The notes under the pieces were generated by a model. That model saw nothing but the letters and a program-made list of their open reading frames with translations, had not been told where the DNA came from and made no database searches. Of a stretch of 64,000 bases of DNA, positions 1-64,000 are shown piece after piece. The first letter of the stretch is position 1. Each line of letters starts with the position of its first letter. The stretch covers positions 7,753 through 71,752 of the forward strand of contig CAYVXE010000002.1 of the NCBI GenBank assembly GCA_964455375.1, written 5' to 3'. The position numbers and the translations under genes were made by a program. The stretch is from an uncultured Calditrichaceae bacterium. GTDB lineage: Bacteria; Zhuqueibacterota; Zhuqueibacteria; Oceanimicrobiales; Oceanimicrobiaceae.

Positions 1-2
1 TG

Positions 3-887
3 CTCAACCGTGAAGCGATTAACTCCAAAGTGTTAGCAGCTTTCACGCCAAACTCAGAGTGGGTGTATTTTTCTCAAAACGAAGGTCTTTTTACTAATAA
101 GGTGGTTGCGATTGAAATTGATAATTCGGGACGGGTCTGGATTGGCACAGAAGGTCGCGGCGTAAAAGTGTTGGACTACAATGGCACGCTCAACGATAAA
201 AGCGATGATGATTTCTCCGGCAGTTTGACCCAGGCTGCGGATAATCTGTTTGACAACAAAATAACCGCTTTGGCAGAAGATAGAGATGGAACCATCTGGA
301 TTGGGACGGAACTTGGAATCAATTTTTGGTTTCAAGGGCAGGTAGGTGTACGTTTCGGTTTAATCAATGATTTTGTAAATACCATCGGGGTGGATGCGCG
401 AAACAACAAATGGTTTGGTACAGCTAAAGGAGTGAGTGTCTTAAATAACGATGGTGTCACATGGATGCATTATACCGTTGGCAACAGCCCTGTTGTCAGT
501 GAAGATATTCAATCTTTTGCCTTCAATGAAGAAAATGGTGACGTCTGGATTGGTACCACAAACGGGTTGTCGAAATTATCGACGCCATTCACGGCTCCGA
601 AGGAAAATTTAAGCTTACTTACTGGCTTTCCCAATCCATTTGAAATCAGGGGTGCCGGGGATATTTTCACAATAACGAATTTGTCAGAGAACATATCGGT
701 CAGTATTTTTTCCTCTTCAGGAAAACTCATTCGCTCATTTAAACAGTCAGATATCAGTGGTGCCCAGGTTTTTTGGGATGGAAGAAATTCTGACGGTAAT
801 TTTGTTGCCAGTGGCATATATGTCTATCTTGCATTCTCGGAAAGTAACATTTCAGCCAGCGGAAAAGTAGCGGTTATCCGCCGTTGA
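3..887 (+). CDS. Secreted beta-propeller repeat protein with T9SS C-terminal sorting domain (5' end cut by window edge)
   Basis: The frame is open from base 3 with no upstream stop, so the listed GTG at 30 is probably internal. It carries repeated VWIGT/IWIGT/KWFGT/VWIGT propeller-type repeats. The C-terminal ~85 aa (FPNPF...GIYVY...) resemble Por/T9SS sorting domains also seen at 37553-37854 and 39588-39889. Confidence 0.6.
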   Translation, partial: LNREAINSKVLAAFTPNSEWVYFSQNEGLFTNKVVAIEIDNSGRVWIGTEGRGVKVLDYNGTLNDKSDDDFSGSLTQAADNLFDNKITALAEDRDGTIWIGTELGINFWFQGQVGVRFGLINDFVNTIGVDARNNKWFGTAKGVSVLNNDGVTWMHYTVGNSPVVSEDIQSFAFNEENGDVWIGTTNGLSKLSTPFTAPKENLSLLTGFPNPFEIRGAGDIFTITNLSENISVSIFSSSGKLIRSFKQSDISGAQVFWDGRNSDGNFVASGIYVYLAFSESNISASGKVAVIRR

Positions 888-956
888 AAGTGTGGTCATT
901 GCAGGTCACCTGCGCAGAATATTTTCAATTAATTTAGTTTGATAACCATCTAACCT

Positions 957-2669
957 ATGTTAGAATCCTTAACAATAAAAAATTATGCTTTGCTTGCAGA
1001 TGTTGAGATTGAATTCAGCAGCGGTCTGAATATCCTGACGGGAGAAACCGGAGCCGGAAAATCCATTGTTGTTGGCGCTCTGAGTACAATATTAGGGGAG
1101 CGAGTTGATACGACCGTGGTACGGGATGACAGTTCCAAATCTGTGGTCGAAGGTGTTTTTCGCATAAAAAGCAATGAAGCCATTCATCAATTTCTGCAAA
1201 AAAATGATTTGATGACAGATGATAATAGTCAGTTGATTCTTCGTCGGGAGATTTTATCAAATGGGCGGTCACGCGCTTTTATAAATGATATGCCGGTGCA
1301 ACTGACACGACTACAGGAACTTGGTGACTACCTTGTGGATTTACATGGTCAACACGATCATCAATCATTACTTAAGACAAAAAAGCACTTGGATTTTATC
1401 GATGAGTTCGGGGATTTTGATAAATTAAGAAAGGAAGTGAGCGCTAAGCATCAACAATTACAGGAATTGTTGAACCGCTTAAAGCAACTTCAGGGTAAGC
1501 AAAAAGAAGCTGTGGAAAGAAGGGATTTACTGCAATTTCAAATCAGTGAAATTGATAACATTCATTTGTCCGTTGATGAAGAAGATGCTCTTTTAAAAGA
1601 AGAAAAAATACTACAAAATCATGAGCGTCTGTATGCGTTAACAAGCAGCCAATATATTGATCTTTATGAAGGTGAAGATTCGGTGGTTGAGAAACTCCAT
1701 CGACTTCAAAATAGTTTGTTGGAACTTGCTCAAATTGATGAACGGTTTTCGAATTACAATTCTGAATGTGAATCTGCACGTTTGGTAATTGAGGAGATTG
1801 CAATTCATTTTCAGAATTACCGGTTACATCTTGATTTTAACCCGAAAAAGTTGGAAGAGACCCAAAATCGTATTGCTGAAATAGCCGCACTAAAAAAGAA
1901 GTATAATCGTACAGTCGGGGAAATTCTCAGTTACTGCAATGAAATGAAAGCACAGCTTACCCACCTTGAGAATCTCGACGATGAAATAGAAAAACTTAAA
2001 AATAAGATTAGCATTGAGCAAGATGCTTTTAGTAAATGTTGCTTAGAGTTACATGAGTGCCGGGAAGCTGCAGGCAGCAGGTTAGAAAAGCTCATCCCTG
2101 AAATACTGAACTATTTGGGAATGCCGGAATCTCGTTTCAAAGTGATGCTTGAGTATCAGGATGATCCAACCGGGCTTGTTGTTCTGCAAGGTAAAGCCTA
2201 CCGTGCGAGTGCTTCTGGCATGGATATTGCAAACTTTTTTATCTCCACGAATATCGGCGAGGAACCGAAACCACTTGCGAAAGTTGCTTCTGGTGGTGAA
2301 ATCTCACGAATCATGTTGGCAATGAAGTCGGTGTTAGCGAAGAAGGGGTTAATTCCGATACTTGTTTTTGATGAAATTGATAACGGCGTATCCGGGAGAA
2401 TCGCCCGGGCTGTTGGACGTAAATTGCGGAATCTGTCTGAGTCGCATCAGGTAATTTGTATTACGCATTTGCCACAGATTGCAAGTATAGGTAATTCACA
2501 TTTGTATGTAGAAAAAATAGAAAAAAACGGCAGAACCGAAACAAGAATAAAGAGGTTAACTTCTGAAGAAAGAACCATTGCCATCGCAAAACTTCTGGCT
2601 GGTGACAATGTTACCGAATCGCATTTAAATAGTGCCCGTGAGTTGATGATGGAGGCATCTCGGGAGTAA
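957..2669 (+). CDS. recN: DNA repair protein RecN
   Basis: 570 aa. N-terminal Walker A LTGETGAGKSI, long central coiled coil, and C-terminal SMC-type signature ASGGEISRIMLA plus Walker B ILVFDEIDNGVSG. Confidence 0.95.
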   Translation: MLESLTIKNYALLADVEIEFSSGLNILTGETGAGKSIVVGALSTILGERVDTTVVRDDSSKSVVEGVFRIKSNEAIHQFLQKNDLMTDDNSQLILRREILSNGRSRAFINDMPVQLTRLQELGDYLVDLHGQHDHQSLLKTKKHLDFIDEFGDFDKLRKEVSAKHQQLQELLNRLKQLQGKQKEAVERRDLLQFQISEIDNIHLSVDEEDALLKEEKILQNHERLYALTSSQYIDLYEGEDSVVEKLHRLQNSLLELAQIDERFSNYNSECESARLVIEEIAIHFQNYRLHLDFNPKKLEETQNRIAEIAALKKKYNRTVGEILSYCNEMKAQLTHLENLDDEIEKLKNKISIEQDAFSKCCLELHECREAAGSRLEKLIPEILNYLGMPESRFKVMLEYQDDPTGLVVLQGKAYRASASGMDIANFFISTNIGEEPKPLAKVASGGEISRIMLAMKSVLAKKGLIPILVFDEIDNGVSGRIARAVGRKLRNLSESHQVICITHLPQIASIGNSHLYVEKIEKNGRTETRIKRLTSEERTIAIAKLLAGDNVTESHLNSARELMMEASRE

Positions 2670-2755
2670 ACCACAATTTATTTCTTGTATTATTCGCAAA
2701 AAGTTGTAAATTTTTAGGAACGTCGCATTTTATTAGGAATAAGGAGTACGCAATT

Positions 2756-3661
2756 ATGTCTAATTTAAGAAAAATCTTTGGAACGTCCGTCATGTCGCTG
2801 CTTTTAGTGATATGGGGGCTTTTTATGGTGTGTAGTGGACGCGTACCACAAGTCAATAACGGTGATGATTTTTCCGATGATGAATTTTATACGGACAGTA
2901 AACAGGGAGAGCAGAGTCAAAATTCAGATTTAATGAATCAACTGGCCGGGTTAGATGATGATTCTACAAGTTTAGAAGAATTTCAAAGGCGTGAAATTCT
3001 TGAGGCTCTCGGAATCGATGCCTCTCAGAAAAACAGTACCAATACAGATAAGTCTACTGGGCAATATTTGAATGAGGAAATGTTCCTGGATTTGGAAGTT
3101 GAAATAGCAGATTTAGAAAAAGAAGCTCGTAAAAAGGATCAGACCTTGGATAGTTTAAAGATGGAGATGCAAGAATCGGACATTCAGCTTGCGGCTTTGG
3201 ATAAAGTGGTTGAGGCTCCCGCTACGGCCTATGCGTTCAATGACAGGACCGCTCCTATTTATAATCCGGCTAATTTGAACTCGAATTCGGAGTACTCGCA
3301 GATGTACCAGGATGCAATGAATTCGGTTTATGCCCGTCAATATCCACAGGCGATTACAAGATTTCAGGATTTACTGAGATTGCCAAATTCGGAAAATTTG
3401 GCAGATAATTGTCAGTACTGGATAGGTGAGTGTTATTATGCCTTAGGTAATTACGAAATGGCCATTGCGGAATTTGAAAAGGTTTTTGCCTTCAACAAAA
3501 ACAATAAAGTCGATGATGCTCAGTTTATGATCGGTATGTCTTATGTTAAAATTGGTGAAAAAAATATGGCACAAATGGAATTGCTGAATTTGGTGTCATT
3601 CTTTCAAAACAGCGAATATATCAGCCGTGCTGAAAACAAAATTAGCGATTTGCGAATTTAA
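2756..3661 (+). CDS. YbgF/CpoB-like TPR protein with N-terminal membrane anchor or signal, acidic linker and coiled coil
   Basis: SD AAGGAG lies upstream. Hydrophobic N-terminus and coiled-coil middle. The C-terminal TPR block CQYWIGECYYALGNYEMAIAEFEKV...DDAQFMIGMSY resembles the C-terminus of the 62386-63639 product. Confidence 0.6.
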   Translation: MSNLRKIFGTSVMSLLLVIWGLFMVCSGRVPQVNNGDDFSDDEFYTDSKQGEQSQNSDLMNQLAGLDDDSTSLEEFQRREILEALGIDASQKNSTNTDKSTGQYLNEEMFLDLEVEIADLEKEARKKDQTLDSLKMEMQESDIQLAALDKVVEAPATAYAFNDRTAPIYNPANLNSNSEYSQMYQDAMNSVYARQYPQAITRFQDLLRLPNSENLADNCQYWIGECYYALGNYEMAIAEFEKVFAFNKNNKVDDAQFMIGMSYVKIGEKNMAQMELLNLVSFFQNSEYISRAENKISDLRI

Positions 3662-3690
3662 ACTTATTTGACATTCAATCGATTCTAAAG

Positions 3691-3725
3691 AGGTTGTCAT
3701 ATTTTTGGCAACCTTTTTTTATTTT
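3691..3725 (+). terminator. Rho-independent terminator after the TPR gene
   Basis: 9-bp stem aggttgtca (3691-3699) / tggcaacct (3706-3714) with one U.G pair, a 6-nt loop, then TTTTTTATTTT. Confidence 0.7.
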
Positions 3726-3831
3726 AGGATAAAACATGAGATACTTTTAAAAAAACTATTTTTTCTTTTTATTAATTTGAATATATTAGTCACATGAATC
3801 TAATTTATTAAACCTTCATTTATATTGCTTT

Positions 3832-6800
3832 ATGTCAAAATATATTCATCTCCATAATCATTCCCATTATAGCCTGCTCGACGGAGCCTGCCGCATCCCT
3901 GACTTGGTTGATGCCGCTGTTCAAAGTGATATGCCCGCCTTAGCGCTAACAGACCACGGCAACATGTTCGGTGCCATCGAATTTTATAAGACGGCAAAGA
4001 AAATGGGCATTAAACCGATTATCGGTGTGGAAGCGTATGTAGCGCCCCGCAGTCGAAAAGATAGGAAAGCGCCCACCGGCGTTGCAGATACGTCATTTCA
4101 CCTTGTATTGCTGGCGAAAAACTTTGTCGGTTACCAAAATTTGATGCGACTGGTTTCGATTGGATATTTGGAGGGATTTTATTACCGACCTCGTGTCGAT
4201 AAAGAAATGTTACAAAAATATCATGAGGGAATTATCGCTTTGTCTGCATGCTTGAAGGGAGAAGTTCCTTATTATTTACTCCATAGAGGGTACGATGCAG
4301 CGAAGAAATCAGCCGAGCAATATAGAGACATCTTTGGTGATGATTATTACCTCGAACTGCAAAATCATGGCATTAAAGAAGAAGATGAAGCGCGGAAAGG
4401 AGTTGTCGAGTTAAGCCAGGAGCTCAGTATTCCCCTGGTCATTACAAATGACATTCATTATTTAAAAAAAGAACATTATTCACCGCACGATGTTCTTATT
4501 TGTTTGCAAACCGGAAAAAATCGGGATGATCCAAAACGGCTGCGGTATACGACAGACGAGATTTATTTTAAGACACAGTCTGAAATGGAAAACACGTTCA
4601 GCGGTTTTGAGGAAGCATTGAATACAACTGCCGATATTGCCGACAAATGCGATCTGGTCATCGATTTTAAGACCTTGTACCTGCCGAAATATGAAATTCC
4701 AGAAGAAGAGCCGTGCGACGTTCTGGACGATTATCTGGAAAAACTCGTTTATGAAGGCGCCCGCAAGCGCTTTGGCGAGATTACTCAGGATGTCGAAGAA
4801 CGTCTAAAACATGAATTAGGCATTATCAAAACCATGAGGTACCCGGGTTACTTTCTCATTGTGATGGATTTTATCAAATATGCTAAAAGCAAAGGCATTC
4901 CGGTGGGCCCCGGTCGTGGTTCTGCTGCCGGCAGTCTGGTTTCCTATTGTCTGGAAATCACGAATATTAACCCGCTGCAGTACAATTTAATTTTCGAAAG
5001 ATTTCTAAATCCGGAACGTGTTACTATGCCGGATATCGATATTGATTTTTGCTATGAACGCCGGGAAGAAATTATTCAATATGTCAAAGAGAAGTACGGC
5101 GAGAAAAATGTCAGCCAAATTATCACCTTCGGAACCATGGCCGCACGTGCGGTGATTCGTGATGTGGGCAGGGTGTTGAATTTAGCTTACAGCGAAGTGG
5201 ACAGGATTGCAAAAATGATTCCCGCCACGCCTGGAATGACCCTTTCCAAAGCATTTGAAGTTGTACCTGAGATTAAAAAACTTGCCGATCAGGATGAAAT
5301 CCATCGGGAGTTGATTGACTACTCTGAAGTTTTAGAAGGGCTGGCCAGACATGCGTCCACGCATGCGGCCGGTGTTGTGATCACTCCGGAAGAACTGACA
5401 AACTACACGCCGCTTTACAGATCTTCGGAGGGAGATGTGACAACGCAGTATGATATGCGCATTCTCGAGGAGATCGGTGTGCTGAAAATGGATTTTTTGG
5501 GACTGAGAACTCTGACCGTCCTGCAGAAAGCCGTTGACACGATTAATAAGACCCGCGGAGAAGAAATTGTTCTCAATGATATTCCGTTAGACGATCAGGA
5601 AACCTTTGAGCTGTTCGCCAAAGGTGAAACGGTGGGTATTTTTCAATTTGAAAGTTCAGGCATGCGGGAATATTTAAGAAAACTCAAACCTCAGGTTTTT
5701 GATGATCTCATTGCTATGAATGCGCTGTATCGACCAGGTCCCATGAACTGGATCGATGATTTCATCGCCCGTAAACATGGTAAGAAAAAGATCGATTATC
5801 CGCACCCGCTCATGGAGCCGATCCTCAAAGAAACTTACGGGGTTATCGTTTACCAGGAGCAAGTCATGCGCATTGCCAGCCAGCTTGGCGGATTCAGCAT
5901 GGGGAAAGCGGATTTGCTCAGACGCGCCATGGGAAAGAAAAAGAAAGAGCTCATGGCCGAACAACGTCAATTATTTATAAAAGGGTGTGCGGAAAAAAAT
6001 ATCGACAAAAAATTAGCGGATGATATTTTTGATTTGATGGCAAAATTTGCAGGTTACGGTTTTGTGAAACCACACTCAACCTGTTATGCTCTCGTAGCTT
6101 TTCAAACGGCTTATCTGAAAAGGCATTATCCTGCTGAGTTTATGGCTGCAACTCTTTCCAGTGAAATGGGTACAACAAACCGTGTGGTTATTTTAATTGA
6201 TGAATGTAAACGCATGGGGATAAAGGTCCTGCCGCCGGATGTGAACGAAAGTTTATTTGAATTCAGTGTTCAGGGCGGGAACATTCGCTTTGGTCTGGGT
6301 GCAGTAAAAAATGTCGGAAGGAACGCGATCGAAAGTATTGTTGAAGCCCGGGAAAAGAGCGGCAAGTTTAAAAATATTTTTGAATTTGCAGAACGAGTGA
6401 ACGGTAGATTAGTAAATAAGAAAGTACTCGAAAGTTTAATTCAAGCTGGCGCGATGGATTCTTTAGATGGGCATCGTGCGCAACAGTTGCAAGCGGTTGA
6501 AATAATGGTACAATTTTCACAATCTGTGCAATCTCAAAAAAATCATCGTCAGCCTTCTTTATTTGATAAAAGCTCGGAAGCATCGTTGTCCTATCCCAAG
6601 TTACCGGTGGTTACTCCATGGAATGATGCGCAAAAACTTTCTCTTGAGAAAGCATTGCTTGGCTTTTACGTGTCAGGTCACCCGCTCGAAAGATTCCGGG
6701 AAGAAATTGAAGGATTTGCAACTGCTTCCACGAATGATTTGGTTAATTTCAAAGAAAATACAATGGTTAAAGTTTGCGGCATTGTAACGGAGTGCAAAAA

Positions 6801-7260
6801 TATCTTGGATAGAAAAAATAAATCCATGGCATTTGTGACTCTTGAAGACTTTCAAGGAACGGTGGAAAGCATTGTTTTCTCCAGTGTCTATGAAAAATAT
6901 CGGGAGCTTCTGCAACCAGATGCGATGATTCTCATCGCCGGCCGGCTCAGTTTGAAAGACGATGAAAAACCTAAAATTCTTTGTGAAAAGGTCATTCCTC
7001 TGGCGACCATTTGGGAGAGTTACGGTAAGAATCTTTATTTGACCATGGATCATTTAGGTGTAGATGATCCGGCATTAAACGAAGTGAAAAGTATTGTTTT
7101 ACAAAATCCAGGAAAATGTAATTTATATTTTCATATAAAAACGTCTAAAAATGGCAAGCAGCTAATAAGATCTAAGAAATTAAAAATCAGACCTTCCATG
7201 GATGTATTGTCTCGACTTCGTACAATTCTCGGTCGTGAAAATGTTTCCCTGGAAGGTTAA
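3832..7260 (+). CDS. dnaE: DNA polymerase III alpha subunit
   Basis: 1142 aa. N-terminal PHP domain HLHNHSHYSLLDG, polymerase core PDIDIDF and FQFES motifs, and a C-terminal OB fold. Confidence 0.97.
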   Translation: MSKYIHLHNHSHYSLLDGACRIPDLVDAAVQSDMPALALTDHGNMFGAIEFYKTAKKMGIKPIIGVEAYVAPRSRKDRKAPTGVADTSFHLVLLAKNFVGYQNLMRLVSIGYLEGFYYRPRVDKEMLQKYHEGIIALSACLKGEVPYYLLHRGYDAAKKSAEQYRDIFGDDYYLELQNHGIKEEDEARKGVVELSQELSIPLVITNDIHYLKKEHYSPHDVLICLQTGKNRDDPKRLRYTTDEIYFKTQSEMENTFSGFEEALNTTADIADKCDLVIDFKTLYLPKYEIPEEEPCDVLDDYLEKLVYEGARKRFGEITQDVEERLKHELGIIKTMRYPGYFLIVMDFIKYAKSKGIPVGPGRGSAAGSLVSYCLEITNINPLQYNLIFERFLNPERVTMPDIDIDFCYERREEIIQYVKEKYGEKNVSQIITFGTMAARAVIRDVGRVLNLAYSEVDRIAKMIPATPGMTLSKAFEVVPEIKKLADQDEIHRELIDYSEVLEGLARHASTHAAGVVITPEELTNYTPLYRSSEGDVTTQYDMRILEEIGVLKMDFLGLRTLTVLQKAVDTINKTRGEEIVLNDIPLDDQETFELFAKGETVGIFQFESSGMREYLRKLKPQVFDDLIAMNALYRPGPMNWIDDFIARKHGKKKIDYPHPLMEPILKETYGVIVYQEQVMRIASQLGGFSMGKADLLRRAMGKKKKELMAEQRQLFIKGCAEKNIDKKLADDIFDLMAKFAGYGFVKPHSTCYALVAFQTAYLKRHYPAEFMAATLSSEMGTTNRVVILIDECKRMGIKVLPPDVNESLFEFSVQGGNIRFGLGAVKNVGRNAIESIVEAREKSGKFKNIFEFAERVNGRLVNKKVLESLIQAGAMDSLDGHRAQQLQAVEIMVQFSQSVQSQKNHRQPSLFDKSSEASLSYPKLPVVTPWNDAQKLSLEKALLGFYVSGHPLERFREEIEGFATASTNDLVNFKENTMVKVCGIVTECKNILDRKNKSMAFVTLEDFQGTVESIVFSSVYEKYRELLQPDAMILIAGRLSLKDDEKPKILCEKVIPLATIWESYGKNLYLTMDHLGVDDPALNEVKSIVLQNPGKCNLYFHIKTSKNGKQLIRSKKLKIRPSMDVLSRLRTILGRENVSLEG

Positions 7261-7308
7261 ACGGTTGGAGTTTATGTATTCATTCGTACCCTTTGAAAGG
7301 AGAGGCGC

Positions 7309-7899
7309 ATGGAAAAAATTGTTGAGCGGGCAAAAAATATTATTTTAAATCCCCGAAAAGCTTTGTCGGACGTCAAATCTGAACAGATGGATATCGCAAC
7401 CACGATGAAAGAATATGTCGTTTATATTGCAGCAGTGCCGGCTGTGGCCATGTTTATTGGGCGTGCGTTAGTCGGACACCCGCTGCTGGGGCGGCAAAAT
7501 TTTTTCCGTTCTTTGCTTTATTCGGTACTGTGGTATGTTTTAGCTTTAGTGGGTGTTTTCGTTTTCAGTAAGATTATCAACGCTCTTGCACCTAATTTTG
7601 ATTCTGTAAAGAATGAACTTAATGCGTTTAAACTGGTTGTGTACGCCTGGACGCCGGCATTTGTTTCCGGGGCATTTAATATTATTCCGGCATTGAGTAT
7701 TCTTGCTTTATTAGGGGCATTATATGGACTTTACCTTTTATATCTTGGTTTGCCGCTTCTCATGGAAACGCCTCCTGAAAAAGCTCTGACGTATACGATA
7801 GTTAGTATTGTGTCAGGTATCATTATTATGGTTATTATTAATGCGATTGCCATCTCCATTGCCTTTGGCGCAGGAGGCTCGGGTTATTCCGTTTATTAA
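7309..7899 (+). CDS. Yip1/DUF1282-like integral membrane protein
   Basis: 196 aa with a soluble N-terminus followed by about five hydrophobic helices. SD GGAGAGG lies upstream. The family call rests on general resemblance only. Confidence 0.55.
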   Translation: MEKIVERAKNIILNPRKALSDVKSEQMDIATTMKEYVVYIAAVPAVAMFIGRALVGHPLLGRQNFFRSLLYSVLWYVLALVGVFVFSKIINALAPNFDSVKNELNAFKLVVYAWTPAFVSGAFNIIPALSILALLGALYGLYLLYLGLPLLMETPPEKALTYTIVSIVSGIIIMVIINAIAISIAFGAGGSGYSVY

Positions 7900-8045
7900 G
7901 CGTTTTAAAAATGGGCTGGCCAAAGAGACTTTCGAAAAAGTTGAAAGCAAATAAATCTTGATGTGGAACATTGTCGAAGTTTATGATAGGACAATGCGTT
8001 ACAGCTTTTTACCCCGCTCAGGCTGAAGTAAGAAACGATTTTTTT

Positions 8046-8086
8046 GACAGTCTCGACGAGAACGTTTCACACTCGTTGGGGCTGTC
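8046..8086 (+). other. Strand-specific RNA hairpin inside a 480-bp non-coding gap
   Basis: 15-bp stem 8046-8060 / 8072-8086 with an 11-nt loop. Its three non-Watson-Crick positions are all G.U on the plus strand and would be A.C on the minus strand. Confidence 0.3.
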
Positions 8087-8381
8087 TAAAATACCCCGAT
8101 TTGTCATTCCGGCCGTAGGCAGGAATCTGGCAAAGCGCTAATCATTATAGTCTAAACGATGTGCCTGCAAATTCGTTTTCCACGTTAGCCATTCCATCTT
8201 ACACATCCGTATTTCGAACCCGTAACTTTTTTGGTTTTAATCGCATTCAGACGGATGGTATAATAATCCTAAATACTTGTAATAAAAGCATATAACTCTG
8301 ATAGATATTTTCTGGTACGTCTTTTGCCAAAGCGAATGTTGAGGAAATTATTTATCATGATGTTTAACCCTGGAGGCAACT

Positions 8382-9365
8382 ATGAGAAAATTCGCTTTTG
8401 CACTGATTTTATCGTTATGTTTTTCTGCTTTGGCTTTTGCAAAAGAGACCGCAAACGTTATTAAAGTGAACGGCAAATACGCTATTATAAATAAGGGTAT
8501 CAACCAGGGAATTAATAATCAGCAGCTTTTTACTGTTCAGCGGTCTATAAATGGGACAACACAAAACATCGGGGATGTTCGGGTGATACGAACCACGCCA
8601 AATCGTGCGGCAGTGGAACTATTGGCTCAGAGAAAAGGCCGAAAATTGGCGATTGGCGATGTCCTATATTTTAAGGGAAAATATAAACCAAGAACACAGG
8701 TCGTTCAGTCTGTGCCGTTGAACACTGTAAAAAAGTCAGAGCAAAAATACCGCAACTACCAAAAAACTCAGAATGGATCTTCCATAAAACCCATCAAAGA
8801 GCCAAATCGAATTCCGGAGACTAAAGAGGCTAATTCCACAGATGTGCATTATCGTAATCCGGTCACAAAAATCAAAAAACCCTGGATTGAATTCAACACC
8901 GGCTTCATATTTCCAAATGGCGCTTTGGCAACCTCTTATTTACCCAAGTTAAAAATGGGTGGTAGTTATATGGTCGCGGCCGGTAAAAATACGAATGTGG
9001 GTATTGAATTAAATAATACATTTGTAAGTGGAACAGCATCCGGAAATTTTGATATTTCAGAACTCAGTACGGAATCCTCATCCCTGTTTGAAGCGTTTGT
9101 CGTCATGCAGAGATTTTTTGGACGCTACTTTTTTGTTGAAACGGGTGGAGGTATTTACCGCCCCAAAATTCAAACCGTAAACGTGGATGGCGTGAGGGCG
9201 TCATTTTCATCGACACATTTCGGTTTGTTCGGCGGTACCGGCGTTTTTATACCCACAAGCCCTTATGCGGGGTTAAGCCTAAAAACACGTTTCAATAATT
9301 ATTTTGACCGTACGTCGAAGAGTTATTTTGGATTCACGGGAGGGTTCAGGTTTAAGATAAATTAA
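8382..9365 (+). CDS. Hypothetical outer-membrane beta-barrel protein with signal peptide
   Basis: Signal peptide MRKFAFALILSLCFSALAFA. The C-terminal half has alternating hydrophobic beta-strand pattern and ends in an aromatic-rich FGFTGGFRFKIN typical of OMP C-termini. SD GGAGG lies upstream. Confidence 0.45.
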   Translation: MRKFAFALILSLCFSALAFAKETANVIKVNGKYAIINKGINQGINNQQLFTVQRSINGTTQNIGDVRVIRTTPNRAAVELLAQRKGRKLAIGDVLYFKGKYKPRTQVVQSVPLNTVKKSEQKYRNYQKTQNGSSIKPIKEPNRIPETKEANSTDVHYRNPVTKIKKPWIEFNTGFIFPNGALATSYLPKLKMGGSYMVAAGKNTNVGIELNNTFVSGTASGNFDISELSTESSSLFEAFVVMQRFFGRYFFVETGGGIYRPKIQTVNVDGVRASFSSTHFGLFGGTGVFIPTSPYAGLSLKTRFNNYFDRTSKSYFGFTGGFRFKIN

Positions 9366-9379
9366 GATTGGAAAAATCG

Positions 9380-9432
9380 GCCTCAGTATCAAGATGTTGA
9401 ACGAGTTGCTTGTCCCAAATTGATACTGAGGC
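9380..9432. repeat. Perfect 13-bp inverted repeat with 27-nt spacer
   Basis: gcctcagtatcaa (9380-9392) pairs with ttgatactgaggc (9420-9432). No T-run follows. Confidence 0.5.
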
Positions 9433-9505
9433 TCTAATTAAGGAGGAACATCTTTGAAACTCTGTTGAACGTTATCGTCTTTTGGCTTTGAAACTTTAGT
9501 AAAAG

Positions 9506-9537
9506 TGTCCGGGTTTTTTACCCGGGCATTTTTTTTT
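9506..9537 (+). terminator. Rho-independent terminator
   Basis: Stem tgtccgggt (9506-9514) / acccgggca (9520-9528), a 5-nt U loop, followed by nine T (9529-9537). Confidence 0.75.
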
Positions 9538-9589
9538 GGAGCCTTTAAGATATTATTTAACTTTTGCAAAAATCAGTTTAAATTTTCAC

Positions 9590-9618
9590 TTGACTATCGT
9601 TTTAAATATTATTATTAT
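9590..9618 (+). promoter_or_regulatory. Candidate sigma70-type promoter of the nuo cluster
   Basis: TTGACT (9590-9595), 17-nt spacer, TATTAT (9613-9618), about 50 nt upstream of the nuoA start. Confidence 0.35.
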
Positions 9619-9670
9619 TATCCGTTGTTGAGGCTCTATAAGTTGTTTCCCACGAAACTAAAGGAATCAG

Positions 9671-10060
9671 ATGCTTATTAATTTTGCTAGCGTTTTAATT
9701 TTTATCCTGTTCAGTGTCCTGTTCGTCGGGTTTAATTTTCTGTTATCACGCTTCATTCAGCCCCGTAATCCCAACCCTGTAAAGTTAAGTACTTACGAGT
9801 GTGGAGAAATCGCCGAAGGAGATTCCTGGATTCAATTCAATATTCGTTTTTACGTCATCGCGTTAGCTTTCCTGATTTTTGATGTTGAAATTGTCTTTCT
9901 CTTTCCATGGGCTGTTGTATTTAAAAATCTCGGTGTTTTTTCTTTTATCGAAATGATGGTGTTTGTTTTTATGTTGCTTGTTGGTTTGGCTTACGTTTGG
10001 GCGAAAGGTGATTTAGAATGGGACAAACCGGAAGAGGTCCCGGCACAGGAGATGTTTTAG
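9671..10060 (+). CDS. nuoA: NADH-quinone oxidoreductase subunit A
   Basis: 129 aa with three TM helices. ND3/NuoA motifs YECG and FDVEIVFLFPWA. Confidence 0.9.
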   Translation: MLINFASVLIFILFSVLFVGFNFLLSRFIQPRNPNPVKLSTYECGEIAEGDSWIQFNIRFYVIALAFLIFDVEIVFLFPWAVVFKNLGVFSFIEMMVFVFMLLVGLAYVWAKGDLEWDKPEEVPAQEMF

Positions 10061-10127
10061 TGATCGCGAACACGGTTTATCGTTTATTAGCCTCGCATTA
10101 GGAGGGGAAAGGATACCATACTAAGGA

Positions 10128-11180
10128 ATGCCAGTCTTAAATATTTATGTGACAATCTTTCAGACTTTTCCAGATAAAATACCGGATACAATTTTAACCA
10201 TATTACTGATGTTTGCTGGTGCAGTAGGGATCACGGTTCTTGCGGCTTTATTGGCGCTTATCGGTGTTTATCTGGAAAGAAAAATATCAGCCCACATGCA
10301 GGATCGTTTAGGTCCCATGCATGTTGGGTGGCATGGGGTCATTCAGACCCTCGCTGATGCGTTAAAGCTCTTGCTCAAAGAAGATATTGTCCCTGCTGCT
10401 GCGGATAAAAAACTCCACCTGCTTGCTCCATTCATTGTGTTTTCTGCTACCATTGCGGCTTTTGTTGTCCTGCCTTTTTCGGAAACCCTTGTTTTAAGCA
10501 ATTTAAATGTGGGCATATTTTATGTCGTCGCAATTTCATCGTTTGTGGTTATCGGGATTATTTTGGCCGGGTGGGCGTCCAATAACAAATGGTCGCTTCT
10601 TGGCGGTATGCGTTCAGCGGCACAAATTGTGAGTTTTGAAATCCCTGCATCGTTGTCAATTCTGGTTGTGATCATGGCCGTTGGTTCCCTGAATCTCGGA
10701 GATATTGTGCAGTTTCAAAACGGCGGTATTCTGCATTGGTTGATTTGGAAATCTTTTCCGTTCAACCTGATAGCATTCATTATCTTCTTTACTGCCTCTT
10801 TAGCAGAATTGAACCGGGCGCCATTCGATTTACCGGAAGCGGAATCAGAAATTGTTGCTGGCTTTCATACAGAATACAGTGGTATGAAATGGGCAATTTT
10901 CTTTTTGGCCGAATATGCAAATATGTTCCTCGTGGCAGTTATTGCGTCAACCTTATTTTTAGGCGGTTGGTCCAGTCCATTCGGTGATTTTCTGAATTAC
11001 GGAATCTTTTCAATCTTTTGGCTTTTTGTTAAATCGTTTTCTTTGATCTTTATTCAAATATGGCTGCGTTGGACGTTGCCGCGAGTCCGCGTGGATCAAT
11101 TGATGTACACATCCTGGAAAGTGCTGACACCGTTTGCTTTTTTGTGTATGATCGGGGTCGGATTTTACATGATATTTTAA
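10128..11180 (+). CDS. nuoH: NADH-quinone oxidoreductase subunit H
   Basis: 350 aa. ND1/NuoH motifs ERKISAHMQDRLGP, LADALKLLLKED and AELNRAPFDLPEAESE. Confidence 0.95.
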   Translation: MPVLNIYVTIFQTFPDKIPDTILTILLMFAGAVGITVLAALLALIGVYLERKISAHMQDRLGPMHVGWHGVIQTLADALKLLLKEDIVPAAADKKLHLLAPFIVFSATIAAFVVLPFSETLVLSNLNVGIFYVVAISSFVVIGIILAGWASNNKWSLLGGMRSAAQIVSFEIPASLSILVVIMAVGSLNLGDIVQFQNGGILHWLIWKSFPFNLIAFIIFFTASLAELNRAPFDLPEAESEIVAGFHTEYSGMKWAIFFLAEYANMFLVAVIASTLFLGGWSSPFGDFLNYGIFSIFWLFVKSFSLIFIQIWLRWTLPRVRVDQLMYTSWKVLTPFAFLCMIGVGFYMIF

Positions 11181-11192
11181 GAGAATGTTTAT

Positions 11193-11696
11193 ATGGGATT
11201 TTATGATTTAATTTTTTGGCTGTTCGCTTTTATTTCTGTTGCCTCAGCGGCGCTTATGGTATTCTCAAAGAACGTTATTTATTCGGCTGTGGGTTTGTTG
11301 TTTGCATTTTTTGGCGTGGCAGGAATTTATGTGCTTTTGGCTGCGGATTTTTTAGCGATTGTACAGATAATGATATATGTTGGTGGCATTCTTGTCCTGT
11401 TGTTATTTGGCGTGATGTTGTCACATAAAATTGGCGGCGTTCAATTAGAGGCCGGTACCTTGCATAAAATCCCTGCTTTTATCGTTGTTGGTGGGATTTT
11501 CATTATTTTCTTTCGGGTGATAAACAAAACAGTCTGGCCTTTAAGAACTGCTGCAAAAGAGTTTAACCCGACCGTAGAAAAAATCGGTACCTTACTCATG
11601 ACCGATTACCTTATTCCGTTCGAAATTGTATCTGTATTATTGCTAATTGCTTTGGTAGGTGCTGCCTATATTGCCAGGAAGGAAAGAGTCCAATGA
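11193..11696 (+). CDS. nuoJ: NADH-quinone oxidoreductase subunit J
   Basis: 167 aa ND6-like hydrophobic protein containing IVQIMIYVGGILVLLLF. It starts 12 nt after nuoH. Confidence 0.88.
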   Translation: MGFYDLIFWLFAFISVASAALMVFSKNVIYSAVGLLFAFFGVAGIYVLLAADFLAIVQIMIYVGGILVLLLFGVMLSHKIGGVQLEAGTLHKIPAFIVVGGIFIIFFRVINKTVWPLRTAAKEFNPTVEKIGTLLMTDYLIPFEIVSVLLLIALVGAAYIARKERVQ

Positions 11697-12001
11697 CCAT
11701 CGGTTTAGCACATTTTTTAACATTGAGTGCAATTTTGTTTTGTTTAGGTTTATTTGCTGTTATCACGAAACGAAATGCGGTAATTGTCTTGATGGGCATT
11801 GAGTTGATCATTAATGCTGCAAACATAAATTTTATTGCTTTTGCCCGGTTTACGGATAATGACTTGGATGGTCAAATCTTTGCTATTTTTGTTATCGTAG
11901 CCGCTGCTGCCGCTGCCGCAGTAGCGTTGGCAATTGTGCTTAATTTATATGAGCGTCTTAAATCCATAGATCTCGATGAAGCAGATTCCTTAGCCGGTTA
12001 A
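11693..12001 (+). CDS. nuoK: NADH-quinone oxidoreductase subunit K
   Basis: 102 aa ND4L-like protein with GIELIINAANINF. Its start overlaps the nuoJ stop (ATGA). Confidence 0.9.
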   Translation: MTIGLAHFLTLSAILFCLGLFAVITKRNAVIVLMGIELIINAANINFIAFARFTDNDLDGQIFAIFVIVAAAAAAAVALAIVLNLYERLKSIDLDEADSLAG

Positions 12002-12027
12002 ATATTCTAAATTAGAAAAGTACTTTT

Positions 12028-14007
12028 ATGATTACGAATGCAATAATTATCTTACTATTACCACTTTTTGCTTTCACCATCCAAATATTTTTTGGTAAGC
12101 GTTTACCAAGACAGGGTGCATGGTTACCAACGGGTGTGATGTTCATTGCTCTATTCATGTCCATTGCAATATTTATCAAAGCTTTATCGCAGTATGAGCC
12201 TAATAACATATTAGCCCAGGCCAGTTGGACGTGGTTTAGTTTCGGTCAGGTGAATATTACCTTTGGAATTTTAATCGACAATTTGACTGCTATCATGCTT
12301 GTGGTGGTGACGACGGTAAGTTCGTTTGTTCATTTGTATTCGTTTGGATATATGCATGGAGACGAACGTTACAGTCGGTATTTTGCTTTTTTGTCTCTCT
12401 TTTCATTTTCGATGCTCGGCCTTGTTTTGGTTGATAATTTTTTTGGTATCTATATTTTTTGGGAATTAGTCGGTCTGTGCTCCTATTTACTGATTGGGTT
12501 TTGGTTTGAAAAAGATTCTGCCGCCAATGCCGGTAAAAAAGCGTTTATTACGAACCGTATTGGCGATGTGGGAATGCTGGTCGCAATTTTAATTATCTTT
12601 ACTACGCTTGGGACATTTAATTTTCGGGAAGTTTTTACGGGTGTTGCCGATGGTCATCTATCCGGAAGGTTACTGACAATTGCCGGGATATTGCTTTTTT
12701 TAGGTGCAATCGGTAAGTCTGCGCAGTTCCCGCTGCATGTGTGGCTCCCGGATGCAATGGAAGGCCCAACACCGGTTAGTGCATTAATTCACGCTGCCAC
12801 AATGGTTGCAGCTGGCGTTTATATGGTTGGCCGTACATTCGTTTTCTTTACACCCGATGCATTATTATTTATCGCCTACATTGGTACAATCACGGCATTT
12901 TTAGGAGCGACTATTGCCATTGTTCAGAAGGATATCAAACGGGTGCTTGCCTACTCAACGATAAGCCAGTTAGGCTATATGATGGTTGCCTTAGGTACTG
13001 GAACTCCAACTGCCGGGATTTTTCACCTCATGACACATGCTTTTTTTAAAGCCTGTTTGTTCCTGGGTTCCGGAAGTGTGATTCATGCCGTTCATTCACA
13101 GAATATGGATGATATGGGTGGATTACGAAAAAAAATGCCCATTACTTTCTGGACATTTTTGATCGCTACCCTTGCCCTATCCGGAGTGCCGCCATTTTCG
13201 GGATTCTTCAGTAAGGATGAAATCTTGATATCTTCCTTACTATTTGGTATGGAGCATCCGGCACATTTGGTCATATTCGTCATCATGTTGTTATCTGCCG
13301 GTATCACAGCATTTTATATGTTCCGTTTGATTTTCATGACGTTCTTTGGTGAACCTAAGGATAAAGAAAAATACGATCATGCGCATGAGTCACCATGGAC
13401 CATGACGGTGCCATTAATGGTGTTAGCTGCGCTATCAATTGGCCCCATGTGGTGGGGTTGGGTTGAACATTTGCTTGAAAAACCGGAATTAGCATCCTTT
13501 GCGACCACCGCCGTGGAATCATTAAAAGTTGAAAACCAGAAGCTTGCACACTCGGCGCATTTTATTGCTATGGTCACATCCATTCCGGTGGCTCTGTCGG
13601 GGATACTGTTAGCAGCCATTATTTATTACTGGAAGAAAATTTCTGCTGAAATATGGGGTCAGCGTCTGAAACCGATCTACAATTTACTCTGGAATAAATA
13701 CTATTTCGATGAAATCTATCAGGCGACATTTATCGGTGGAACTCTTGCATTCAGCCGTTTATCTGCTTTGTTTGATGCTAAAGTGATTGACGGCTTTGTG
13801 AATGCTGTCGCACGGATGACCACCCGTTTATCACTTGTCAACGGCCTTTTTGATCTCAAATTTATTGATGGTATTGTTAATTTTGTCGGTAATACCATCT
13901 GGAAATTTGGGGCTCAATTACGTGAAGTGCAAACCGGAAAAGTGCAAAATTACATTTTGATGACCTTGTTTGCTATAATTTTACTTTTTATTATGCAGCA
14001 GTTTTAA
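12028..14007 (+). CDS. nuoL: NADH-quinone oxidoreductase subunit L
   Basis: 659 aa ND5-like antiporter-type subunit with GKSAQFPLHVWLPDAMEGPTPVSALIHAATMV. Confidence 0.95.
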   Translation: MITNAIIILLLPLFAFTIQIFFGKRLPRQGAWLPTGVMFIALFMSIAIFIKALSQYEPNNILAQASWTWFSFGQVNITFGILIDNLTAIMLVVVTTVSSFVHLYSFGYMHGDERYSRYFAFLSLFSFSMLGLVLVDNFFGIYIFWELVGLCSYLLIGFWFEKDSAANAGKKAFITNRIGDVGMLVAILIIFTTLGTFNFREVFTGVADGHLSGRLLTIAGILLFLGAIGKSAQFPLHVWLPDAMEGPTPVSALIHAATMVAAGVYMVGRTFVFFTPDALLFIAYIGTITAFLGATIAIVQKDIKRVLAYSTISQLGYMMVALGTGTPTAGIFHLMTHAFFKACLFLGSGSVIHAVHSQNMDDMGGLRKKMPITFWTFLIATLALSGVPPFSGFFSKDEILISSLLFGMEHPAHLVIFVIMLLSAGITAFYMFRLIFMTFFGEPKDKEKYDHAHESPWTMTVPLMVLAALSIGPMWWGWVEHLLEKPELASFATTAVESLKVENQKLAHSAHFIAMVTSIPVALSGILLAAIIYYWKKISAEIWGQRLKPIYNLLWNKYYFDEIYQATFIGGTLAFSRLSALFDAKVIDGFVNAVARMTTRLSLVNGLFDLKFIDGIVNFVGNTIWKFGAQLREVQTGKVQNYILMTLFAIILLFIMQQF

Positions 14008-14035
14008 TTTGTTTTAACGAAAGGAACTTGCATAA

Positions 14036-15607
14036 ATGAGTCATGTCTTAACGTGGATAACATTTTTACCTGTTATTGGTATTTTGCTGATTTTATTTCT
14101 TCCTAAAGACAGTAAAAATCCAATTCGGATTATTGCAGCTATTTTTACCGGCTTACAATTGGCGTTGGCTGTCTGGATTTACATGCACTTTGATACCAAT
14201 ACCGCTGCCATGCAGTTTACAGAGCATTATGAATGGATCCCTTCATTTAATATCGATTATTTCATGGGGATTGATGGATTAAGTGTGTCAATGGTGCTGT
14301 TAACTGCATTTTTGTCCTTTATTTGTATTTTCGCATCCTGGGGAATTGAAAAAAGTGTCAAAGGCTATTTTGCGATGTTTCTCCTGCTGGATACTGCAAT
14401 GATGGGTGTGTTTTGTTCTCTGGATTTTTTCATGTTCTATGTATTCTGGGAAGTCATGCTTCTACCCATGTACTTTTTGATCGGTATTTGGGGTGCACCT
14501 GCGAGAAAAGATCCCGACGGCATGGTTCGTGGCGGTCCCTATGCTGCAATTAAATTCTTTTTATATACGTTGTTCGGTAGTATTTTCATGCTCATCGCCA
14601 TGTTGATTTTTTATTTCAACGTCCAGGATCCGGTAACGGGGGGTCATACCTTTAATATGTTGCACATGATGGATCAAGCGAATCACGGTGGGGTGCTGAA
14701 CAATTTCACCATCCGATTACTTATTTACGGGGCATTGTTTATTGGATTTGCTATCAAGGTTCCGGTTTTCCCGTTTCATACATGGCTACCGGATGCGCAC
14801 GTGGAAGCGCCAACAGCTATCAGTGTTATTCTTGCCGGCGTCCTGCTGAAGATGGGAACGTATGGTATGTTAAGGATTAGCTTCCCAATGTTACCGGATG
14901 CGATGAAATGGAAATACTTCGCGTACGGTTTAGCGATTTTAGGGGCAATTAACATTATTTACGGCGCACTTTGTGCGATGGCACAAAAGGATTTGAAAAA
15001 GCTCGTGGCATATTCCAGTATAAGTCACATGGGAATTGTGCTGCTCGGTATGTCTGGCTTAACCGCACTGGGGATGAATGGCGCGGTCATGCAAATGTTC
15101 AACCATGGAACCGGCACAGCCATGCTTTTCCTGTTGGTAGGGGTTATTTATGATAGAGCACATCACCGGCAAATTGACGGTTTCGGAGGCCTTGCTGTGC
15201 GGATGCCTGTCTACGCCGCCGTCATGAGCGTAGCCTTTTTCGGTGCCTTGGGGTTACCTGGATTGTCCAGCTTTATCAGCGAGGCATTCTCTTTTCTTGG
15301 CGCTTTCGGTTCAAAAACGTTTAATTTAGAGATTATTACCATCATTTCTACGCTAGGTATCGTACTTACAGCGGGCTATTTGCTTTGGACTTTCCAGAGA
15401 ATGTTTCTGGGCGAGTTGAATCCGAAATATGCAGATCTACCGGATATAAACGGGAGAGAGTTATTTACGTTAGTTCCGCTGGGCATAATTATTATTATTT
15501 TAGGTGTCTATCCGGCGCCGTTACTGGACTTAATTAAGCCGTCATTAAATCATCTGGTTGAAATTGTGAAGGCATCTAATGCTCCGACATTATTAGGATT
15601 ATATTAA
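14036..15607 (+). CDS. nuoM: NADH-quinone oxidoreductase subunit M
   Basis: 523 aa ND4-like subunit with FPFHTWLPDAHVEAPTAISVILAGVLLK. Confidence 0.95.
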   Translation: MSHVLTWITFLPVIGILLILFLPKDSKNPIRIIAAIFTGLQLALAVWIYMHFDTNTAAMQFTEHYEWIPSFNIDYFMGIDGLSVSMVLLTAFLSFICIFASWGIEKSVKGYFAMFLLLDTAMMGVFCSLDFFMFYVFWEVMLLPMYFLIGIWGAPARKDPDGMVRGGPYAAIKFFLYTLFGSIFMLIAMLIFYFNVQDPVTGGHTFNMLHMMDQANHGGVLNNFTIRLLIYGALFIGFAIKVPVFPFHTWLPDAHVEAPTAISVILAGVLLKMGTYGMLRISFPMLPDAMKWKYFAYGLAILGAINIIYGALCAMAQKDLKKLVAYSSISHMGIVLLGMSGLTALGMNGAVMQMFNHGTGTAMLFLLVGVIYDRAHHRQIDGFGGLAVRMPVYAAVMSVAFFGALGLPGLSSFISEAFSFLGAFGSKTFNLEIITIISTLGIVLTAGYLLWTFQRMFLGELNPKYADLPDINGRELFTLVPLGIIIIILGVYPAPLLDLIKPSLNHLVEIVKASNAPTLLGLY

Positions 15608-15618
15608 GAAAGTAAACA

Positions 15619-17139
15619 ATGGATTACTCTGGAATTATACAAAATAATCTAAATAGCCTAACTTATTTTTTACCTGAAATAATTTTAGCAAGTTTAGTCT
15701 GCTTGCTGATTATCTCAGATTTGTTTTTGAAAAGGGATAAATCTCCATACAATGCATTTATAGCATTAGCCGGGTTGGTTGTTGCTTTCATCGCGATTTT
15801 GCAGCAGTATGATCTGGGAAATCGATCAATTTTTAATGACATGTTGGTCGTCGATCCGTTTTCACTTTATTTTAAAGTCGTGTTTTTAGGAACAGCCATT
15901 CTTGTAATTCTCCTGTCTTTCACATCTGTGGAGCTGGCCGGTAGGCCGGTTGGAGAGTATTTCACGCTTATCGCGGCTTTAACGCTCGGTATGTCTTTGA
16001 TGGCCTCAGCGACAAATCTGATTACAATTTATATCGCAATTGAATTTGTGAGTATTGTTTCATTTGTCCTCGCTACCTATCTGAAAACCCGTAGAAGATC
16101 AAGCGAGGCCGGTTTGAAATATGCAATTTATGGGGCTTTCTCTTCTGGTTTGATGCTCTATGGCATGTCGATACTTTACGGATTAACCGGGTCATTAAAT
16201 ATTTATGAAATCAGAAATGTTTTGGCGGGGGCGGCATCTAATGATTTAGCCCTGCTCGTATCTGTAATTTTGATTTTAGCCGGGTTTGGTTACAAAATAG
16301 CCTCAGTTCCCTTTCATTTTTGGGCGCCCGATGTTTACGAGGGTGCGCCGACTCCGGTTACTGCTTTTTTGTCTGTTGGCCCAAAAGCCGCTGGTTTTGC
16401 GGTTTTGATTCGATTTTTCAATGTTGCGCTTGCTTCCGGAAATGGCAATGGAATTACAGAATGGACGTTCGTTTCCAGTATTGATTGGGGTCAGATTTTA
16501 GCCGTAATAGCTGCTGCAACTATGACTCTGGGTAATTTAGTAGCCATCGTGCAAAAAAATATTAAACGACTGTTAGCTTATTCAAGCATTGCTCATGCAG
16601 GCTATATTTTGATGGGAACGGTCCTCCTGTCGGAACAAGGCATTTATGCATCCATGTTCTATCTGTTCATTTATTATTTAATGAATTTAGGGGCGTTTCT
16701 GGTCGTCATGATTTTTCATGATGTCATTGGCAGCGAGGATATTGAAGATTACAAGGGATTGGGCTATAGCGCTCCAATTCCTGCATTGGCTATGGGGGTG
16801 TTCTTGTTTGCCTTGGCAGGTATTCCGCCGACGTCGGGGTTTGTTGGGAAATTTTATTTGTTTGCCGCGGTTGTTAAAGCCGGTCCTTCATTTTATTGGT
16901 TAGCGGTTGTCGGAATCCTTAACAGTGTCATTTCAGTTTATTACTATGCCCGGGTTTTGAAAGCCATGTTCTTCGAAAAATTGGAGAAGGGAAAAAAAGA
17001 AACTACTGCTTTACGTATTTCTCCTTTTTATATTGTTTTAATTGTCATTCTTGTTGTGCCCACACTTGTACTTGGTATCTATTGGGCACCGCTTGCTGAT
17101 TTTGCCAATTATTCCGTCGACTTTTTACGTGCTTTGTAA
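15619..17139 (+). CDS. nuoN: NADH-quinone oxidoreductase subunit N
   Basis: 506 aa ND2-like subunit with VPFHFWAPDVYEGAPTPVTAF and LLAYSSIAHAGY. Confidence 0.9.
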   Translation: MDYSGIIQNNLNSLTYFLPEIILASLVCLLIISDLFLKRDKSPYNAFIALAGLVVAFIAILQQYDLGNRSIFNDMLVVDPFSLYFKVVFLGTAILVILLSFTSVELAGRPVGEYFTLIAALTLGMSLMASATNLITIYIAIEFVSIVSFVLATYLKTRRRSSEAGLKYAIYGAFSSGLMLYGMSILYGLTGSLNIYEIRNVLAGAASNDLALLVSVILILAGFGYKIASVPFHFWAPDVYEGAPTPVTAFLSVGPKAAGFAVLIRFFNVALASGNGNGITEWTFVSSIDWGQILAVIAAATMTLGNLVAIVQKNIKRLLAYSSIAHAGYILMGTVLLSEQGIYASMFYLFIYYLMNLGAFLVVMIFHDVIGSEDIEDYKGLGYSAPIPALAMGVFLFALAGIPPTSGFVGKFYLFAAVVKAGPSFYWLAVVGILNSVISVYYYARVLKAMFFEKLEKGKKETTALRISPFYIVLIVILVVPTLVLGIYWAPLADFANYSVDFLRAL

Positions 17140-17176
17140 ACACTGAAACTATTTCCAAAAATTCAAAAATAATTTA

Positions 17177-17225
17177 AAGATTTATTTTGTTATCTAAAAA
17201 AGGATGACAGATAAATCTTTTTTTT
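17177..17225 (+). terminator. Strong Rho-independent terminator after nuoN
   Basis: About 18-bp interrupted stem (17177-17195 / 17202-17219, one bulged U, some G.U pairs), a 6-nt A loop, and a T-run 17218-17225. Confidence 0.8.
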
Positions 17226-17246
17226 ATCAACCTTTGGATATTTTAC

Positions 17247-18716
17247 ATGACTACCAGCAAAGCATGCAGTGTAAAATCCGTCTTATTGCTGACCTTAACA
17301 TTTCTTTTCATGTTGTTTTGGTGTGGCGAAATTTGGGCTGAGGAAAACAGTCCGTTGGTCACAATTAGAATTTATATCTCGAATGCTCATGATATGGAGA
17401 CATTGCGACAGAACAACATCCGGTTCCAGAAACATTCTCGAGTGCCGTTTGTTGACACGCTCGTGACCCAGAATGATGTACAAAGTTTAAAACATGAGGG
17501 GCTTTGGGTGACGGTGCTCCCTGAACACAAACAAAATCAATCTTTACCTGATGCCTATCTTCCTTATGAGCAAATTGAAAACAAATTGTTTGCTTTACAA
17601 ACGCGGTTTCCTGGCATCGTCCACATAGAAAAAATCGGTGTTTCTACCACATTAGGATTACCCATTTGGGCTGCAAAGGTTTCAGATAATGTGCAAACCG
17701 ATGAGAATGAACCAACCATATTATTTCAGGGGTTACATCATGCCAGAGAATTGATTGGAGCAAATGTTTGTCTTGATTTATTAACCATGATGTGCAAAAA
17801 TTATTATAAAAACCGGGATATAACCCGCTGGCTTGATGCCATGGAAATCTGGATCGTCCCGGTGCTCAACCCGGATGGGTATAAATATATTTTTGAGCAT
17901 GATATCGGATTTCCCTGGTGGCGGAAAAATCTTCATGATAATAATGACGATGGTCAGTTTCGTACAGCAGATGACGGCGTCGACCTTAACCGCAATTATG
18001 ATTTCAATTGGCAGGATGGCGACGAGGATTCCAATAGCTGGTTTTATCGTGGAGAGCAGCCATTTTCCGAAAATGAAACACAAGCTATCCGGCATCTGGT
18101 GCAACGTGAAAATTTTGTGTTGGGAATTTCTTATCACAGTTATGGAGAATCTGTTTTGTATCCGTGGGGAAATTATTTCCAGCCTCCGGATATTGAATTA
18201 ATTTTGGATACCGCAAATAAGTTAGCGCAAACGATGTCTCTGAGTTCAAAGAATGGGCATTATATGATTCTACCTCTGGATGGCAAAATCGGGCAGAGTT
18301 CAAACTGGATGTACAGTTATACACGCACAATCGATTACATTGTGGAGGTTGGGAGAGAATATATTCCCAAAAGTGATGATGTGCCTTTTATATTACAGCA
18401 GCAACGCAAAGGTGCTTTTTTTCTGTTGAACAGACTCTTACAAACGGGTGTCAAAGGTTTGGTTTATGATAGTGATTCAAGACGTCCCATCTTTGCAGAA
18501 ATTAATATCCTGCAATTACAAGCTGACTACGTAAATCCGAAAAAAACAGACAAAAAGTATGGTGCCTTTTACCAACTATTAAATCCCGGTAAATACACCA
18601 TACAAATTAGCAGTGAGGGGTATCAAAATAAAGTGATTCAAAATGTGCAGATAAAAAAAAACAGATTTACGGAATTAAACATTCCTTTACAATCAAAAAG
18701 GAATTGGACAAGGTAG
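17247..18716 (+). CDS. Secreted M14-family zinc carboxypeptidase
   Basis: Signal peptide present. Zinc ligand region GLHHARELIG, the later ISYHSYGESVLYPWG motif, and a C-terminal Ig-like or carboxypeptidase-regulatory-like beta domain. Confidence 0.85.
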   Translation: MTTSKACSVKSVLLLTLTFLFMLFWCGEIWAEENSPLVTIRIYISNAHDMETLRQNNIRFQKHSRVPFVDTLVTQNDVQSLKHEGLWVTVLPEHKQNQSLPDAYLPYEQIENKLFALQTRFPGIVHIEKIGVSTTLGLPIWAAKVSDNVQTDENEPTILFQGLHHARELIGANVCLDLLTMMCKNYYKNRDITRWLDAMEIWIVPVLNPDGYKYIFEHDIGFPWWRKNLHDNNDDGQFRTADDGVDLNRNYDFNWQDGDEDSNSWFYRGEQPFSENETQAIRHLVQRENFVLGISYHSYGESVLYPWGNYFQPPDIELILDTANKLAQTMSLSSKNGHYMILPLDGKIGQSSNWMYSYTRTIDYIVEVGREYIPKSDDVPFILQQQRKGAFFLLNRLLQTGVKGLVYDSDSRRPIFAEINILQLQADYVNPKKTDKKYGAFYQLLNPGKYTIQISSEGYQNKVIQNVQIKKNRFTELNIPLQSKRNWTR

Positions 18717-18836
18717 GGAGGTGGTTTGGGTGTCGCTGCGTTGAGATTTTTACCGCCCCAGCCAATTCCGGTAAAGGGTGGAATCTTTAGCATGCCAAAC
18801 AGTAGCTATGAGGGTTCCTGAGAAAATTCTAAGTTT

Positions 18837-20087
18837 TTATGTTTTGAGATGAGCCTTTCTATCTAAACGAGTAAACCTGTGGTACAAATCTCTTTTGTAG
18901 TCAATCCATTCCGGTTTAAGGTTTAATTGCTGCAAAATGGACATTTCTGCCAGACCTTTACTAACGAGATTTTTTGCTTTTTCCAGATCCTTTTTTTTGT
19001 GTTCAAAATATTTTGCTAACTCGATATAGGGAACAGGGTGAAACTGGCTATTTTGGATGCATTCTTGCCAGATTTTTGCTGCTTCCGGAAAGTTTCCCAT
19101 TTTTTTGTAATTGAATGCAATTTTAAACAGGAATCTGCTATTGAAATGGCTTGTTTTGTTTGCCCGCAAATAAGCTTCATACAACTGGATGGATTCATCA
19201 TACCTGTTTGCATTTTCCAGCAACTGCCCTAAAGCGAGAATGTCGAAGGCGTGTTCACACGTTTCGTGTGGATTTGACACGGTTGCCAATGCTTTGCATA
19301 ACAATGCTGCCATGGCCACAATGTCCTGCCGATTGTGATAGAATATCGGCTTTAGCGGAACGGCATCTTTATGCCGCAAATAATGAAAATAGGTTTGTGG
19401 AATCAGAAAACCCGGAATGTCCTCAGACGTTCTGGTGAAATGTGCAATTTGATACTCGGTATTTAACAAGGAACATTCCGCTAACCGGTGTTTCCAGAGC
19501 CGGCGTACTGAATGCAGCAGGTCGAAATGCAGCATCTTTGCAAAAGGCGGTTTCATGCTCTGAAAGACGTTTCTGGAAATCAAAAGCGGCAGATCGAATG
19601 ACTTACCGTTGTAACTCACCAGACATTCAAACTTCGGTACAAGTTGATTTATTTCATACAGCACTGCAGCTTCTTCATGAAAGTCATTCATGAAATATTG
19701 TAAAACACGGAATTGCCGTTCCGCGAAAAATCCTATGCCGACGAGAAAGGCGCAAGTACCGGCACCGCCTGAAAGTCCCGTGGTTTCAGTATCAATAAAA
19801 AGAAGCCTTGAAAGATCGACTTTATTGAAGTCGGAATTTTTACCTATGATCGGAAGGTGAACAGATGACTGCTCTAAAAGATCAGAAATGCGAATATCGC
19901 CATGATGGTATTCTGCCGGGAATACTGTCTCCATAAGATAAAATGAGCCGAATTCATTTTCGACCGATTTTCCTGCCACAACCTGCTCGATATTAGAGGT
20001 TGGAGACGTGACCCGTTGTCCCATCGACATCGTTTTCTGGTGCGAAAGAGAATCCAGTTGGCGTAGTTTATCTTTAATATCCATCAA
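18837..20087 (-). CDS. RNase H-like (YprB-type predicted 3'-5' exonuclease) domain protein with C-terminal TPR repeats
   Basis: The FIDTETTGLSG acidic motif and later YNGKSFDLPLL and HNRQDIV motifs are typical of DnaQ/RNase H-fold exonucleases. The last ~130 aa are TPR-like (AFNYKKMGNFPEAAKIWQECIQ). Confidence 0.6.
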   Translation of the reverse strand: MMDIKDKLRQLDSLSHQKTMSMGQRVTSPTSNIEQVVAGKSVENEFGSFYLMETVFPAEYHHGDIRISDLLEQSSVHLPIIGKNSDFNKVDLSRLLFIDTETTGLSGGAGTCAFLVGIGFFAERQFRVLQYFMNDFHEEAAVLYEINQLVPKFECLVSYNGKSFDLPLLISRNVFQSMKPPFAKMLHFDLLHSVRRLWKHRLAECSLLNTEYQIAHFTRTSEDIPGFLIPQTYFHYLRHKDAVPLKPIFYHNRQDIVAMAALLCKALATVSNPHETCEHAFDILALGQLLENANRYDESIQLYEAYLRANKTSHFNSRFLFKIAFNYKKMGNFPEAAKIWQECIQNSQFHPVPYIELAKYFEHKKKDLEKAKNLVSKGLAEMSILQQLNLKPEWIDYKRDLYHRFTRLDRKAHLKT

Positions 20088-20113
20088 ACGAGACTTTTAG
20101 CCGGAGCTGGAGT

Positions 20114-20863
20114 TTATTTACTCTTCTTATCTTCGAAGAAGTGTTTAAACATATCAATGGGCAATGGAAAAACGATTGTCGAATTATTCTCAGCAGCAAC
20201 TTCCGTTAAGGTTTGCAGAAAACGCAATTGCAATGCCTGAGGATATTCACTGATTATTTTTGCAGCATCTTTCAGTTTTTCGGATGCCTGGAATTCTCCC
20301 GTTGCGTGGATGATTTTTGCTCGTCGTTCACGCTCTGCTTCAGCTTGTCTTGCGATTGCACGCTGCATTTCCTGTGGCAAATCTACATGCTTAATTTCAA
20401 CGAGGCTGACTTTAATGCCCCACGGATCGCTGTGATTATCGATAATTTCCTGCAGATCGGCATTGATTTTGTCTCTCGATGATAGCATCTCATCTAATTC
20501 ATGCCCACCGAGAACACTTCTTAACGTGGTTTGTGCAAGTTGGGATGTGGCGTACAAGTAATCTTCCACTTCAATGATCGCTTTTGACGGGTCCAGGACT
20601 CTGAAGTATAAAACAGCATTTACTTTGACTGAAACATTATCTTTGGTAATGACATCCTGCGCTGGAATGTCCATTGCTACTGTTCTTAAACTGACTTTAA
20701 CCATACGATCGATGAGTGGTACAAGAATGATGAGTCCGGGGCCCTTTGCACCAACTAATCTTCCGAGTCGGAAGATAACTCCCCGTTCGTACTCGCGCAA
20801 AACCCGTACAGCACTGACCATGAACATGATTAAAAGAATAAGAAATAATCCTACAACTGGCAT
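20114..20863 (-). CDS. SPFH/Band 7 (stomatin-like) protein
   Basis: 249 aa. N-terminal TM helix followed by [14 protein letters not shown] and the conserved SPFH core and coiled-coil tail [11 protein letters not shown]. Confidence 0.9.
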
Positions 20864-20878
20864 GGAATTTCCTCCTTT

Positions 20879-22225
20879 TTACTGAGTGACTTTTTTTACC
20901 TTTAAAACAAGGTGATCAATTGCGATGACTTCAATCTTGTCACCCGATTTAATCGAATCTTCACTTACTGCTTTCCAAATTTCACCATGTATCTTTACGG
21001 TTCCTTCCGGCGAAATGTTGGTGTAGGCGACACCGGTTTCACCGATAAGCCCCTGTTTGCCGGTGGTTACTTTCGTCCGATAGGTTTTAAATGCCAGACT
21101 AAATGCAAAAACAAAAAATGCAGCCGTAAACAGAACAACCGTGACAATCAAATTCAGCGAAATGGATAAAACCGGCATAAAATTGTCCGGTGGTTGTTTG
21201 ATCAGCATTAAAGAACCGAGCAGCATGGAGATAATGCCTCCGATGGTTAAGAGTCCGTAACTGGTTATTTTAACTTCAAGTATAAATAAAACAATCGCCA
21301 ACAAGATGAGGAGCAACCCCGCATAATTTACTGGCAGTGTCTGTAATGAAAAAAAGGCAAGGATGAGAAAGATCGCACCGACAACGCCAGGAAAAATTGA
21401 TCCGGGGTTCGATAGTTCGAAGAACAGTCCATAAATTCCAAGCATCATCAAAATATACGCTACATTCGGATTCGAAATTTTTTCAAGAATTTTGTAACGA
21501 AAATTCATTTTTCGGTAAACAATCGTAACATTTTTTGTGTCTAACGTATATTTGCCGGTGGAAACATTCACAGTTAATCCGTTTATCTGTTGCAGCAGGC
21601 TATCGACTGAAGGAGAAATAAAGTTGATAACATTCAGCTTTAAGGCTTCTTTTTCGGTAATGGAAACACTTTCACGGACCGCTTTTTCAGCCCATTCGGC
21701 ATTGCGGCCGCGCTTTTCTGCTAATGCTTTAATTTGCGCCACCGCATCGTTGGTTATTTTATCTCCCATCACCGATGTTGTGTCAGCACCGCCACCGATA
21801 TTTACCGGATGCGCAGCGCCGATATTGGTGCTTGGCGACATGGCTGCAATGTGGGAGGCATAGGTAATAAAGACGCCTGCTGAAGCAGCTCTTGCCCCTT
21901 GTGGCGCGACATATATGATGATCGGAATTTTAGCGGCCAGAAATCGTTTTGTAATTTGCCTCGTTGACTCTAACAATCCTCCCGGTGTATCGAGTTCGAT
22001 AATGAGTGCATGTGCGCCGGAGGCTTCAGCCTTATCAATGGATCTGGTAATAAACTCTGAAGAAACCGGGGTGATAATACTTTCAACTTGAATGACATGT
22101 ACCGTCTTCTCAGGCGCATTTTTCTCGGATGTAAACGGCTTTGCATAAACAGCAAAAGACATTAAAAATGTGGCAATGACAACAATTGTTTGGAAATGAC
22201 GACTTGACGACGTTCTGGTATTCAT
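20879..22225 (-). CDS. NfeD-family membrane-bound ClpP-class serine protease
   Basis: 448 aa. N-terminal ClpP-like protease domain (GGLLEST, ARAASAG), central multi-TM region, and C-terminal NfeD OB-fold (GTVKIHGEIWKA). It sits immediately upstream of the stomatin gene, a known conserved pair. Confidence 0.9.
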   Translation of the reverse strand: MNTRTSSSRHFQTIVVIATFLMSFAVYAKPFTSEKNAPEKTVHVIQVESIITPVSSEFITRSIDKAEASGAHALIIELDTPGGLLESTRQITKRFLAAKIPIIIYVAPQGARAASAGVFITYASHIAAMSPSTNIGAAHPVNIGGGADTTSVMGDKITNDAVAQIKALAEKRGRNAEWAEKAVRESVSITEKEALKLNVINFISPSVDSLLQQINGLTVNVSTGKYTLDTKNVTIVYRKMNFRYKILEKISNPNVAYILMMLGIYGLFFELSNPGSIFPGVVGAIFLILAFFSLQTLPVNYAGLLLILLAIVLFILEVKITSYGLLTIGGIISMLLGSLMLIKQPPDNFMPVLSISLNLIVTVVLFTAAFFVFAFSLAFKTYRTKVTTGKQGLIGETGVAYTNISPEGTVKIHGEIWKAVSEDSIKSGDKIEVIAIDHLVLKVKKVTQ

Positions 22226-22227
22226 AT

Positions 22228-22452
22228 TTATTTTTTGTTAAAGAAATAAAAAACGAGAGATAAAATAATACTTATTAAAATAGACGTCGTTAGAGGGAAA
22301 AAGATAGTAACATTCTTTTTCTTGATCAAAATATCTCCGGGTAATTTCCCCAAAAAAGGAATATGCTTGATTGAGATTAGTAGAAGTCCAACGCCTAAAA
22401 GAATGATTCCCAGGAGAATGAGGAATTTACCAATAGACTCAATGTTGAACAT
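22228..22452 (-). CDS. DUF2905-family small membrane protein
   Basis: FLGKLPGDILIKKKNVTIFFPLTTSILISIILSLV is characteristic of the family. I prefer the internal ATG (74 aa) over the TTG at 22512 given by the ORF track, but the start is uncertain. Confidence 0.6.
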   Translation of the reverse strand: MFNIESIGKFLILLGIILLGVGLLLISIKHIPFLGKLPGDILIKKKNVTIFFPLTTSILISIILSLVFYFFNKK

Positions 22453-22641
22453 GATCGGAATACCTTGTTCAAAAATGTTTGTAAACAAATCTTCATTGGG
22501 TAAAGGCCACAAAACAACTTAGTCATTCACATAGTGAAAATCAACATAATTTAACAGATGTTTAATTCAGGTCAAAAAAATGAAGCCGTTAATATTTCTT
22601 GCACAACAGCCGAAAAATAAAAACAGAAGCTGTTTTTGTTC

Positions 22642-22670
22642 TTGACTTTTTTGATGAATTTTGTTACACT
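22642..22670 (+). promoter_or_regulatory. Promoter of the stand-alone sRNA
   Basis: TTGACT (22642-22647), 17-nt spacer ending in TGT, TACACT (22665-22670). This is an extended -10 architecture. Confidence 0.5.
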
Positions 22671-22676
22671 ACCAAT

Positions 22677-22871
22677 ACGCGATCCCTGATATTTCATCGT
22701 GTGGTTAAATCAAAGAGCGAATAACTAAATATTGGGAGCTTAGCTCTGGGCGTGTATTGCATGCCTCAACTTCATATCGAAGTAAGTGGACGCAAAAAGC
22801 GAACAGGCGGTGCCCACCGTGTCTAACGCGGTTCTTTGATCTCCACACAGAATTTCAGGGATTTTTATTTT
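22677..22871 (+). ncRNA. ssrS: About 195-nt structured sRNA, best guess 6S RNA (SsrS)-like
   Basis: No coding potential and no downstream plus-strand gene. The 5' and 3' ends pair over a long interrupted rod: 22682-22689/22855-22862, 22699-22704/22843-22848, 22709-22716/22833-22840 and 22717-22719/22827-22829. There are internal hairpins, and it ends in TTTTTATTTT. Confidence 0.5.
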
Positions 22872-22918
22872 GAAGTGTTATAAATATTGATGAGGACTGA
22901 TTTCCCCTGAATGTTCTC

Positions 22919-24460
22919 TCAATAAGCCACTCCAAACACTCTGTCTAAACTACGATATTGTATTGCTTCACTGACAAATTCGGGACGGATGTCCGCTGCG
23001 CCTTCGATATCAGCAATGGTTCTCGAAACCTTTAATATGCGGTCGTAGGCACGTGCAGATAACCCTAATTTTGTAATGGCCATCTTTAAGAGTTCTTCAC
23101 CGGTGGAATCAATCTTACAATATTGCCTGATTTCCTTCGATTCCATACGGGCATTATTAAACAAATGTGGTATGGCATTAAAGCGGTTTTGTTGGATTAG
23201 CCGTGCATGTTTCACTCTTCTTCTGATTGAATCTGAACTTTCTCCGTTAATCTCACTGGAAAGTTCTTTATAACGCACCGCTGGTACTTCAATTTGAATG
23301 TCAATGCGGTCTAACAACGGCCCTGAAATTCGGGCCAAGTATTTTTGAATTTGCGGCGGGGTGCATGAACATTCATTGTTCGGGTCGGTATGAAAGCCGC
23401 ATGGACATGGGTTCATGGCAGCGGCTAACATGAATTCAGCGGGATAGGTGAGAGAAAGTGCTGCTCTGGAAATAGTGACTTTACCGTCCTCCAATGGCTG
23501 GCGCATCACTTCCAGTACGTTTTTCTTGAATTCTGGAAGTTCGTCTAAAAACAAAACGCCGTGGTTCGCAAGGCTGACTTCTCCGGGTTTTGGCACATGC
23601 CCCCCGCCAATTAAACCGGCGTCGCTAATTGTGTGGTGCGGAGACCTGAACGGTCTGGTCGCAATTAATGCGGTATCCGCTGGTAACAAACCGGCCACTG
23701 AGTGAATTTTAGTCGTTTCCAGGGCTTCTTCTAAGGTGAGGTCGGGAAGGATTGTGGGAAATCGTTTGGCCAGCATCGTTTTTCCCGACCCGGGAGGCCC
23801 CACCATGAGAATGTTATGACCGCCTGCGGCTGCAACTTCCAAAGCTCGTTTTACATGTTCCTGGCCTTTAACATCTGAAAAATCCAATTTATAATGGCGA
23901 CTATTTAAAAACACTTCTTCAATATTGACCTCATAACTTTTTGGCTGAGATTTATGATTGAAAAAGTCGACGGTTTCCTTTAGTGACGACATGGGATACA
24001 CATCAACCTTTTTCGAAATTGCCGCTTCCTTTGCATTTTCCAGAGGGAGGATTATACCTTTTACCCCGGCCTTTTGTGCGGCCATGGTTATAGGTAAAAC
24101 ACCCTTAACGGGGCGGAGCGTTCCATCTAAAGATAATTCACCTAAAATTAAGTATTTTTGTAGCAACTCCGGGTTTACATGCCCTAACGCGGTAAGTATC
24201 CCCATCGCGATAGGTAAGTCGAAACCGGAACCTTCTTTTTTGATATCTGCGGGAGCTAAGTTGATGGTAATCCTTTTTTCGGGGAATTTAAAATTGGAGT
24301 TTTTAATGGCGCCATTCACGCGTTCTTTAGATTCCTTAACCGCACCCTCGGGTAGTCCGACAATTGTAAATTTTGGCAGTTGGCGCTCAATGTGGGCTTC
24401 AACATCTACAATATAGGCGTCGATACCAAGAACCGCAGCGCTTAAAACTTTTGCAAACAT
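22919..24460 (-). CDS. comM: YifB/ComM-family Mg-chelatase-like AAA+ ATPase
   Basis: 513 aa. N-terminal Lon-protease-like domain, Walker A GPPGSGKTM, Walker B VLFLDELPEF, and a C-terminal Mg-chelatase subunit ChlI-like tail. Confidence 0.9.
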   Translation of the reverse strand: MFAKVLSAAVLGIDAYIVDVEAHIERQLPKFTIVGLPEGAVKESKERVNGAIKNSNFKFPEKRITINLAPADIKKEGSGFDLPIAMGILTALGHVNPELLQKYLILGELSLDGTLRPVKGVLPITMAAQKAGVKGIILPLENAKEAAISKKVDVYPMSSLKETVDFFNHKSQPKSYEVNIEEVFLNSRHYKLDFSDVKGQEHVKRALEVAAAGGHNILMVGPPGSGKTMLAKRFPTILPDLTLEEALETTKIHSVAGLLPADTALIATRPFRSPHHTISDAGLIGGGHVPKPGEVSLANHGVLFLDELPEFKKNVLEVMRQPLEDGKVTISRAALSLTYPAEFMLAAAMNPCPCGFHTDPNNECSCTPPQIQKYLARISGPLLDRIDIQIEVPAVRYKELSSEINGESSDSIRRRVKHARLIQQNRFNAIPHLFNNARMESKEIRQYCKIDSTGEELLKMAITKLGLSARAYDRILKVSRTIADIEGAADIRPEFVSEAIQYRSLDRVFGVAY

Positions 24461-24696
24461 GTATAAATATCAGATTTTTGAGGTGAAAGACAAATTCGTT
24501 AACAAAGTAACAAACTGTGCCATATTTGTCAAATAAAACATGCGGCCACTCAAAAAATAGGAACTCAATTCGTCAAAATGAGTTAGAATAGAAACAATGA
24601 TTTTTAATCAGATACAGCGAAGTTGAAAAAGTGACGTGGCGGGTTTAGTACAAGCGGAATTTTAATAGATGTGAAAATTTCTTTTGTTCATTGAAA

Positions 24697-24731
24697 GAAT
24701 GTCGAAATAAAAATACCTTGTTTCGGCATTC
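24697..24731. promoter_or_regulatory. Inverted repeat about 110-145 bp upstream of the sigma54-like element (possible activator site)
   Basis: gaatgtcgaaa (24697-24707) pairs with tttcggcattc (24721-24731), 10/11 complementary, with a 13-nt spacer. Any function is speculative. Confidence 0.2.
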
Positions 24732-24840
24732 TTAATTTAAAAGGCAATTCATGAATTGTCTCAGCATCGTACAGGAAAAGGTTTATGGAGATGAGTCTTG
24801 CGTCGCTGTAAGTTCTTTAAAAGTTAAAATTGTTTTGTGT

Positions 24841-24856
24841 TGGCATAAAATTTGTA
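24841..24856 (+). promoter_or_regulatory. Candidate sigma54 (-24/-12) promoter upstream of prkA
   Basis: TGGCATaaaatTTGTA compared with consensus TGGCACG-N4-TTGCW. The GG to G spacing is correct, but the -12 C is replaced by T. It lies about 60 nt upstream of the start codon. Confidence 0.3.
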
Positions 24857-24918
24857 AATACCTTTATTAAAACCTTTTTCCAAGTATTAAATCCTCATAG
24901 CTAATGGAGGTGCATAAT

Positions 24919-27012
24919 ATGAGCGCAAAAGAACAATCCCTCAAGTCGGCTTCTTCCTCTTCAGATAATAGCATTATTTCCATCATAAAAAATTTACAGA
25001 ATGTTGACATCTACCATCAACTAAACTGGGAGGGTACTTTTACAGATTATCTCGAAATCGTTAAGAAAAATCCGCGGGTGACGAGAAACGCATTTCAGCG
25101 TTTATACGATATGATTGTTTCATACGGAACGGAAGAGTACAATGAACACAATGAGAAAATTGTAAAATATAAATTCTTCGATGATCCCATTGACAATGGA
25201 AAAGATGCTGTTTTCGGGCTTGTAAAGCCACTTTCAAAATTTGTGAATTTGATAAAGTCCGCTGCAAAGGGCTATGGCACGGAAAAACGGGTGTTCTTGC
25301 TGCATGGTCCTGTAGGTAGTGCAAAAAGTACGATTGTGCGTTTACTGAAAAAAGGGCTTGAGGCGTACTCGAAAACGGAAGAGGGGGCGTTATATACATA
25401 CTCTTGGAAAGTCGAGGGAGAAGACGGAAAAGAATGTTGGGAAGACAGCCCCATGCATGAAGAACCGTTGAAGCTTATTCCGGAAGAATTTCGGGCTCAG
25501 GTTCTCGCTGAACTGAACAAAGGGAATTCAGACGAAGATACTGTGAGAATAGAAGGCGAACTAAATCCGTTCTGTCGCCAAACCTATCGTGAGAAAAGTA
25601 TTAAATATGATGGTGATTGGACGAGGATTATTCAGGACATCAAAGTCCACCGCCTTATTTTGTCTGAAAAAGATCGGGTTGGCGTAGGGACATTTCAACC
25701 AAAAGATGAAAAAAATCAGGATTCAACGGAACTCACCGGTGATATCAATTATCGAAAAATTGCACTGTACGGATCAGATTCTGATCCGAGGGCGTTTAAT
25801 TTTGATGGAGAACTCAATATTGCCAATCGTGGGTTAGTTGAATTTATTGAAGTATTAAAATTAGATGTAGCTTTTCTCTATGATTTGTTGGGAGCATCTC
25901 AGGAACACAAAATAAAGCCTAAGAAATTTGCACAAACTGACATCGATGAAGTCATTATCGGGCACACAAATGAGCCGGAGTACAGGAAGTTACAGTCGAA
26001 TGAATTTATGGAAGCGTTGCGCGACCGAACGGTGAAAATTGACATTCCGTATATCACGAAATTAGGGGATGAAATCAAAATTTACGAAAAGGATTTCAAT
26101 CCGGACAAAATCAAAGGCAAGCACATTGCACCTCACACCATTGAAACCGCTGCCATGTGGGCGGTTTTGACGAGATTAGAAGAGCCCAAAAAAGCACAGC
26201 TAACGCTGATGCAAAAATTAAAGCTCTACGACGGAAAAAGTTTACCGGGGTTTACGGAAGATAATATTAAGGAACTCAGAATGGAGTCCGTCCGTGAAGG
26301 GATGGATGGTATTTCTCCAAGATACATACAGGACAAAATTTCCAACGCGCTGGTGAGCGATGAAGCGAGTACCTGCATTAACCCATTTATGGTGATGAAA
26401 GAGTTAGAAGAGGGACTGCGGCATCATTCTTTGATTACAAATGAAGAGCAGCGTAAACGTGTTAGGGAACTTCTAAGTGTGGTAAAGGAGGAATACTCCG
26501 ATATTGTAAAGTCGGAAGTACAAAGGGCCATTGCAGCAGATGAGGAGGCCCTGAAACGTCTGTGCGGAAATTATATTGACAATTTAAAAGCCTATACACA
26601 AAAAGAAAAAGTGAAGAATAAGTACACTGGTGAGAATGAAGAACCGGATGAACGTTTAATGCGGTCTATCGAACAAAAAATCGATATTCCGGAAAGTCGC
26701 AAAGATGATTTCAGACGCGAAATTATGAACTATATCGGGGCTTTGGCCTTAGAAGGGAAATCGTTTGATTACCGGTCTAATGAACGTTTACAGAAAGCAC
26801 TTGAGCTGAAACTGTTCGAGGATCAAAAAGATACCATAAAACTGACATCACTCATTTCCAATGTCATCGATAAAGAAACACAGGAAAAAATTGACGTGGT
26901 GAAATCACGGATGAAAAAGTATTTCGGTTATAATGATGAAAGCGCCACAGATGTTTTAAACTATGTGGCGAGTATTTTTGCCAGAGGCGACATCAAAGAG
27001 TCCTTAAAATAA
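24919..27012 (+). CDS. prkA: PrkA/YeaG-family serine protein kinase (AAA+-like N-terminus)
   Basis: [12 protein letters not shown] Walker A and a long conserved PrkA C-terminal domain. I prefer the ATG at 24919, preceded by GGAGG at 24906-24910, over the ATG at 24904. Confidence 0.92.
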
Positions 27013-27029
27013 ATCCGTGGTTCACGACA

Positions 27030-28133
27030 ATGGTAAAGAGAATCGACAGAGATCAGGCGCGCTTTCGCCATATCATTCGCGGCAAAGTAAAGAAAAATTT
27101 AAAGAAGTACATCACGCGCGGTGAATTGATTGGGAAAAAGGGTAAGGATTTTGTCAGCATCCCGATTCACCAGATAAACATTCCCCGCTTTCGTTTTGAT
27201 ACCCGAAAATCCGGTGGTGTTGGTCAGGGGGAAGGCGCGGTTGGCACACCCGTTGGCAAGGGCGATGAAGGGATCATTCCCGGAGCCGGCGAAGCCCCTG
27301 GCAGGCATATTCTGGAAGTGGATATTTCCATTGAAGAATTGGCAAAACTGATGGGTGAAGAATTAGAATTACCTAACATTCAACCGAAGGGTAAGAAAAA
27401 CATTACATCGGTGAAAGATAAGTACAAGGGAGTCAGCACCACAGGACCGGAATCTTTACGTCATTTTAAGCGAACGTACCGCGAGGCACTAAAGCGGCAA
27501 ATCATTAATCAAACCTATAATCCTCTGAATCCCATTATCATTCCCATTCGTGAAGATAAGCGTTATCGCACCTGGAAAGAAACCAACTTACCGGAAAGTA
27601 ATGCTGTCATTATTTATATGATGGATGTTTCCGGCTCTATGGGTGACGAGCAAAAAGAAATCGTGCGTATGGAATCTTTCTGGATCGACACATGGCTTAA
27701 TTTCCAGTATAAAAATATCGAAACCCGGTACATTATCCATGATGCAATTGCACGGGAAGTGGATAGTGAAACATTTTACCATACGCGTGAAAGCGGCGGG
27801 ACGATTATCTCATCTGCATACAAATTAGCGGATAAAGTTATCGGGGAGTCGTATCCCGCAGACGAATGGAATATCTATTTGTTCCATTTTTCCGATGGTG
27901 ACAATTGGGGTGAAATTGATACAGGTGAATGTGTGGAACTTTTGAGCAATAAGTTACTGCCGAAAGTCAATCTGTTTTGTTATGGTCAGGTTGAAAGTCC
28001 TTACGGCAGCGGTCAATTCATTCGTGACCTTGATGAACACTTGCAAGAGGAAGAAAAAGTTGTTTTGTCTGAAATCCCGGACAAAGACGGCATTTATGAA
28101 TCCATAAAGTTATTCTTAGGAAAAGGAAAATAG
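27030..28133 (+). CDS. YeaH/YhbH-family DUF444 protein (vWA-like)
   Basis: 367 aa. N-terminal [23 protein letters not shown] and a vWA-like MMDVSGSMG motif. It sits in the conserved position between prkA and spoVR. Confidence 0.9.
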
Positions 28134-28161
28134 AGTCCATCGTTAAACTGGTGTCGTTTAA

Positions 28162-29637
28162 ATGAATTTACCTCAAAACTTAGAACATATTAAAGAACAA
28201 ATCCGTGCATACGCCGAAGGCTACCATCTCGATTTTTTTGAGACTATATTTGAACTGGTTGAGTTTGATGAGTTAAATGAGGTTGCAAGCTACGGAGGAT
28301 TTCCAACCCGCTATCCACATTGGCGTTTTGGTATGGAGTTTGAGGAATTGTCGAAAGGATATGAATTTGGTCTGCAAAAAATTTATGAGCTCGTCATCAA
28401 CAACGACCCCTGCTATGCTTATTTAATGACAAGCAACAGACTCGTTGATCAGAAACTGGTCATGGCACATGTTTATGGCCATTGTGATTTTTTTAAGAAC
28501 AATTTGTGGTTTTCAAAAACCAACCGCAAAATGATGGATGAAATGGCCAATCATGCCGTAAAAGTACGGCGAATCATCGAAAAATATGGAGAAGAGCCGG
28601 TAGAAGATTTTATTGAAGTTTGTCTTTCACTGGAAAATTTGATCGACCCGCATTTACCTTTTATTAAACGATCAAGTGATGAGACGCAAGCTGAATCTGA
28701 AGATTCAGTTCCGATAAAATTCAAAAGTAAGTCTTACATGGATGCGTTCATCAATCCATCCGCTTTTATGGAGGAACAAAAAAAGCTGATTGCTGAACAA
28801 AAACTGCTGACGAAACGAAAATTTCCAGAGGAACCCACACGGGATATTTTGAAATTCTTAATCGATTATGCACCGCTGGATAAATGGCAACAAGACATTC
28901 TGAACATTATTCGTAATGAATCCTATTATTTTACGCCTCAGGGTCAGACGAAAATCATGAATGAAGGCTGGGCCACCTACTGGCATTCAAAAATGATGAC
29001 TGAAAAAATATTGAATGATTCGGAGGTCATCGACTATGCTGATCACCATTCGGGAACATTGATGACTGCCAACGGTCGGCTGAATCCATATAAACTTGGG
29101 GTTGAGCTTTACCGGGATATCGAAGACCGATGGAATAAAGGAAAATTTGGTAAAGAATACGACGAATGTAAAGATTTACAGGAGAGAAAAAATTGGAATA
29201 AGGATGTTGGTCTCGGTCGAAAAAAAATATTTGAAGTACGCAAAATGTACAATGACTTAATGTTTATCGATGCTTTTTTAACACCTGATTTTTGCCGCAA
29301 ACACAAGTTATTTGCATTTGATTACAACGATCGCTCAGATATGTATGAAATTTCCGATCGGGATTTTTCCATCATCAAAGAAAAACTTCTTTTTAGTCTG
29401 ACTAATTTCGGCCAGCCGTTTATATTTGTAGAGGATGCAAACTACCAAAATCGGGGTGAGCTTTATTTAATCCACCGGCATGAAGGGGTTGATTTAAAAA
29501 TTGATGAAGCGCAGGATACAATAAGCAATATCCACAAAATATGGACGCGGCCTGTGCATTTAGAAACAATTATCGATGAAGCAAAAACGCTCCTTTCTTT
29601 TGACGGTAAAGAACATCATGAAGTTGAGGTGGAATAA
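28162..29637 (+). CDS. spoVR: SpoVR/YcgB-family protein
   Basis: 491 aa containing YPHWRFGMEFE, AHVYGHCDFFKNN and NEGWATYWH motifs typical of SpoVR. Confidence 0.9.
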   Translation: MNLPQNLEHIKEQIRAYAEGYHLDFFETIFELVEFDELNEVASYGGFPTRYPHWRFGMEFEELSKGYEFGLQKIYELVINNDPCYAYLMTSNRLVDQKLVMAHVYGHCDFFKNNLWFSKTNRKMMDEMANHAVKVRRIIEKYGEEPVEDFIEVCLSLENLIDPHLPFIKRSSDETQAESEDSVPIKFKSKSYMDAFINPSAFMEEQKKLIAEQKLLTKRKFPEEPTRDILKFLIDYAPLDKWQQDILNIIRNESYYFTPQGQTKIMNEGWATYWHSKMMTEKILNDSEVIDYADHHSGTLMTANGRLNPYKLGVELYRDIEDRWNKGKFGKEYDECKDLQERKNWNKDVGLGRKKIFEVRKMYNDLMFIDAFLTPDFCRKHKLFAFDYNDRSDMYEISDRDFSIIKEKLLFSLTNFGQPFIFVEDANYQNRGELYLIHRHEGVDLKIDEAQDTISNIHKIWTRPVHLETIIDEAKTLLSFDGKEHHEVEVE

Positions 29638-29754
29638 TGGTCATTTCTCGCGACTGCGTCAATCAAAAAAGGAAATACACTGTTTTGCGAAAACCGAAAC
29701 AGAATAATTTAAATCAAAAATTCATTGTTTATTTATTTTCAAAACCGTAAAATT

Positions 29755-29781
29755 AGCAGGTGGATGTACGCCTGCTTTTTT
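29755..29781 (+). terminator. Rho-independent terminator after spoVR
   Basis: 8-bp stem agcaggtg (29755-29762) / cgcctgct (29769-29776) with one G.U pair, a 6-nt loop, and a T-run to 29781. Confidence 0.7.
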
Positions 29782-29832
29782 GTGTCCGATAATCAGCTTG
29801 TGAATATGTAAACTATGGAGTTGTTTGTTTTG

Positions 29833-31137
29833 ATGAAAAAAAATATTGTACTGTTTTCAATTTTGGGAATATTGCTGAGCATGCAAAAAGTTCCTCTGCT
29901 GGCTGCGGAGAAAAGCGCGGTTTTATGGTGTGATCCGTTATTGAATGTGCGCACGATCACGAGCCGCAACGGGATTATTTCTATGGTGAACAAGGCGAGG
30001 AATGCGGGTTTTGAAGCGATTGCAATTGAAGTGAAAACATCCACAGGAGAAGTCATTTATGAAAGCAAAATAGCGCCCCGTTTGGCAGAGTGGAAAAATT
30101 TTCGTGTGCCGCTGGCGTTCGATGCCATGAAAACGCTGCTGGCTGAGGCCCGCAGACAGAACTTGCAAGTTTATGCTGTGTTTTCAATATTTGCAGAAGG
30201 TAATATCGAGGAACGACAGGGTCCCATTTATCAAAATCATCCGCAGTGGAGTTCCAAAGTCTATGTGATAGAACAAGACGAACCGAAAATTGAATCATTT
30301 CCGGAATGGGGGTACGGTACAATTGCTTACGCCAACCCTTTTTTAGATAATGTCCAGAATTATGAAATTTCCGTTGTAAAGGAATTCTTGAGTAAATACA
30401 GTGTGGATGGAATTATTTTTGATAAAGCCCGTTTTTATGGTATTGAAGCGGATTTTTCAGAATCGGCAAAATCAAAATTCGAAGCTTATCTCGGTAATCA
30501 AACCATTAATTGGTGGCCTGCGGATGTGTATGAATTGAAGTATTTGGAAGAACAATGGCAAATTGTGCCTGGGGAGTACTTTCAGGATTGGATTGCTTTC
30601 CGGTCTCAGGTGATGCATGATTTTTTGGATAAATTAACCAAGGCTGTGAAAAGTGTTGACCAGTCATTACCAGTTGGAAATTTCGTTGGCGGCTGGTACC
30701 CAACGTACTATGAATACGGCGTGAATTGGGCCAGTAAAAACAATTACCCTGATTATAATTGGGCAACAGATAACTATAACGAAACCGCCATTGCTGAGCT
30801 GTTTGATTTTTTGGTGCCGCGCTGCTTCTTCCCAAGAATTACCATGGATGAAGCGGAAAAAGCCGGTGCGGAATGGTGGATGAGTGTCGAAGGAAGCGCA
30901 ACGAATGCGAAGGAAGTGGTTGACCGGGTGTGCCCGATTTATGGTGCCATTTTGGTGGAGCAGTTTAAAGACGATGCCGGCAAATTTAAATCAGCTTTCA
31001 AAATGGCCCTTAATCAAACGGGCGGTTTATATGTGACAGATTACAGTTATGTCGACAAATATAAATATTGGGACGAATTGCGTGAGGTGTTACTGGGACA
31101 AACAAATCCTCTATTAAATCGTAACCGACGGCAATAA
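29833..31137 (+). CDS. Glycoside-hydrolase-like family 10 (GHL10/DUF187, YngK-like) secreted protein
   Basis: Signal-like N-terminus MKKNIVLFSILGILLSMQKVPLLAA. TIM-barrel-like pattern (FEAIAIEVK..., VDGIIFDKARF). The family call is from resemblance only. The internal ATG at 29833 is preferred to 29815. Confidence 0.6.
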   Translation: MKKNIVLFSILGILLSMQKVPLLAAEKSAVLWCDPLLNVRTITSRNGIISMVNKARNAGFEAIAIEVKTSTGEVIYESKIAPRLAEWKNFRVPLAFDAMKTLLAEARRQNLQVYAVFSIFAEGNIEERQGPIYQNHPQWSSKVYVIEQDEPKIESFPEWGYGTIAYANPFLDNVQNYEISVVKEFLSKYSVDGIIFDKARFYGIEADFSESAKSKFEAYLGNQTINWWPADVYELKYLEEQWQIVPGEYFQDWIAFRSQVMHDFLDKLTKAVKSVDQSLPVGNFVGGWYPTYYEYGVNWASKNNYPDYNWATDNYNETAIAELFDFLVPRCFFPRITMDEAEKAGAEWWMSVEGSATNAKEVVDRVCPIYGAILVEQFKDDAGKFKSAFKMALNQTGGLYVTDYSYVDKYKYWDELREVLLGQTNPLLNRNRRQ

Positions 31138-31198
31138 CCTGAATAATCGTTCGTTGCCACAGTATTATTTCTTGTTCCAAAATTTTTATTTTGGAATC

Positions 31199-31256
31199 TG
31201 TAGCACGACATTCATGTCGTGTAGCTCGATTTTTCAACATAATGTTGAGCTACATA
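31199..31256. repeat. Small palindromic repeat element, copy A
   Basis: Hairpin cacgacat/atgtcgtg (31204-31211/31214-31221), followed by tcaacat-a-atgttga (31234-31248) flanked by gtagct/agctac. The core ATGTCGTG.AGC...TCAACATAA(A)TGTTGAGCTACA recurs at 45038-45085. Confidence 0.55.
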
Positions 31257-31464
31257 TCTCCGTGCTCACTTTTTAGAGAGAGTCCATGCATGCCTGATAG
31301 ATGGAAATTCCAATGTCCAAATAACCAAGAGGAGGCGAATGGCGACTTTTCGGTGTTCTTCGGTGTTTCGTGAAATGTTCACGCAGGTAAGGGTGATGAT
31401 GCACTGCACTTCAGCAAAGCAGCGTTTCCCAGGGTTGCCCGGGGAGTGCACTTTTGTGCCAGGT

Positions 31465-32796
31465 CTATTGCTGCTTTGATTTTATAGCATGTTGAATAAA
31501 GCGTAAATACTGTTGCGAATCTGATGGTTTACCGCCTTCGACAATAAAAACATCTTTGTTGGTTTTTTTCACGATACTGGTTTCGTCGTGCTCGGGATAT
31601 TTCAGCTTAAGCAGTTGTTTGTACGCTTGTGTAAATTCCTGTGCATCTTTTTCGCTATCCCAGGTGGTGTAAAGTAGCAAAAGTAAATCTTCAGGATTAT
31701 GTTTATTCTGTAAAACTGCAAAGCGGTCACCATTCCAACCGGCTGCTGCATGCAAACCATCGTCCTGCATTTTAAATTCTGAAAAAATGATTCGCCACTG
31801 AAATTCTCCCACAGTATTTTTTTCCAGTAATGTCCAGCCCGCAAATAATTTATTTTTTCTGAAATTCTGCCAATGAATCCGGGCGGGATTTTCATGCTGT
31901 AGCCATTTCGACGGATGCAGAATTTGTTCACTGGAAGCCGGGGGAATTCGATACAATTCGGCCACTTTTGCCCAACCATTTTTATGAATGTCGTTGATAA
32001 AATTCAGTCCTTTCAAATATGCTCCCACCATTGTTTCCAGAATAAATGGTGGAATATTATCCATAGCCTTTACTGCGTTTTCCATATCGCCTTTTTGTAG
32101 TTGTGGAACAGCACCGCTTTTTACCATGTTTAAGAGTTGCTTTACGTCTAAGTTTGCCTGCATTTTAATTGACATATCTAAAAAAGATGCATCCGGAATC
32201 TGCCCCATCATGTGCTTTAATGACCAGAGAGTCATGATGTAGGTTGCTTCACCTTCTACGACGGCTTGACGGGCCAGCAATTCATCGTCATTTAATTTTC
32301 CCTTGGTTTGTGAAAGATAGTACTGTTTGAGATCGAAATACTGATCCTGAAATCCGTGGTAGAGCTCATGCGCATAAACGGTTTTTTGCATTATATCCGG
32401 AAGATTTTGCATGACCACATAAAAAGTTTTGGTCGCCGGGTCGTAATATGCCGCGGCCTGACTCTGAACGACCATTTTGGCTAATTCTTTGTAATTCGTA
32501 ATTTCCGGACCGGTGTACAAACCGAGTTTTTTGACGATCCTGCCATAGTTCTTTAAATAAATTTCCGGATATTGTTCAGACATCTGTTTGTCAATGTACT
32601 TACCAAAATCAGCCAGAGATTGTTTTTTGACCATGATCGGATGCTTAAATTTTTCTCCGCGAATATTTTCCAGTTCTTTCTGGATTTCCTGAACCTCCTG
32701 TTGCAAATCCTGAGCGATAGAAGTCTTTATCAGAGTGAAATGAAACAGGAAAAAACAAGCGCTAAAAATGAGTAGATTTTTTTTAAAAAACGTCAT
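31465..32796 (-). CDS. Secreted hypothetical protein with HExxH motif (putative zinc metallopeptidase)
   Basis: Signal peptide present. AHELYHGFQDQ is followed about 35 aa later by VVEGEATY, a possible third zinc ligand region. I do not recognise a named family. Confidence 0.45.
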   Translation of the reverse strand: MTFFKKNLLIFSACFFLFHFTLIKTSIAQDLQQEVQEIQKELENIRGEKFKHPIMVKKQSLADFGKYIDKQMSEQYPEIYLKNYGRIVKKLGLYTGPEITNYKELAKMVVQSQAAAYYDPATKTFYVVMQNLPDIMQKTVYAHELYHGFQDQYFDLKQYYLSQTKGKLNDDELLARQAVVEGEATYIMTLWSLKHMMGQIPDASFLDMSIKMQANLDVKQLLNMVKSGAVPQLQKGDMENAVKAMDNIPPFILETMVGAYLKGLNFINDIHKNGWAKVAELYRIPPASSEQILHPSKWLQHENPARIHWQNFRKNKLFAGWTLLEKNTVGEFQWRIIFSEFKMQDDGLHAAAGWNGDRFAVLQNKHNPEDLLLLLYTTWDSEKDAQEFTQAYKQLLKLKYPEHDETSIVKKTNKDVFIVEGGKPSDSQQYLRFIQHAIKSKQQ

Positions 32797-32902
32797 GGTA
32801 ACTCCTTGTTGTTGTAATTCGGGAAAAAATGTCCAGCAAATTTATCCGGTAACTGTGGAAATTTAATATAAATCTCTTTGGAAGCAACAAATAACGCCGT
32901 CA

Positions 32903-33328
32903 TTATGTTAAAAATTTGTCTTGAAAATCAACTTCCGGAAGGATACATGAGTCGTATTTTCCGAACCATGAATAACGCCGCATGGCGATGAAATGGTACA
33001 TAAAATCACGCAAGCATCTTGGCACTATTTTGAAAATTACCACAGATTTCCATAATCCGCCAAGGTCAAAGAGACAATTCAGGACTGCATCTGAGCAGAC
33101 ATAGATCCGTTCCTTCTCCGTTTTATGACGGGACAGGTAGACCACGGTTTGCAGCATCTCCGGATTGTCCACCGATGGCAAGTCTACCGTTTTAGCGAAG
33201 TCTCCTTGCAAGGGTGCAAACTGCAGAATGTCTTTTTTGTCTGCTTTGATCAGGAATTGTACGGCACGATTGCATAAAACACAGATACCGTCATACAAAA
33301 GGATGTTTTGTGGCTGCAATGATTTCAT
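32903..33328 (-). CDS. DCC-family thiol-disulfide oxidoreductase (DUF393)
   Basis: 141 aa with an N-terminal YDGICVLCN motif characteristic of the DCC family. Confidence 0.8.
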   Translation of the reverse strand: MKSLQPQNILLYDGICVLCNRAVQFLIKADKKDILQFAPLQGDFAKTVDLPSVDNPEMLQTVVYLSRHKTEKERIYVCSDAVLNCLFDLGGLWKSVVIFKIVPRCLRDFMYHFIAMRRYSWFGKYDSCILPEVDFQDKFLT

Positions 33329-33454
33329 CGCTTCGTTTCATAATTATGAGTGAAGATAAGAATAAATGTTCAATTTTCAAAATGTAACGAATATTTTCGC
33401 TTGTACGAAAATTTAATAATTTCTACTTTACCGTGTCTTGAAATATGGGAAAAC

Positions 33455-35590
33455 ATGGAAAACAAAGGTAAGGCAGATATGAAACATTCATTAGATGCAA
33501 TTTTCAGACCGAAGTCTGTTGCGGTCATCGGCGCCTCCACCCAAAAAGGCAGCCTTGGCCGGGAAATCTTTGATAAGCTTTTGAATTTTGATTTTAACGG
33601 ACCGGTGTTTCCGGTTAATCCAAAAGCCAGTTACATTCATTCGGTGAAAGCATATCCATCGATTTCTGCAATTCCCGAAAGGGTTGATTTAGCTGTGGTG
33701 GTCGTACGAAAAGAGTTTGTTCCGGCCGTGGTTCAGGAATGCGCAGATGCGCACGTGAAGGGTATGGTGGTGATTACTGCCGGGTTTAAAGAGACCGGTG
33801 CAAAAGGCAAAGCGGTGGAAGAAAAAATAAAACAGATTGCCGTTGACAATAACATGCGTCTGGTGGGGCCCAATTGCATGGGCGTAATCAACACGGAAAA
33901 ATTGGTGCGGTTGGACGCCACCTTTGCGGAAACCATCTCAAAACGCGGACGCATTGCCATGGCATCACAAAGCGGCGCTTTGGGACAGACCATCCTGGAA
34001 CATGCACATGAACTAAATCTGGGTATTTCCATGTTTATCTCTTTGGGAAATAAAGTCGATATTTCCGGGAATGATCTCCTCGAATACTGGCAGGATGATG
34101 AAAACATCGGCGTTATTTTGATGTACCTGGAAAGTTTCATCGATCCGGAGCGGTTTTACGAACTTGCCAGAAAAGTGAGCCGGAAAAAACCGATCATTGT
34201 TGTGAAGTCGGGCAGAACCACGTCAGGGGCACGGGCTGCAACCTCGCATACCGGCGCCATGGCCGGGCAGGATTTGGTGTTCAACACATTGTTCAGGCAA
34301 TGCGGAATCATCCGGGCGAACACCATAAATGAGATGTTCGATTTTGCCATGGCTTTCGCCAATGTCCCGTTGCCAAAAGGAAATCGAGTGGCAATTATTA
34401 CAAATGCCGGCGGTCCCGGAATTATGGCGGCGGATGCGTGTGAAAACCACGGACTTGAAGTTGCGCCATTGACGGATGAAACCAAATCGCAATTAAAATC
34501 CGGTCTGGTAGCCGATGCCAGCGTAGAAAATCCGGTGGATTTGCTCGCCGGTGCGCAGCCGGATGAATTCAAATTTGCGTTGCAGCATGTGCTGAATGAT
34601 GCCAATATTGACGCTGTGATCGTTATATTCGTCGCTCCTATCATCACCGACCCCATGCAGGTGGCAAAGAGTATTTCGGAAATAATCCAGGATTACGACA
34701 AACCCGTGCTCGGCTGTTTTATGGGCGTCAAAGGGGTGGCGACCGGTGTGGAAGAGTTGCATCGACAACGAATTCCCGCTTACGCATTTCCGGAGTCGGC
34801 GGCGCGTGCCCTGGGAGTCATGACGGATTACAGCAACTGGTTGCATAAAGATTCGGGGAAAATTTCACAAAAAGATTTTCCGAAAGAACGGATTGCGGAA
34901 ATCATTCGAAATGCTGTGTCTGAAAACCGGCAGAATCTGACTGAAATTGAAATCGCTGAAATTCTGAAAATTTATGAAATTCCTTTTGTACAATCAAAAA
35001 AGTGTCGGGACTGGGATGAAATCCAACAGGCAGCACAAACGATGCGGTTTCCCCTGGTGTTAAAAATATCCTCCGACGTCTCTTTACATAAATCTGAACT
35101 GGGTGGTGTAAAACTAAATTTGCAGTCTGCCCATGAATTGAAAAATGCCTACGCTGAGATTCTCGATTCGATACAAAAATTTGGGAGCGGAAAAAGGGCA
35201 CTTTCTTTTGTTCTTCAGGAAATGGTGCTTGGCGGCAAAGAAATCATTATGGGCATTAACCGCATTCCCGGGTTCGGCTCTTTGCTGATGTTCGGAATGG
35301 GTGGTATTTATGTGGAAGTGTTGCAAGATGTTGCATTTCGCATTGCTCCCATCACCAAAACCGATGCAGAGGAGATGATAAGTGAGATTAAGGGATACTC
35401 GATTTTATCGGGAATTCGGGGTGAAAAGCCGGTGGCAACGGATTTTTTGAAAACAATTTTGTTAAACCTTTCAAAGTTGGCTCAGGATTTCCCGCAGATT
35501 TCTGAAATGGATATGAACCCATTCATGGCTTTTCCGGAACAAAGTGAATGCAAGGCCGTCGATGTCCGAATTAAAGTCAGTGCAGTGTAA
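33455..35590 (+). CDS. ADP-forming acetyl/acyl-CoA synthetase family protein (fused CoA-binding, CoA-ligase and ATP-grasp domains)
   Basis: PKSVAVIGAS CoA-binding Rossmann start, a succinyl-CoA-synthetase-like region (GPNCMG, SQSGALG), and a C-terminal ATP-grasp domain. The ATG at 33455 is preferred to the GTG at 33350 of the ORF track. Confidence 0.85.
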   Translation: MENKGKADMKHSLDAIFRPKSVAVIGASTQKGSLGREIFDKLLNFDFNGPVFPVNPKASYIHSVKAYPSISAIPERVDLAVVVVRKEFVPAVVQECADAHVKGMVVITAGFKETGAKGKAVEEKIKQIAVDNNMRLVGPNCMGVINTEKLVRLDATFAETISKRGRIAMASQSGALGQTILEHAHELNLGISMFISLGNKVDISGNDLLEYWQDDENIGVILMYLESFIDPERFYELARKVSRKKPIIVVKSGRTTSGARAATSHTGAMAGQDLVFNTLFRQCGIIRANTINEMFDFAMAFANVPLPKGNRVAIITNAGGPGIMAADACENHGLEVAPLTDETKSQLKSGLVADASVENPVDLLAGAQPDEFKFALQHVLNDANIDAVIVIFVAPIITDPMQVAKSISEIIQDYDKPVLGCFMGVKGVATGVEELHRQRIPAYAFPESAARALGVMTDYSNWLHKDSGKISQKDFPKERIAEIIRNAVSENRQNLTEIEIAEILKIYEIPFVQSKKCRDWDEIQQAAQTMRFPLVLKISSDVSLHKSELGGVKLNLQSAHELKNAYAEILDSIQKFGSGKRALSFVLQEMVLGGKEIIMGINRIPGFGSLLMFGMGGIYVEVLQDVAFRIAPITKTDAEEMISEIKGYSILSGIRGEKPVATDFLKTILLNLSKLAQDFPQISEMDMNPFMAFPEQSECKAVDVRIKVSAV

Positions 35591-35601
35591 AAAAAGAGGA
35601 A

Positions 35602-35630
35602 GCCGTCAGGCACCCACGAAGCCTGACGGC
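35602..35630 (+). terminator. GC-rich hairpin after the acyl-CoA synthetase gene
   Basis: Perfect 10-bp stem gccgtcaggc/gcctgacggc with a 9-nt loop. No U-tract follows, so terminator function is uncertain. Confidence 0.45.
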
Positions 35631-35744
35631 CATAGGAGGAAAAGGGGTTCTATTTAAGTAACGATATTATTTTAATTTAAGGAGTTTTGAAGGCGCCTTA
35701 TTTTCTTCATCGGCATGTAAAAAAAAATATTAACCAAAAAAAGA

Positions 35745-35773
35745 TTGACAAGCTTTTTAAAATATGTTACATT
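35745..35773 (+). promoter_or_regulatory. Near-consensus promoter upstream of the STAS gene
   Basis: TTGACA (35745-35750), 17-nt spacer ending in TGT, TACATT (35768-35773). Confidence 0.5.
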
Positions 35774-35811
35774 TGTTTTAAAATTGACTAATCGGTAAGA
35801 TAGGAGGCAAA

Positions 35812-36147
35812 ATGCAAATTAGTGAAAAGCGACAAGGTGACATCTCAGTATTAACGTTAAAAGGAAAGTTAATGGGCGGTCCTGAAACCCAGGCTGTTCA
35901 TGAGAGAATAAAAGAACTTGTTGAAGATAAAATCAATAAAGTTGTCATAGATTTAGGGAAAGTTAAATGGATGAATAGTTCCGGCCTGGGAATGATGATG
36001 GGGGCCTTGACAACCTTAAAAAATGCCAATGGTGAGTTGAAACTGGCTAACGTAACGGATAAAGTGCAGAGCCTGTTTATGATTACAAAACTCATCACGA
36101 TTTTTCAAACGTATGAATCCGTTGATGAAGCAATCGGCAGCTTCTAA
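35812..36147 (+). CDS. STAS-domain anti-sigma-factor antagonist (SpoIIAA/RsbV-like)
   Basis: 111 aa. MNSSGLGMMMG matches the phosphorylatable-serine DSSGLG-type motif. SD AGGAGG lies upstream. Confidence 0.85.
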   Translation: MQISEKRQGDISVLTLKGKLMGGPETQAVHERIKELVEDKINKVVIDLGKVKWMNSSGLGMMMGALTTLKNANGELKLANVTDKVQSLFMITKLITIFQTYESVDEAIGSF

Positions 36148-36225
36148 TCGGTTCGTTTAATTTATACCTATCCTCTTAATTTTATAAATAGATATCGACA
36201 ATAAATGTCGTTGGGGAGAGTTGTT

Positions 36226-37854
36226 ATGGTTACCCGCAAATGGATTGCTATTTTCATTTTTACCGGTCTCATAAGTTTGTTGTTTACGCTGGAAAACGGA
36301 ATTTCTCAGGTCAACACCTTAAACCGGGACTATGATCCGGTGGTGGTTTCCGGCATGTTTCCGGATCTGACCGGCGCTCCTATGGACGAACTTTTCGTTT
36401 TTCGCTACAATAAAATGGCTTCATCCTGGGAGATGATCCCGTTCCAGATCGATGAAAAAGATACATCAGGCAGCTATTTTACCGCAGACCAGGAACAGGG
36501 CCTCGACGCGAATGATGAGATTTCATTCATGGCCAGAGATGCCGGTGACCGTGCCGACTCAACCTGGATTGACGATGTTACTTCCCAGAATTTCAGCAGG
36601 TACGAAATTACCGTTCGCGATACGTCAAATGGCGAAACGACCGGCTGGGTTTATCTTTACCGGTCTAACACCCTCACGCTGGAAAATCAAACGGATTATG
36701 TGGATTATGTTGCCGGCCCGCCGGGAAATGCCCCCGCAGATACCGTAAAAGGTCGAACTTACACCTTAGGCAACAGTGCCAATGGGCTACCTAATTTTAT
36801 GGCCATTCCGCAGACCGCCGGCGGCAACGGGCAGGATATTCTGGACAAGCAATCCATTGAAATTGTTGCAATTGCGGTTATTGCATTTACGTTGAATGAA
36901 ACAGATAATCTATTCACGGATAGCCTGGTGGTGAAAAATGGCAACATAAGGGTGATACGGGAGTTACTCGTTGATATTACCGTCCCCCTGTTTGGTACCG
37001 TTTTTAATGATTTACCCATACCGGTGTTTTATTACGGCTTTTCTTATACGATTTCCGGAACATTTGATATTCCACAAACCGGACTTCCTGTGACAATCCC
37101 CCGGATACAACAAAGCTACAATCTGAATGCCAATGCGGTGGGGATGAAATTCTTCAGCAATCGGAATGCAGATGTTGATGTCGACGGTGTCCCGGATACG
37201 GTTGATGAAAGCATCGTACCTTTCCCGCAGGAAACCACCTGGACCATGTTTACCGGGCCCCAAGGTTCTTTTGTGAATTTGTTCAAGGTTCCGGCAATCG
37301 GGGAAACCCGGAATCTTTTTTATGAAGATGATGCCGGAAATGGTTCTTACGGAAATGCAGGTTTTGTTATCCGAAGTAATTCGCACATTTTTGGTCCGGC
37401 ACCGCTTGGGCTTACTGGCATTTTCCCGTCTTCGGTGGCAGCCGGTGAGGAAGCTGCTTTAGGAAATCAACTTTCCATGCCGCTGGATACGCAATCCGAA
37501 AGTCAGGAGTTTGGCGCGGTCACCTCCGTAGTGGCGCGGTCAGGTGGTGAGGTGCCGGAAACATTTACCCTTGCTCAGAATTTTCCGAATCCGTTTAATC
37601 CGTCAACGCTCATTCAGTATACGATTCCGGCGAATTTTAGCAGTGTGTCAAAACAACGCACAACCGTGACTATTTTTAATTTACTTGGAGAGAAAATCGT
37701 TACACTCGTGGACAAAGCACAGACACCGGGCAGCTACACGGTAACTTGGGATGGTAAGGATCGTTCCGGGCACAGAGTTTCTTCCGGTATTTATGTGTAC
37801 AGGCTGCAAGCCGGCCCGTTCTCCACGTCGAAGAGAATGGTTTTTGTCAAATAG
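36226..37854 (+). CDS. Secreted protein of unknown function with T9SS C-terminal sorting domain (paralog 1)
   Basis: Signal or TM N-terminus. The N-terminal module is shared with the next gene (IPFQIDEKD..., NDEISFMARDAGD, RYEITV, GWVYLYRS). C-terminal FPNPFNPST...GIYVYRL. The ATG at 36226 follows SD GGGGAGAG. Confidence 0.7.
   Translation: MVTRKWIAIFIFTGLISLLFTLENGISQVNTLNRDYDPVVVSGMFPDLTGAPMDELFVFRYNKMASSWEMIPFQIDEKDTSGSYFTADQEQGLDANDEISFMARDAGDRADSTWIDDVTSQNFSRYEITVRDTSNGETTGWVYLYRSNTLTLENQTDYVDYVAGPPGNAPADTVKGRTYTLGNSANGLPNFMAIPQTAGGNGQDILDKQSIEIVAIAVIAFTLNETDNLFTDSLVVKNGNIRVIRELLVDITVPLFGTVFNDLPIPVFYYGFSYTISGTFDIPQTGLPVTIPRIQQSYNLNANAVGMKFFSNRNADVDVDGVPDTVDESIVPFPQETTWTMFTGPQGSFVNLFKVPAIGETRNLFYEDDAGNGSYGNAGFVIRSNSHIFGPAPLGLTGIFPSSVAAGEEAALGNQLSMPLDTQSESQEFGAVTSVVARSGGEVPETFTLAQNFPNPFNPSTLIQYTIPANFSSVSKQRTTVTIFNLLGEKIVTLVDKAQTPGSYTVTWDGKDRSGHRVSSGIYVYRLQAGPFSTSKRMVFVK
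37553..37854 (+). repeat. About 300-bp near-identical direct repeat, copy 1 (3' end of paralog 1)
   Basis: It aligns base for base with 39588-39889. 37576-37745 is identical to 39611-39780 (170 bp). Roughly 15 mismatches overall, concentrated at the ends. Confidence 0.9.
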
Positions 37855-37960
37855 GAAGCCAAGAGGCGATTTTTCGTGGGCTGCCTCTCATTTCATTTTT
37901 CAGGATGTTGACTTCCATTACCGGGATGACTTGTCAATGATAAAAAAGAGGAGTGAGGCC

Positions 37961-39889
37961 ATGGCGCCAAATATTTTTTATCATCGACGGCGGCTATTTT
38001 CCGCTATTTTGTTTTTTCTGTTTACTAGTCAGACTCATGTTTTTGCTCAGGGATTGCTTAACTCTCTGGACCGGGCTTTTGAAGCGATGATTCTTTCCGG
38101 CAGTAATTTTCCGGAATTCATAGGTTCATCCATCGAACAGGGAGAGAACGTCCTTTTACTTTATGCCTACAGACGGGACTCGCAGCAATGGCAGCAAATC
38201 CCGTTTCAATGGGATGAGAGAGACACGTCCAATTCCTTTTTCAATGCAACAGGCGATCAAATCCAGGGACTGGATGACAACGATGAATTGGCATTTATGG
38301 CAGCGGATGCCGGCGACTGGGCTCCCGGTTCCTGGGTTAATGATGCGAGCTCTGAAAATTTTATCCGTTATGAAATTCAGGTTACGGATCCGCTTGATCC
38401 TCTAAAATCAGGCTGGGCCTATCTATATAAGTCACTTACTCTGCAGGAAACTTTCGTCGATGACTATGTGACCTACATTCCAAGTCTTGACCCTGCTACC
38501 GGCCAGGATTTTGTTGAAAGTTCGGTTTACAGGATCGGCGGAAATGAAAAAGGCATTTTTGGATTTTTGTCTCTGCAGCCTAATCCTGAAATCAATTTGT
38601 TTGACCGGCAGAAGATTCGCGGTAAAACGAGCTTTTTTCTGTTACCGAGTTTTGATGAAGAATCCGACTTATCCTTCGTCAGCGTGGAAGCAATCGACGG
38701 GCCGGTGAGAATTATCAGACAAATTACTTTTCAACTTGTGGGTTTACTTGACGTATCGCTGCCTTTGCAATATTTTAGAAACACTGTAGTCCTTGCAGGC
38801 AATTTGAATATACCCGCGGAAATAAAGGTTTCATTTTTTGATGTAAAAGTTCAGGAAATACGGCACTCTATTGATCTTTCTGCGGCTGCTGCTGGTATGA
38901 AAATGTTTAATCCCAACAATACAGATATCCTCATTAATGGGATAGATGATCCTAATGTGAATAAACAAATAGAATTTTTGCCGAATGTTAATTACATTCA
39001 TATAACCGGCGAACAAGGTACCATTGTGAATTTATTCGAAATTCCGGCAACTATCGGTGACAACCGCCAGCTCTTTTATGAGGATAAACAAGGAATTGGT
39101 GATCCCGGAGATGGTAATTCTTTCGGCGACTCCGGGGTGCAAATAACAGGATCAGACATTGAAGGGCAGTTTCCTCTTGCTTTGAAGCTGATTTTCCTGG
39201 AACCAAACCAGCCAAGCACAGTAGCCAGTCAGTTAGCTGATTTTGAGGAAAACCCTCTTACCGTCTCCATTATGCCGCAAACCATTGGAACGGTTCCTGT
39301 AGAGTTGACTACTTTTACAGCAACTGTCGAGACAAATAATGTTCGCCTGCAATGGACGACTGCCACAGAAACGGATAATTTCGGTTTTAACATTCAACGG
39401 AAATTACAGGGAAATCAAATGTGGCAAATAGTTGGATTTGTTGAAGGTAATGGCACAATCATTTCACCATCCAGCTATCAGTTCAATGATGACGACGTGC
39501 GGGCCGGTCAATGGCTCTACCGTTTGCAGCAGGTCGATACAGACGGCTCATTTGCATATTCTCAGGAGTTGATCGTTTTTGTCGGACTGCCGGAAACATT
39601 TACTCTTGCCCAGAATTTTCCGAATCCGTTTAATCCGTCAACGCTCATTCAGTATACGATTCCGGCGAATTTTAGCAGTGTGTCAAAACAACGCACAACC
39701 GTGACTATTTTTAATTTACTTGGAGAGAAAATCGTTACACTCGTGGACAAAGCACAGACACCGGGCAGCTACACGGTAACCTGGGATGGTAAGGATCGTT
39801 CCGGGCACAGGGTTTCTTCCGGTATTTATGTTTACAGGTTGCAATCCGGACAATTCTCCACGTCGAAAAGAATGGTTTTTATCAAGTAA
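37961..39889 (+). CDS. Secreted protein of unknown function with internal beta-sandwich sorting-like domain and T9SS C-terminal sorting domain (paralog 2)
   Basis: The ATG at 37961 is preceded by AAGAGGAG, and an alternative ATG lies at 37937. The ORF-track start at 37751 overlaps the previous gene and is probably an artefact. The N-terminal module is homologous to paralog 1 (IPFQWDERD, NDELAFMAADAGD, RYEIQV, GWAYLYKS). Confidence 0.7.
   Translation: MAPNIFYHRRRLFSAILFFLFTSQTHVFAQGLLNSLDRAFEAMILSGSNFPEFIGSSIEQGENVLLLYAYRRDSQQWQQIPFQWDERDTSNSFFNATGDQIQGLDDNDELAFMAADAGDWAPGSWVNDASSENFIRYEIQVTDPLDPLKSGWAYLYKSLTLQETFVDDYVTYIPSLDPATGQDFVESSVYRIGGNEKGIFGFLSLQPNPEINLFDRQKIRGKTSFFLLPSFDEESDLSFVSVEAIDGPVRIIRQITFQLVGLLDVSLPLQYFRNTVVLAGNLNIPAEIKVSFFDVKVQEIRHSIDLSAAAAGMKMFNPNNTDILINGIDDPNVNKQIEFLPNVNYIHITGEQGTIVNLFEIPATIGDNRQLFYEDKQGIGDPGDGNSFGDSGVQITGSDIEGQFPLALKLIFLEPNQPSTVASQLADFEENPLTVSIMPQTIGTVPVELTTFTATVETNNVRLQWTTATETDNFGFNIQRKLQGNQMWQIVGFVEGNGTIISPSSYQFNDDDVRAGQWLYRLQQVDTDGSFAYSQELIVFVGLPETFTLAQNFPNPFNPSTLIQYTIPANFSSVSKQRTTVTIFNLLGEKIVTLVDKAQTPGSYTVTWDGKDRSGHRVSSGIYVYRLQSGQFSTSKRMVFIK
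39588..39889 (+). repeat. About 300-bp near-identical direct repeat, copy 2 (3' end of paralog 2)
   Basis: See copy 1. The upstream parts of the two genes are only distantly similar at protein level. Confidence 0.9.
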
Positions 39890-39926
39890 AGAAAGTTTTT
39901 GTGACATTCAAATCATGTTTATGAGC

Positions 39927-40066
39927 CACCAAGGCTCAAAGACGCAAAGTAATTAAAAAACAATAAACACGTCTATTATTCAAAGACAATATACATAAAA
40001 CAAAGCTATCATTTTAAAGAACCTTTATCTTTTTGTTTCTTCGTGTCTTGGCGTCTTCGAGGCAAG
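39927..40066. repeat. Imperfect inverted repeat flanking an AT-rich ~90-bp spacer
   Basis: gctcaaagacgcaaag (about 39934-39949) compared with the reverse complement of cttggcgtcttcgagg (about 40047-40062), roughly 13/16 matches. Confidence 0.3.
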
Positions 40067-40147
40067 AATTTATGAATAATCCAGGTTAGATGAATCGGAT
40101 GCAACAAGGTTTATTCGACGTTTTCGGATAAAAAACAACCAAATCAA

Positions 40148-40176
40148 AAGCCGCGGTATTTTACTGCGGCTTTTTT
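40148..40176 (+). terminator. Rho-independent terminator 15 nt upstream of the radC start codon
   Basis: Stem aagccgcgg / ctgcggctt (core 40150-40156 / 40064-style pairing 40164-40170, one G.U pair), a 7-nt loop, and T6 at 40171-40176. An A-run upstream means it could act bidirectionally. Confidence 0.65.
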
Positions 40177-40191
40177 CGTGGAGACAAGATA

Positions 40192-40881
40192 ATGAATCGC
40201 TACACCCCTAAGATCAAAGATTGGCCTGAAAATGATCGTCCCCGGGAAAGGCTTGTTAAATATGGCGCACAAAGTCTTTCTGATGCCGAAATATTGGCCA
40301 TCATTCTGCGGGTTGGGAATCAGGAATTGACGGCCATTGATTTAGCCCGTAAGCTGATTAAAGAATGTAACGGATTTCGCGGTCTGGATATGAAGTCGAT
40401 AGCGGAATTGTGCCAGGTAAACGGTATCGGCCCGGCAAAAGCGGCGCAAATTAAGGCGGCAATTGAAACGGGAAAGCGGCTTTTTCTGGAGGATGTGCAA
40501 AACAACGGCAAGGTGGAATGCAGTGCAGACGTGCACCGGCTGTTGAGTCCGTATCTGCGGGACTCAAACCGTGAAGTCTTCAAGATATTGCTGCTAACCA
40601 GCAGAAATACGATTATTACCGAAAAAACGCTTTTCGAGGGAAGTCTGACGGAGAGCATTGTAAGCCCGCGCGAGGTGATAAAAGAAGCCATCAACCAGGG
40701 CGCCGCCGCCGTTGTTTTTGTACACAACCACCCTTCCGGTAATCCGCACCCCAGTGAGGAAGACAAGCGTCTCACGCGTCATTTAAAAAAAGCCTGTGAA
40801 TTGGTCGGTGTCAGTGTGCTGGATCATATCATCATCGGAAAAAACGGCTACTACAGTTTTGCTGATTCCGGTCTGCTTTGA
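40192..40881 (+). CDS. radC: RadC-family JAB/MPN domain protein
   Basis: 229 aa. N-terminal HhH region (ELLAIILR-type) and C-terminal JAMM motif HNHPSGNPHPSEED. Confidence 0.85.
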   Translation: MNRYTPKIKDWPENDRPRERLVKYGAQSLSDAEILAIILRVGNQELTAIDLARKLIKECNGFRGLDMKSIAELCQVNGIGPAKAAQIKAAIETGKRLFLEDVQNNGKVECSADVHRLLSPYLRDSNREVFKILLLTSRNTIITEKTLFEGSLTESIVSPREVIKEAINQGAAAVVFVHNHPSGNPHPSEEDKRLTRHLKKACELVGVSVLDHIIIGKNGYYSFADSGLL

Positions 40882-41012
40882 CAGCTTTTTTGTAAACATC
40901 TTTAAATGATCTGTTGAAAATTTGATGAATAATTTGTACCATCACATTCATCCGGATTTTATCACAGCATATTCTAATAATTACAGCCAGTAACGCGACA
41001 GGAGGAACGTGA

Positions 41013-43052
41013 ATGAAGAAAACACAAGATGTTTCGTACATTCCATCTGAGACCAGTTTGGCGGAGTTTACGGTTAAAGCCATCGTTTTAGGTCTCATCA
41101 TGGCGGTGGTTCTGGGTGCAGCAAATGCCTATCTGGGTCTGAAAGCCGGCATGACTATTTCAGCGACATTTCCGGCTGCTGTGATCGCCATTGCAGCATT
41201 TCGTCTGCCTTTCATGCGCGGAAATATTCTTGAACAAAATATTGCACGAACCACGGCTTCGGTTGGTGAAGCGCTGGTTGCCGGAGCAATTTTTACGATT
41301 CCGGCATTTGTCATGGTGGAAATGGACGGGCAGCGTTTATGGGTACATTTTAATTACTGGGAAACTTCTTCAATTCTGCTTGTTGGGGGCGTTTTGGGGA
41401 TTCTTTTTGTTATTCTGTTGCGGCGAACCCTTGTCGTTGATGCAGACCTGCCTTTTCCTGAAAGTTACGCCTGTTACGAAATCGTCCGCGCCGGTCAGCA
41501 TGGGGAAAGCGGCGCCAATTATGTCTTTGGGGCGATGGGAGTTGGCGTTTTACTGGAACTGCTTAAAAACAGTAACGGCATGGCGATTTTTCGTGAAAAT
41601 GTTCAGGTATTTATGAAGTTTCCGAAATCGGTCATTCACCATTTTACCAGTTCGCGTCAGGCGCTTGGCAATGTAACCCACACCGGCGGTTTGACGTTGG
41701 CTTCGCCACTTGCCTCACCCGCGTTGATGGGGGTCGGTTATATTATCGGGCCCAGGTTAGCATCCATTAATTTTAGTGGTGGGGTTCTGGCATGGTTGGT
41801 GTTTATCCCGCTGGCGCTGTTCATCAATCCGGATTTGCGCAGTCAGTTACTTCTCGATGGACACGCTGTTCCCTGGAATGAACTGTCCTATTCGATTTGG
41901 TACAATCAAATCCGTCCCATTGCTGTGGGCGCTATGCTGGTCGGCTCTATGTACACACTTTGGGGCTTGCGAGGGTCGATTTTCTCGGCATTTCATGGCG
42001 CATTTAAAGCAAAGGGAAGCGCAGACGCCGCGTTCAAGGAAAATCGACTTGAAAAAGATATCAATATGAAATGGATTATCATCTCCACTATCGGGTTAAT
42101 CATCCCGATTACGCTCGTTTATTATTTGTTTACTCACAGTTTGGGAGGTGCTCTTATCGCCGCGGTCATTATGACTGTGACCGGGTTTTTGTTTGCAGGC
42201 GTGGGCGGTTGGCTCGTGGGGTTGGTCGGCGGGTCGAATCAACCGATTTCCGGTTTGGCTCTGTCAGCTCTTATTGTGGCTGCGCTGGTAATGGTAGCGA
42301 TTGGCGTTGTCGGATTGAGCGGTGTGGCGGCCGTGCTTGCTGTTGCGGCGGTTGTTTGCTGTGCAACCTCCATGGCCGGCGATATGATCCAGGATTTAAA
42401 AGTCGGTCATCTCATTGGGGGTACACCGTGGAAAATGGAAGTTGCTGAAATTATCAGCACAGTTCTGGTGTCATTTGTACTCGTTTTTCCAATTATTCTT
42501 TTGCATGAAGGGAATATTGCTGCCGGTGGCATTGGCATTGGCGATACCCGGCTGCCGGCACCACAGGCCGGATTGATGGCACAGATCGCTACTGGAATAG
42601 TGGGTGGCGATATGGCCTGGGGTCTGATTATCATTGGAATGTTTTTTGCAATTGCCTTGATTATGGTGGATGCGCCGGCGCCCATGCTCATTGCAGTGGG
42701 CATGTACTTGCCATTTGATACGACCTTTGCCATTTTTGTGGGTGGTCTCATTAAATTAGCCATGGACAAATTCATGGAAAAACGAAAAGCTGATAGCGAC
42801 GAAAAAATGCGAGCGGAAAATGTCGGTACCCTCGTCGCTTCCGGTTTCATTGCGGGTGAGGCGTTGACCGGCGTGCTGCTTGCGGGGCTGGTCTTAATGG
42901 GAATTCCCTCGATTACGTCATTGGTTGCCGGTGTGGATGAATTTAGTTTTGTCCATTCTGCGGTTGGGGGATGGCTGTCCATAATTATTTTTGGTGTCGT
43001 CGCTTATGGGTTAATCAAGATTCCCATGAATGGCGCCGGTAAAAGTGACTAA
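41013..43052 (+). CDS. OPT-family oligopeptide transporter
   Basis: 679 aa polytopic membrane protein. The N-terminal EFTVKAIVLGLIMAVVLGAANAYLGLKAGMTISA is typical of OPT-family proteins. SD AGGAGG lies upstream. Confidence 0.85.
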   Translation: MKKTQDVSYIPSETSLAEFTVKAIVLGLIMAVVLGAANAYLGLKAGMTISATFPAAVIAIAAFRLPFMRGNILEQNIARTTASVGEALVAGAIFTIPAFVMVEMDGQRLWVHFNYWETSSILLVGGVLGILFVILLRRTLVVDADLPFPESYACYEIVRAGQHGESGANYVFGAMGVGVLLELLKNSNGMAIFRENVQVFMKFPKSVIHHFTSSRQALGNVTHTGGLTLASPLASPALMGVGYIIGPRLASINFSGGVLAWLVFIPLALFINPDLRSQLLLDGHAVPWNELSYSIWYNQIRPIAVGAMLVGSMYTLWGLRGSIFSAFHGAFKAKGSADAAFKENRLEKDINMKWIIISTIGLIIPITLVYYLFTHSLGGALIAAVIMTVTGFLFAGVGGWLVGLVGGSNQPISGLALSALIVAALVMVAIGVVGLSGVAAVLAVAAVVCCATSMAGDMIQDLKVGHLIGGTPWKMEVAEIISTVLVSFVLVFPIILLHEGNIAAGGIGIGDTRLPAPQAGLMAQIATGIVGGDMAWGLIIIGMFFAIALIMVDAPAPMLIAVGMYLPFDTTFAIFVGGLIKLAMDKFMEKRKADSDEKMRAENVGTLVASGFIAGEALTGVLLAGLVLMGIPSITSLVAGVDEFSFVHSAVGGWLSIIIFGVVAYGLIKIPMNGAGKSD

Positions 43053-43243
43053 CGGGATGGTCAAAAAAATCGGCATTAAGTAAATTTTTATACAGAGCGC
43101 AGCAGACGTTTGTTTTAATAATGCGTTACTTCGCTGAAGCTGAAGCAGGAAACTCCTTTTTCGGCGAACTCAATTGGTGATTGAATATTATATTGGAAAG
43201 CATATTTTACACATTTCAGTCAGGGGGAACGTAGCAATTAAGA

Positions 43244-45025
43244 ATGATTTCAACGACAACTAAAATTAAACTGCTACCGGAAGATTTAACCAATAAGATC
43301 GCCGCCGGTGAAGTTGTGGAGCGACCGGCTTCGGTGGTTAAAGAACTGGTTGAAAATTCCATTGATGCCGGTGCCACCGAAATAACAATTATTGTCAAAG
43401 ACGGTGGCAAGGCGTTGATTCAAGTGGTAGACAACGGTTCCGGCATGGATCAGGGAGATCTTCTGTTGGCCTTTCAACGGCATGCCACCAGTAAAATTTA
43501 CACGTATCAGGATTTGCTGCAAATAAACACGCTGGGGTTTCGAGGTGAGGCGTTGGCGAGTATCGCTTCGGTGGCACGGGTTGACGCTAAGTCTAAAACG
43601 GAAGAAAGCGATACAGGATACGGACTTCAGGCCGCAGGTGGTGTGCTGAGTGACATTCAGGCGACGGCATGTGCTACAGGTACGTCTATAGCCGTGAAGC
43701 AGTTGTTTTACAATACTCCAGCGCGGCGGAAATTCTTAAAAAAAACCGCCACCGAATACAGGCAGATTGTCGCCGTTCTGAATCGTTTTTTTATCGCCCA
43801 TCCTGAAATTTCATTTACCTTTGTGAATAGCGACGAAGTTGTTTTTGAGCTTAAACGCGAGAGTCAGAACCAGCGGATCAGGTCAGTTTTCGGGGCAAGA
43901 GTGGCAAACAGCATGCTGCAAATTGAAAATGATGGTCCGGTAGGAATAACCGGGTTTGTGGGCAAACCGGATATTTTGCGGCGTTCCAGAGGCGACCAAT
44001 TCATGTTCCTGAACCGGCGTTATTTCACCAGTAAAAATCTGCATTATGCGGTGATAAATGCTTTTGGCGAAATTTTGCCGAGAGGGCTGTACCCGGTGTA
44101 TGCGATTTTTCTTAAGATTGATCCTGCCGAAGTGGATGTGAATGTACATCCCACAAAAATGGAAATAAAATTTGCCAATGAGAATCTTATTTTCAGCAGT
44201 ATCAGAGGGGCGGTGAAACGAGCGTTAAATTCCGAAAAAGTTATTCCGGTTCTGTCTCATGTATCAGGCGGGGAGGCATTTTCACTGCCCGATTTTCCAT
44301 TAAACCAGACGGCTGCTTTTGAACCTGCCAGGCAAAATGCTTTTGAGTTTACAAGTCCGGCCAACAGGGATTCCGAACCGGCAACCGTTTCTCAATTCCC
44401 GCCTTCGGAACAGAGTGAACAAGACGCTGTTCAGAATATTCCCGGGACAAAGATCCGGTTTGAAAGGACCAATGTCTGGCAAATTCATAACAAATATATT
44501 TTGTCGCAGATAAAAAGCGGTATGATCATTATCGACCAGCATGTGGCACATGAGCGGATTCTCTATGAAGATGCTTTAAAGTATTTTGAATTGCGTAAAC
44601 CGTCGTCGCAACAACTTTTGTTTCCACAGGTCATAGAATTATCCATGGAAGACTTCACTATTTTGCTGGAAATGATTCCCTTTCTGGAGAGAATTGGTTT
44701 TGTCATCAAATCATTCGGTAAAAACACGGTGGCGGTGGAAGGTGTGCCTTCCGGTGTGAAAATAAGTAATGATGAGAAGATTCTGCTGGATATTCTCGAT
44801 GAGTACAAGCGCGGTCTGCGGGAGAATGTGGAGATACGCGAGAATGTGGCCAGATCCTTTGCCTGTCACTCGGCGATCAAAGCAGGGGATCAGCTTTCAC
44901 TGGAAGAAATGAATATGCTCATCGATAAATTGTTCAGTACGAAAGAGCCGTACTATTGTCCACACGGGCGGCCTATTGTCATTCATGTTCCGTTGGAGGA
45001 ATTGGACCGGCGGTTTAAGCGTTAA
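43244..45025 (+). CDS. mutL: DNA mismatch repair protein MutL
   Basis: 593 aa. GHKL ATPase motifs IAAGEVVERPASVVKELVENSIDAG, DNGSGM and LGFRGEALASI. C-terminal dimerisation/endonuclease domain ending in CPHGRP. Confidence 0.95.
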   Translation: MISTTTKIKLLPEDLTNKIAAGEVVERPASVVKELVENSIDAGATEITIIVKDGGKALIQVVDNGSGMDQGDLLLAFQRHATSKIYTYQDLLQINTLGFRGEALASIASVARVDAKSKTEESDTGYGLQAAGGVLSDIQATACATGTSIAVKQLFYNTPARRKFLKKTATEYRQIVAVLNRFFIAHPEISFTFVNSDEVVFELKRESQNQRIRSVFGARVANSMLQIENDGPVGITGFVGKPDILRRSRGDQFMFLNRRYFTSKNLHYAVINAFGEILPRGLYPVYAIFLKIDPAEVDVNVHPTKMEIKFANENLIFSSIRGAVKRALNSEKVIPVLSHVSGGEAFSLPDFPLNQTAAFEPARQNAFEFTSPANRDSEPATVSQFPPSEQSEQDAVQNIPGTKIRFERTNVWQIHNKYILSQIKSGMIIIDQHVAHERILYEDALKYFELRKPSSQQLLFPQVIELSMEDFTILLEMIPFLERIGFVIKSFGKNTVAVEGVPSGVKISNDEKILLDILDEYKRGLRENVEIRENVARSFACHSAIKAGDQLSLEEMNMLIDKLFSTKEPYYCPHGRPIVIHVPLEELDRRFKR

Positions 45026-45037
45026 AATGCCATATTT

Positions 45038-45085
45038 ATGTCGTGGAGCATGAGCTTAATTTCTCAACATAAATGTTGAGCTACA
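45038..45085. repeat. Small palindromic repeat element, copy B
   Basis: atgtcgtggagc... ctcaacat-aa-atgttgag (45063-45080) ctaca. It shares its core with copy A at 31199-31256 and starts 13 nt after the mutL stop. Confidence 0.55.
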
Positions 45086-45093
45086 AATAATTC

Positions 45094-45122
45094 TTGACTT
45101 CTTGAATCTGATTTTGTATAAT
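45094..45122 (+). promoter_or_regulatory. Promoter of the aromatic supraoperon
   Basis: TTGACT (45094-45099), 17-nt spacer, TATAAT (45117-45122). Confidence 0.6.
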
Positions 45123-45152
45123 CTTGTAATCAGTCATAAAAATCAAAAAAAA

Positions 45153-45260
45153 ATGATCAAACGTATTTTTTCCACAATCTTTAATAACAGCAACTGGTAT
45201 TATTGGTATTGGTATTTTACCTGTGTGGGGAAAAATACGTGTTTAGGCAAATTTAAATAG
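45153..45260 (+). CDS. Attenuator leader peptide, 35 aa, MIKRIFSTIFNNSNWYYWYWYFTCVGKNTCLGKFK
   Basis: ATG at 45153 and TAG at 45258-45260. Codons 15-22 are W Y Y W Y W Y F. The ORF lies between the promoter and an intrinsic terminator directly upstream of trpE, and the aromatic codons overlap segment 1 of the alternative RNA structures. Confidence 0.7.
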   Translation: MIKRIFSTIFNNSNWYYWYWYFTCVGKNTCLGKFK

Positions 45261-45312
45261 CTTTATTTAGGAACACGAATTTTGACCCACTATATAAACA
45301 TTATATAGTGGG
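45212..45312 (+). promoter_or_regulatory. Transcription attenuator with mutually exclusive helices 1:2, 2:3 (antiterminator) and 3:4 (terminator)
   Basis: Helix 1:2 pairs 45212-45221 with 45229-45238. Helix 2:3 pairs 45225-45244 with 45271-45290 (17 of 20 positions paired, no bulges). Helix 3:4 pairs 45286-45297 with 45301-45312. Helices 2:3 and 3:4 compete for CCCAC at 45286-45290. Confidence 0.75.
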
Positions 45313-45323
45313 TTTTTTATTTT
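45286..45323 (+). terminator. Attenuator terminator
   Basis: 12-bp stem cccactatataa/ttatatagtggg, a 3-nt loop, then TTTTTTATTTT (45313-45323). Confidence 0.85.
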
Positions 45324-45347
45324 GTGCCGAACCTAAAGCGGGAAACG

Positions 45348-46817
45348 ATGAATTATTCAGAATTTGAAACTCTGGCAAAACAGGGGAATGTGATTCCGGT
45401 TTACCAAACCTATCTGGCGGATCTATTAACGCCGGTATCGGCATTTTTGAGGTTAGCTCAGGCATCAAAAAATGCCTTTCTTTTTGAAAGTGTGGAAGGG
45501 GGAGAAAAAACCGCCCGCTTTTCTTTCCTCGGCTGCGATCCCTTTTGTACCATTCAATTTTCAGAAAATACAATTGAAGAAATGCGACTTGGGAAAAGGG
45601 AACGTTTTAAAAGCGACATCTTCGAACATCTTAAAAAGCTGTTTGGGAATTATCAAATGGTGCGTCCCGAAAATTTACCGAGATTTACCGGCGGCGCTGT
45701 GGGCTATTTCGGCTATGAAACGATTCACCTCATTGAAGATGTTCCGGTTTTGCAGAATGGCTCACAAACATTTCCCGAAGCCGCGTTTATGTTGTTTGAT
45801 ACTATCTTGGCGTTCGACCACCTGAAACATCAAATCTATATCATCAAAAATGTGCGGCTTGATGAGGAATCCGGATCATTGCCTAAATTATTCGAACATG
45901 CACAGGCGACGATTAGCGGCATTAAACAGCGTTTGGACTGTGAATTAAATCGTATAAAAAATGACCGCGCTGTGGAGGATAGCCGGGTTGAGTCAAATTT
46001 CAATGCAGCGGATTTTTGTTTGGCGGTGTCCCGGGCAAAAGAATTTATTCAGGCCGGTGATATTTTTCAGGTTGTTTTGTCGCAGCAGTTCAGGCGAAAA
46101 ATCAGCGTCACCCCTTTTGATATTTATCGCGCCCTGCGAATCATCAATCCATCGCCTTATCTGTATTTCGTAAAAATGGATGATAAATGCATTATTGGCT
46201 CATCGCCGGAGCTATTGGTGCGCGTTGAAAACAGGAAGATTGAAGTCAGACCAATCGCAGGTACTCGTAAACGTGGTCAAACGCCGGCTGAAGATAGTGA
46301 GCTTATGGCCGATTTGGAGCAGGATCCGAAGGAAGTTGCGGAACATACAATGTTGGTGGATTTAGGCCGGAATGATGTTGGGCAGGTGAGTGAGTTCGGT
46401 TCGGTTGAGGTGACGGAGTTTATGCAGGTTGAAAAATATTCGCATGTCATGCATCTGGTTTCCAATGTGCAGGGGAAATTACGTGAAAATTTAACCGCCA
46501 TCGATGCGCTAAAGGCCTGTTTTCCTGCAGGCACGGTTTCCGGAGCACCCAAAATCAGGGCTATGGAAATCATCAGTGAACTGGAACCTGAGAAGCGCGG
46601 CGTTTATGCCGGAGCTCTCGGTTACCTGGATTTTTCCGGAAATTTAGATACCTGCATTGCGATCCGGACGATTTTGACGGAGAAGAAATACGCTTATTTT
46701 CAGGCCGGCGCCGGCATCGTTGCCGACTCTGTTCCGGAAAGTGAGTATCATGAAACTATGCATAAATCCGCTGCACTCCGGGAGGCGATAGATTTCGCTG
46801 AAAGGGGATTGAAATGA
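45348..46817 (+). CDS. trpE: Anthranilate synthase component I
   Basis: Chorismate-binding domain motifs IAGTRKRG, LVDLGRNDVG, VSGAPKIRAMEII and RGVYAGALGY. The ATG at 45348 is preferred to the GTG at 45324, which abuts the terminator T-run. Confidence 0.93.
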   Translation: MNYSEFETLAKQGNVIPVYQTYLADLLTPVSAFLRLAQASKNAFLFESVEGGEKTARFSFLGCDPFCTIQFSENTIEEMRLGKRERFKSDIFEHLKKLFGNYQMVRPENLPRFTGGAVGYFGYETIHLIEDVPVLQNGSQTFPEAAFMLFDTILAFDHLKHQIYIIKNVRLDEESGSLPKLFEHAQATISGIKQRLDCELNRIKNDRAVEDSRVESNFNAADFCLAVSRAKEFIQAGDIFQVVLSQQFRRKISVTPFDIYRALRIINPSPYLYFVKMDDKCIIGSSPELLVRVENRKIEVRPIAGTRKRGQTPAEDSELMADLEQDPKEVAEHTMLVDLGRNDVGQVSEFGSVEVTEFMQVEKYSHVMHLVSNVQGKLRENLTAIDALKACFPAGTVSGAPKIRAMEIISELEPEKRGVYAGALGYLDFSGNLDTCIAIRTILTEKKYAYFQAGAGIVADSVPESEYHETMHKSAALREAIDFAERGLK

Positions 46818-47404
46818 TTCTGGTCGTCGACAACTACGATTCTTTTACGTATAATCTGGTGCAGTATCTGGGTGAATTGGGCGCTAAATTGCTCGTAAAA
46901 CGCAATGACAAAATCTCATTGACGGAGATAAAAGATATGAATCCCGACGGAGTGGTTATTTCGCCGGGGCCGGGTAGACCGGAGAACGCCGGTATTTCTG
47001 TGTCTCTCATCGCCGAGTTCGCCGGTTGTATGCCGATTCTTGGCGTTTGTTTGGGACATCAGGCAATTGGACAGGCATTTGGCGGAAAAATCATCTCTGC
47101 ACCCGTTCTCATGCATGGAAAGACGTCGCGCATTCAGCACAACCAGCAAGGCGTGTTTGCAACGCTTCCCAATCCGTTTGCGGCAACGCGTTACCATTCT
47201 CTGATTGTTGAAAAAAGGAGTCTGCCCGAAGAGCTTATCGTAACTGCGGAAACAGAAGACCGAATCATCATGGGACTGCGACATAAAGTGAAACCCGTCT
47301 TCGGTGTTCAATTTCACCCGGAGTCTATTTTAACAGAGGTGGGTAAGAAATTGCTCGATAACTTTCTAAAAATGTGTACAAAATTTAAAGGAAATGCGTC
47401 ATGA
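46814..47404 (+). CDS. trpG: Anthranilate synthase component II (glutamine amidotransferase)
   Basis: Class-I GATase motifs PILGVCLGHQAIG and GVQFHPES. ATGA overlap with trpE. Confidence 0.93.
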   Translation: MILVVDNYDSFTYNLVQYLGELGAKLLVKRNDKISLTEIKDMNPDGVVISPGPGRPENAGISVSLIAEFAGCMPILGVCLGHQAIGQAFGGKIISAPVLMHGKTSRIQHNQQGVFATLPNPFAATRYHSLIVEKRSLPEELIVTAETEDRIIMGLRHKVKPVFGVQFHPESILTEVGKKLLDNFLKMCTKFKGNAS

Positions 47405-48420
47405 TGCAACATGTAATTCGAACCGTTACCGGCGGCAGGAATTTGAGCCGGGACGAAGCTTTTGAAACGATGCAAATCATCATGGACGGCGGGGCGACGC
47501 CTTCGCAGATTGCCGCTTTTCTCATCGCCGAAAAATGCAAGGGCGAGACCCTTGAGGAAGTGACTGGCTTTGCAAAGGCCATGCGGCAAAAGGCGACGAC
47601 GGTCAAAACGAAACATCGCAATGCCATCGATATGTGCGGCACCGGCGGTGATGGTGCCGGGACCTTCAATATTTCAACGGTGGCGTCGTTTGTGGTAGCC
47701 GGTGGTGGCGTTCCGGTGGCAAAACATGGTAACCGTTCGGTCTCAAGCCGTTGTGGCAGCGCCGACTTGCTGGAAACGCTCGGTGTGAATATCAGTTTGA
47801 GTGCAGAGCAAATTGGCGTCTGCCTGGATGAGTTGGGCATTGCATTTTTGTTTGCACCGGCGCTGCACAAAGCCATGAAGCATGCCGTGGTGCCAAGAAG
47901 GGAAATTGGTGTACGCACGGTTTTCAATTTGTTAGGTCCCATGACGAATCCCGCCGCGGTGACCCGCCAGGTGATGGGTGTTTACCATCCAGATGTAAAA
48001 CGTCTGGTGGCGGAAGTATTTCGAGAGTTAGGCGCCGAACACATTTTTGTGGTGCACAGCGCTGACGGATTGGATGAGGTCTCCATTTATGACGCAACTC
48101 CGGTCATTGAATTAAAAGCGGGCAGGATTTTGGAAAGGAGAATCACTCCGGAGGATTTTGGCCTTGTCCGCAACGCAGCAAACGGCGTTCAGGGTGGGTC
48201 GCCTGAAGAGAACGCACAAATTGTAAAAGATGTCCTCGGTGGGCAGAAAAGTCCTGCCCGCGATTTTGTCATTGCAAACGCCGCCTGCGGTTTTGTTGTC
48301 GGCGGTGCGGCGCAATCGTTAAAGGAAGGCGCGGAATTGGCAGCGGAATCTATCGATTCCAGAAAGGCAAATGAAAAACTGCAAGCGTTAATCGAGATGA
48401 CTCAGGCGATCGTCTCATGA
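47401..48420 (+). CDS. trpD: Anthranilate phosphoribosyltransferase
   Basis: Motifs DMCGTGGDGAGTFNISTV and KHGNRSVSS. ATGA overlap with trpG. Confidence 0.93.
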   Translation: MMQHVIRTVTGGRNLSRDEAFETMQIIMDGGATPSQIAAFLIAEKCKGETLEEVTGFAKAMRQKATTVKTKHRNAIDMCGTGGDGAGTFNISTVASFVVAGGGVPVAKHGNRSVSSRCGSADLLETLGVNISLSAEQIGVCLDELGIAFLFAPALHKAMKHAVVPRREIGVRTVFNLLGPMTNPAAVTRQVMGVYHPDVKRLVAEVFRELGAEHIFVVHSADGLDEVSIYDATPVIELKAGRILERRITPEDFGLVRNAANGVQGGSPEENAQIVKDVLGGQKSPARDFVIANAACGFVVGGAAQSLKEGAELAAESIDSRKANEKLQALIEMTQAIVS

Positions 48421-49211
48421 ATGATATTCTGAAAAATATTCTTCGGGATAAGAAAATGGAAATAGGTGCCAGTCAAGCAAAAGTACCGATTTCAAGATTG
48501 TTTGAAATAGCTGAAGAACAGGTACCTCCGGTTTCGTTGACGGATGCGTTAGACCGTGAGACAGTCGCAGTCGTTGCCGAATTAAAAAAACAATCACCCA
48601 CCGCAGGCGTGATTAAAGAAAATGCAGACATTGGCGGGATCGCTGAAAGTTATGCAGAAAATGGTGCTGCGGCTATTTCCGTACTGACGGATTTTCCCTA
48701 TTTTGGCGGGACTTTGCAGGATTTAGCCCAGGTTCGTCACAGGGTGAATTTACCGCTTCTTCGCAAGGATTTTATTCTCGAACCGTATCAAATTGTCGAA
48801 GCCAGAGCGTTCGGTGCAGACGCCGTTTTGCTCATCGTAGCGGCATTGGGACAGCCTCAATTCGTTGAACTGCTTGCGACCGCGGCAGAGGTTCGCATGC
48901 AGCCGTTGGTGGAAGTGCACACAGAAAAAGAAGCAGACCGGGGGTTATGCGAAAATGTTTCACTCCTCGGGATTAATAATCGAAACCTGAACACATTTGA
49001 AGTGGATTTACGAACCACAGAACGAGTGATGAAAATGATTCCGGAGGAGGTTCAGGTGATTTCAGAGAGCGGCATTAAATCCCCGGAGGATGTTGAAAGA
49101 CTCGCCCAATGGGGCGTTGATGCGGTTCTTGTTGGCGAGACTTTCATGCGGCACCCGGAGCCGGGGACAGCCCTGAAACCGTTTGTTGGAGTACCCAAAT
49201 GTTCAAGGTGA
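48417..49211 (+). CDS. trpC: Indole-3-glycerol phosphate synthase
   Basis: Motifs VAELKKQSPTAG, LRKDFI, and GINNRNL followed by ISESGI. ATGA overlap with trpD. Confidence 0.92.
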   Translation: MNDILKNILRDKKMEIGASQAKVPISRLFEIAEEQVPPVSLTDALDRETVAVVAELKKQSPTAGVIKENADIGGIAESYAENGAAAISVLTDFPYFGGTLQDLAQVRHRVNLPLLRKDFILEPYQIVEARAFGADAVLLIVAALGQPQFVELLATAAEVRMQPLVEVHTEKEADRGLCENVSLLGINNRNLNTFEVDLRTTERVMKMIPEEVQVISESGIKSPEDVERLAQWGVDAVLVGETFMRHPEPGTALKPFVGVPKCSR

Positions 49212-49816
49212 AAGTGTGTGGTATCACGAATGAGGAAGATGCGTTGCTTGCCTGTGAAGCCGGCGCCGGGGCCTTGGGCTTTATTTTTTATGAAAAGAGT
49301 CCCCGTTTTATCGATCCTTTTGCCGCAGAGAAAATTATTTCAAAGCTGCCGGCATCGGTCAAAAAGGTGGGTGTGTTTGTCAATGCGCCGGTGGAAGATA
49401 TAAATACGCGGTTTAAATTTCTCGATTTTGCACAGTTGCACGGTGATGAAACGCCGGAATACTGCCGGCAGGTCACATTACCGGTGATAAAAGTCTTCCG
49501 CGTGCAGGCTTCATTTGATAGTCGTGAAATGCAGTCCTACAACCCGGATGGATTCTTGCTCGACACATACAGCCCGGCACAGCGGGGAGGAACCGGTGAA
49601 AGCTTTGATTGGCAAATTGCACGGGAAGCAAAGAAATATGGGAGAATCATTCTTTCAGGTGGTTTGAATGCGCATAATGTTTTGCAAGCTGTAAACACAA
49701 CGCTCCCGGATGCGGTGGATGTAAATAGCGGGATTGAGGCGGCTCCCGGTAAGAAAGACGTAAAAAAGTTGAAATCATTTTTTAAAGTACTCGAACAGAC
49801 ATACTTGACTAAATAA
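49199..49816 (+). CDS. trpF: Phosphoribosylanthranilate isomerase
   Basis: Motifs KVCGIT, AQLHGDE and LSGGLN. 13-nt overlap with trpC. Confidence 0.9.
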   Translation: MFKVKVCGITNEEDALLACEAGAGALGFIFYEKSPRFIDPFAAEKIISKLPASVKKVGVFVNAPVEDINTRFKFLDFAQLHGDETPEYCRQVTLPVIKVFRVQASFDSREMQSYNPDGFLLDTYSPAQRGGTGESFDWQIAREAKKYGRIILSGGLNAHNVLQAVNTTLPDAVDVNSGIEAAPGKKDVKKLKSFFKVLEQTYLTK

Positions 49817-49846
49817 CGAAATAATCTAATTGGAAGGCATTGCATC

Positions 49847-51061
49847 GTGAAAATGATGGAGAATAAGAGCTTAACAGATAATAGTCTGCCGGATGCGAGC
49901 GGTTACTTTGAGGAATTTGGCGGCAAGTTTATTCCTGAAGTTTTATTGCCGGCGGTGGATGAATTGGAGGATGCGTATGCCGCCGTCAAAAATGATGACG
50001 CATTTCAGTCGGAGTTATTGCGCTATTTGCAGGACTATTCCGGGCGTCCTACGCCGCTGACGTTCTGCCCGCGCCTGACGGAAAAATATGGTGGCGCTAA
50101 GGTTTATCTCAAACGCGAAGATCTGAATCATACCGGGGCGCATAAAATAAACAACTGTTTGGGGCAGATTCTTTTGGCGAAAAGAATGGGGAAAAAGCGC
50201 ATCATTGCGGAGACCGGCGCCGGTCAGCATGGTGTTGCGGTTGCAACGGTGTCTGCAAAATTCGGCTTAAAATGTGTCGTTTACATGGGTGAAGAAGATA
50301 CGCGGCGGCAACAGCTAAATGTTTTTCGGATGGAACTTTTAGGCGCTGACGTCATCCCGGTCAAATCCGGCAGCCGAACGTTGAAAGATGCCATCAACGA
50401 AGCCATTCGCGACTGGGTCACGAATGTTGGCGATACATTTTATTTGATTGGTTCCGTGGTGGGGCCGCACCCGTACCCCATGATGGTCAGGGACTTTCAG
50501 TCGGTGATCGGCCGTGAAACCAGGGAGCAAATGTTGCGGCAAACGACCCACCTACCGGATTATGTGCTTGCCTGTGTTGGCGGCGGCAGCAACGCCATGG
50601 GCATGTTCTATCCGTTTCTGGCTGACCGGTCGGTGAAATTGTTTGGCGTCGAAGCTGCCGGAGAAGGATTAACAACGAATAAACATGCCGCGACCCTCAC
50701 CGCTGGAACGCCCGGTGTTTTGCATGGCGCTTTGACTTACTTACTGCAGGATCAGGATGGTCAGATACAGGAAGCACATTCGATTTCTGCGGGGTTGGAT
50801 TATCCCGCGGTGGGGCCTGAACATAGCTTCCTGAAAAAATCTGGACGGGTACATTATACATCGGTCACGGACGAGGAAGCGCTCGATGCATTTTATCTGC
50901 TGGCGAAAACAGAGGGAATTTTGCCGGCTCTGGAAAGTTCGCATGCCATCGCACAAGCGGTAAAAATGCTGCCTGAAACCGACCCTGATGAACGAATGGT
51001 CATTTGTTTGTCAGGCAGAGGTGATAAGGATGTGGATATCATCAAATCGTTAACTGTGTAA
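49847..51061 (+). CDS. trpB: Tryptophan synthase beta chain
   Basis: [11 protein letters not shown] (PLP lysine), GAGQHG and GGGSNAMG. The start could be the GTG at 49847 (GGAAGG 8 nt upstream) or the ATG at 49853. Confidence 0.95.
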
Positions 51062-51082
51062 CATCTAATTTTGTGAGATAAG

Positions 51083-51886
51083 ATGAATCGATTACAAAAA
51101 AGAATTGCAGAAAAAGTGGCTGCCGCGGAGAAAATGCTTTCTGTTTTTATCGCGGCGGGATTCCCAGAGTTGAATTCAACCCCTGACTATGTGCTGGCCT
51201 TTGAAAAAGCCGGCGCCGATTTTATCGAGATCGGTTTACCGTTTTCTGACCCCATCGCAGACGGACCGGTTATTCAACATGCATCGCAGATTGCCTTAAA
51301 TAACGGGGTAACCTTAGAGAAATGTTTCCATCAAATCCACCTGATTCGAAAGAGCAGCCAGATTCCAATTTTACTCATGGGCTATTTTAATCCAATTTTT
51401 AAATTTGGAGTAAAGAGTTTCTTACAGCAGGCTGAATCCTCTGGTGTCGACGGTTTGATTATCCCTGATTTGCTTCCAGAAGAATTCGCACGGTTTCAAA
51501 ATGAATTTGCAACATCAACGATTGGGGTAAATTTCCTGATTTCTCCCAATACGGGTATGGAGAGAATCAAACATATCGATACGCTGACGCAATCATTTAT
51601 TTATTGCACTTCTGTAACCGGCACGACCGGGGTTCGGGAAAACGTTTCTGCCGATTTGCATCGTTATTTGGTTCGGGTACGTGAGTCGGTTAAGCATCCT
51701 TACTTTGTGGGCTTTGGCATTGCAAATGAAAGGGAGGCGGAGCGAATTTCCAGGGAATGTGACGGAATCATTGTCGGCAGTGCAGTGATTAAGAAGATTG
51801 ACGAAGCACCCACCGGACAAAAGTTGGAAACGGCCTCAAGCTTTGTATCCCAATTAAAGGAGGCAATTGTAAATGGAGATTCATGA
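51083..51886 (+). CDS. trpA: Tryptophan synthase alpha chain
   Basis: IEIGLPFSDPIADGPVIQ and VGFGI motifs. Confidence 0.93.
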   Translation: MNRLQKRIAEKVAAAEKMLSVFIAAGFPELNSTPDYVLAFEKAGADFIEIGLPFSDPIADGPVIQHASQIALNNGVTLEKCFHQIHLIRKSSQIPILLMGYFNPIFKFGVKSFLQQAESSGVDGLIIPDLLPEEFARFQNEFATSTIGVNFLISPNTGMERIKHIDTLTQSFIYCTSVTGTTGVRENVSADLHRYLVRVRESVKHPYFVGFGIANEREAERISRECDGIIVGSAVIKKIDEAPTGQKLETASSFVSQLKEAIVNGDS

Positions 51887-52157
51887 TTGGCGAAAAAAGA
51901 TCGATGCGATCGATGCTGAAATATTATGTCTGCTGAATAAACGGGCGGAGTGTACCATTGCGATTGGGTTTCTGAAGGCAAAACATCACTTGCCTGTTTA
52001 TGTTCCTCAACGGGAAACAGAAATCTTAAACCGTCTGATGTCAGAAAATCGAGGCCCGTTAACGGCAGATGGTGTCAAACGAATCTTTGAACGCATTATT
52101 GATGAATCAAGAAAATTGGAAAAGGACAAAATGTTAAAAAATAACCAAAAGGATTAA
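51873..52157 (+). CDS. Monofunctional AroQ-class chorismate mutase
   Basis: 94 aa. WRKKIDAIDAEILCLLNKRAECTIAIGFLK followed by VYVPQRETEIL, the typical helical CM_2 pattern. 14-nt overlap with trpA. Confidence 0.85.
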   Translation: MEIHDWRKKIDAIDAEILCLLNKRAECTIAIGFLKAKHHLPVYVPQRETEILNRLMSENRGPLTADGVKRIFERIIDESRKLEKDKMLKNNQKD

Positions 52158-52160
52158 AAA

Positions 52161-53174
52161 ATGGTCGTCGTAATGAAAGAAAATGCCACAGAGGAAAATA
52201 TTCAGAAAGTCGTTTCAAAATTGACGGAAATGAATTTTGATGTGCACCGGTCAACGGGCGTCAATCAAACCGTTCTCGGCGCGGTGGGTGACAAACGCGG
52301 GATTGAAGTGCGCAGCTTTGAGTTAATGGAGGATGTACAAAAGGTTGTTCCAATTACTCAGCCGTACAAATTGGCCAGTCGGGCATTCAAACCCGAAGAC
52401 TCTGTCATTAAAATAAAAGATGTAGCCGTTGGTGGAGACACCTTGGTTATGTTTGCCGGTCCGTGCTCCATTGAAAATCGGGAGGCAATTTTACAAACTG
52501 CCGAAATTGTGAAGAAGGCCGGCGCTACGGTTTTGCGCGGAGGGGCATATAAACCGCGCACATCTCCTTACAGTTTCCAGGGATTGGGCGAAGAGGGATT
52601 GAAGTACATGCGCGAAGCTGCAAACCTGCATGGGTTGATCTCTGTTTCTGAAGTCATGGAAAGCAGTCAGATTCCAATTCTTGTGGAATATGTGGATATT
52701 CTTCAGGTTGGCGCCCGAAACATGCAAAATTTTACCTTGTTGCGGGATTTAGGAAAAATCAGAAAGCCGGTTTTATTGAAGCGCGGGATGTCTGCAACCA
52801 TCGAAGAGCTTTTGATGTCTGCTGAGTACATCATGGCCGGCGGAAACTTTCAGGTCATTTTGTGTGAGCGCGGCATTCGTACATTTGAAAAATATACACG
52901 AAACACGTTAGATATTTCTGCGATCCCTGTCGTGAAAAAACTAAGCCACCTGCCCATCATCGCTGACCCCAGCCATGCGACGGGACGGCGGGATAAAGTG
53001 GCGCCCATGGCCAGGGCAGCCATCGCCGCCGGATGTGACGGTCTCATCGTGGAAGTTCATCAAAATCCCGACGAAGCGCTTTCCGACGGCCCGCAGTCGC
53101 TGTATCCGGAACAGTTTAAGAAATTAATGAGCGAACTCAAAATTATTGCCAAAGCCGTTGGAAAACACTGGTAA
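52161..53174 (+). CDS. 3-deoxy-7-phosphoheptulonate (DAHP) synthase, type I-beta with N-terminal ferredoxin-like regulatory domain
   Basis: The ~65 aa N-terminal FL/ACT-like domain (MVVVMKENATEENIQKVVSKL) resembles Thermotoga-type enzymes. Catalytic motifs GPCSIEN, RGGAYKPRTSPYSFQG and ADPSHATG. Confidence 0.9.
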   Translation: MVVVMKENATEENIQKVVSKLTEMNFDVHRSTGVNQTVLGAVGDKRGIEVRSFELMEDVQKVVPITQPYKLASRAFKPEDSVIKIKDVAVGGDTLVMFAGPCSIENREAILQTAEIVKKAGATVLRGGAYKPRTSPYSFQGLGEEGLKYMREAANLHGLISVSEVMESSQIPILVEYVDILQVGARNMQNFTLLRDLGKIRKPVLLKRGMSATIEELLMSAEYIMAGGNFQVILCERGIRTFEKYTRNTLDISAIPVVKKLSHLPIIADPSHATGRRDKVAPMARAAIAAGCDGLIVEVHQNPDEALSDGPQSLYPEQFKKLMSELKIIAKAVGKHW

Positions 53175-53231
53175 AATTACTTGAAAATTACTTCCGGTTT
53201 GGTTATACTTGTCTGAAAGTGAGGATTATGT

Positions 53232-54326
53232 TTGTTTGAAAAAATTACGATTATCGGGCTGGGACTCATTGGCGGTTCGCTAGCTGCGGCATTTAAGCGT
53301 AAAAATATTTCTGCTGAAATCATAGGTGTCGATGAAAACGTCGTTTTAGAGAAGGCATCGGCGGCCGGGTTGATCGCATCCGGGTTTGGTTTGGGGAAGA
53401 TTGAGCAAGCAGTCGGCGGGGCGGATTTGATTTTTTTGGCAACGCCAATTCAATCGGTTTTTGACTTGTTGCCACATGTGGGAAAATACGCAAAAGCCGG
53501 TACGCTCATCTCCGATGTTGGCAGCACAAAACGTTTAATCGTTGCGGAAGCCGCGAAGTGCCTTCCAGCCAACGTTTATTTTCTTGGCGGTCATCCGATG
53601 ACCGGTTCCGAAAAAAAAGGATTAGATGCGGCGGATCCGTTTTTGTTCGAAAATAGTTATTATGTGATTGCGGAATCGCCAGACGTTCCGACGACTCTTC
53701 AGGATGGATTTGTTCGCTTGATTGAGTACATTGGCGCAAAAGTCATTTGTATGCAGGCAGATGTGCACGACGAAGTTGCAGCGGTGGTCAGCCATTTACC
53801 GCAATTACTTGCCGTTGCTCTCATGACGCATGTGGCTTCCCTGAACGATGAAAATTCGATGTATTTGAAGTTGGCTGCGGGCGGCTTTCAAGATATGACC
53901 AGGGTGGCGTCAAGCCCGTATTCCACCTGGGAACATATTCTCAAAACCAATACCGGAAATATTCGACGCGCATTGGATTCATTCGTCGGGACGCTTACGG
54001 ATGTGGGAAATTTGATAGCCGACGATTCACTTGAACAGATATTTGAACGGGCTGCAAGAGACCGCCTGTCAATTCCGAAAGATATGCGCGGATTTATGCA
54101 CCCGCATTTTGATGTTTCTGTGGTGGTTGAAGACAAGCCCGGGATTTTGGCAGAAATTACCGGGATTCTGGCAGGAACGAATCTGAATATAAAGGACATT
54201 GAGATTTTGAAAGTGCGGGAAGGAGATGCGGGAACATTGCGAATGGCATTTGCCAGCAAACAGGAACGGCAAGAAGCTGTACGCGTGTTACGGCAGCGCT
54301 ATTTTCAAGTAACTGAAAGGGACTGA
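53232..54326 (+). CDS. tyrA: Prephenate dehydrogenase with C-terminal ACT domain
   Basis: TTG start preceded by GAGGA. IIGLGLIGGS NAD-binding fold, GGHPMTGSE, and a C-terminal ACT-like VSVVVEDKPGILAEITGIL. Confidence 0.88.
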   Translation: MFEKITIIGLGLIGGSLAAAFKRKNISAEIIGVDENVVLEKASAAGLIASGFGLGKIEQAVGGADLIFLATPIQSVFDLLPHVGKYAKAGTLISDVGSTKRLIVAEAAKCLPANVYFLGGHPMTGSEKKGLDAADPFLFENSYYVIAESPDVPTTLQDGFVRLIEYIGAKVICMQADVHDEVAAVVSHLPQLLAVALMTHVASLNDENSMYLKLAAGGFQDMTRVASSPYSTWEHILKTNTGNIRRALDSFVGTLTDVGNLIADDSLEQIFERAARDRLSIPKDMRGFMHPHFDVSVVVEDKPGILAEITGILAGTNLNIKDIEILKVREGDAGTLRMAFASKQERQEAVRVLRQRYFQVTERD

Positions 54327-54335
54327 ATTTTTTCA

Positions 54336-55616
54336 ATGGATCAAATTATTCAACCAGCCAAAAAACTGTCTGGTATCGTCAGGTTGCCCGGAGATAAGTC
54401 CATTTCTCACCGGGCTTTATTGCTTTCTGGAATCGCCGAAGGTACCTCGAGTCTGGAAAATTTAAATAATGGTGTGGACGTTACAAGCACCATGAACTGT
54501 ATGAAAAAACTCGGCGTCAGATTTTCTGAGGACAAGGGTATCTTGCGGGTTGCCGGTAAAGGCCCGGCATTAGCAGCGCCGTCTGAAACGTTAGATGTTG
54601 GTAATTCCGGCACAACGATTCGGATATTATCCGGTATTTTAGCCGGGCAAAATTTTACGACAACGATCAGTGGGGACGATTCCATCCGGCGGCGCCCCAT
54701 GGGGCGAATCATCGAGCCGTTGACAAAAATGGGTGTCAATATCGAAGCGGTGGAAAATGAATTTGCACCGTTGACCATTCAGGGTGGCCATTTGCAGGCA
54801 GTCCATTATGCTTTACCGATGGCAAGCGCTCAGGTGAAGTCCTGTATTTTAATGGCAGCACTGTTTGCCAGAGGCACAACCGAAATTCGGGAACCGGGCA
54901 TGACCAGAGATCACACGGAAATCATGCTCAAGAGATTTGGCGCACAGATTGAAAAGGAGCGCCTGACGGTTTCGTTGACCGGCCCCGCAAGACTTGAAGC
55001 ACAAAATGTCATCGTCCCCGGGGATTTGTCGGCAGCGGCTTTTTTCCTGGCCGCCGGCTGTCTGGTGAATGGTGCAGAAATATTAATTCCCAATGTGGGG
55101 GTCAACCCCACCCGGAAAGCGTTTATTTCGCTTTTGTGTGACATGGGGGCTGAAATTGATATGCTCAATATTGTGACATCAGGAAATGAGATTAAAGCTG
55201 ATTTTGTCGTCAGGCAGTCTAAGTTAAAAGGGATTACTATTTCCGGTGCAATTATTCCGCAAATTATCGATGAACTGCCAATCATTGCGGTCATGGCCAC
55301 CCAGGCGGAGGGCGTCACAGAAGTCAGTAACGCCCGGGAATTGCGTGTGAAAGAGTCCGATCGTATCAAATCCATCGTTTCCAATTTGACAAAAATGGGT
55401 GCCGCCGTGGAAGAACGCGAGGATGGATTCATTATTGAAGGCCCGGTTAAACTCAATGCTGCAGCTCTTGACAGCTTTCATGATCACCGGATTGCCATGG
55501 CCTTTGCCGTCGCTGCTTTAGTGGCGGATTCCGAAAGTACCATTCAACATGCTGAATGCGTCGATATCAGTTTCCCTGCATTCTATGATGAACTGGAAAA
55601 CATAACCGAGCATTGA
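54336..55616 (+). CDS. aroA: 3-phosphoshikimate 1-carboxyvinyltransferase (EPSP synthase)
   Basis: Motifs LPGDKSISHR, LDVGNSGTTIR, RVKESDR and HDHRIAMAF. Confidence 0.95.
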   Translation: MDQIIQPAKKLSGIVRLPGDKSISHRALLLSGIAEGTSSLENLNNGVDVTSTMNCMKKLGVRFSEDKGILRVAGKGPALAAPSETLDVGNSGTTIRILSGILAGQNFTTTISGDDSIRRRPMGRIIEPLTKMGVNIEAVENEFAPLTIQGGHLQAVHYALPMASAQVKSCILMAALFARGTTEIREPGMTRDHTEIMLKRFGAQIEKERLTVSLTGPARLEAQNVIVPGDLSAAAFFLAAGCLVNGAEILIPNVGVNPTRKAFISLLCDMGAEIDMLNIVTSGNEIKADFVVRQSKLKGITISGAIIPQIIDELPIIAVMATQAEGVTEVSNARELRVKESDRIKSIVSNLTKMGAAVEEREDGFIIEGPVKLNAAALDSFHDHRIAMAFAVAALVADSESTIQHAECVDISFPAFYDELENITEH

Positions 55617-56495
55617 ATGATGATTAAACTCGGCATCGTAGGACATCCGCTGGCTCATTCATTGTCCCCGGATTTGCATGCGTATTTACTAAACAGGTTG
55701 CACAAAAATGGTGAGTACCTACGGTATGAATGTGATGAATGGGCACTGCCGGATTTAATGCGGCAATTCGTACAAAGTGACCTGACCGGATTTAATGTTA
55801 CGATTCCCTACAAAAAAACGATCATGCCGTTTTTAAATAAGATGACCCCTGCTGCAGAATTCATCGGTGCGGTGAATACAGTGCATCTGAAAACAGGTAA
55901 GTTTTTGGGTTACAATACGGACTGTCTCGGATTTAAACAGGCATTAGAAAGACGGAATGTAACGGTAAAAAGTAAAACAGCAGTGGTCTTTGGTGCGGGC
56001 GGCGCGGCGCGTGCCGTATGTTTTCAATTGCTGGAGTCCGGTGTTTCTGCACTTCGAATTTTTAACCGTACGTTACCTTCGGCTGAGAAAATAGCCAGGG
56101 ATCTTCAAGCCAGGTTTTCTTCCTGCAAAATTGAATTTCAGGACTTGGATTCGGCGAAAACAGCACAGCAAATGCTGGAAGCTGATCTATTTGTGAATAC
56201 CACGTCTTTGGGAATGTGGCCTCATGTCGATTCGACGCCGTTCGTGTTTAAATCTGATTTATCGAACAAAGTCGTGGTGGATGTCGTTTACAATCCGTTA
56301 CGAACGAAGTTTCTGCAATTGGCGGAAGACTTACATGCTGAAACGGTGGACGGTCTGGATATGTTTGTTTTTCAGGGCGTCGAAGCGTTGAAAATCTGGT
56401 TGAACATCGAAGACAGCATTGACTTTAATTATCTAGAGCTTAGAAATATATTAGAGGGAAAAATTAAAATCGTATGGGACAGCTTAGATATTTAA
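55617..56495 (+). CDS. aroE: Shikimate dehydrogenase
   Basis: Motifs GHPLAHSLSP, NVTIPYK, GYNTD and GAGGAARA. It starts immediately after the aroA stop. Confidence 0.92.
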   Translation: MMIKLGIVGHPLAHSLSPDLHAYLLNRLHKNGEYLRYECDEWALPDLMRQFVQSDLTGFNVTIPYKKTIMPFLNKMTPAAEFIGAVNTVHLKTGKFLGYNTDCLGFKQALERRNVTVKSKTAVVFGAGGAARAVCFQLLESGVSALRIFNRTLPSAEKIARDLQARFSSCKIEFQDLDSAKTAQQMLEADLFVNTTSLGMWPHVDSTPFVFKSDLSNKVVVDVVYNPLRTKFLQLAEDLHAETVDGLDMFVFQGVEALKIWLNIEDSIDFNYLELRNILEGKIKIVWDSLDI

Positions 56496-57673
56496 CCGCG
56501 GGTGAATCGCACGGACAGGGGTTGGTGGGAATCATCGAAGGAATTCCTGCCGGCCTGGAAATTCATGAAGATGATATTTTCCATCAGTTGCAGCGGCGGC
56601 AGTTAGGGTACGGTCGCGGCGGCCGGATGAAAATCGAAACAGATCGTGCACGAATTCTCTCCGGCGTGCGGTTTGGCAAAACCCTTGGCAGTCCAATCGC
56701 CATGTTCATTGAAAATAAGGATTGGAAAAACTGGCAGACAAAAATGTCGGTGGAAGAAATCGGGGAAGCGGTGAAAAAGGTTACGGTTCCGCGGCCTGGC
56801 CACGCCGATCTGGCCGGAAGTATCAAATACGGTCAGGACGATATCAGAAATATTCTTGAACGTGCCAGCGCCAGGGAAACAGCGATGCGTGTGGCTTTGG
56901 CGGCCATTGCCCGAAAGTTCTTAGCTGAGTTTGGGATACATATTTTAAGCCATGTAACACAAATTTATCATAAAAAAAGTGCTATTTCATTTCTCAATTA
57001 TGGAAATGAAAAATTTAAGCTGCCATGTGAGATATCTGAGGTCAATGCTTTTGCAGATAAATCCCCTGTCCGCTGTCTTGATACAGGGGTTGAAGCCGAA
57101 ATGATTCAGTCCATCGAATTTGCCAAAAAACAGGGCGACACGGTTGGCGGAATTTTTGAAGTGTGTGCTGTGAATGTTCCCGTCGGGCTTGGCAGTCACA
57201 TTCAGTGGGATCGAAAATTAGACGCCCGAATTGGTGCAGCGATGATGAGCATTCCGGCCATGAAAGGGGTAGAAATCGGTTTGGGATTTTCTGCGGCAGC
57301 AAAGTTTGGCTCAGAGGTCCACGACCCGATTCATTTTGATGAAAGCAGACAGGCCTATTCGCGTCCGAGCAACCACGCCGGCGGCCTCGAAGGAGGCATC
57401 ACCAACGGCATGCCGCTTGTGGTCCGCGTGGCCATGAAGCCCATTTCAACATTGATGAAGCCACTGGATTCCGTGGACATGCAGACAAAAGAGAACGTAC
57501 AGGCGCATATCGAGCGTAGTGACTATTGCGCCGTACCCGCCGCATCTGTGATCGGGGAAGCGATGCTCAGCCTGGTTCTGGCGGATGCATGTCTGGAAAA
57601 GTTCGGCGGCGACGCCATTCAGGAAATACTGCAGTCATTTCATTCCTGGCAGCAGAATGCCTCTCAATCATAA
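56474..57673 (+). CDS. aroC: Chorismate synthase
   Basis: Motifs LTAGESHG, GRGGRMKIE, RPGHADL and ERSDYCAVPAA. 22-nt overlap with aroE. Confidence 0.95.
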   Translation: MGQLRYLTAGESHGQGLVGIIEGIPAGLEIHEDDIFHQLQRRQLGYGRGGRMKIETDRARILSGVRFGKTLGSPIAMFIENKDWKNWQTKMSVEEIGEAVKKVTVPRPGHADLAGSIKYGQDDIRNILERASARETAMRVALAAIARKFLAEFGIHILSHVTQIYHKKSAISFLNYGNEKFKLPCEISEVNAFADKSPVRCLDTGVEAEMIQSIEFAKKQGDTVGGIFEVCAVNVPVGLGSHIQWDRKLDARIGAAMMSIPAMKGVEIGLGFSAAAKFGSEVHDPIHFDESRQAYSRPSNHAGGLEGGITNGMPLVVRVAMKPISTLMKPLDSVDMQTKENVQAHIERSDYCAVPAASVIGEAMLSLVLADACLEKFGGDAIQEILQSFHSWQQNASQS

Positions 57674-58190
57674 AAATTTGTTTTTAACCGGATTTATGGG
57701 TTCCGGTAAAACGACGGTGGGCCGGATTTTGGCAACGAAATTGAAGCGGCCGTTTTTTGATGCGGATAGCCTCATAGAAGCATCTGGGGGGAAATCGATT
57801 GCGGAAATTTTTGCCGAACAGGGTGAAACAAGCTTCCGCAACTTGGAGTCCGACATCATTGAGAAAGTGTCCGAAGAACAATCTGCCGTCATTGCTTTGG
57901 GTGGTGGTGCTATCATGCGAGCAAAAAATGTTGCGGTGATCAGGCATAATGGAATTCTAATCTACCTGAACGTTCCTTTTCATCTCCTGTTCTCAAGAAT
58001 AACCACTGAAGAGGGCAGACCGTTAGTTGCAAAACTGGAGAAATCTCAGCAGTGGAAAAAATTGAAACAACTGTTTGACTCAAGAGTAACAACCTATGAA
58101 CAGGCGGATGTTATCATTGAATGTGGCACTGAAAACACACCTGAAGAAATTGTATCTAAAATTATTTATTCCTTGGAAGAGGTGTCATGA
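57657..58190 (+). CDS. aroK: Shikimate kinase
   Basis: The internal ATG at 57657 gives MPLNHKNLFLTGFMGSGKTTVG (Walker A near the N-terminus). The longer ORF-track start at 57585 lies inside aroC. Confidence 0.9.
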   Translation: MPLNHKNLFLTGFMGSGKTTVGRILATKLKRPFFDADSLIEASGGKSIAEIFAEQGETSFRNLESDIIEKVSEEQSAVIALGGGAIMRAKNVAVIRHNGILIYLNVPFHLLFSRITTEEGRPLVAKLEKSQQWKKLKQLFDSRVTTYEQADVIIECGTENTPEEIVSKIIYSLEEVS

Positions 58191-59047
58191 AAAATATACT
58201 GGTTATTAATGGTCCCAACCTGAATCTTTTAGGGGAACGTGAACCGGAAATTTACGGTTCGGAAACACTTGCGGAGTTGACCGAAGCCCTTGCTGTTTAT
58301 TGTAAGAAGATGAACATGGAAATGAGGAGTTTTCAATCAAATCATGAAGGTGAAATCATCGATGTGATGCATGCAAACCGGAAATGGGCAAACGGTATTA
58401 TTTTGAATCCCGGGGCGCTAACGCACTACAGTTACGCTCTGCGTGATGCCGTTGCTTCTGTAAACCTCCCGACCATTGAAGTGCATTTATCGGATATCAT
58501 GAATAGGGAAGCATTCAGAAAGCAGTCTGTCGTTGAAGACGTCTGTGCAGAAAGGTTCATCGGTCTGGGCCGGGACGGTTATTTTCGAGCCGTGGAATTT
58601 TTGGCTGGTTTGGGTGTTCTTAAAAAGCTGGAGGAATTCATAGCATCCAGTCAGGATAAAGATGCTGTCTTAAAAAAGGCTGTGAAACTTTTGAAAGATT
58701 TATTTCCAAAATACACCTGGGTTGGCATATATTTGAAAGAGGGCGAGGAACTGGTGTTGCATAATTTTATCGGGAAACCCACACCCCATGTGAGGATTCC
58801 TGTGGGGAGCGGAATTTGTGGCGCCGCAGCATCTGAGAAGCAGTCAATTATTGTGGACGATGTCAATGCCGATTCTCGCTATTTAGCCTGCAGTGTTGAA
58901 ACGCGTTCAGAAATTGTCGTCCCGATTATGAGTGCAGTAGACGTGTTTGGTGAAATCGATATTGACAGTGACGAGAATGCCATTTTTCATGATGGTGATC
59001 GCAAAATGTTGGAAGAATGCTCACGGCTACTTTTAGACGTATTTTGA
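58187..59047 (+). CDS. aroQ: Type II 3-dehydroquinate dehydratase fused to a C-terminal GAF (free-Met-sulfoxide-reductase-like) domain
   Basis: Residues 1-~142 carry INGPNLNLLGEREPEIYG, NPGALTHYS and EVHLSDI. Residues ~150-286 carry WVGIYL...GICGAAA...VDDV...LACSVETRSEIVVPI...GEIDIDS, matching the GAF_2/fRMsr pattern. Confidence 0.85.
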   Translation: MKNILVINGPNLNLLGEREPEIYGSETLAELTEALAVYCKKMNMEMRSFQSNHEGEIIDVMHANRKWANGIILNPGALTHYSYALRDAVASVNLPTIEVHLSDIMNREAFRKQSVVEDVCAERFIGLGRDGYFRAVEFLAGLGVLKKLEEFIASSQDKDAVLKKAVKLLKDLFPKYTWVGIYLKEGEELVLHNFIGKPTPHVRIPVGSGICGAAASEKQSIIVDDVNADSRYLACSVETRSEIVVPIMSAVDVFGEIDIDSDENAIFHDGDRKMLEECSRLLLDVF

Positions 59048-59230
59048 TTTCTGCCAAAGTAACAGGTTTTGCTTCATTCTGGCAAAAAACGAGTTTGTGA
59101 AAAATTAGAATGTTAAATTAAATAGAGATAAGTCTTTTAAATTCAGATGTCTTTTCAAATTTGGAATAGTTGTTGCTTATTTGAATTGAACGGAATTAAT
59201 AAGACGTTTTGACATATATAAAAGGTAACT

Positions 59231-61657
59231 ATGGAAGAGACAAAATTTGACAGTGAAAGTACCGATATTCTTGTTCCCGTGGAAAAATTTGAACAGGCTA
59301 TTGAGGATATACCGGACAGCCAGGAATCCGATCTGGAAATTCCACAGGTTTTACCGGTGCTGCCGTTACGAAATACCGTGGTTTTTCCACAACAAATTAT
59401 TCCAATCTCTGTGGGTCGTGACAAGTCCATCAAGCTAATCGAGGATGTTGCCTCTGAAGATAAGCTCATCGTTTTGATTGCCCAAAAAGATGGTAAAGTG
59501 GAAAACCCTGGCATCAAAGATCTTTACAGTTGGGGTACGTTAGCAACCATCATGAAAGTGTTCAGGATGCCGGATGGAACCCAAAGCGTCATGGTTCAAG
59601 GGCTTGACAGAGTAAAAATTGTTAAGTATGCACAGGAGGAACCATATTTTAAAGCATTGGTTCAGCTCCAAAAGGAGCATAAAGCAGGGGGAGTTGATAT
59701 TGAAGCATTGGTTGGAAATATCCGTTCCTTATTTCAAAAAATTGTTGGGCTTGCGCCGTATTTAACCCCTGAACATGTGATGCTGGTCACGAATACCGAC
59801 TCTCCCGGCCGTCTTGCTGATATTATTACATGGAACCTGAATGTCGCAACGAATGAGAAACAGGAAATTCTGGAACTTGTCGATCTTAAAGAGCGACTTG
59901 AAAAATTGACGTATATTTTAAACAAAGAGTTGCAAATACTTGAATTGGGGAGTAAGATTCAGTCGGAGGTTCAGGGGGAAATCAGCAAAACACAGCGTGA
60001 ATATTATTTGCGGGAACAACTCAAAGCCATCAAAAAGGAGTTGGGGGAAGACGATGATGAGCGAACAGTGGAGATAAATGAGTTAAAGAAAAAAATTAAA
60101 AAGGCAGACCTGCCAAAAGAAGCATTAGATATCGCTGAAAAGGAATTAAACCGATTGAGTAAAATGCCGCCATCGGCTGCAGAATATACGGTTTCGCGAA
60201 CCTATTTGGATTGGCTGATCGAAGCCCCCTGGACTAAGACGACTGAAGACAATTTGGATATTGAATCTGCCCAGCAGGTTTTGGATGAAGATCACTACGA
60301 TCTCGAAAAAGTTAAAAAGCGCATTCTTGAATATCTTGCAGTGAGAAAGCTCAAGAAAAATATGAAGGGACCTATTTTATGTTTTGTGGGACCGCCGGGA
60401 GTTGGTAAAACATCACTGGGGAAATCCATTGCCAGAGCCTTGGGACGAAAGTTCATCCGGATTTCCCTGGGTGGTGTACATGATGAAGCAGAAATTCGTG
60501 GCCATCGTCGCACTTACATCGGTGCGCTTCCGGGGAGAATTATTCAGGGATTGAAGAAAGTGGGGTCAAAAAATCCCGTCTTTATGCTGGATGAAATCGA
60601 CAAGGTTGGCACGGATTTTCGCGGCGATCCATCATCTGCATTGTTGGAGGTGTTGGACCCGGAACAAAATAATACATTCTCTGATCATTATTTAGAAGTC
60701 CCGTTTGATTTGTCGCAAGTCATGTTCATCGCCACAGCGAATATTGTCGATCCGATTATTCCTGCTCTGAAGGACAGAATGGAGATGATCGAATTACCGG
60801 GCTACACTGAAGACGATAAACTGAATATCTCTCAAAAATATTTGATCCCCAAGCAAAAGCAGGAGCATGGTCTTAAAGATGAACAGATTCATTTTGAAGA
60901 AAGTGCTATTAAGGCGATTATTAACAGTTATACCCGAGAGGCAGGTGTGCGAAATTTGGAAAGGGAGATCGCCTCTGTTTGTCGTGGCGTAGCAAGGGAA
61001 GTTGTGGAAGGTAAGGATGGTCTGGCAAAAATCAAGGATGAATCTCTACATGCGTATTTAGGCCCGGAAAAATATTTTTATGATGTAGCAGAACGGACCT
61101 CGAGGCCGGGTGTGGCAACAGGGCTTGCATGGACGCCTGCAGGCGGCGATATTTTATTTGTGGAAGCATCAAAAATGCCCGGCAAAGGTAAGTTAACGCT
61201 CACCGGTTCTTTGGGTGACATCATGAAAGAATCAGCCACTGCCGCGTTGAGCTATATTCGTGCTAATGCTAAAAACTTAAAGATAGAAGACGATTTATTC
61301 ATGAATCACGACATTCACATTCACGTTCCTGCAGGTGCTATACCGAAGGACGGTCCATCTGCAGGTGTCACTTTGTTTACGTCGTTAATGTCTCTTTTTA
61401 CGGAGCGGTTGGTGAAAAACAATGTCGCCATGACCGGCGAAATTACTTTGCGCGGTCTTGTTTTACCCGTTGGTGGGATTAAGGAAAAGGTACTTGCTGC
61501 TCACAGAGCAGGTATAAAAATGGTTTTACTTCCGGCAAAAAACAAGAAAGATATCGAGGATATTCCACCAGCAATTCTTGCAGAGTTGGAGTTCTGCTAT
61601 GTAAAAGATGTTGATGCAGTTATAGAAAATGCATTGACGCAAAAAAAGACCCGTTAA
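59231..61657 (+). CDS. lon: ATP-dependent Lon protease
   Basis: 808 aa. N-terminal LON domain, Walker A GPPGVGKTS, and a protease domain with the catalytic serine in KDGPSAGV. Confidence 0.97.
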   Translation: MEETKFDSESTDILVPVEKFEQAIEDIPDSQESDLEIPQVLPVLPLRNTVVFPQQIIPISVGRDKSIKLIEDVASEDKLIVLIAQKDGKVENPGIKDLYSWGTLATIMKVFRMPDGTQSVMVQGLDRVKIVKYAQEEPYFKALVQLQKEHKAGGVDIEALVGNIRSLFQKIVGLAPYLTPEHVMLVTNTDSPGRLADIITWNLNVATNEKQEILELVDLKERLEKLTYILNKELQILELGSKIQSEVQGEISKTQREYYLREQLKAIKKELGEDDDERTVEINELKKKIKKADLPKEALDIAEKELNRLSKMPPSAAEYTVSRTYLDWLIEAPWTKTTEDNLDIESAQQVLDEDHYDLEKVKKRILEYLAVRKLKKNMKGPILCFVGPPGVGKTSLGKSIARALGRKFIRISLGGVHDEAEIRGHRRTYIGALPGRIIQGLKKVGSKNPVFMLDEIDKVGTDFRGDPSSALLEVLDPEQNNTFSDHYLEVPFDLSQVMFIATANIVDPIIPALKDRMEMIELPGYTEDDKLNISQKYLIPKQKQEHGLKDEQIHFEESAIKAIINSYTREAGVRNLEREIASVCRGVAREVVEGKDGLAKIKDESLHAYLGPEKYFYDVAERTSRPGVATGLAWTPAGGDILFVEASKMPGKGKLTLTGSLGDIMKESATAALSYIRANAKNLKIEDDLFMNHDIHIHVPAGAIPKDGPSAGVTLFTSLMSLFTERLVKNNVAMTGEITLRGLVLPVGGIKEKVLAAHRAGIKMVLLPAKNKKDIEDIPPAILAELEFCYVKDVDAVIENALTQKKTR

Positions 61658-61781
61658 ATGTATCAATTGGTGGGCAGTGCATCAACTGGTTACAGTTTAA
61701 TCGTCATCAGTGTCTGACACCTAACGAAATAATATCTAAAAAAAATAAATACTTAGAATGTGAAATAGGCCTTAGCTGTTG

Positions 61782-61796
61782 TGGCACAGTCTTTGA
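61782..61796 (+). promoter_or_regulatory. Candidate sigma54-type -24/-12 element
   Basis: TGGCACagtctTTGA has correct GG/G spacing but the -12 C is replaced by A. It overlaps an alternative sigma70-type reading, TTGACT (61793-61798) N17 TATTTT. Confidence 0.2.
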
Positions 61797-61841
61797 CTCA
61801 ACCAGAAGAAGCTAATATTTTCCCACAATATCGAGAGGCCT

Positions 61842-62357
61842 ATGAAAGAACTGTTGTATTTTTCTTCATCGGATGTGATGGTGCAGGTGAGCTATACAAA
61901 AGAAACGAACTTAATAGAATATTATACGCATAGAAAATTGACGTTTGGCGAACGTGTCATCGTTGAACAGTATCTTTTGAATAATGTAGCCATTAAGACA
62001 GAGTATTATAAACGTGTACCCTCGGTGCTTAATTATTCCGGTGTGGATAGCAAATTGGTCAAGGACCTAAATCAGTTCCATTTGAAGAACACGATCAATG
62101 TTTTAAAAGACAAAGAAAAAGAAGTTGAGACATCGGTAAAGAATCTCATTGATAAATCGATGGCAAATTATTACTTTGAACAAATAGGAAACACGATCAT
62201 CGATCTTCGAAAGATGGTTGAAAAACCAGGCTACACTTACAAAATTAATATTTATAGGAAAAAATTAGACAAACTCATACAAGCTTATAATGAGTTTGCG
62301 GAAGAAAAAGTGTCATTTAATGACATCGTACCAAAAGAAATTCAAACGTATCTATAA
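61842..62357 (+). CDS. Hypothetical protein (171 aa, no recognisable domain)
   Basis: Intact ORF with coding-like composition, 28 nt upstream of the next gene on the same strand. No signal peptide is seen. Confidence 0.45.
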   Translation: MKELLYFSSSDVMVQVSYTKETNLIEYYTHRKLTFGERVIVEQYLLNNVAIKTEYYKRVPSVLNYSGVDSKLVKDLNQFHLKNTINVLKDKEKEVETSVKNLIDKSMANYYFEQIGNTIIDLRKMVEKPGYTYKINIYRKKLDKLIQAYNEFAEEKVSFNDIVPKEIQTYL

Positions 62358-62385
62358 TTCATCCAAAAATTGAGGAGCCTTTTAC

Positions 62386-63639
62386 ATGAAACCAAAATTA
62401 ATTATTTCGGCAATGGCTACCTTCCTGATTTTATCCACCTCTTTGACATTCGCACAATCAAACAAGGGTAAGTTGGGAGTGGGGCTAAATGCTGGCGCTC
62501 AGAGAGTTTATGGGGATAGGAAATTTGTTAGTTTCGCTCCGGGAGCCGAAGGTTTTCTGACCTACAGATTTCTTCCATTTGCTGATGTCGCGCTGGGAAT
62601 TGGCTACAATCAATTAAAAGTACAGTTTGTTAAAAATGGTGGCTCATCCACAACAGATATTTTTAACTTCGATTTGAGAAGTAATTTTGAGGTCATTTCC
62701 AGCGGTATGTTTCGTCCTTATGTTAGTGTCGGAGCAGGTCTGTTACGCCATAAAGTACGACATGCCAAGCCGGCAATGTCATCCAAACTCAGCGGTTCAT
62801 TTATAGGCGGTGGTGGGCTTAAAGTTCAACTAAATCCGAAACTAAATTTCTTTGTCGGCGCGGATTACCGGTTTACAACAACAGATCTCTTAGATAATCC
62901 GCTTTCAGAAGGAAAATCAAACGACGGATTTTTGAGCGCACGGACCGGAATAACCTATTATTTTAACGGTGAATACGATAGAACACCCCAAGTCATTGCC
63001 AGTGAACGAGCTCCCTTTTATGAACTCGATTCATCTGAAGAAAATCCGAATGCTGATTCATATCCTTATGCATCCGGTGAATCAAAGGACATGCAAGAGT
63101 ATATTAAGTTGAAATCACGTGTTGATGCACTTTCAAACAACATTGCAACAAAAGATCAGGAAATTTCTGATTCCCGGAATTCACTAAATCAAAGGAAGAG
63201 AAAACTGTCGTCGTTGGAGCAACAAGCTTCAAACCAACCATCGAAAAGGTTAATCAGCAATTCTTCAATGTCCGGTTTTACAGAAATTTACAAAGAGGGA
63301 TTGGCTAATTATTACAACAAAAATTACACGGAAGCGATTTCATTTTTTCAGATACTGCTACAACGCTATTCAAATCATAATTTGGCCAGCAGTTGTCAGT
63401 ATTGGATAGGTAACAGTCTATATGCCCTCCATAGATACCAGGACGCAATTGAAGCTTTTAATAAAGTATTGACGTATGACCGATCATTGAAAAGGGACGA
63501 TGCCCTTTTTTACTTGGGTAAATCTTATATGGAAATGGGTTTGACTGAACGCGCAAAGGATTCATTCAGCAGGTTAATCACCGGGTACATTCACAGTGAA
63601 TATGTTAGTGAAGCCCGTGCCCTGATGGCAACTCTTTAG
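62386..63639 (+). CDS. OmpA-like beta-barrel, coiled coil and YbgF/CpoB-like TPR fusion protein
   Basis: Signal peptide ending TFAQS. About 170 aa of amphipathic beta-strands ending GITYYF. Coiled coil (EYIKLKSRVDALSNNIATKDQEI...). C-terminal TPR CQYWIGNSLYALHRYQDAIEAFNKV...DDALFYLGKSY. SD GAGGAG lies upstream. Confidence 0.65.
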   Translation: MKPKLIISAMATFLILSTSLTFAQSNKGKLGVGLNAGAQRVYGDRKFVSFAPGAEGFLTYRFLPFADVALGIGYNQLKVQFVKNGGSSTTDIFNFDLRSNFEVISSGMFRPYVSVGAGLLRHKVRHAKPAMSSKLSGSFIGGGGLKVQLNPKLNFFVGADYRFTTTDLLDNPLSEGKSNDGFLSARTGITYYFNGEYDRTPQVIASERAPFYELDSSEENPNADSYPYASGESKDMQEYIKLKSRVDALSNNIATKDQEISDSRNSLNQRKRKLSSLEQQASNQPSKRLISNSSMSGFTEIYKEGLANYYNKNYTEAISFFQILLQRYSNHNLASSCQYWIGNSLYALHRYQDAIEAFNKVLTYDRSLKRDDALFYLGKSYMEMGLTERAKDSFSRLITGYIHSEYVSEARALMATL

Positions 63640-63668
63640 ACAGCACTCAGTAGCTAGACCGCTTTCAG

Positions 63669-63732
63669 AAGGGTTTTTTCGAAATACCGGGTAAACAAAT
63701 CCTGTTTATTTTGAAAAAACCCTTTTATTTTT
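63669..63732 (+). terminator. Strong Rho-independent terminator
   Basis: 18-bp stem 63669-63686 / 63707-63724 (one G.U pair), a 20-nt loop, then a T-rich tail TTATTTTT. Confidence 0.8.
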
Positions 63733-63815
63733 CCGCCTTATTTCTTGATCTTCTGGAGAAATTTTCATATTATTTATGAAAGTAATCTTTCAATTCTTTT
63801 TAGAGGTCATTTTTG

Positions 63816-64000
63816 ATGAATGGCTTGAAAGTACTGATTGCCGGTACAAGTAGTTCCTATTTAGAAATCTCAAAAAAATTACTAAAATTTCATTACGATA
63901 ATTGTGAGGTGGAATTTGCACATTCCGGACATGACTGTGTGGAGAAAGTGTCCAGAAAACCGTATGATATTATTCTGTTTGATAATGATCTCGATGACAA
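63816..64000 (+). CDS. Response-regulator receiver domain protein (3' end beyond window)
   Basis: ATG at 63816 after AGAGG. MNGLKVLIAGTSSSYLEISKKLL...PYDIILFDNDLDD has a receiver-like beta-alpha pattern and a candidate phospho-Asp in ILFD. The usual N-terminal acidic pair is replaced by GT. Confidence 0.45.
   Translation, partial: MNGLKVLIAGTSSSYLEISKKLLKFHYDNCEVEFAHSGHDCVEKVSRKPYDIILFDNDLDD

Follow-up and report, generated by a model that had tools for sequence, protein, structure and literature searches.

A conserved trpL-type leader with mixed Trp, Tyr and Phe codons as the probable attenuator of an aromatic amino acid gene cluster in KSB1/Calditrichota-like bacteria

In E. coli trpL, a leader ORF close to the promoter, in which codons for the end product are clustered (two for Trp), is followed by a terminator and U-tract just before trpE; four RNA segments form the mutually exclusive helices 1:2, 2:3 and 3:4, the regulatory codons lie inside segment 1, the stop codon lets a ribosome that has not stalled cover segment 2, and the antiterminator must win kinetically. 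Other E. coli attenuators are multivalent, with one leader peptide carrying codons for several amino acids (Thr and Ile in thr; Leu, Val and Ile in ilvGMEDA; likewise the ilvBN leader), and starvation for any of them relieves termination. We know of no characterised leader that does this for the three aromatic amino acids. Bacillus-type trp leaders under TRAP control carry 9-11 (G/U)AG triplets, 2-3 nt apart, that overlap the antiterminator. Mixed aromatic leaders do have a precedent in the C. glutamicum aroR leader, which precedes the DAHP synthase gene aroF, holds Phe-Tyr-Phe codons and acts by attenuation (Neshat et al., 2014, as summarised in PMC11802643); according to that summary only Phe limitation is effective and Tyr supply has no effect despite the Tyr codon, so Tyr codons need not be sensed. 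Attenuators have also been predicted ahead of tyrA-containing supraoperons (Merino database; Song et al., 2005, Table 7, PMC1173090), for example Desulfovibrio vulgaris aroA'-aroB'-pheA-aroF-tyrA-[trp operon]. Rodionov et al. (2004) do not describe an aromatic leader in Desulfovibrio, and our literature search on leader peptides with tyrosine codons returned nothing relevant.

Here we describe a leader directly upstream of trpE, within a 64,000-nucleotide stretch of DNA (the window), that is very probably a hitherto uncatalogued, conserved version of the classical trp attenuator, by which a 15-gene operon would be switched on when Trp, Tyr or Phe is short. Judged from sequence comparison, it probably represents a trpL-type ribosome-mediated attenuator family of KSB1/Calditrichota-like bacteria that governs read-through into trpE and the genes downstream. 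The core of a preliminary description of this locus, namely a trpL-type attenuator with a mixed aromatic run before a trp, aro and tyrA supraoperon, is upheld by conservation at 10 further loci, by covariation and by helix energies. Its authors knew of no described leader integrating Trp, Tyr and Phe charging over one operon, a claim of novelty that goes too far, as multivalent thr and ilv leaders are textbook. The claim is weakened further by the known mixed aromatic aroR leader (as summarised in PMC11802643) and by the earlier predictions, in the source cited, of attenuators ahead of tyrA/trp supraoperons (PMC1173090).

The locus shares with trpL every element of the layout set out above except the position of the regulatory codons, which here lie in the 1:2 loop, downstream of segment 1. 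It differs further in showing no sequence or covariance-model similarity to trpL and no Rfam match, in its run of 8-13 aromatic codons for Trp, Tyr and Phe together, in the genes under its putative control (trp, chorismate mutase, DAHP synthase, tyrA and shikimate genes) and in its KSB1/Calditrichota-like host. With the thr and ilv leaders it has in common a single peptide with codons for several amino acids, although the amino acid family and the sequence are different. Like aroR, it is a mixed aromatic leader in the position to attenuate a common-pathway aromatic gene; unlike aroR, which by the available summary has three regulatory codons, none for Trp, and serves an aroF operon beside a separate trpL, the present family is Trp- and Tyr-dominant and places a single leader before trp, tyrA and aro genes together (PMC11802643). 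The supraoperons of Song et al. (2005) resemble it in the terminator/antiterminator elements preceding large clusters with tyrA and trp, but these are structure predictions whose leader peptides and codon content the source does not describe where it presents them, and they have other gene orders and occur in other taxa (PMC1173090). The features of the locus are as follows.

45094-45122, forward strand: sigma-70-type promoter, TTGACT-17 nt-TATAAT (read directly from the sequence; promoter scan)
45153-45260, forward strand: leader ORF of 35 codons plus TAG, encoding MIKRIFSTIFNNSNWYYWYWYFTCVGKNTCLGKFK (direct reading)
45161-45177, forward strand: segment 1 (ACGUAUUUUUUCCACAA), which spans leader codons 3-8 and forms the 5' side of the conserved anti-antiterminator helix 1:2 (RNAfold minimum free energy structure, RNAduplex, RNAalifold, covariation, repeat finder)
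45195-45218, forward strand: regulatory run W15-Y-Y-W-Y-W-Y-F22 (TGG TAT TAT TGG TAT TGG TAT TTT; direct reading)
45211-45221, forward strand: small apical hairpin within the 1:2 loop, GGUA-UUU-UACC, into which the last Trp/Tyr codons fold (minimum free energy structure)
45224-45244, forward strand: segment 2 (UGUGGGGAAAAAUACGUGUUU), the partner of segment 1 or segment 3 (pairing, RNAduplex, repeat finder)
45271-45290, forward strand: segment 3, whose 3' end, CCCAC at 45286-45290, is the G/C-rich foot of the terminator 5' arm (helix 2:3 pairing)
45284-45323, forward strand: predicted intrinsic terminator, a 14-bp stem (45284-45314) with loop ACA and U-tract TTTTTTATTTT (terminator scan and pairing)
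45348-59047, forward strand: trpE-G-D-C-F-B-A, chorismate mutase, DAHP synthase (aroF), tyrA, aroA, aroE, aroC, aroK and aroQ(-GAF) (NCBIfam, Pfam)
53181-53209, forward strand: possible internal promoter, TTGAAA-17-TATACT, a 10/12 match in the 57-nt aroF-tyrA gap

The promoter (TTGACT at 45094-45099, TATAAT at 45117-45122) matches the consensus at 11 of 12 positions and is the top-scoring promoter-like site within 44000-60000. Between it and trpE, the first structural gene, lies the leader ORF with its own ATG at 45153, 30 nt beyond the -10 box, and its TAG at 45258-45260; the ATG is preceded by no clear Shine-Dalgarno sequence (AAAAAUCAAAAAAAAAUG). Codons 15-22 cluster codons for the operon's amino acids and form the only Trp-containing run of at least five aromatic codons in the window, across whose six frames about 0.0009 runs of at least eight aromatic codons would be expected by chance. 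Promoter, ORF and aromatic run all stand where the preliminary description had placed them.

The same holds for the U-tract and for all three helices it had drawn. Helix 2:3 (45225-45244 with 45271-45290) pairs at 17 of 20 positions, with an energy of -22.1 kcal/mol when the region is folded alone and -24.6 kcal/mol by RNAduplex; helix 3:4 (45286-45297 with 45301-45312) pairs at 12 of 12, is followed by the U-tract and is lengthened to 14 bp by the terminator scan. This G/C-footed hairpin before trpE is predicted to terminate transcription. Its stem amounts to -17.1 kcal/mol, and the A/U stem without the CCCAC/GUGGG foot to only -0.6 kcal/mol; since CCCAC is the only strong part, its pairing in the mutually exclusive, covariation-supported helix 2:3 would permit read-through. 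One of the three is not the conserved pairing: the proposed 1:2 helix of 45212-45221 with 45229-45238 does form nine of ten pairs and, like the other two, is recovered independently by the repeat finder (I1, I2, I5), but RNAfold, RNAalifold and covariation all choose a longer upstream alternative, which the repeat finder adds (I3/I6). In this conserved helix, 45161-45177 (UUCCAC) pairs with 45224-45240 (GUGGGAA) at -18.3 kcal/mol by RNAduplex, and six pairs show double changes among relatives.

The leader fold as a whole is more stable than 200 of 200 dinucleotide shuffles (z = -3.8). In RNAfold-type folding, as the preliminary description had proposed with and without a masked ribosome, the full-length leader favours the terminator at equilibrium and never flips to the antiterminator, even with the ribosome masked on the aromatic run; antitermination must thus be kinetic, as in E. 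coli. We do not take the equilibrium preference as an argument against function, because attenuation is decided kinetically before segment 4 exists. The overlap of helix 2:3 with the terminator arm is only 5 nt in the window, against 6-10 nt in relatives.

Beyond the window, the family comprises 10 further trpE upstream regions (L012, L013, L096, L097, L098, L100, L101, L102, L016 and L105) from MAGs and metagenome contigs of KSB1/Calditrichota-like type; their TrpE proteins share 55-72% identity with that of the window. All ten have a TTGACA/TATATT promoter, an ORF of 24-35 codons that opens with ATG and contains a W/Y/F-rich run of 8-13 codons around a WYWY core, and a CCCAC/GUGGG terminator with an overlapping antiterminator. 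The peptides read MTDRRFSTTFSNAYWYWYFYFTIVGK..., MNVNVSTKYYGFWHWHYYASSGKD..., MLNILSTAYFWRFWYWYYCANSGKD..., MKAIHSTSAYWFWYWYYYASSGMD..., MKSTVSINKRNKSCIYYWAWYWYCAPEVGG..., MKILSAKYYWFYWYWYRSTKSGKG, MKHLPANYFWRNWYWYYYTSSGKD..., MRFSLPTHLFWSFGGFWYWYYYARSGKG..., MKMQHTSTTRFYFSYWYWRQCSHGG... and MNMIFSVSYNFYWSFIWYYNGSGK..., and the GUGG core follows their aromatic codons at a distance of 13-40 nt. Outside the run the peptide is poorly conserved, except for residues dictated by the RNA segments. For counts of promoters and ORFs we used a set of 13 related leaders: a TTGACA/T-16..18-TAnnnT promoter occupies the same position in 11, the distance from the end of the -10 box to the ATG is 24-39 nt, and all 13 have an ORF starting with ATG in the aromatic frame, while the other two frames are without an ATG in 11 and 12. 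Despite varying ORF length, ATG, frame and stop placement are kept in 13 of 13. The small ORF and its aromatic run, on whose conservation the preliminary description had staked its reading, are kept in the 10 further loci.

The pairings are kept as well. An RNAalifold consensus independently recovers 1:2 and 3:4, and on alignment A2 80.3% of cells pair in 2:3, against 38-46% with the partner slid, with double changes at seven pairs and a covariation score reached by none of 500 shuffles; for 1:2 plus 3:4 the figures are 82.5% against 44-52%, with double changes at 11 pairs. The compensatory changes foreseen as a check are thus found in antiterminator and terminator alike, the terminator stem being present in all relatives, and the GUGGGAAGG box of segment 2 is kept in 11 of 11 family members. 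Per-sequence 2:3 duplexes range from -14 to -28 kcal/mol (z -2.4 to -5.8); in all 11 members 2:3 is at least as stable as 3:4, with 5-10 nt of the terminator 5' arm sequestered, which bears out the earlier expectation that it can compete. Searched with a covariance model built on the family, the window gives a single hit (96 bits), and the trp-only relative L106 scores 33 bits; a 26-bit match at L009 14230-14369 is spurious, being the 3' end of a 734-aa ORF and its terminator. Equivalents of the apical hairpin, (C/U)UGGUA...U(A/G)CCA(G/A), were seen in relatives by eye.

On this basis we propose the following course of events. Transcription would start about 7 nt past TATAAT, and segment 1 would pair with segment 2 once both are transcribed, until a ribosome translating the leader melts the 1:2 helix. 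Scarcity of charged tRNA-Trp or tRNA-Tyr would stall the ribosome with its A-site on codons 15-21, and scarcity of tRNA-Phe at the upstream codons F6 and F10. With the stalled ribosome between segments 1 and 2, GUGGG would be free, segment 2 would pair with segment 3 and hide CCCAC, and RNA polymerase would read into the 15 genes. When all aromatic tRNAs are charged, the ribosome would cross segment 2 and reach the TAG at 45258, the terminator would form and transcription would end after about 190 nt; were the leader left untranslated, 1:2 would persist and the terminator would form too. We infer leader translation, termination and read-through, the limiting amino acids and the kinetic win of 2:3 from the arrangement of these elements.

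Footprint geometry bears on which codons can act. With a 28-nt ribosome footprint, an A-site at positions 9-21 allows the full 2:3 helix before segment 4 exists, and one at F22 or beyond does not; a stall at codons 15-21 leaves segment 2 free, and one at F22 covers GUGGG. Segment 1 lies outside the footprint of the stalled ribosome, on its 5' side, and yet 1:2 is conserved and covarying; we assume that the stalled ribosome disrupts 1:2 by steric exclusion or through a queued second ribosome. Of the preliminary view that the leader senses Trp, Tyr and Phe, the first two are retained as conserved putative sensors, but Phe22 is too near segment 2 to signal and Phe is variable.

The codon content of the leaders appears to follow that of the operons. 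All 10 leaders before tyrA-containing operons have at least four Tyr codons (4-5), against 0-2 in three trp-only leaders, which are Trp-dominated: L103 (WQSWQWWYSY), L106 (FWRFWWW) and L001 (FWW). This comparison of 10 with 3 loci probably covers only one or two independent evolutionary transitions; in the TrpE tree, L105, a supraoperon with a Tyr-rich leader, is sister to L103 and L106. We give an even chance to a truly multivalent attenuator in which starvation for Trp or for Tyr (and for Phe, via the upstream codons) would each independently derepress one transcript, spanning the Trp and Tyr branches, chorismate mutase and most shikimate genes, and in which evolution would retune the leader codons to operon content, Tyr codons coming and going with tyrA and the aro genes.

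A simpler attenuator that senses Trp only, with the Tyr and Phe codons as passengers that are never rate-limiting, is unlikely but the most serious alternative. Either RNA constraints (UGGUAU repeats, the CUGGUA/UACCAG apical hairpin) or drift among UNN codons would maintain those passengers. Indeed, no columns of the peptide alignment vary less than those of the Trp codons (W18 and W20, at least 90%), Trp is the scarcest amino acid, the trp genes lead the operon, and in aroR, by the summary cited above, a Tyr codon is present but goes unsensed (PMC11802643). The W-Y run also partly forms the small conserved hairpin, its last W-Y codons joining the stem, so that an RNA-level constraint contributes to the conservation of the run. 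Against this, the majority of the Tyr codons fall within the productive stalling window and are not part of the apical hairpin, and the nucleotides are not fixed, since Tyr sites vary between TAT and TAC and swap with Phe at aligned sites (synonymous counts TAT 38/TAC 9 and TTT 21/TTC 5). The contrast between 4-5 Tyr codons in every supraoperon leader and 0-2 in the three trp-only leaders of neighbouring lineages likewise speaks against mere passengers.

If the switch were real but non-translational, responding to a riboswitch ligand, a TRAP-kind RNA-binding protein or uncharged tRNA (T-box), the ORF would be incidental; we regard this as very improbable. The trpB motif RNA, a proposed riboswitch candidate of Firmicutes and Fusobacteria (RF04312; Narunsky et al., 2024, PMC11109978), resembles the leader in combining a 5'-UTR hairpin with an intrinsic terminator and in standing before trp genes in some cases, and matches it weakly at 45240-45324; at 27 bits (E = 0.57) the match comes nowhere near the gathering score of 59, and the terminator half alone aligns convincingly. 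No Rfam family reaches its gathering score in the window or six relatives, and no Rfam leader family (Trp_leader or other amino-acid leaders) appears at E up to 10 in 44000-46500. We rejected a T-box on the same grounds, as its covariance model has no match in the leader at E up to 10 and none at gathering score in the window and six relatives. A TRAP-type leader was also set aside: 45123-45347 holds only four GAG/TAG triplets, none chained at 2-3-nt spacing (longest chain 1). The lack of an obvious Shine-Dalgarno sequence in the window would suit an incidental ORF, but the ATG, frame and stop placement kept in all 13 leaders would not, and outside the three helices no unpaired pocket is seen to be conserved.

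Still less probable is a TnaC-like mechanism, in which the aromatic-rich nascent peptide would arrest the ribosome on free amino acid and not by starvation. The peptide is Trp/Tyr-rich, and some arrest peptides are reported to need Trp residues and free Trp (PMC8429421), but excess amino acid would then induce synthesis, the wrong polarity for a biosynthetic operon; moreover, the sequence outside the run is little conserved save for its RNA-dictated residues, and no rut/Rho-type architecture is evident in a layout made of the four segments of classical attenuators. Coincidence, that is, an ordinary terminator or hairpin plus a chance ORF in an A/T-rich intergenic region whose 29% G+C readily yields hairpins, T-runs and promoter-like hexamers, is effectively refuted by conservation, as the whole arrangement recurs with covariation in 10 divergent loci, chance runs (~0.0009 per window) and the fold z-score argue the same way, and the terminator lies not at the mutL end but downstream of the promoter and upstream of trpE.

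The attenuator reading overturns no principle, and its logic is what the trpL/thr/ilv paradigm predicts. It would extend to an uncultured KSB1/Calditrichota-like lineage the bacterial mechanism of RNA regulation that is best understood, and define a family of conserved cis-regulatory elements that escapes every Rfam model. Related attenuators before a trp-only operon (Trp-rich leader) and before a trp, tyrA and aro supraoperon (Trp- and Tyr-rich) offer a natural comparison, which, if confirmed, would show leader codon content co-evolving with operon content, and one switch that reports on three end products of a branched pathway. Were the multivalent reading true, no leader before this one would have been shown to integrate the three aromatic amino acids together, and it would also be a natural case of reprogrammable attenuator codon content. 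In practice, the leader may serve as an annotation signature for these MAGs and as a compact aromatic amino-acid sensor of ~190 nt for synthetic biology.

How far the attenuator reaches is a separate matter. The 15 genes downstream of the leader, from the trpE ATG at 45348 to 59047, are confirmed, and aroB and pheA are absent from the cluster; the window's gene order recurs in L012, L013, L096, L097, L100, L101, L102 and L105. The unity of the proposed single ~13.7-kb operon is unproven in view of the promoter-like site between aroF and tyrA, which may uncouple the distal genes from the attenuator and so limit its reach. Motifs of this kind are absent from the aroF-tyrA gap of L100 and L101, and similar ones (TTGAAT/TTGACA ... 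TATTAT/CATTAT) occur in that of L012, L097 and L105.

Our searches for relatives differed in their yield. The leader peptide, searched against the representatives protein library, gave only three spurious matches in long repetitive proteins; the leader ORFs are evidently uncalled as genes in the collections searched. A TrpE search of genome contigs by exact peptide words found only distant relatives, at most 51% identical, which served only as outgroup, among them the trp-only L001. A metagenome scan with a TrpE alignment, which picked up universal TrpE motifs, gave at least 80 loci, 46-55% identical, with L016 the only family member among the matches listed. Among the non-family loci in those same matches, leaders with Trp runs are widespread.

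We find that the region directly upstream of trpE very probably encodes a ribosome-mediated attenuator, judging from its layout, covariation and conservation. The elements of this leader, the gene that follows it and a second promoter-like site are, in window coordinates:

45094-45099 and 45117-45122, + strand: promoter, TTGACT-17 nt-TATAAT, 11/12 match
45153-45260, + strand: leader ORF, product MIKRIFSTIFNNSNWYYWYWYFTCVGKNTCLGKFK (translation)
45161-45176, + strand: segment 1, ACGUAUUUUUUCCACA, leader codons 3-8 (RNAfold, RNAalifold)
45224-45240, + strand: segment 2 partner of segment 1, UGUGGGGAAAAAUACGU (RNAfold, RNAalifold)
45284-45314, + strand: intrinsic terminator, 14-bp stem followed by TTTTATTTTG (terminator scan)
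45348, + strand: ATG of trpE, first gene of a 15-gene cluster
53181-53209, + strand: promoter-like TTGAAA-17-TATACT in the 57-nt aroF-tyrA gap, before tyrA

On re-reading of the sequence, the coordinates given to the promoter, leader ORF and aromatic run in the preliminary description, which had proposed a mixed Trp/Tyr/Phe attenuator, all proved correct. The TTGACT/TATAAT pair is the highest-ranking promoter-like site of 44000-60000 in a promoter scan, and leader codons 15-22 read W-Y-Y-W-Y-W-Y-F. Runs of at least eight aromatic codons are expected by chance ~0.0009 times per window, and this is its sole Trp-containing run of at least five; the only other run of at least five on the + strand is YYYYY, five consecutive Tyr codons at 9607-9621 (frame 1). 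Folding of the leader yields -49 kcal/mol, where shuffled sequences give -34 +/- 3.9 (z = -3.8). A perfect 8-bp palindrome, CTCAACAT-AA-ATGTTGAG, at 45063-45080 ends 13 nt 5' of the -35 box and could be an operator or a mutL 3' hairpin; none like it was seen ahead of the promoter in L012, L097 or L101 (L-numbers denote compared loci from other MAGs, genomes and metagenome contigs).

TrpE relatives at 55-72% identity number in the hundreds in metagenomes, the named ones being 'candidate division KSB1' and 'Calditrichaeota/Calditrichia' MAGs; our comparison set comprised the DNA around 12 TrpE relatives, one metagenome scan and one genome scan. The order trpEGDCFBA-CM-aroF-tyrA-aroA-aroE-aroC... 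(CM, chorismate mutase) is common to nine loci (the window, L012, L013, L096, L097, L100, L101, L102 and L105), L098 carries trpEGDCFBA-CM-HAD-tyrA, and L103, L106 and L001 have trp-only operons. Upstream of trpE in each supraoperon locus, and in L016, lies the same set of elements: a TTGACA-16..18-TATATT promoter, a 24-35-codon ATG ORF, a W/Y/F-rich run and a CCCAC...GUGGG terminator with U-tract, so that neither the ORF nor the run is peculiar to the window. The relatives' runs read YWYWYFYF, YYGFWHWHYY, YFWRFWYWYY, YWFWYWYYY, YYWAWYWY, YYWFYWYWY, YFWRNWYWYYY, FWSFGGFWYWYYY, FYFSYWYW and YNFYWSFIWYY. An ATG ORF crosses the run in the same frame in 13/13 leaders, the remaining two frames being ATG-free in 11/13 and 12/13, and the codons vary synonymously (TAT 38/TAC 9 for Tyr, TTT 21/TTC 5 for Phe). 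This is the pattern expected from selection on translated codons, and it speaks against a motif conserved purely as RNA.

Some loci depart from this layout. In L098/L099 (8381-19291) a tyrosyl-tRNA synthetase gene adjoins the leader upstream, a HAD hydrolase is present, aroF and aroA-Q are missing, and the run, IYYWAWYWY, has no Phe codon. L100 retains leader and terminator intact (6209-6368), with ~780 nt carrying a PDDEXK_3-family gene (6715-6996) inserted between terminator and trpE (6209-7143). L104, a close relative of the trp-only group whose contig stops just past trpE, lacks a recognisable leader ORF ahead of that gene (9580-10001), where a weak terminator-like hairpin, CCCGCCGGATGGTGGG-TTTGTTTTT, is all that is seen.

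The helices first drawn for the window pair at 9/10 (1:2, anti-antiterminator), 17/20 (2:3, antiterminator) and 12/12 (3:4, terminator) positions, and a repeat finder recovers all of them independently. As the operative pairing, however, the earlier 1:2 helix is displaced: RNAfold, given the window sequence, and RNAalifold, given 11 family leaders (window plus ten relatives) aligned unguided with MAFFT, both pick 45161-45176 with 45224-45240, in a helix whose loop encloses the aromatic codons together with a small apical hairpin. Covariation is evident across these related upstream regions. For helix 2:3, standard pairs fill 80.3% of cells (38-46% with the partner slid 1-3 columns), seven pairs show two-sided changes and 0/500 shuffles reach the covariation score; for 1:2 and 3:4 together the values are 82.5%, 44-52%, 11 pairs and 0/500. 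Segment 2 bases directly 5' of GUGGG covary with the terminator-stem interior (AGUAGUGGG / CCCACUAC / GUAGUGGG and similar); segment 2 thus mimics segment 4, a hallmark of attenuators. The 2:3 duplex (-14 to -28 kcal/mol per sequence, z -2.4 to -5.8) matches or exceeds the terminator in stability in 11/11 members and can therefore compete with it, sequestering 5-10 nt of its 5' arm. In the window it sequesters CCCAC only, and the earlier point that this hides the strong part of the terminator is right, because the A/U stem left without CCCAC is worth just -0.6 kcal/mol.

Ribosome geometry was modelled by folding the RNA 3' of a 28-nt footprint as the A site was moved codon by codon. For every A-site position from codon 9 to codon 21, the transcript as it stands before segment 4 is synthesised has the complete 2:3 helix as its lowest-energy fold (-19 to -26 kcal/mol); at F22 or beyond the ribosome lies over GUGGG and the antiterminator is impossible. 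The eight-codon sensing run of the preliminary description accordingly shortens to W15-Y21, which, with upstream F6 and F10, are the productive sensor positions predicted by this folding, F22 being non-productive. In relatives, 13-40 nt separate the aromatic codons from the GUGG core downstream of them, and Phe codons mostly fall toward the 5' end, where a stall would be productive. Once at the stop codon, a ribosome would occupy 45243-45270, the stretch that separates segment 2 from segment 3, and clip the last two segment 2 bases. Masking the ribosome, as had been suggested, never switches the complete leader to the antiterminator, the terminator always being favoured at equilibrium, so that 2:3 would have to win kinetically, as we assume by likeness to E. 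coli. Segment 1 sits behind the stalled ribosome, not beneath it; 1:2 would thus have to be blocked by steric hindrance or by another ribosome queued behind the first, again an assumption.

Leaders of tyrA-containing operons carry 4-5 Tyr and 2-3 Trp codons (10/10), with Phe codons too in 9/10. Those of trp-only operons are Trp-dominated (3/3): WQSWQWWYSY in L103 (4 Trp, 2 Tyr), FWRFWWW in L106 (4 Trp, run without Tyr) and FWW in L001. In a neighbour-joining TrpE tree, L105, with a supraoperon and a Tyr-rich leader, joins L103, L106 and L104, apart from the main supraoperon clade. Both tree position and codon counts fit leader codons tracking operon content, with Trp for the trp genes, Tyr for tyrA and few Phe for the shared pathway, in a small sample of 10 versus 3 loci with few independent evolutionary transitions. 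Tyr is probably sensed as well as Trp; sensing of Phe is less likely.

The genes listed earlier match the annotation: trpE, trpG, D, C, F, B, A, CM_2 chorismate mutase, DAHP synthase (aroF), tyrA, aroA, aroE, aroC, aroK and aroQ span 45348-59047, flanked by mutL upstream and lon downstream. Their description as a single operon stands for gene content, but its extent is uncertain given the promoter-like site before tyrA. In L012 (17908-17975), L097 (17806-17915) and L105 (18009-18095) the corresponding gap holds similar TTGAAT/TTGACA ... TATTAT/CATTAT motifs, and the short gaps of L100 and L101 have none; tyrA and the aro genes may thus have a second promoter outside attenuator control. Genes for 3-dehydroquinate synthase (aroB), prephenate dehydratase (pheA) and an aromatic aminotransferase are not among the 15, and Phe synthesis is tied to the operon only via the common pathway and chorismate mutase. 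The last gene, aroQ (58187-59047), encodes a fusion of type II 3-dehydroquinate dehydratase (residues 3-139) with a GAF domain (residues 159-281, Pfam E = 3e-9), a small-molecule-binding domain that suggests allosteric control of this shikimate-pathway enzyme.

No Rfam family reached threshold in the window or six relatives. The only suggestive hit, to the trpB motif (RF04312), a riboswitch candidate of Firmicutes/Fusobacteria (PMC11109978), is rejected: it reaches 27 bits where the gathering score is 59, with the terminator alone aligned. T-box and TRAP signatures are absent from the leader. Run on 892 kb of sequence, a covariance model of the 11 leaders found a single window copy (45161-45320, 96 bits), L106 at 33 bits and L057, L021 and L103 weakly; one further match was spurious on inspection. 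The four-segment logic is that of E. coli trpL, and the thr and ilv leaders, which are multivalent attenuators, are also among the conceptually closest systems. So is C. glutamicum aroR, a mixed Phe-Tyr-Phe leader before aroF at which Phe limitation alone had an effect (PMC11802643). Attenuators before tyrA/trp supraoperons were predicted in 2005, leader-peptide content not being described in the accessible text (PMC1173090). Novelty had been claimed for the mixed sensing; mixed leaders are thus partly precedented, but the searchable literature, which covers few subscription journals, yielded no account of a Trp+Tyr(+Phe) leader or of this leader family. What is new is an uncatalogued, conserved leader family, apparently a multivalent aromatic attenuator of an uncultured lineage and well supported as a variation on an established type.

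Short ORFs with Trp runs also lie 0-500 nt 5' of trpE in L021, L057, L067, L073, L076, L093, L095, L001, L060 and L062, from many unrelated metagenomic lineages (YFGWWWF, AWWWWY, SWWWT, NWWWC, FWWWH, GWWWR, CWW, FWW, YWWRW, GWWLW); on this sequence survey, leader-peptide control of trp operons seems far commoner than curated families indicate.
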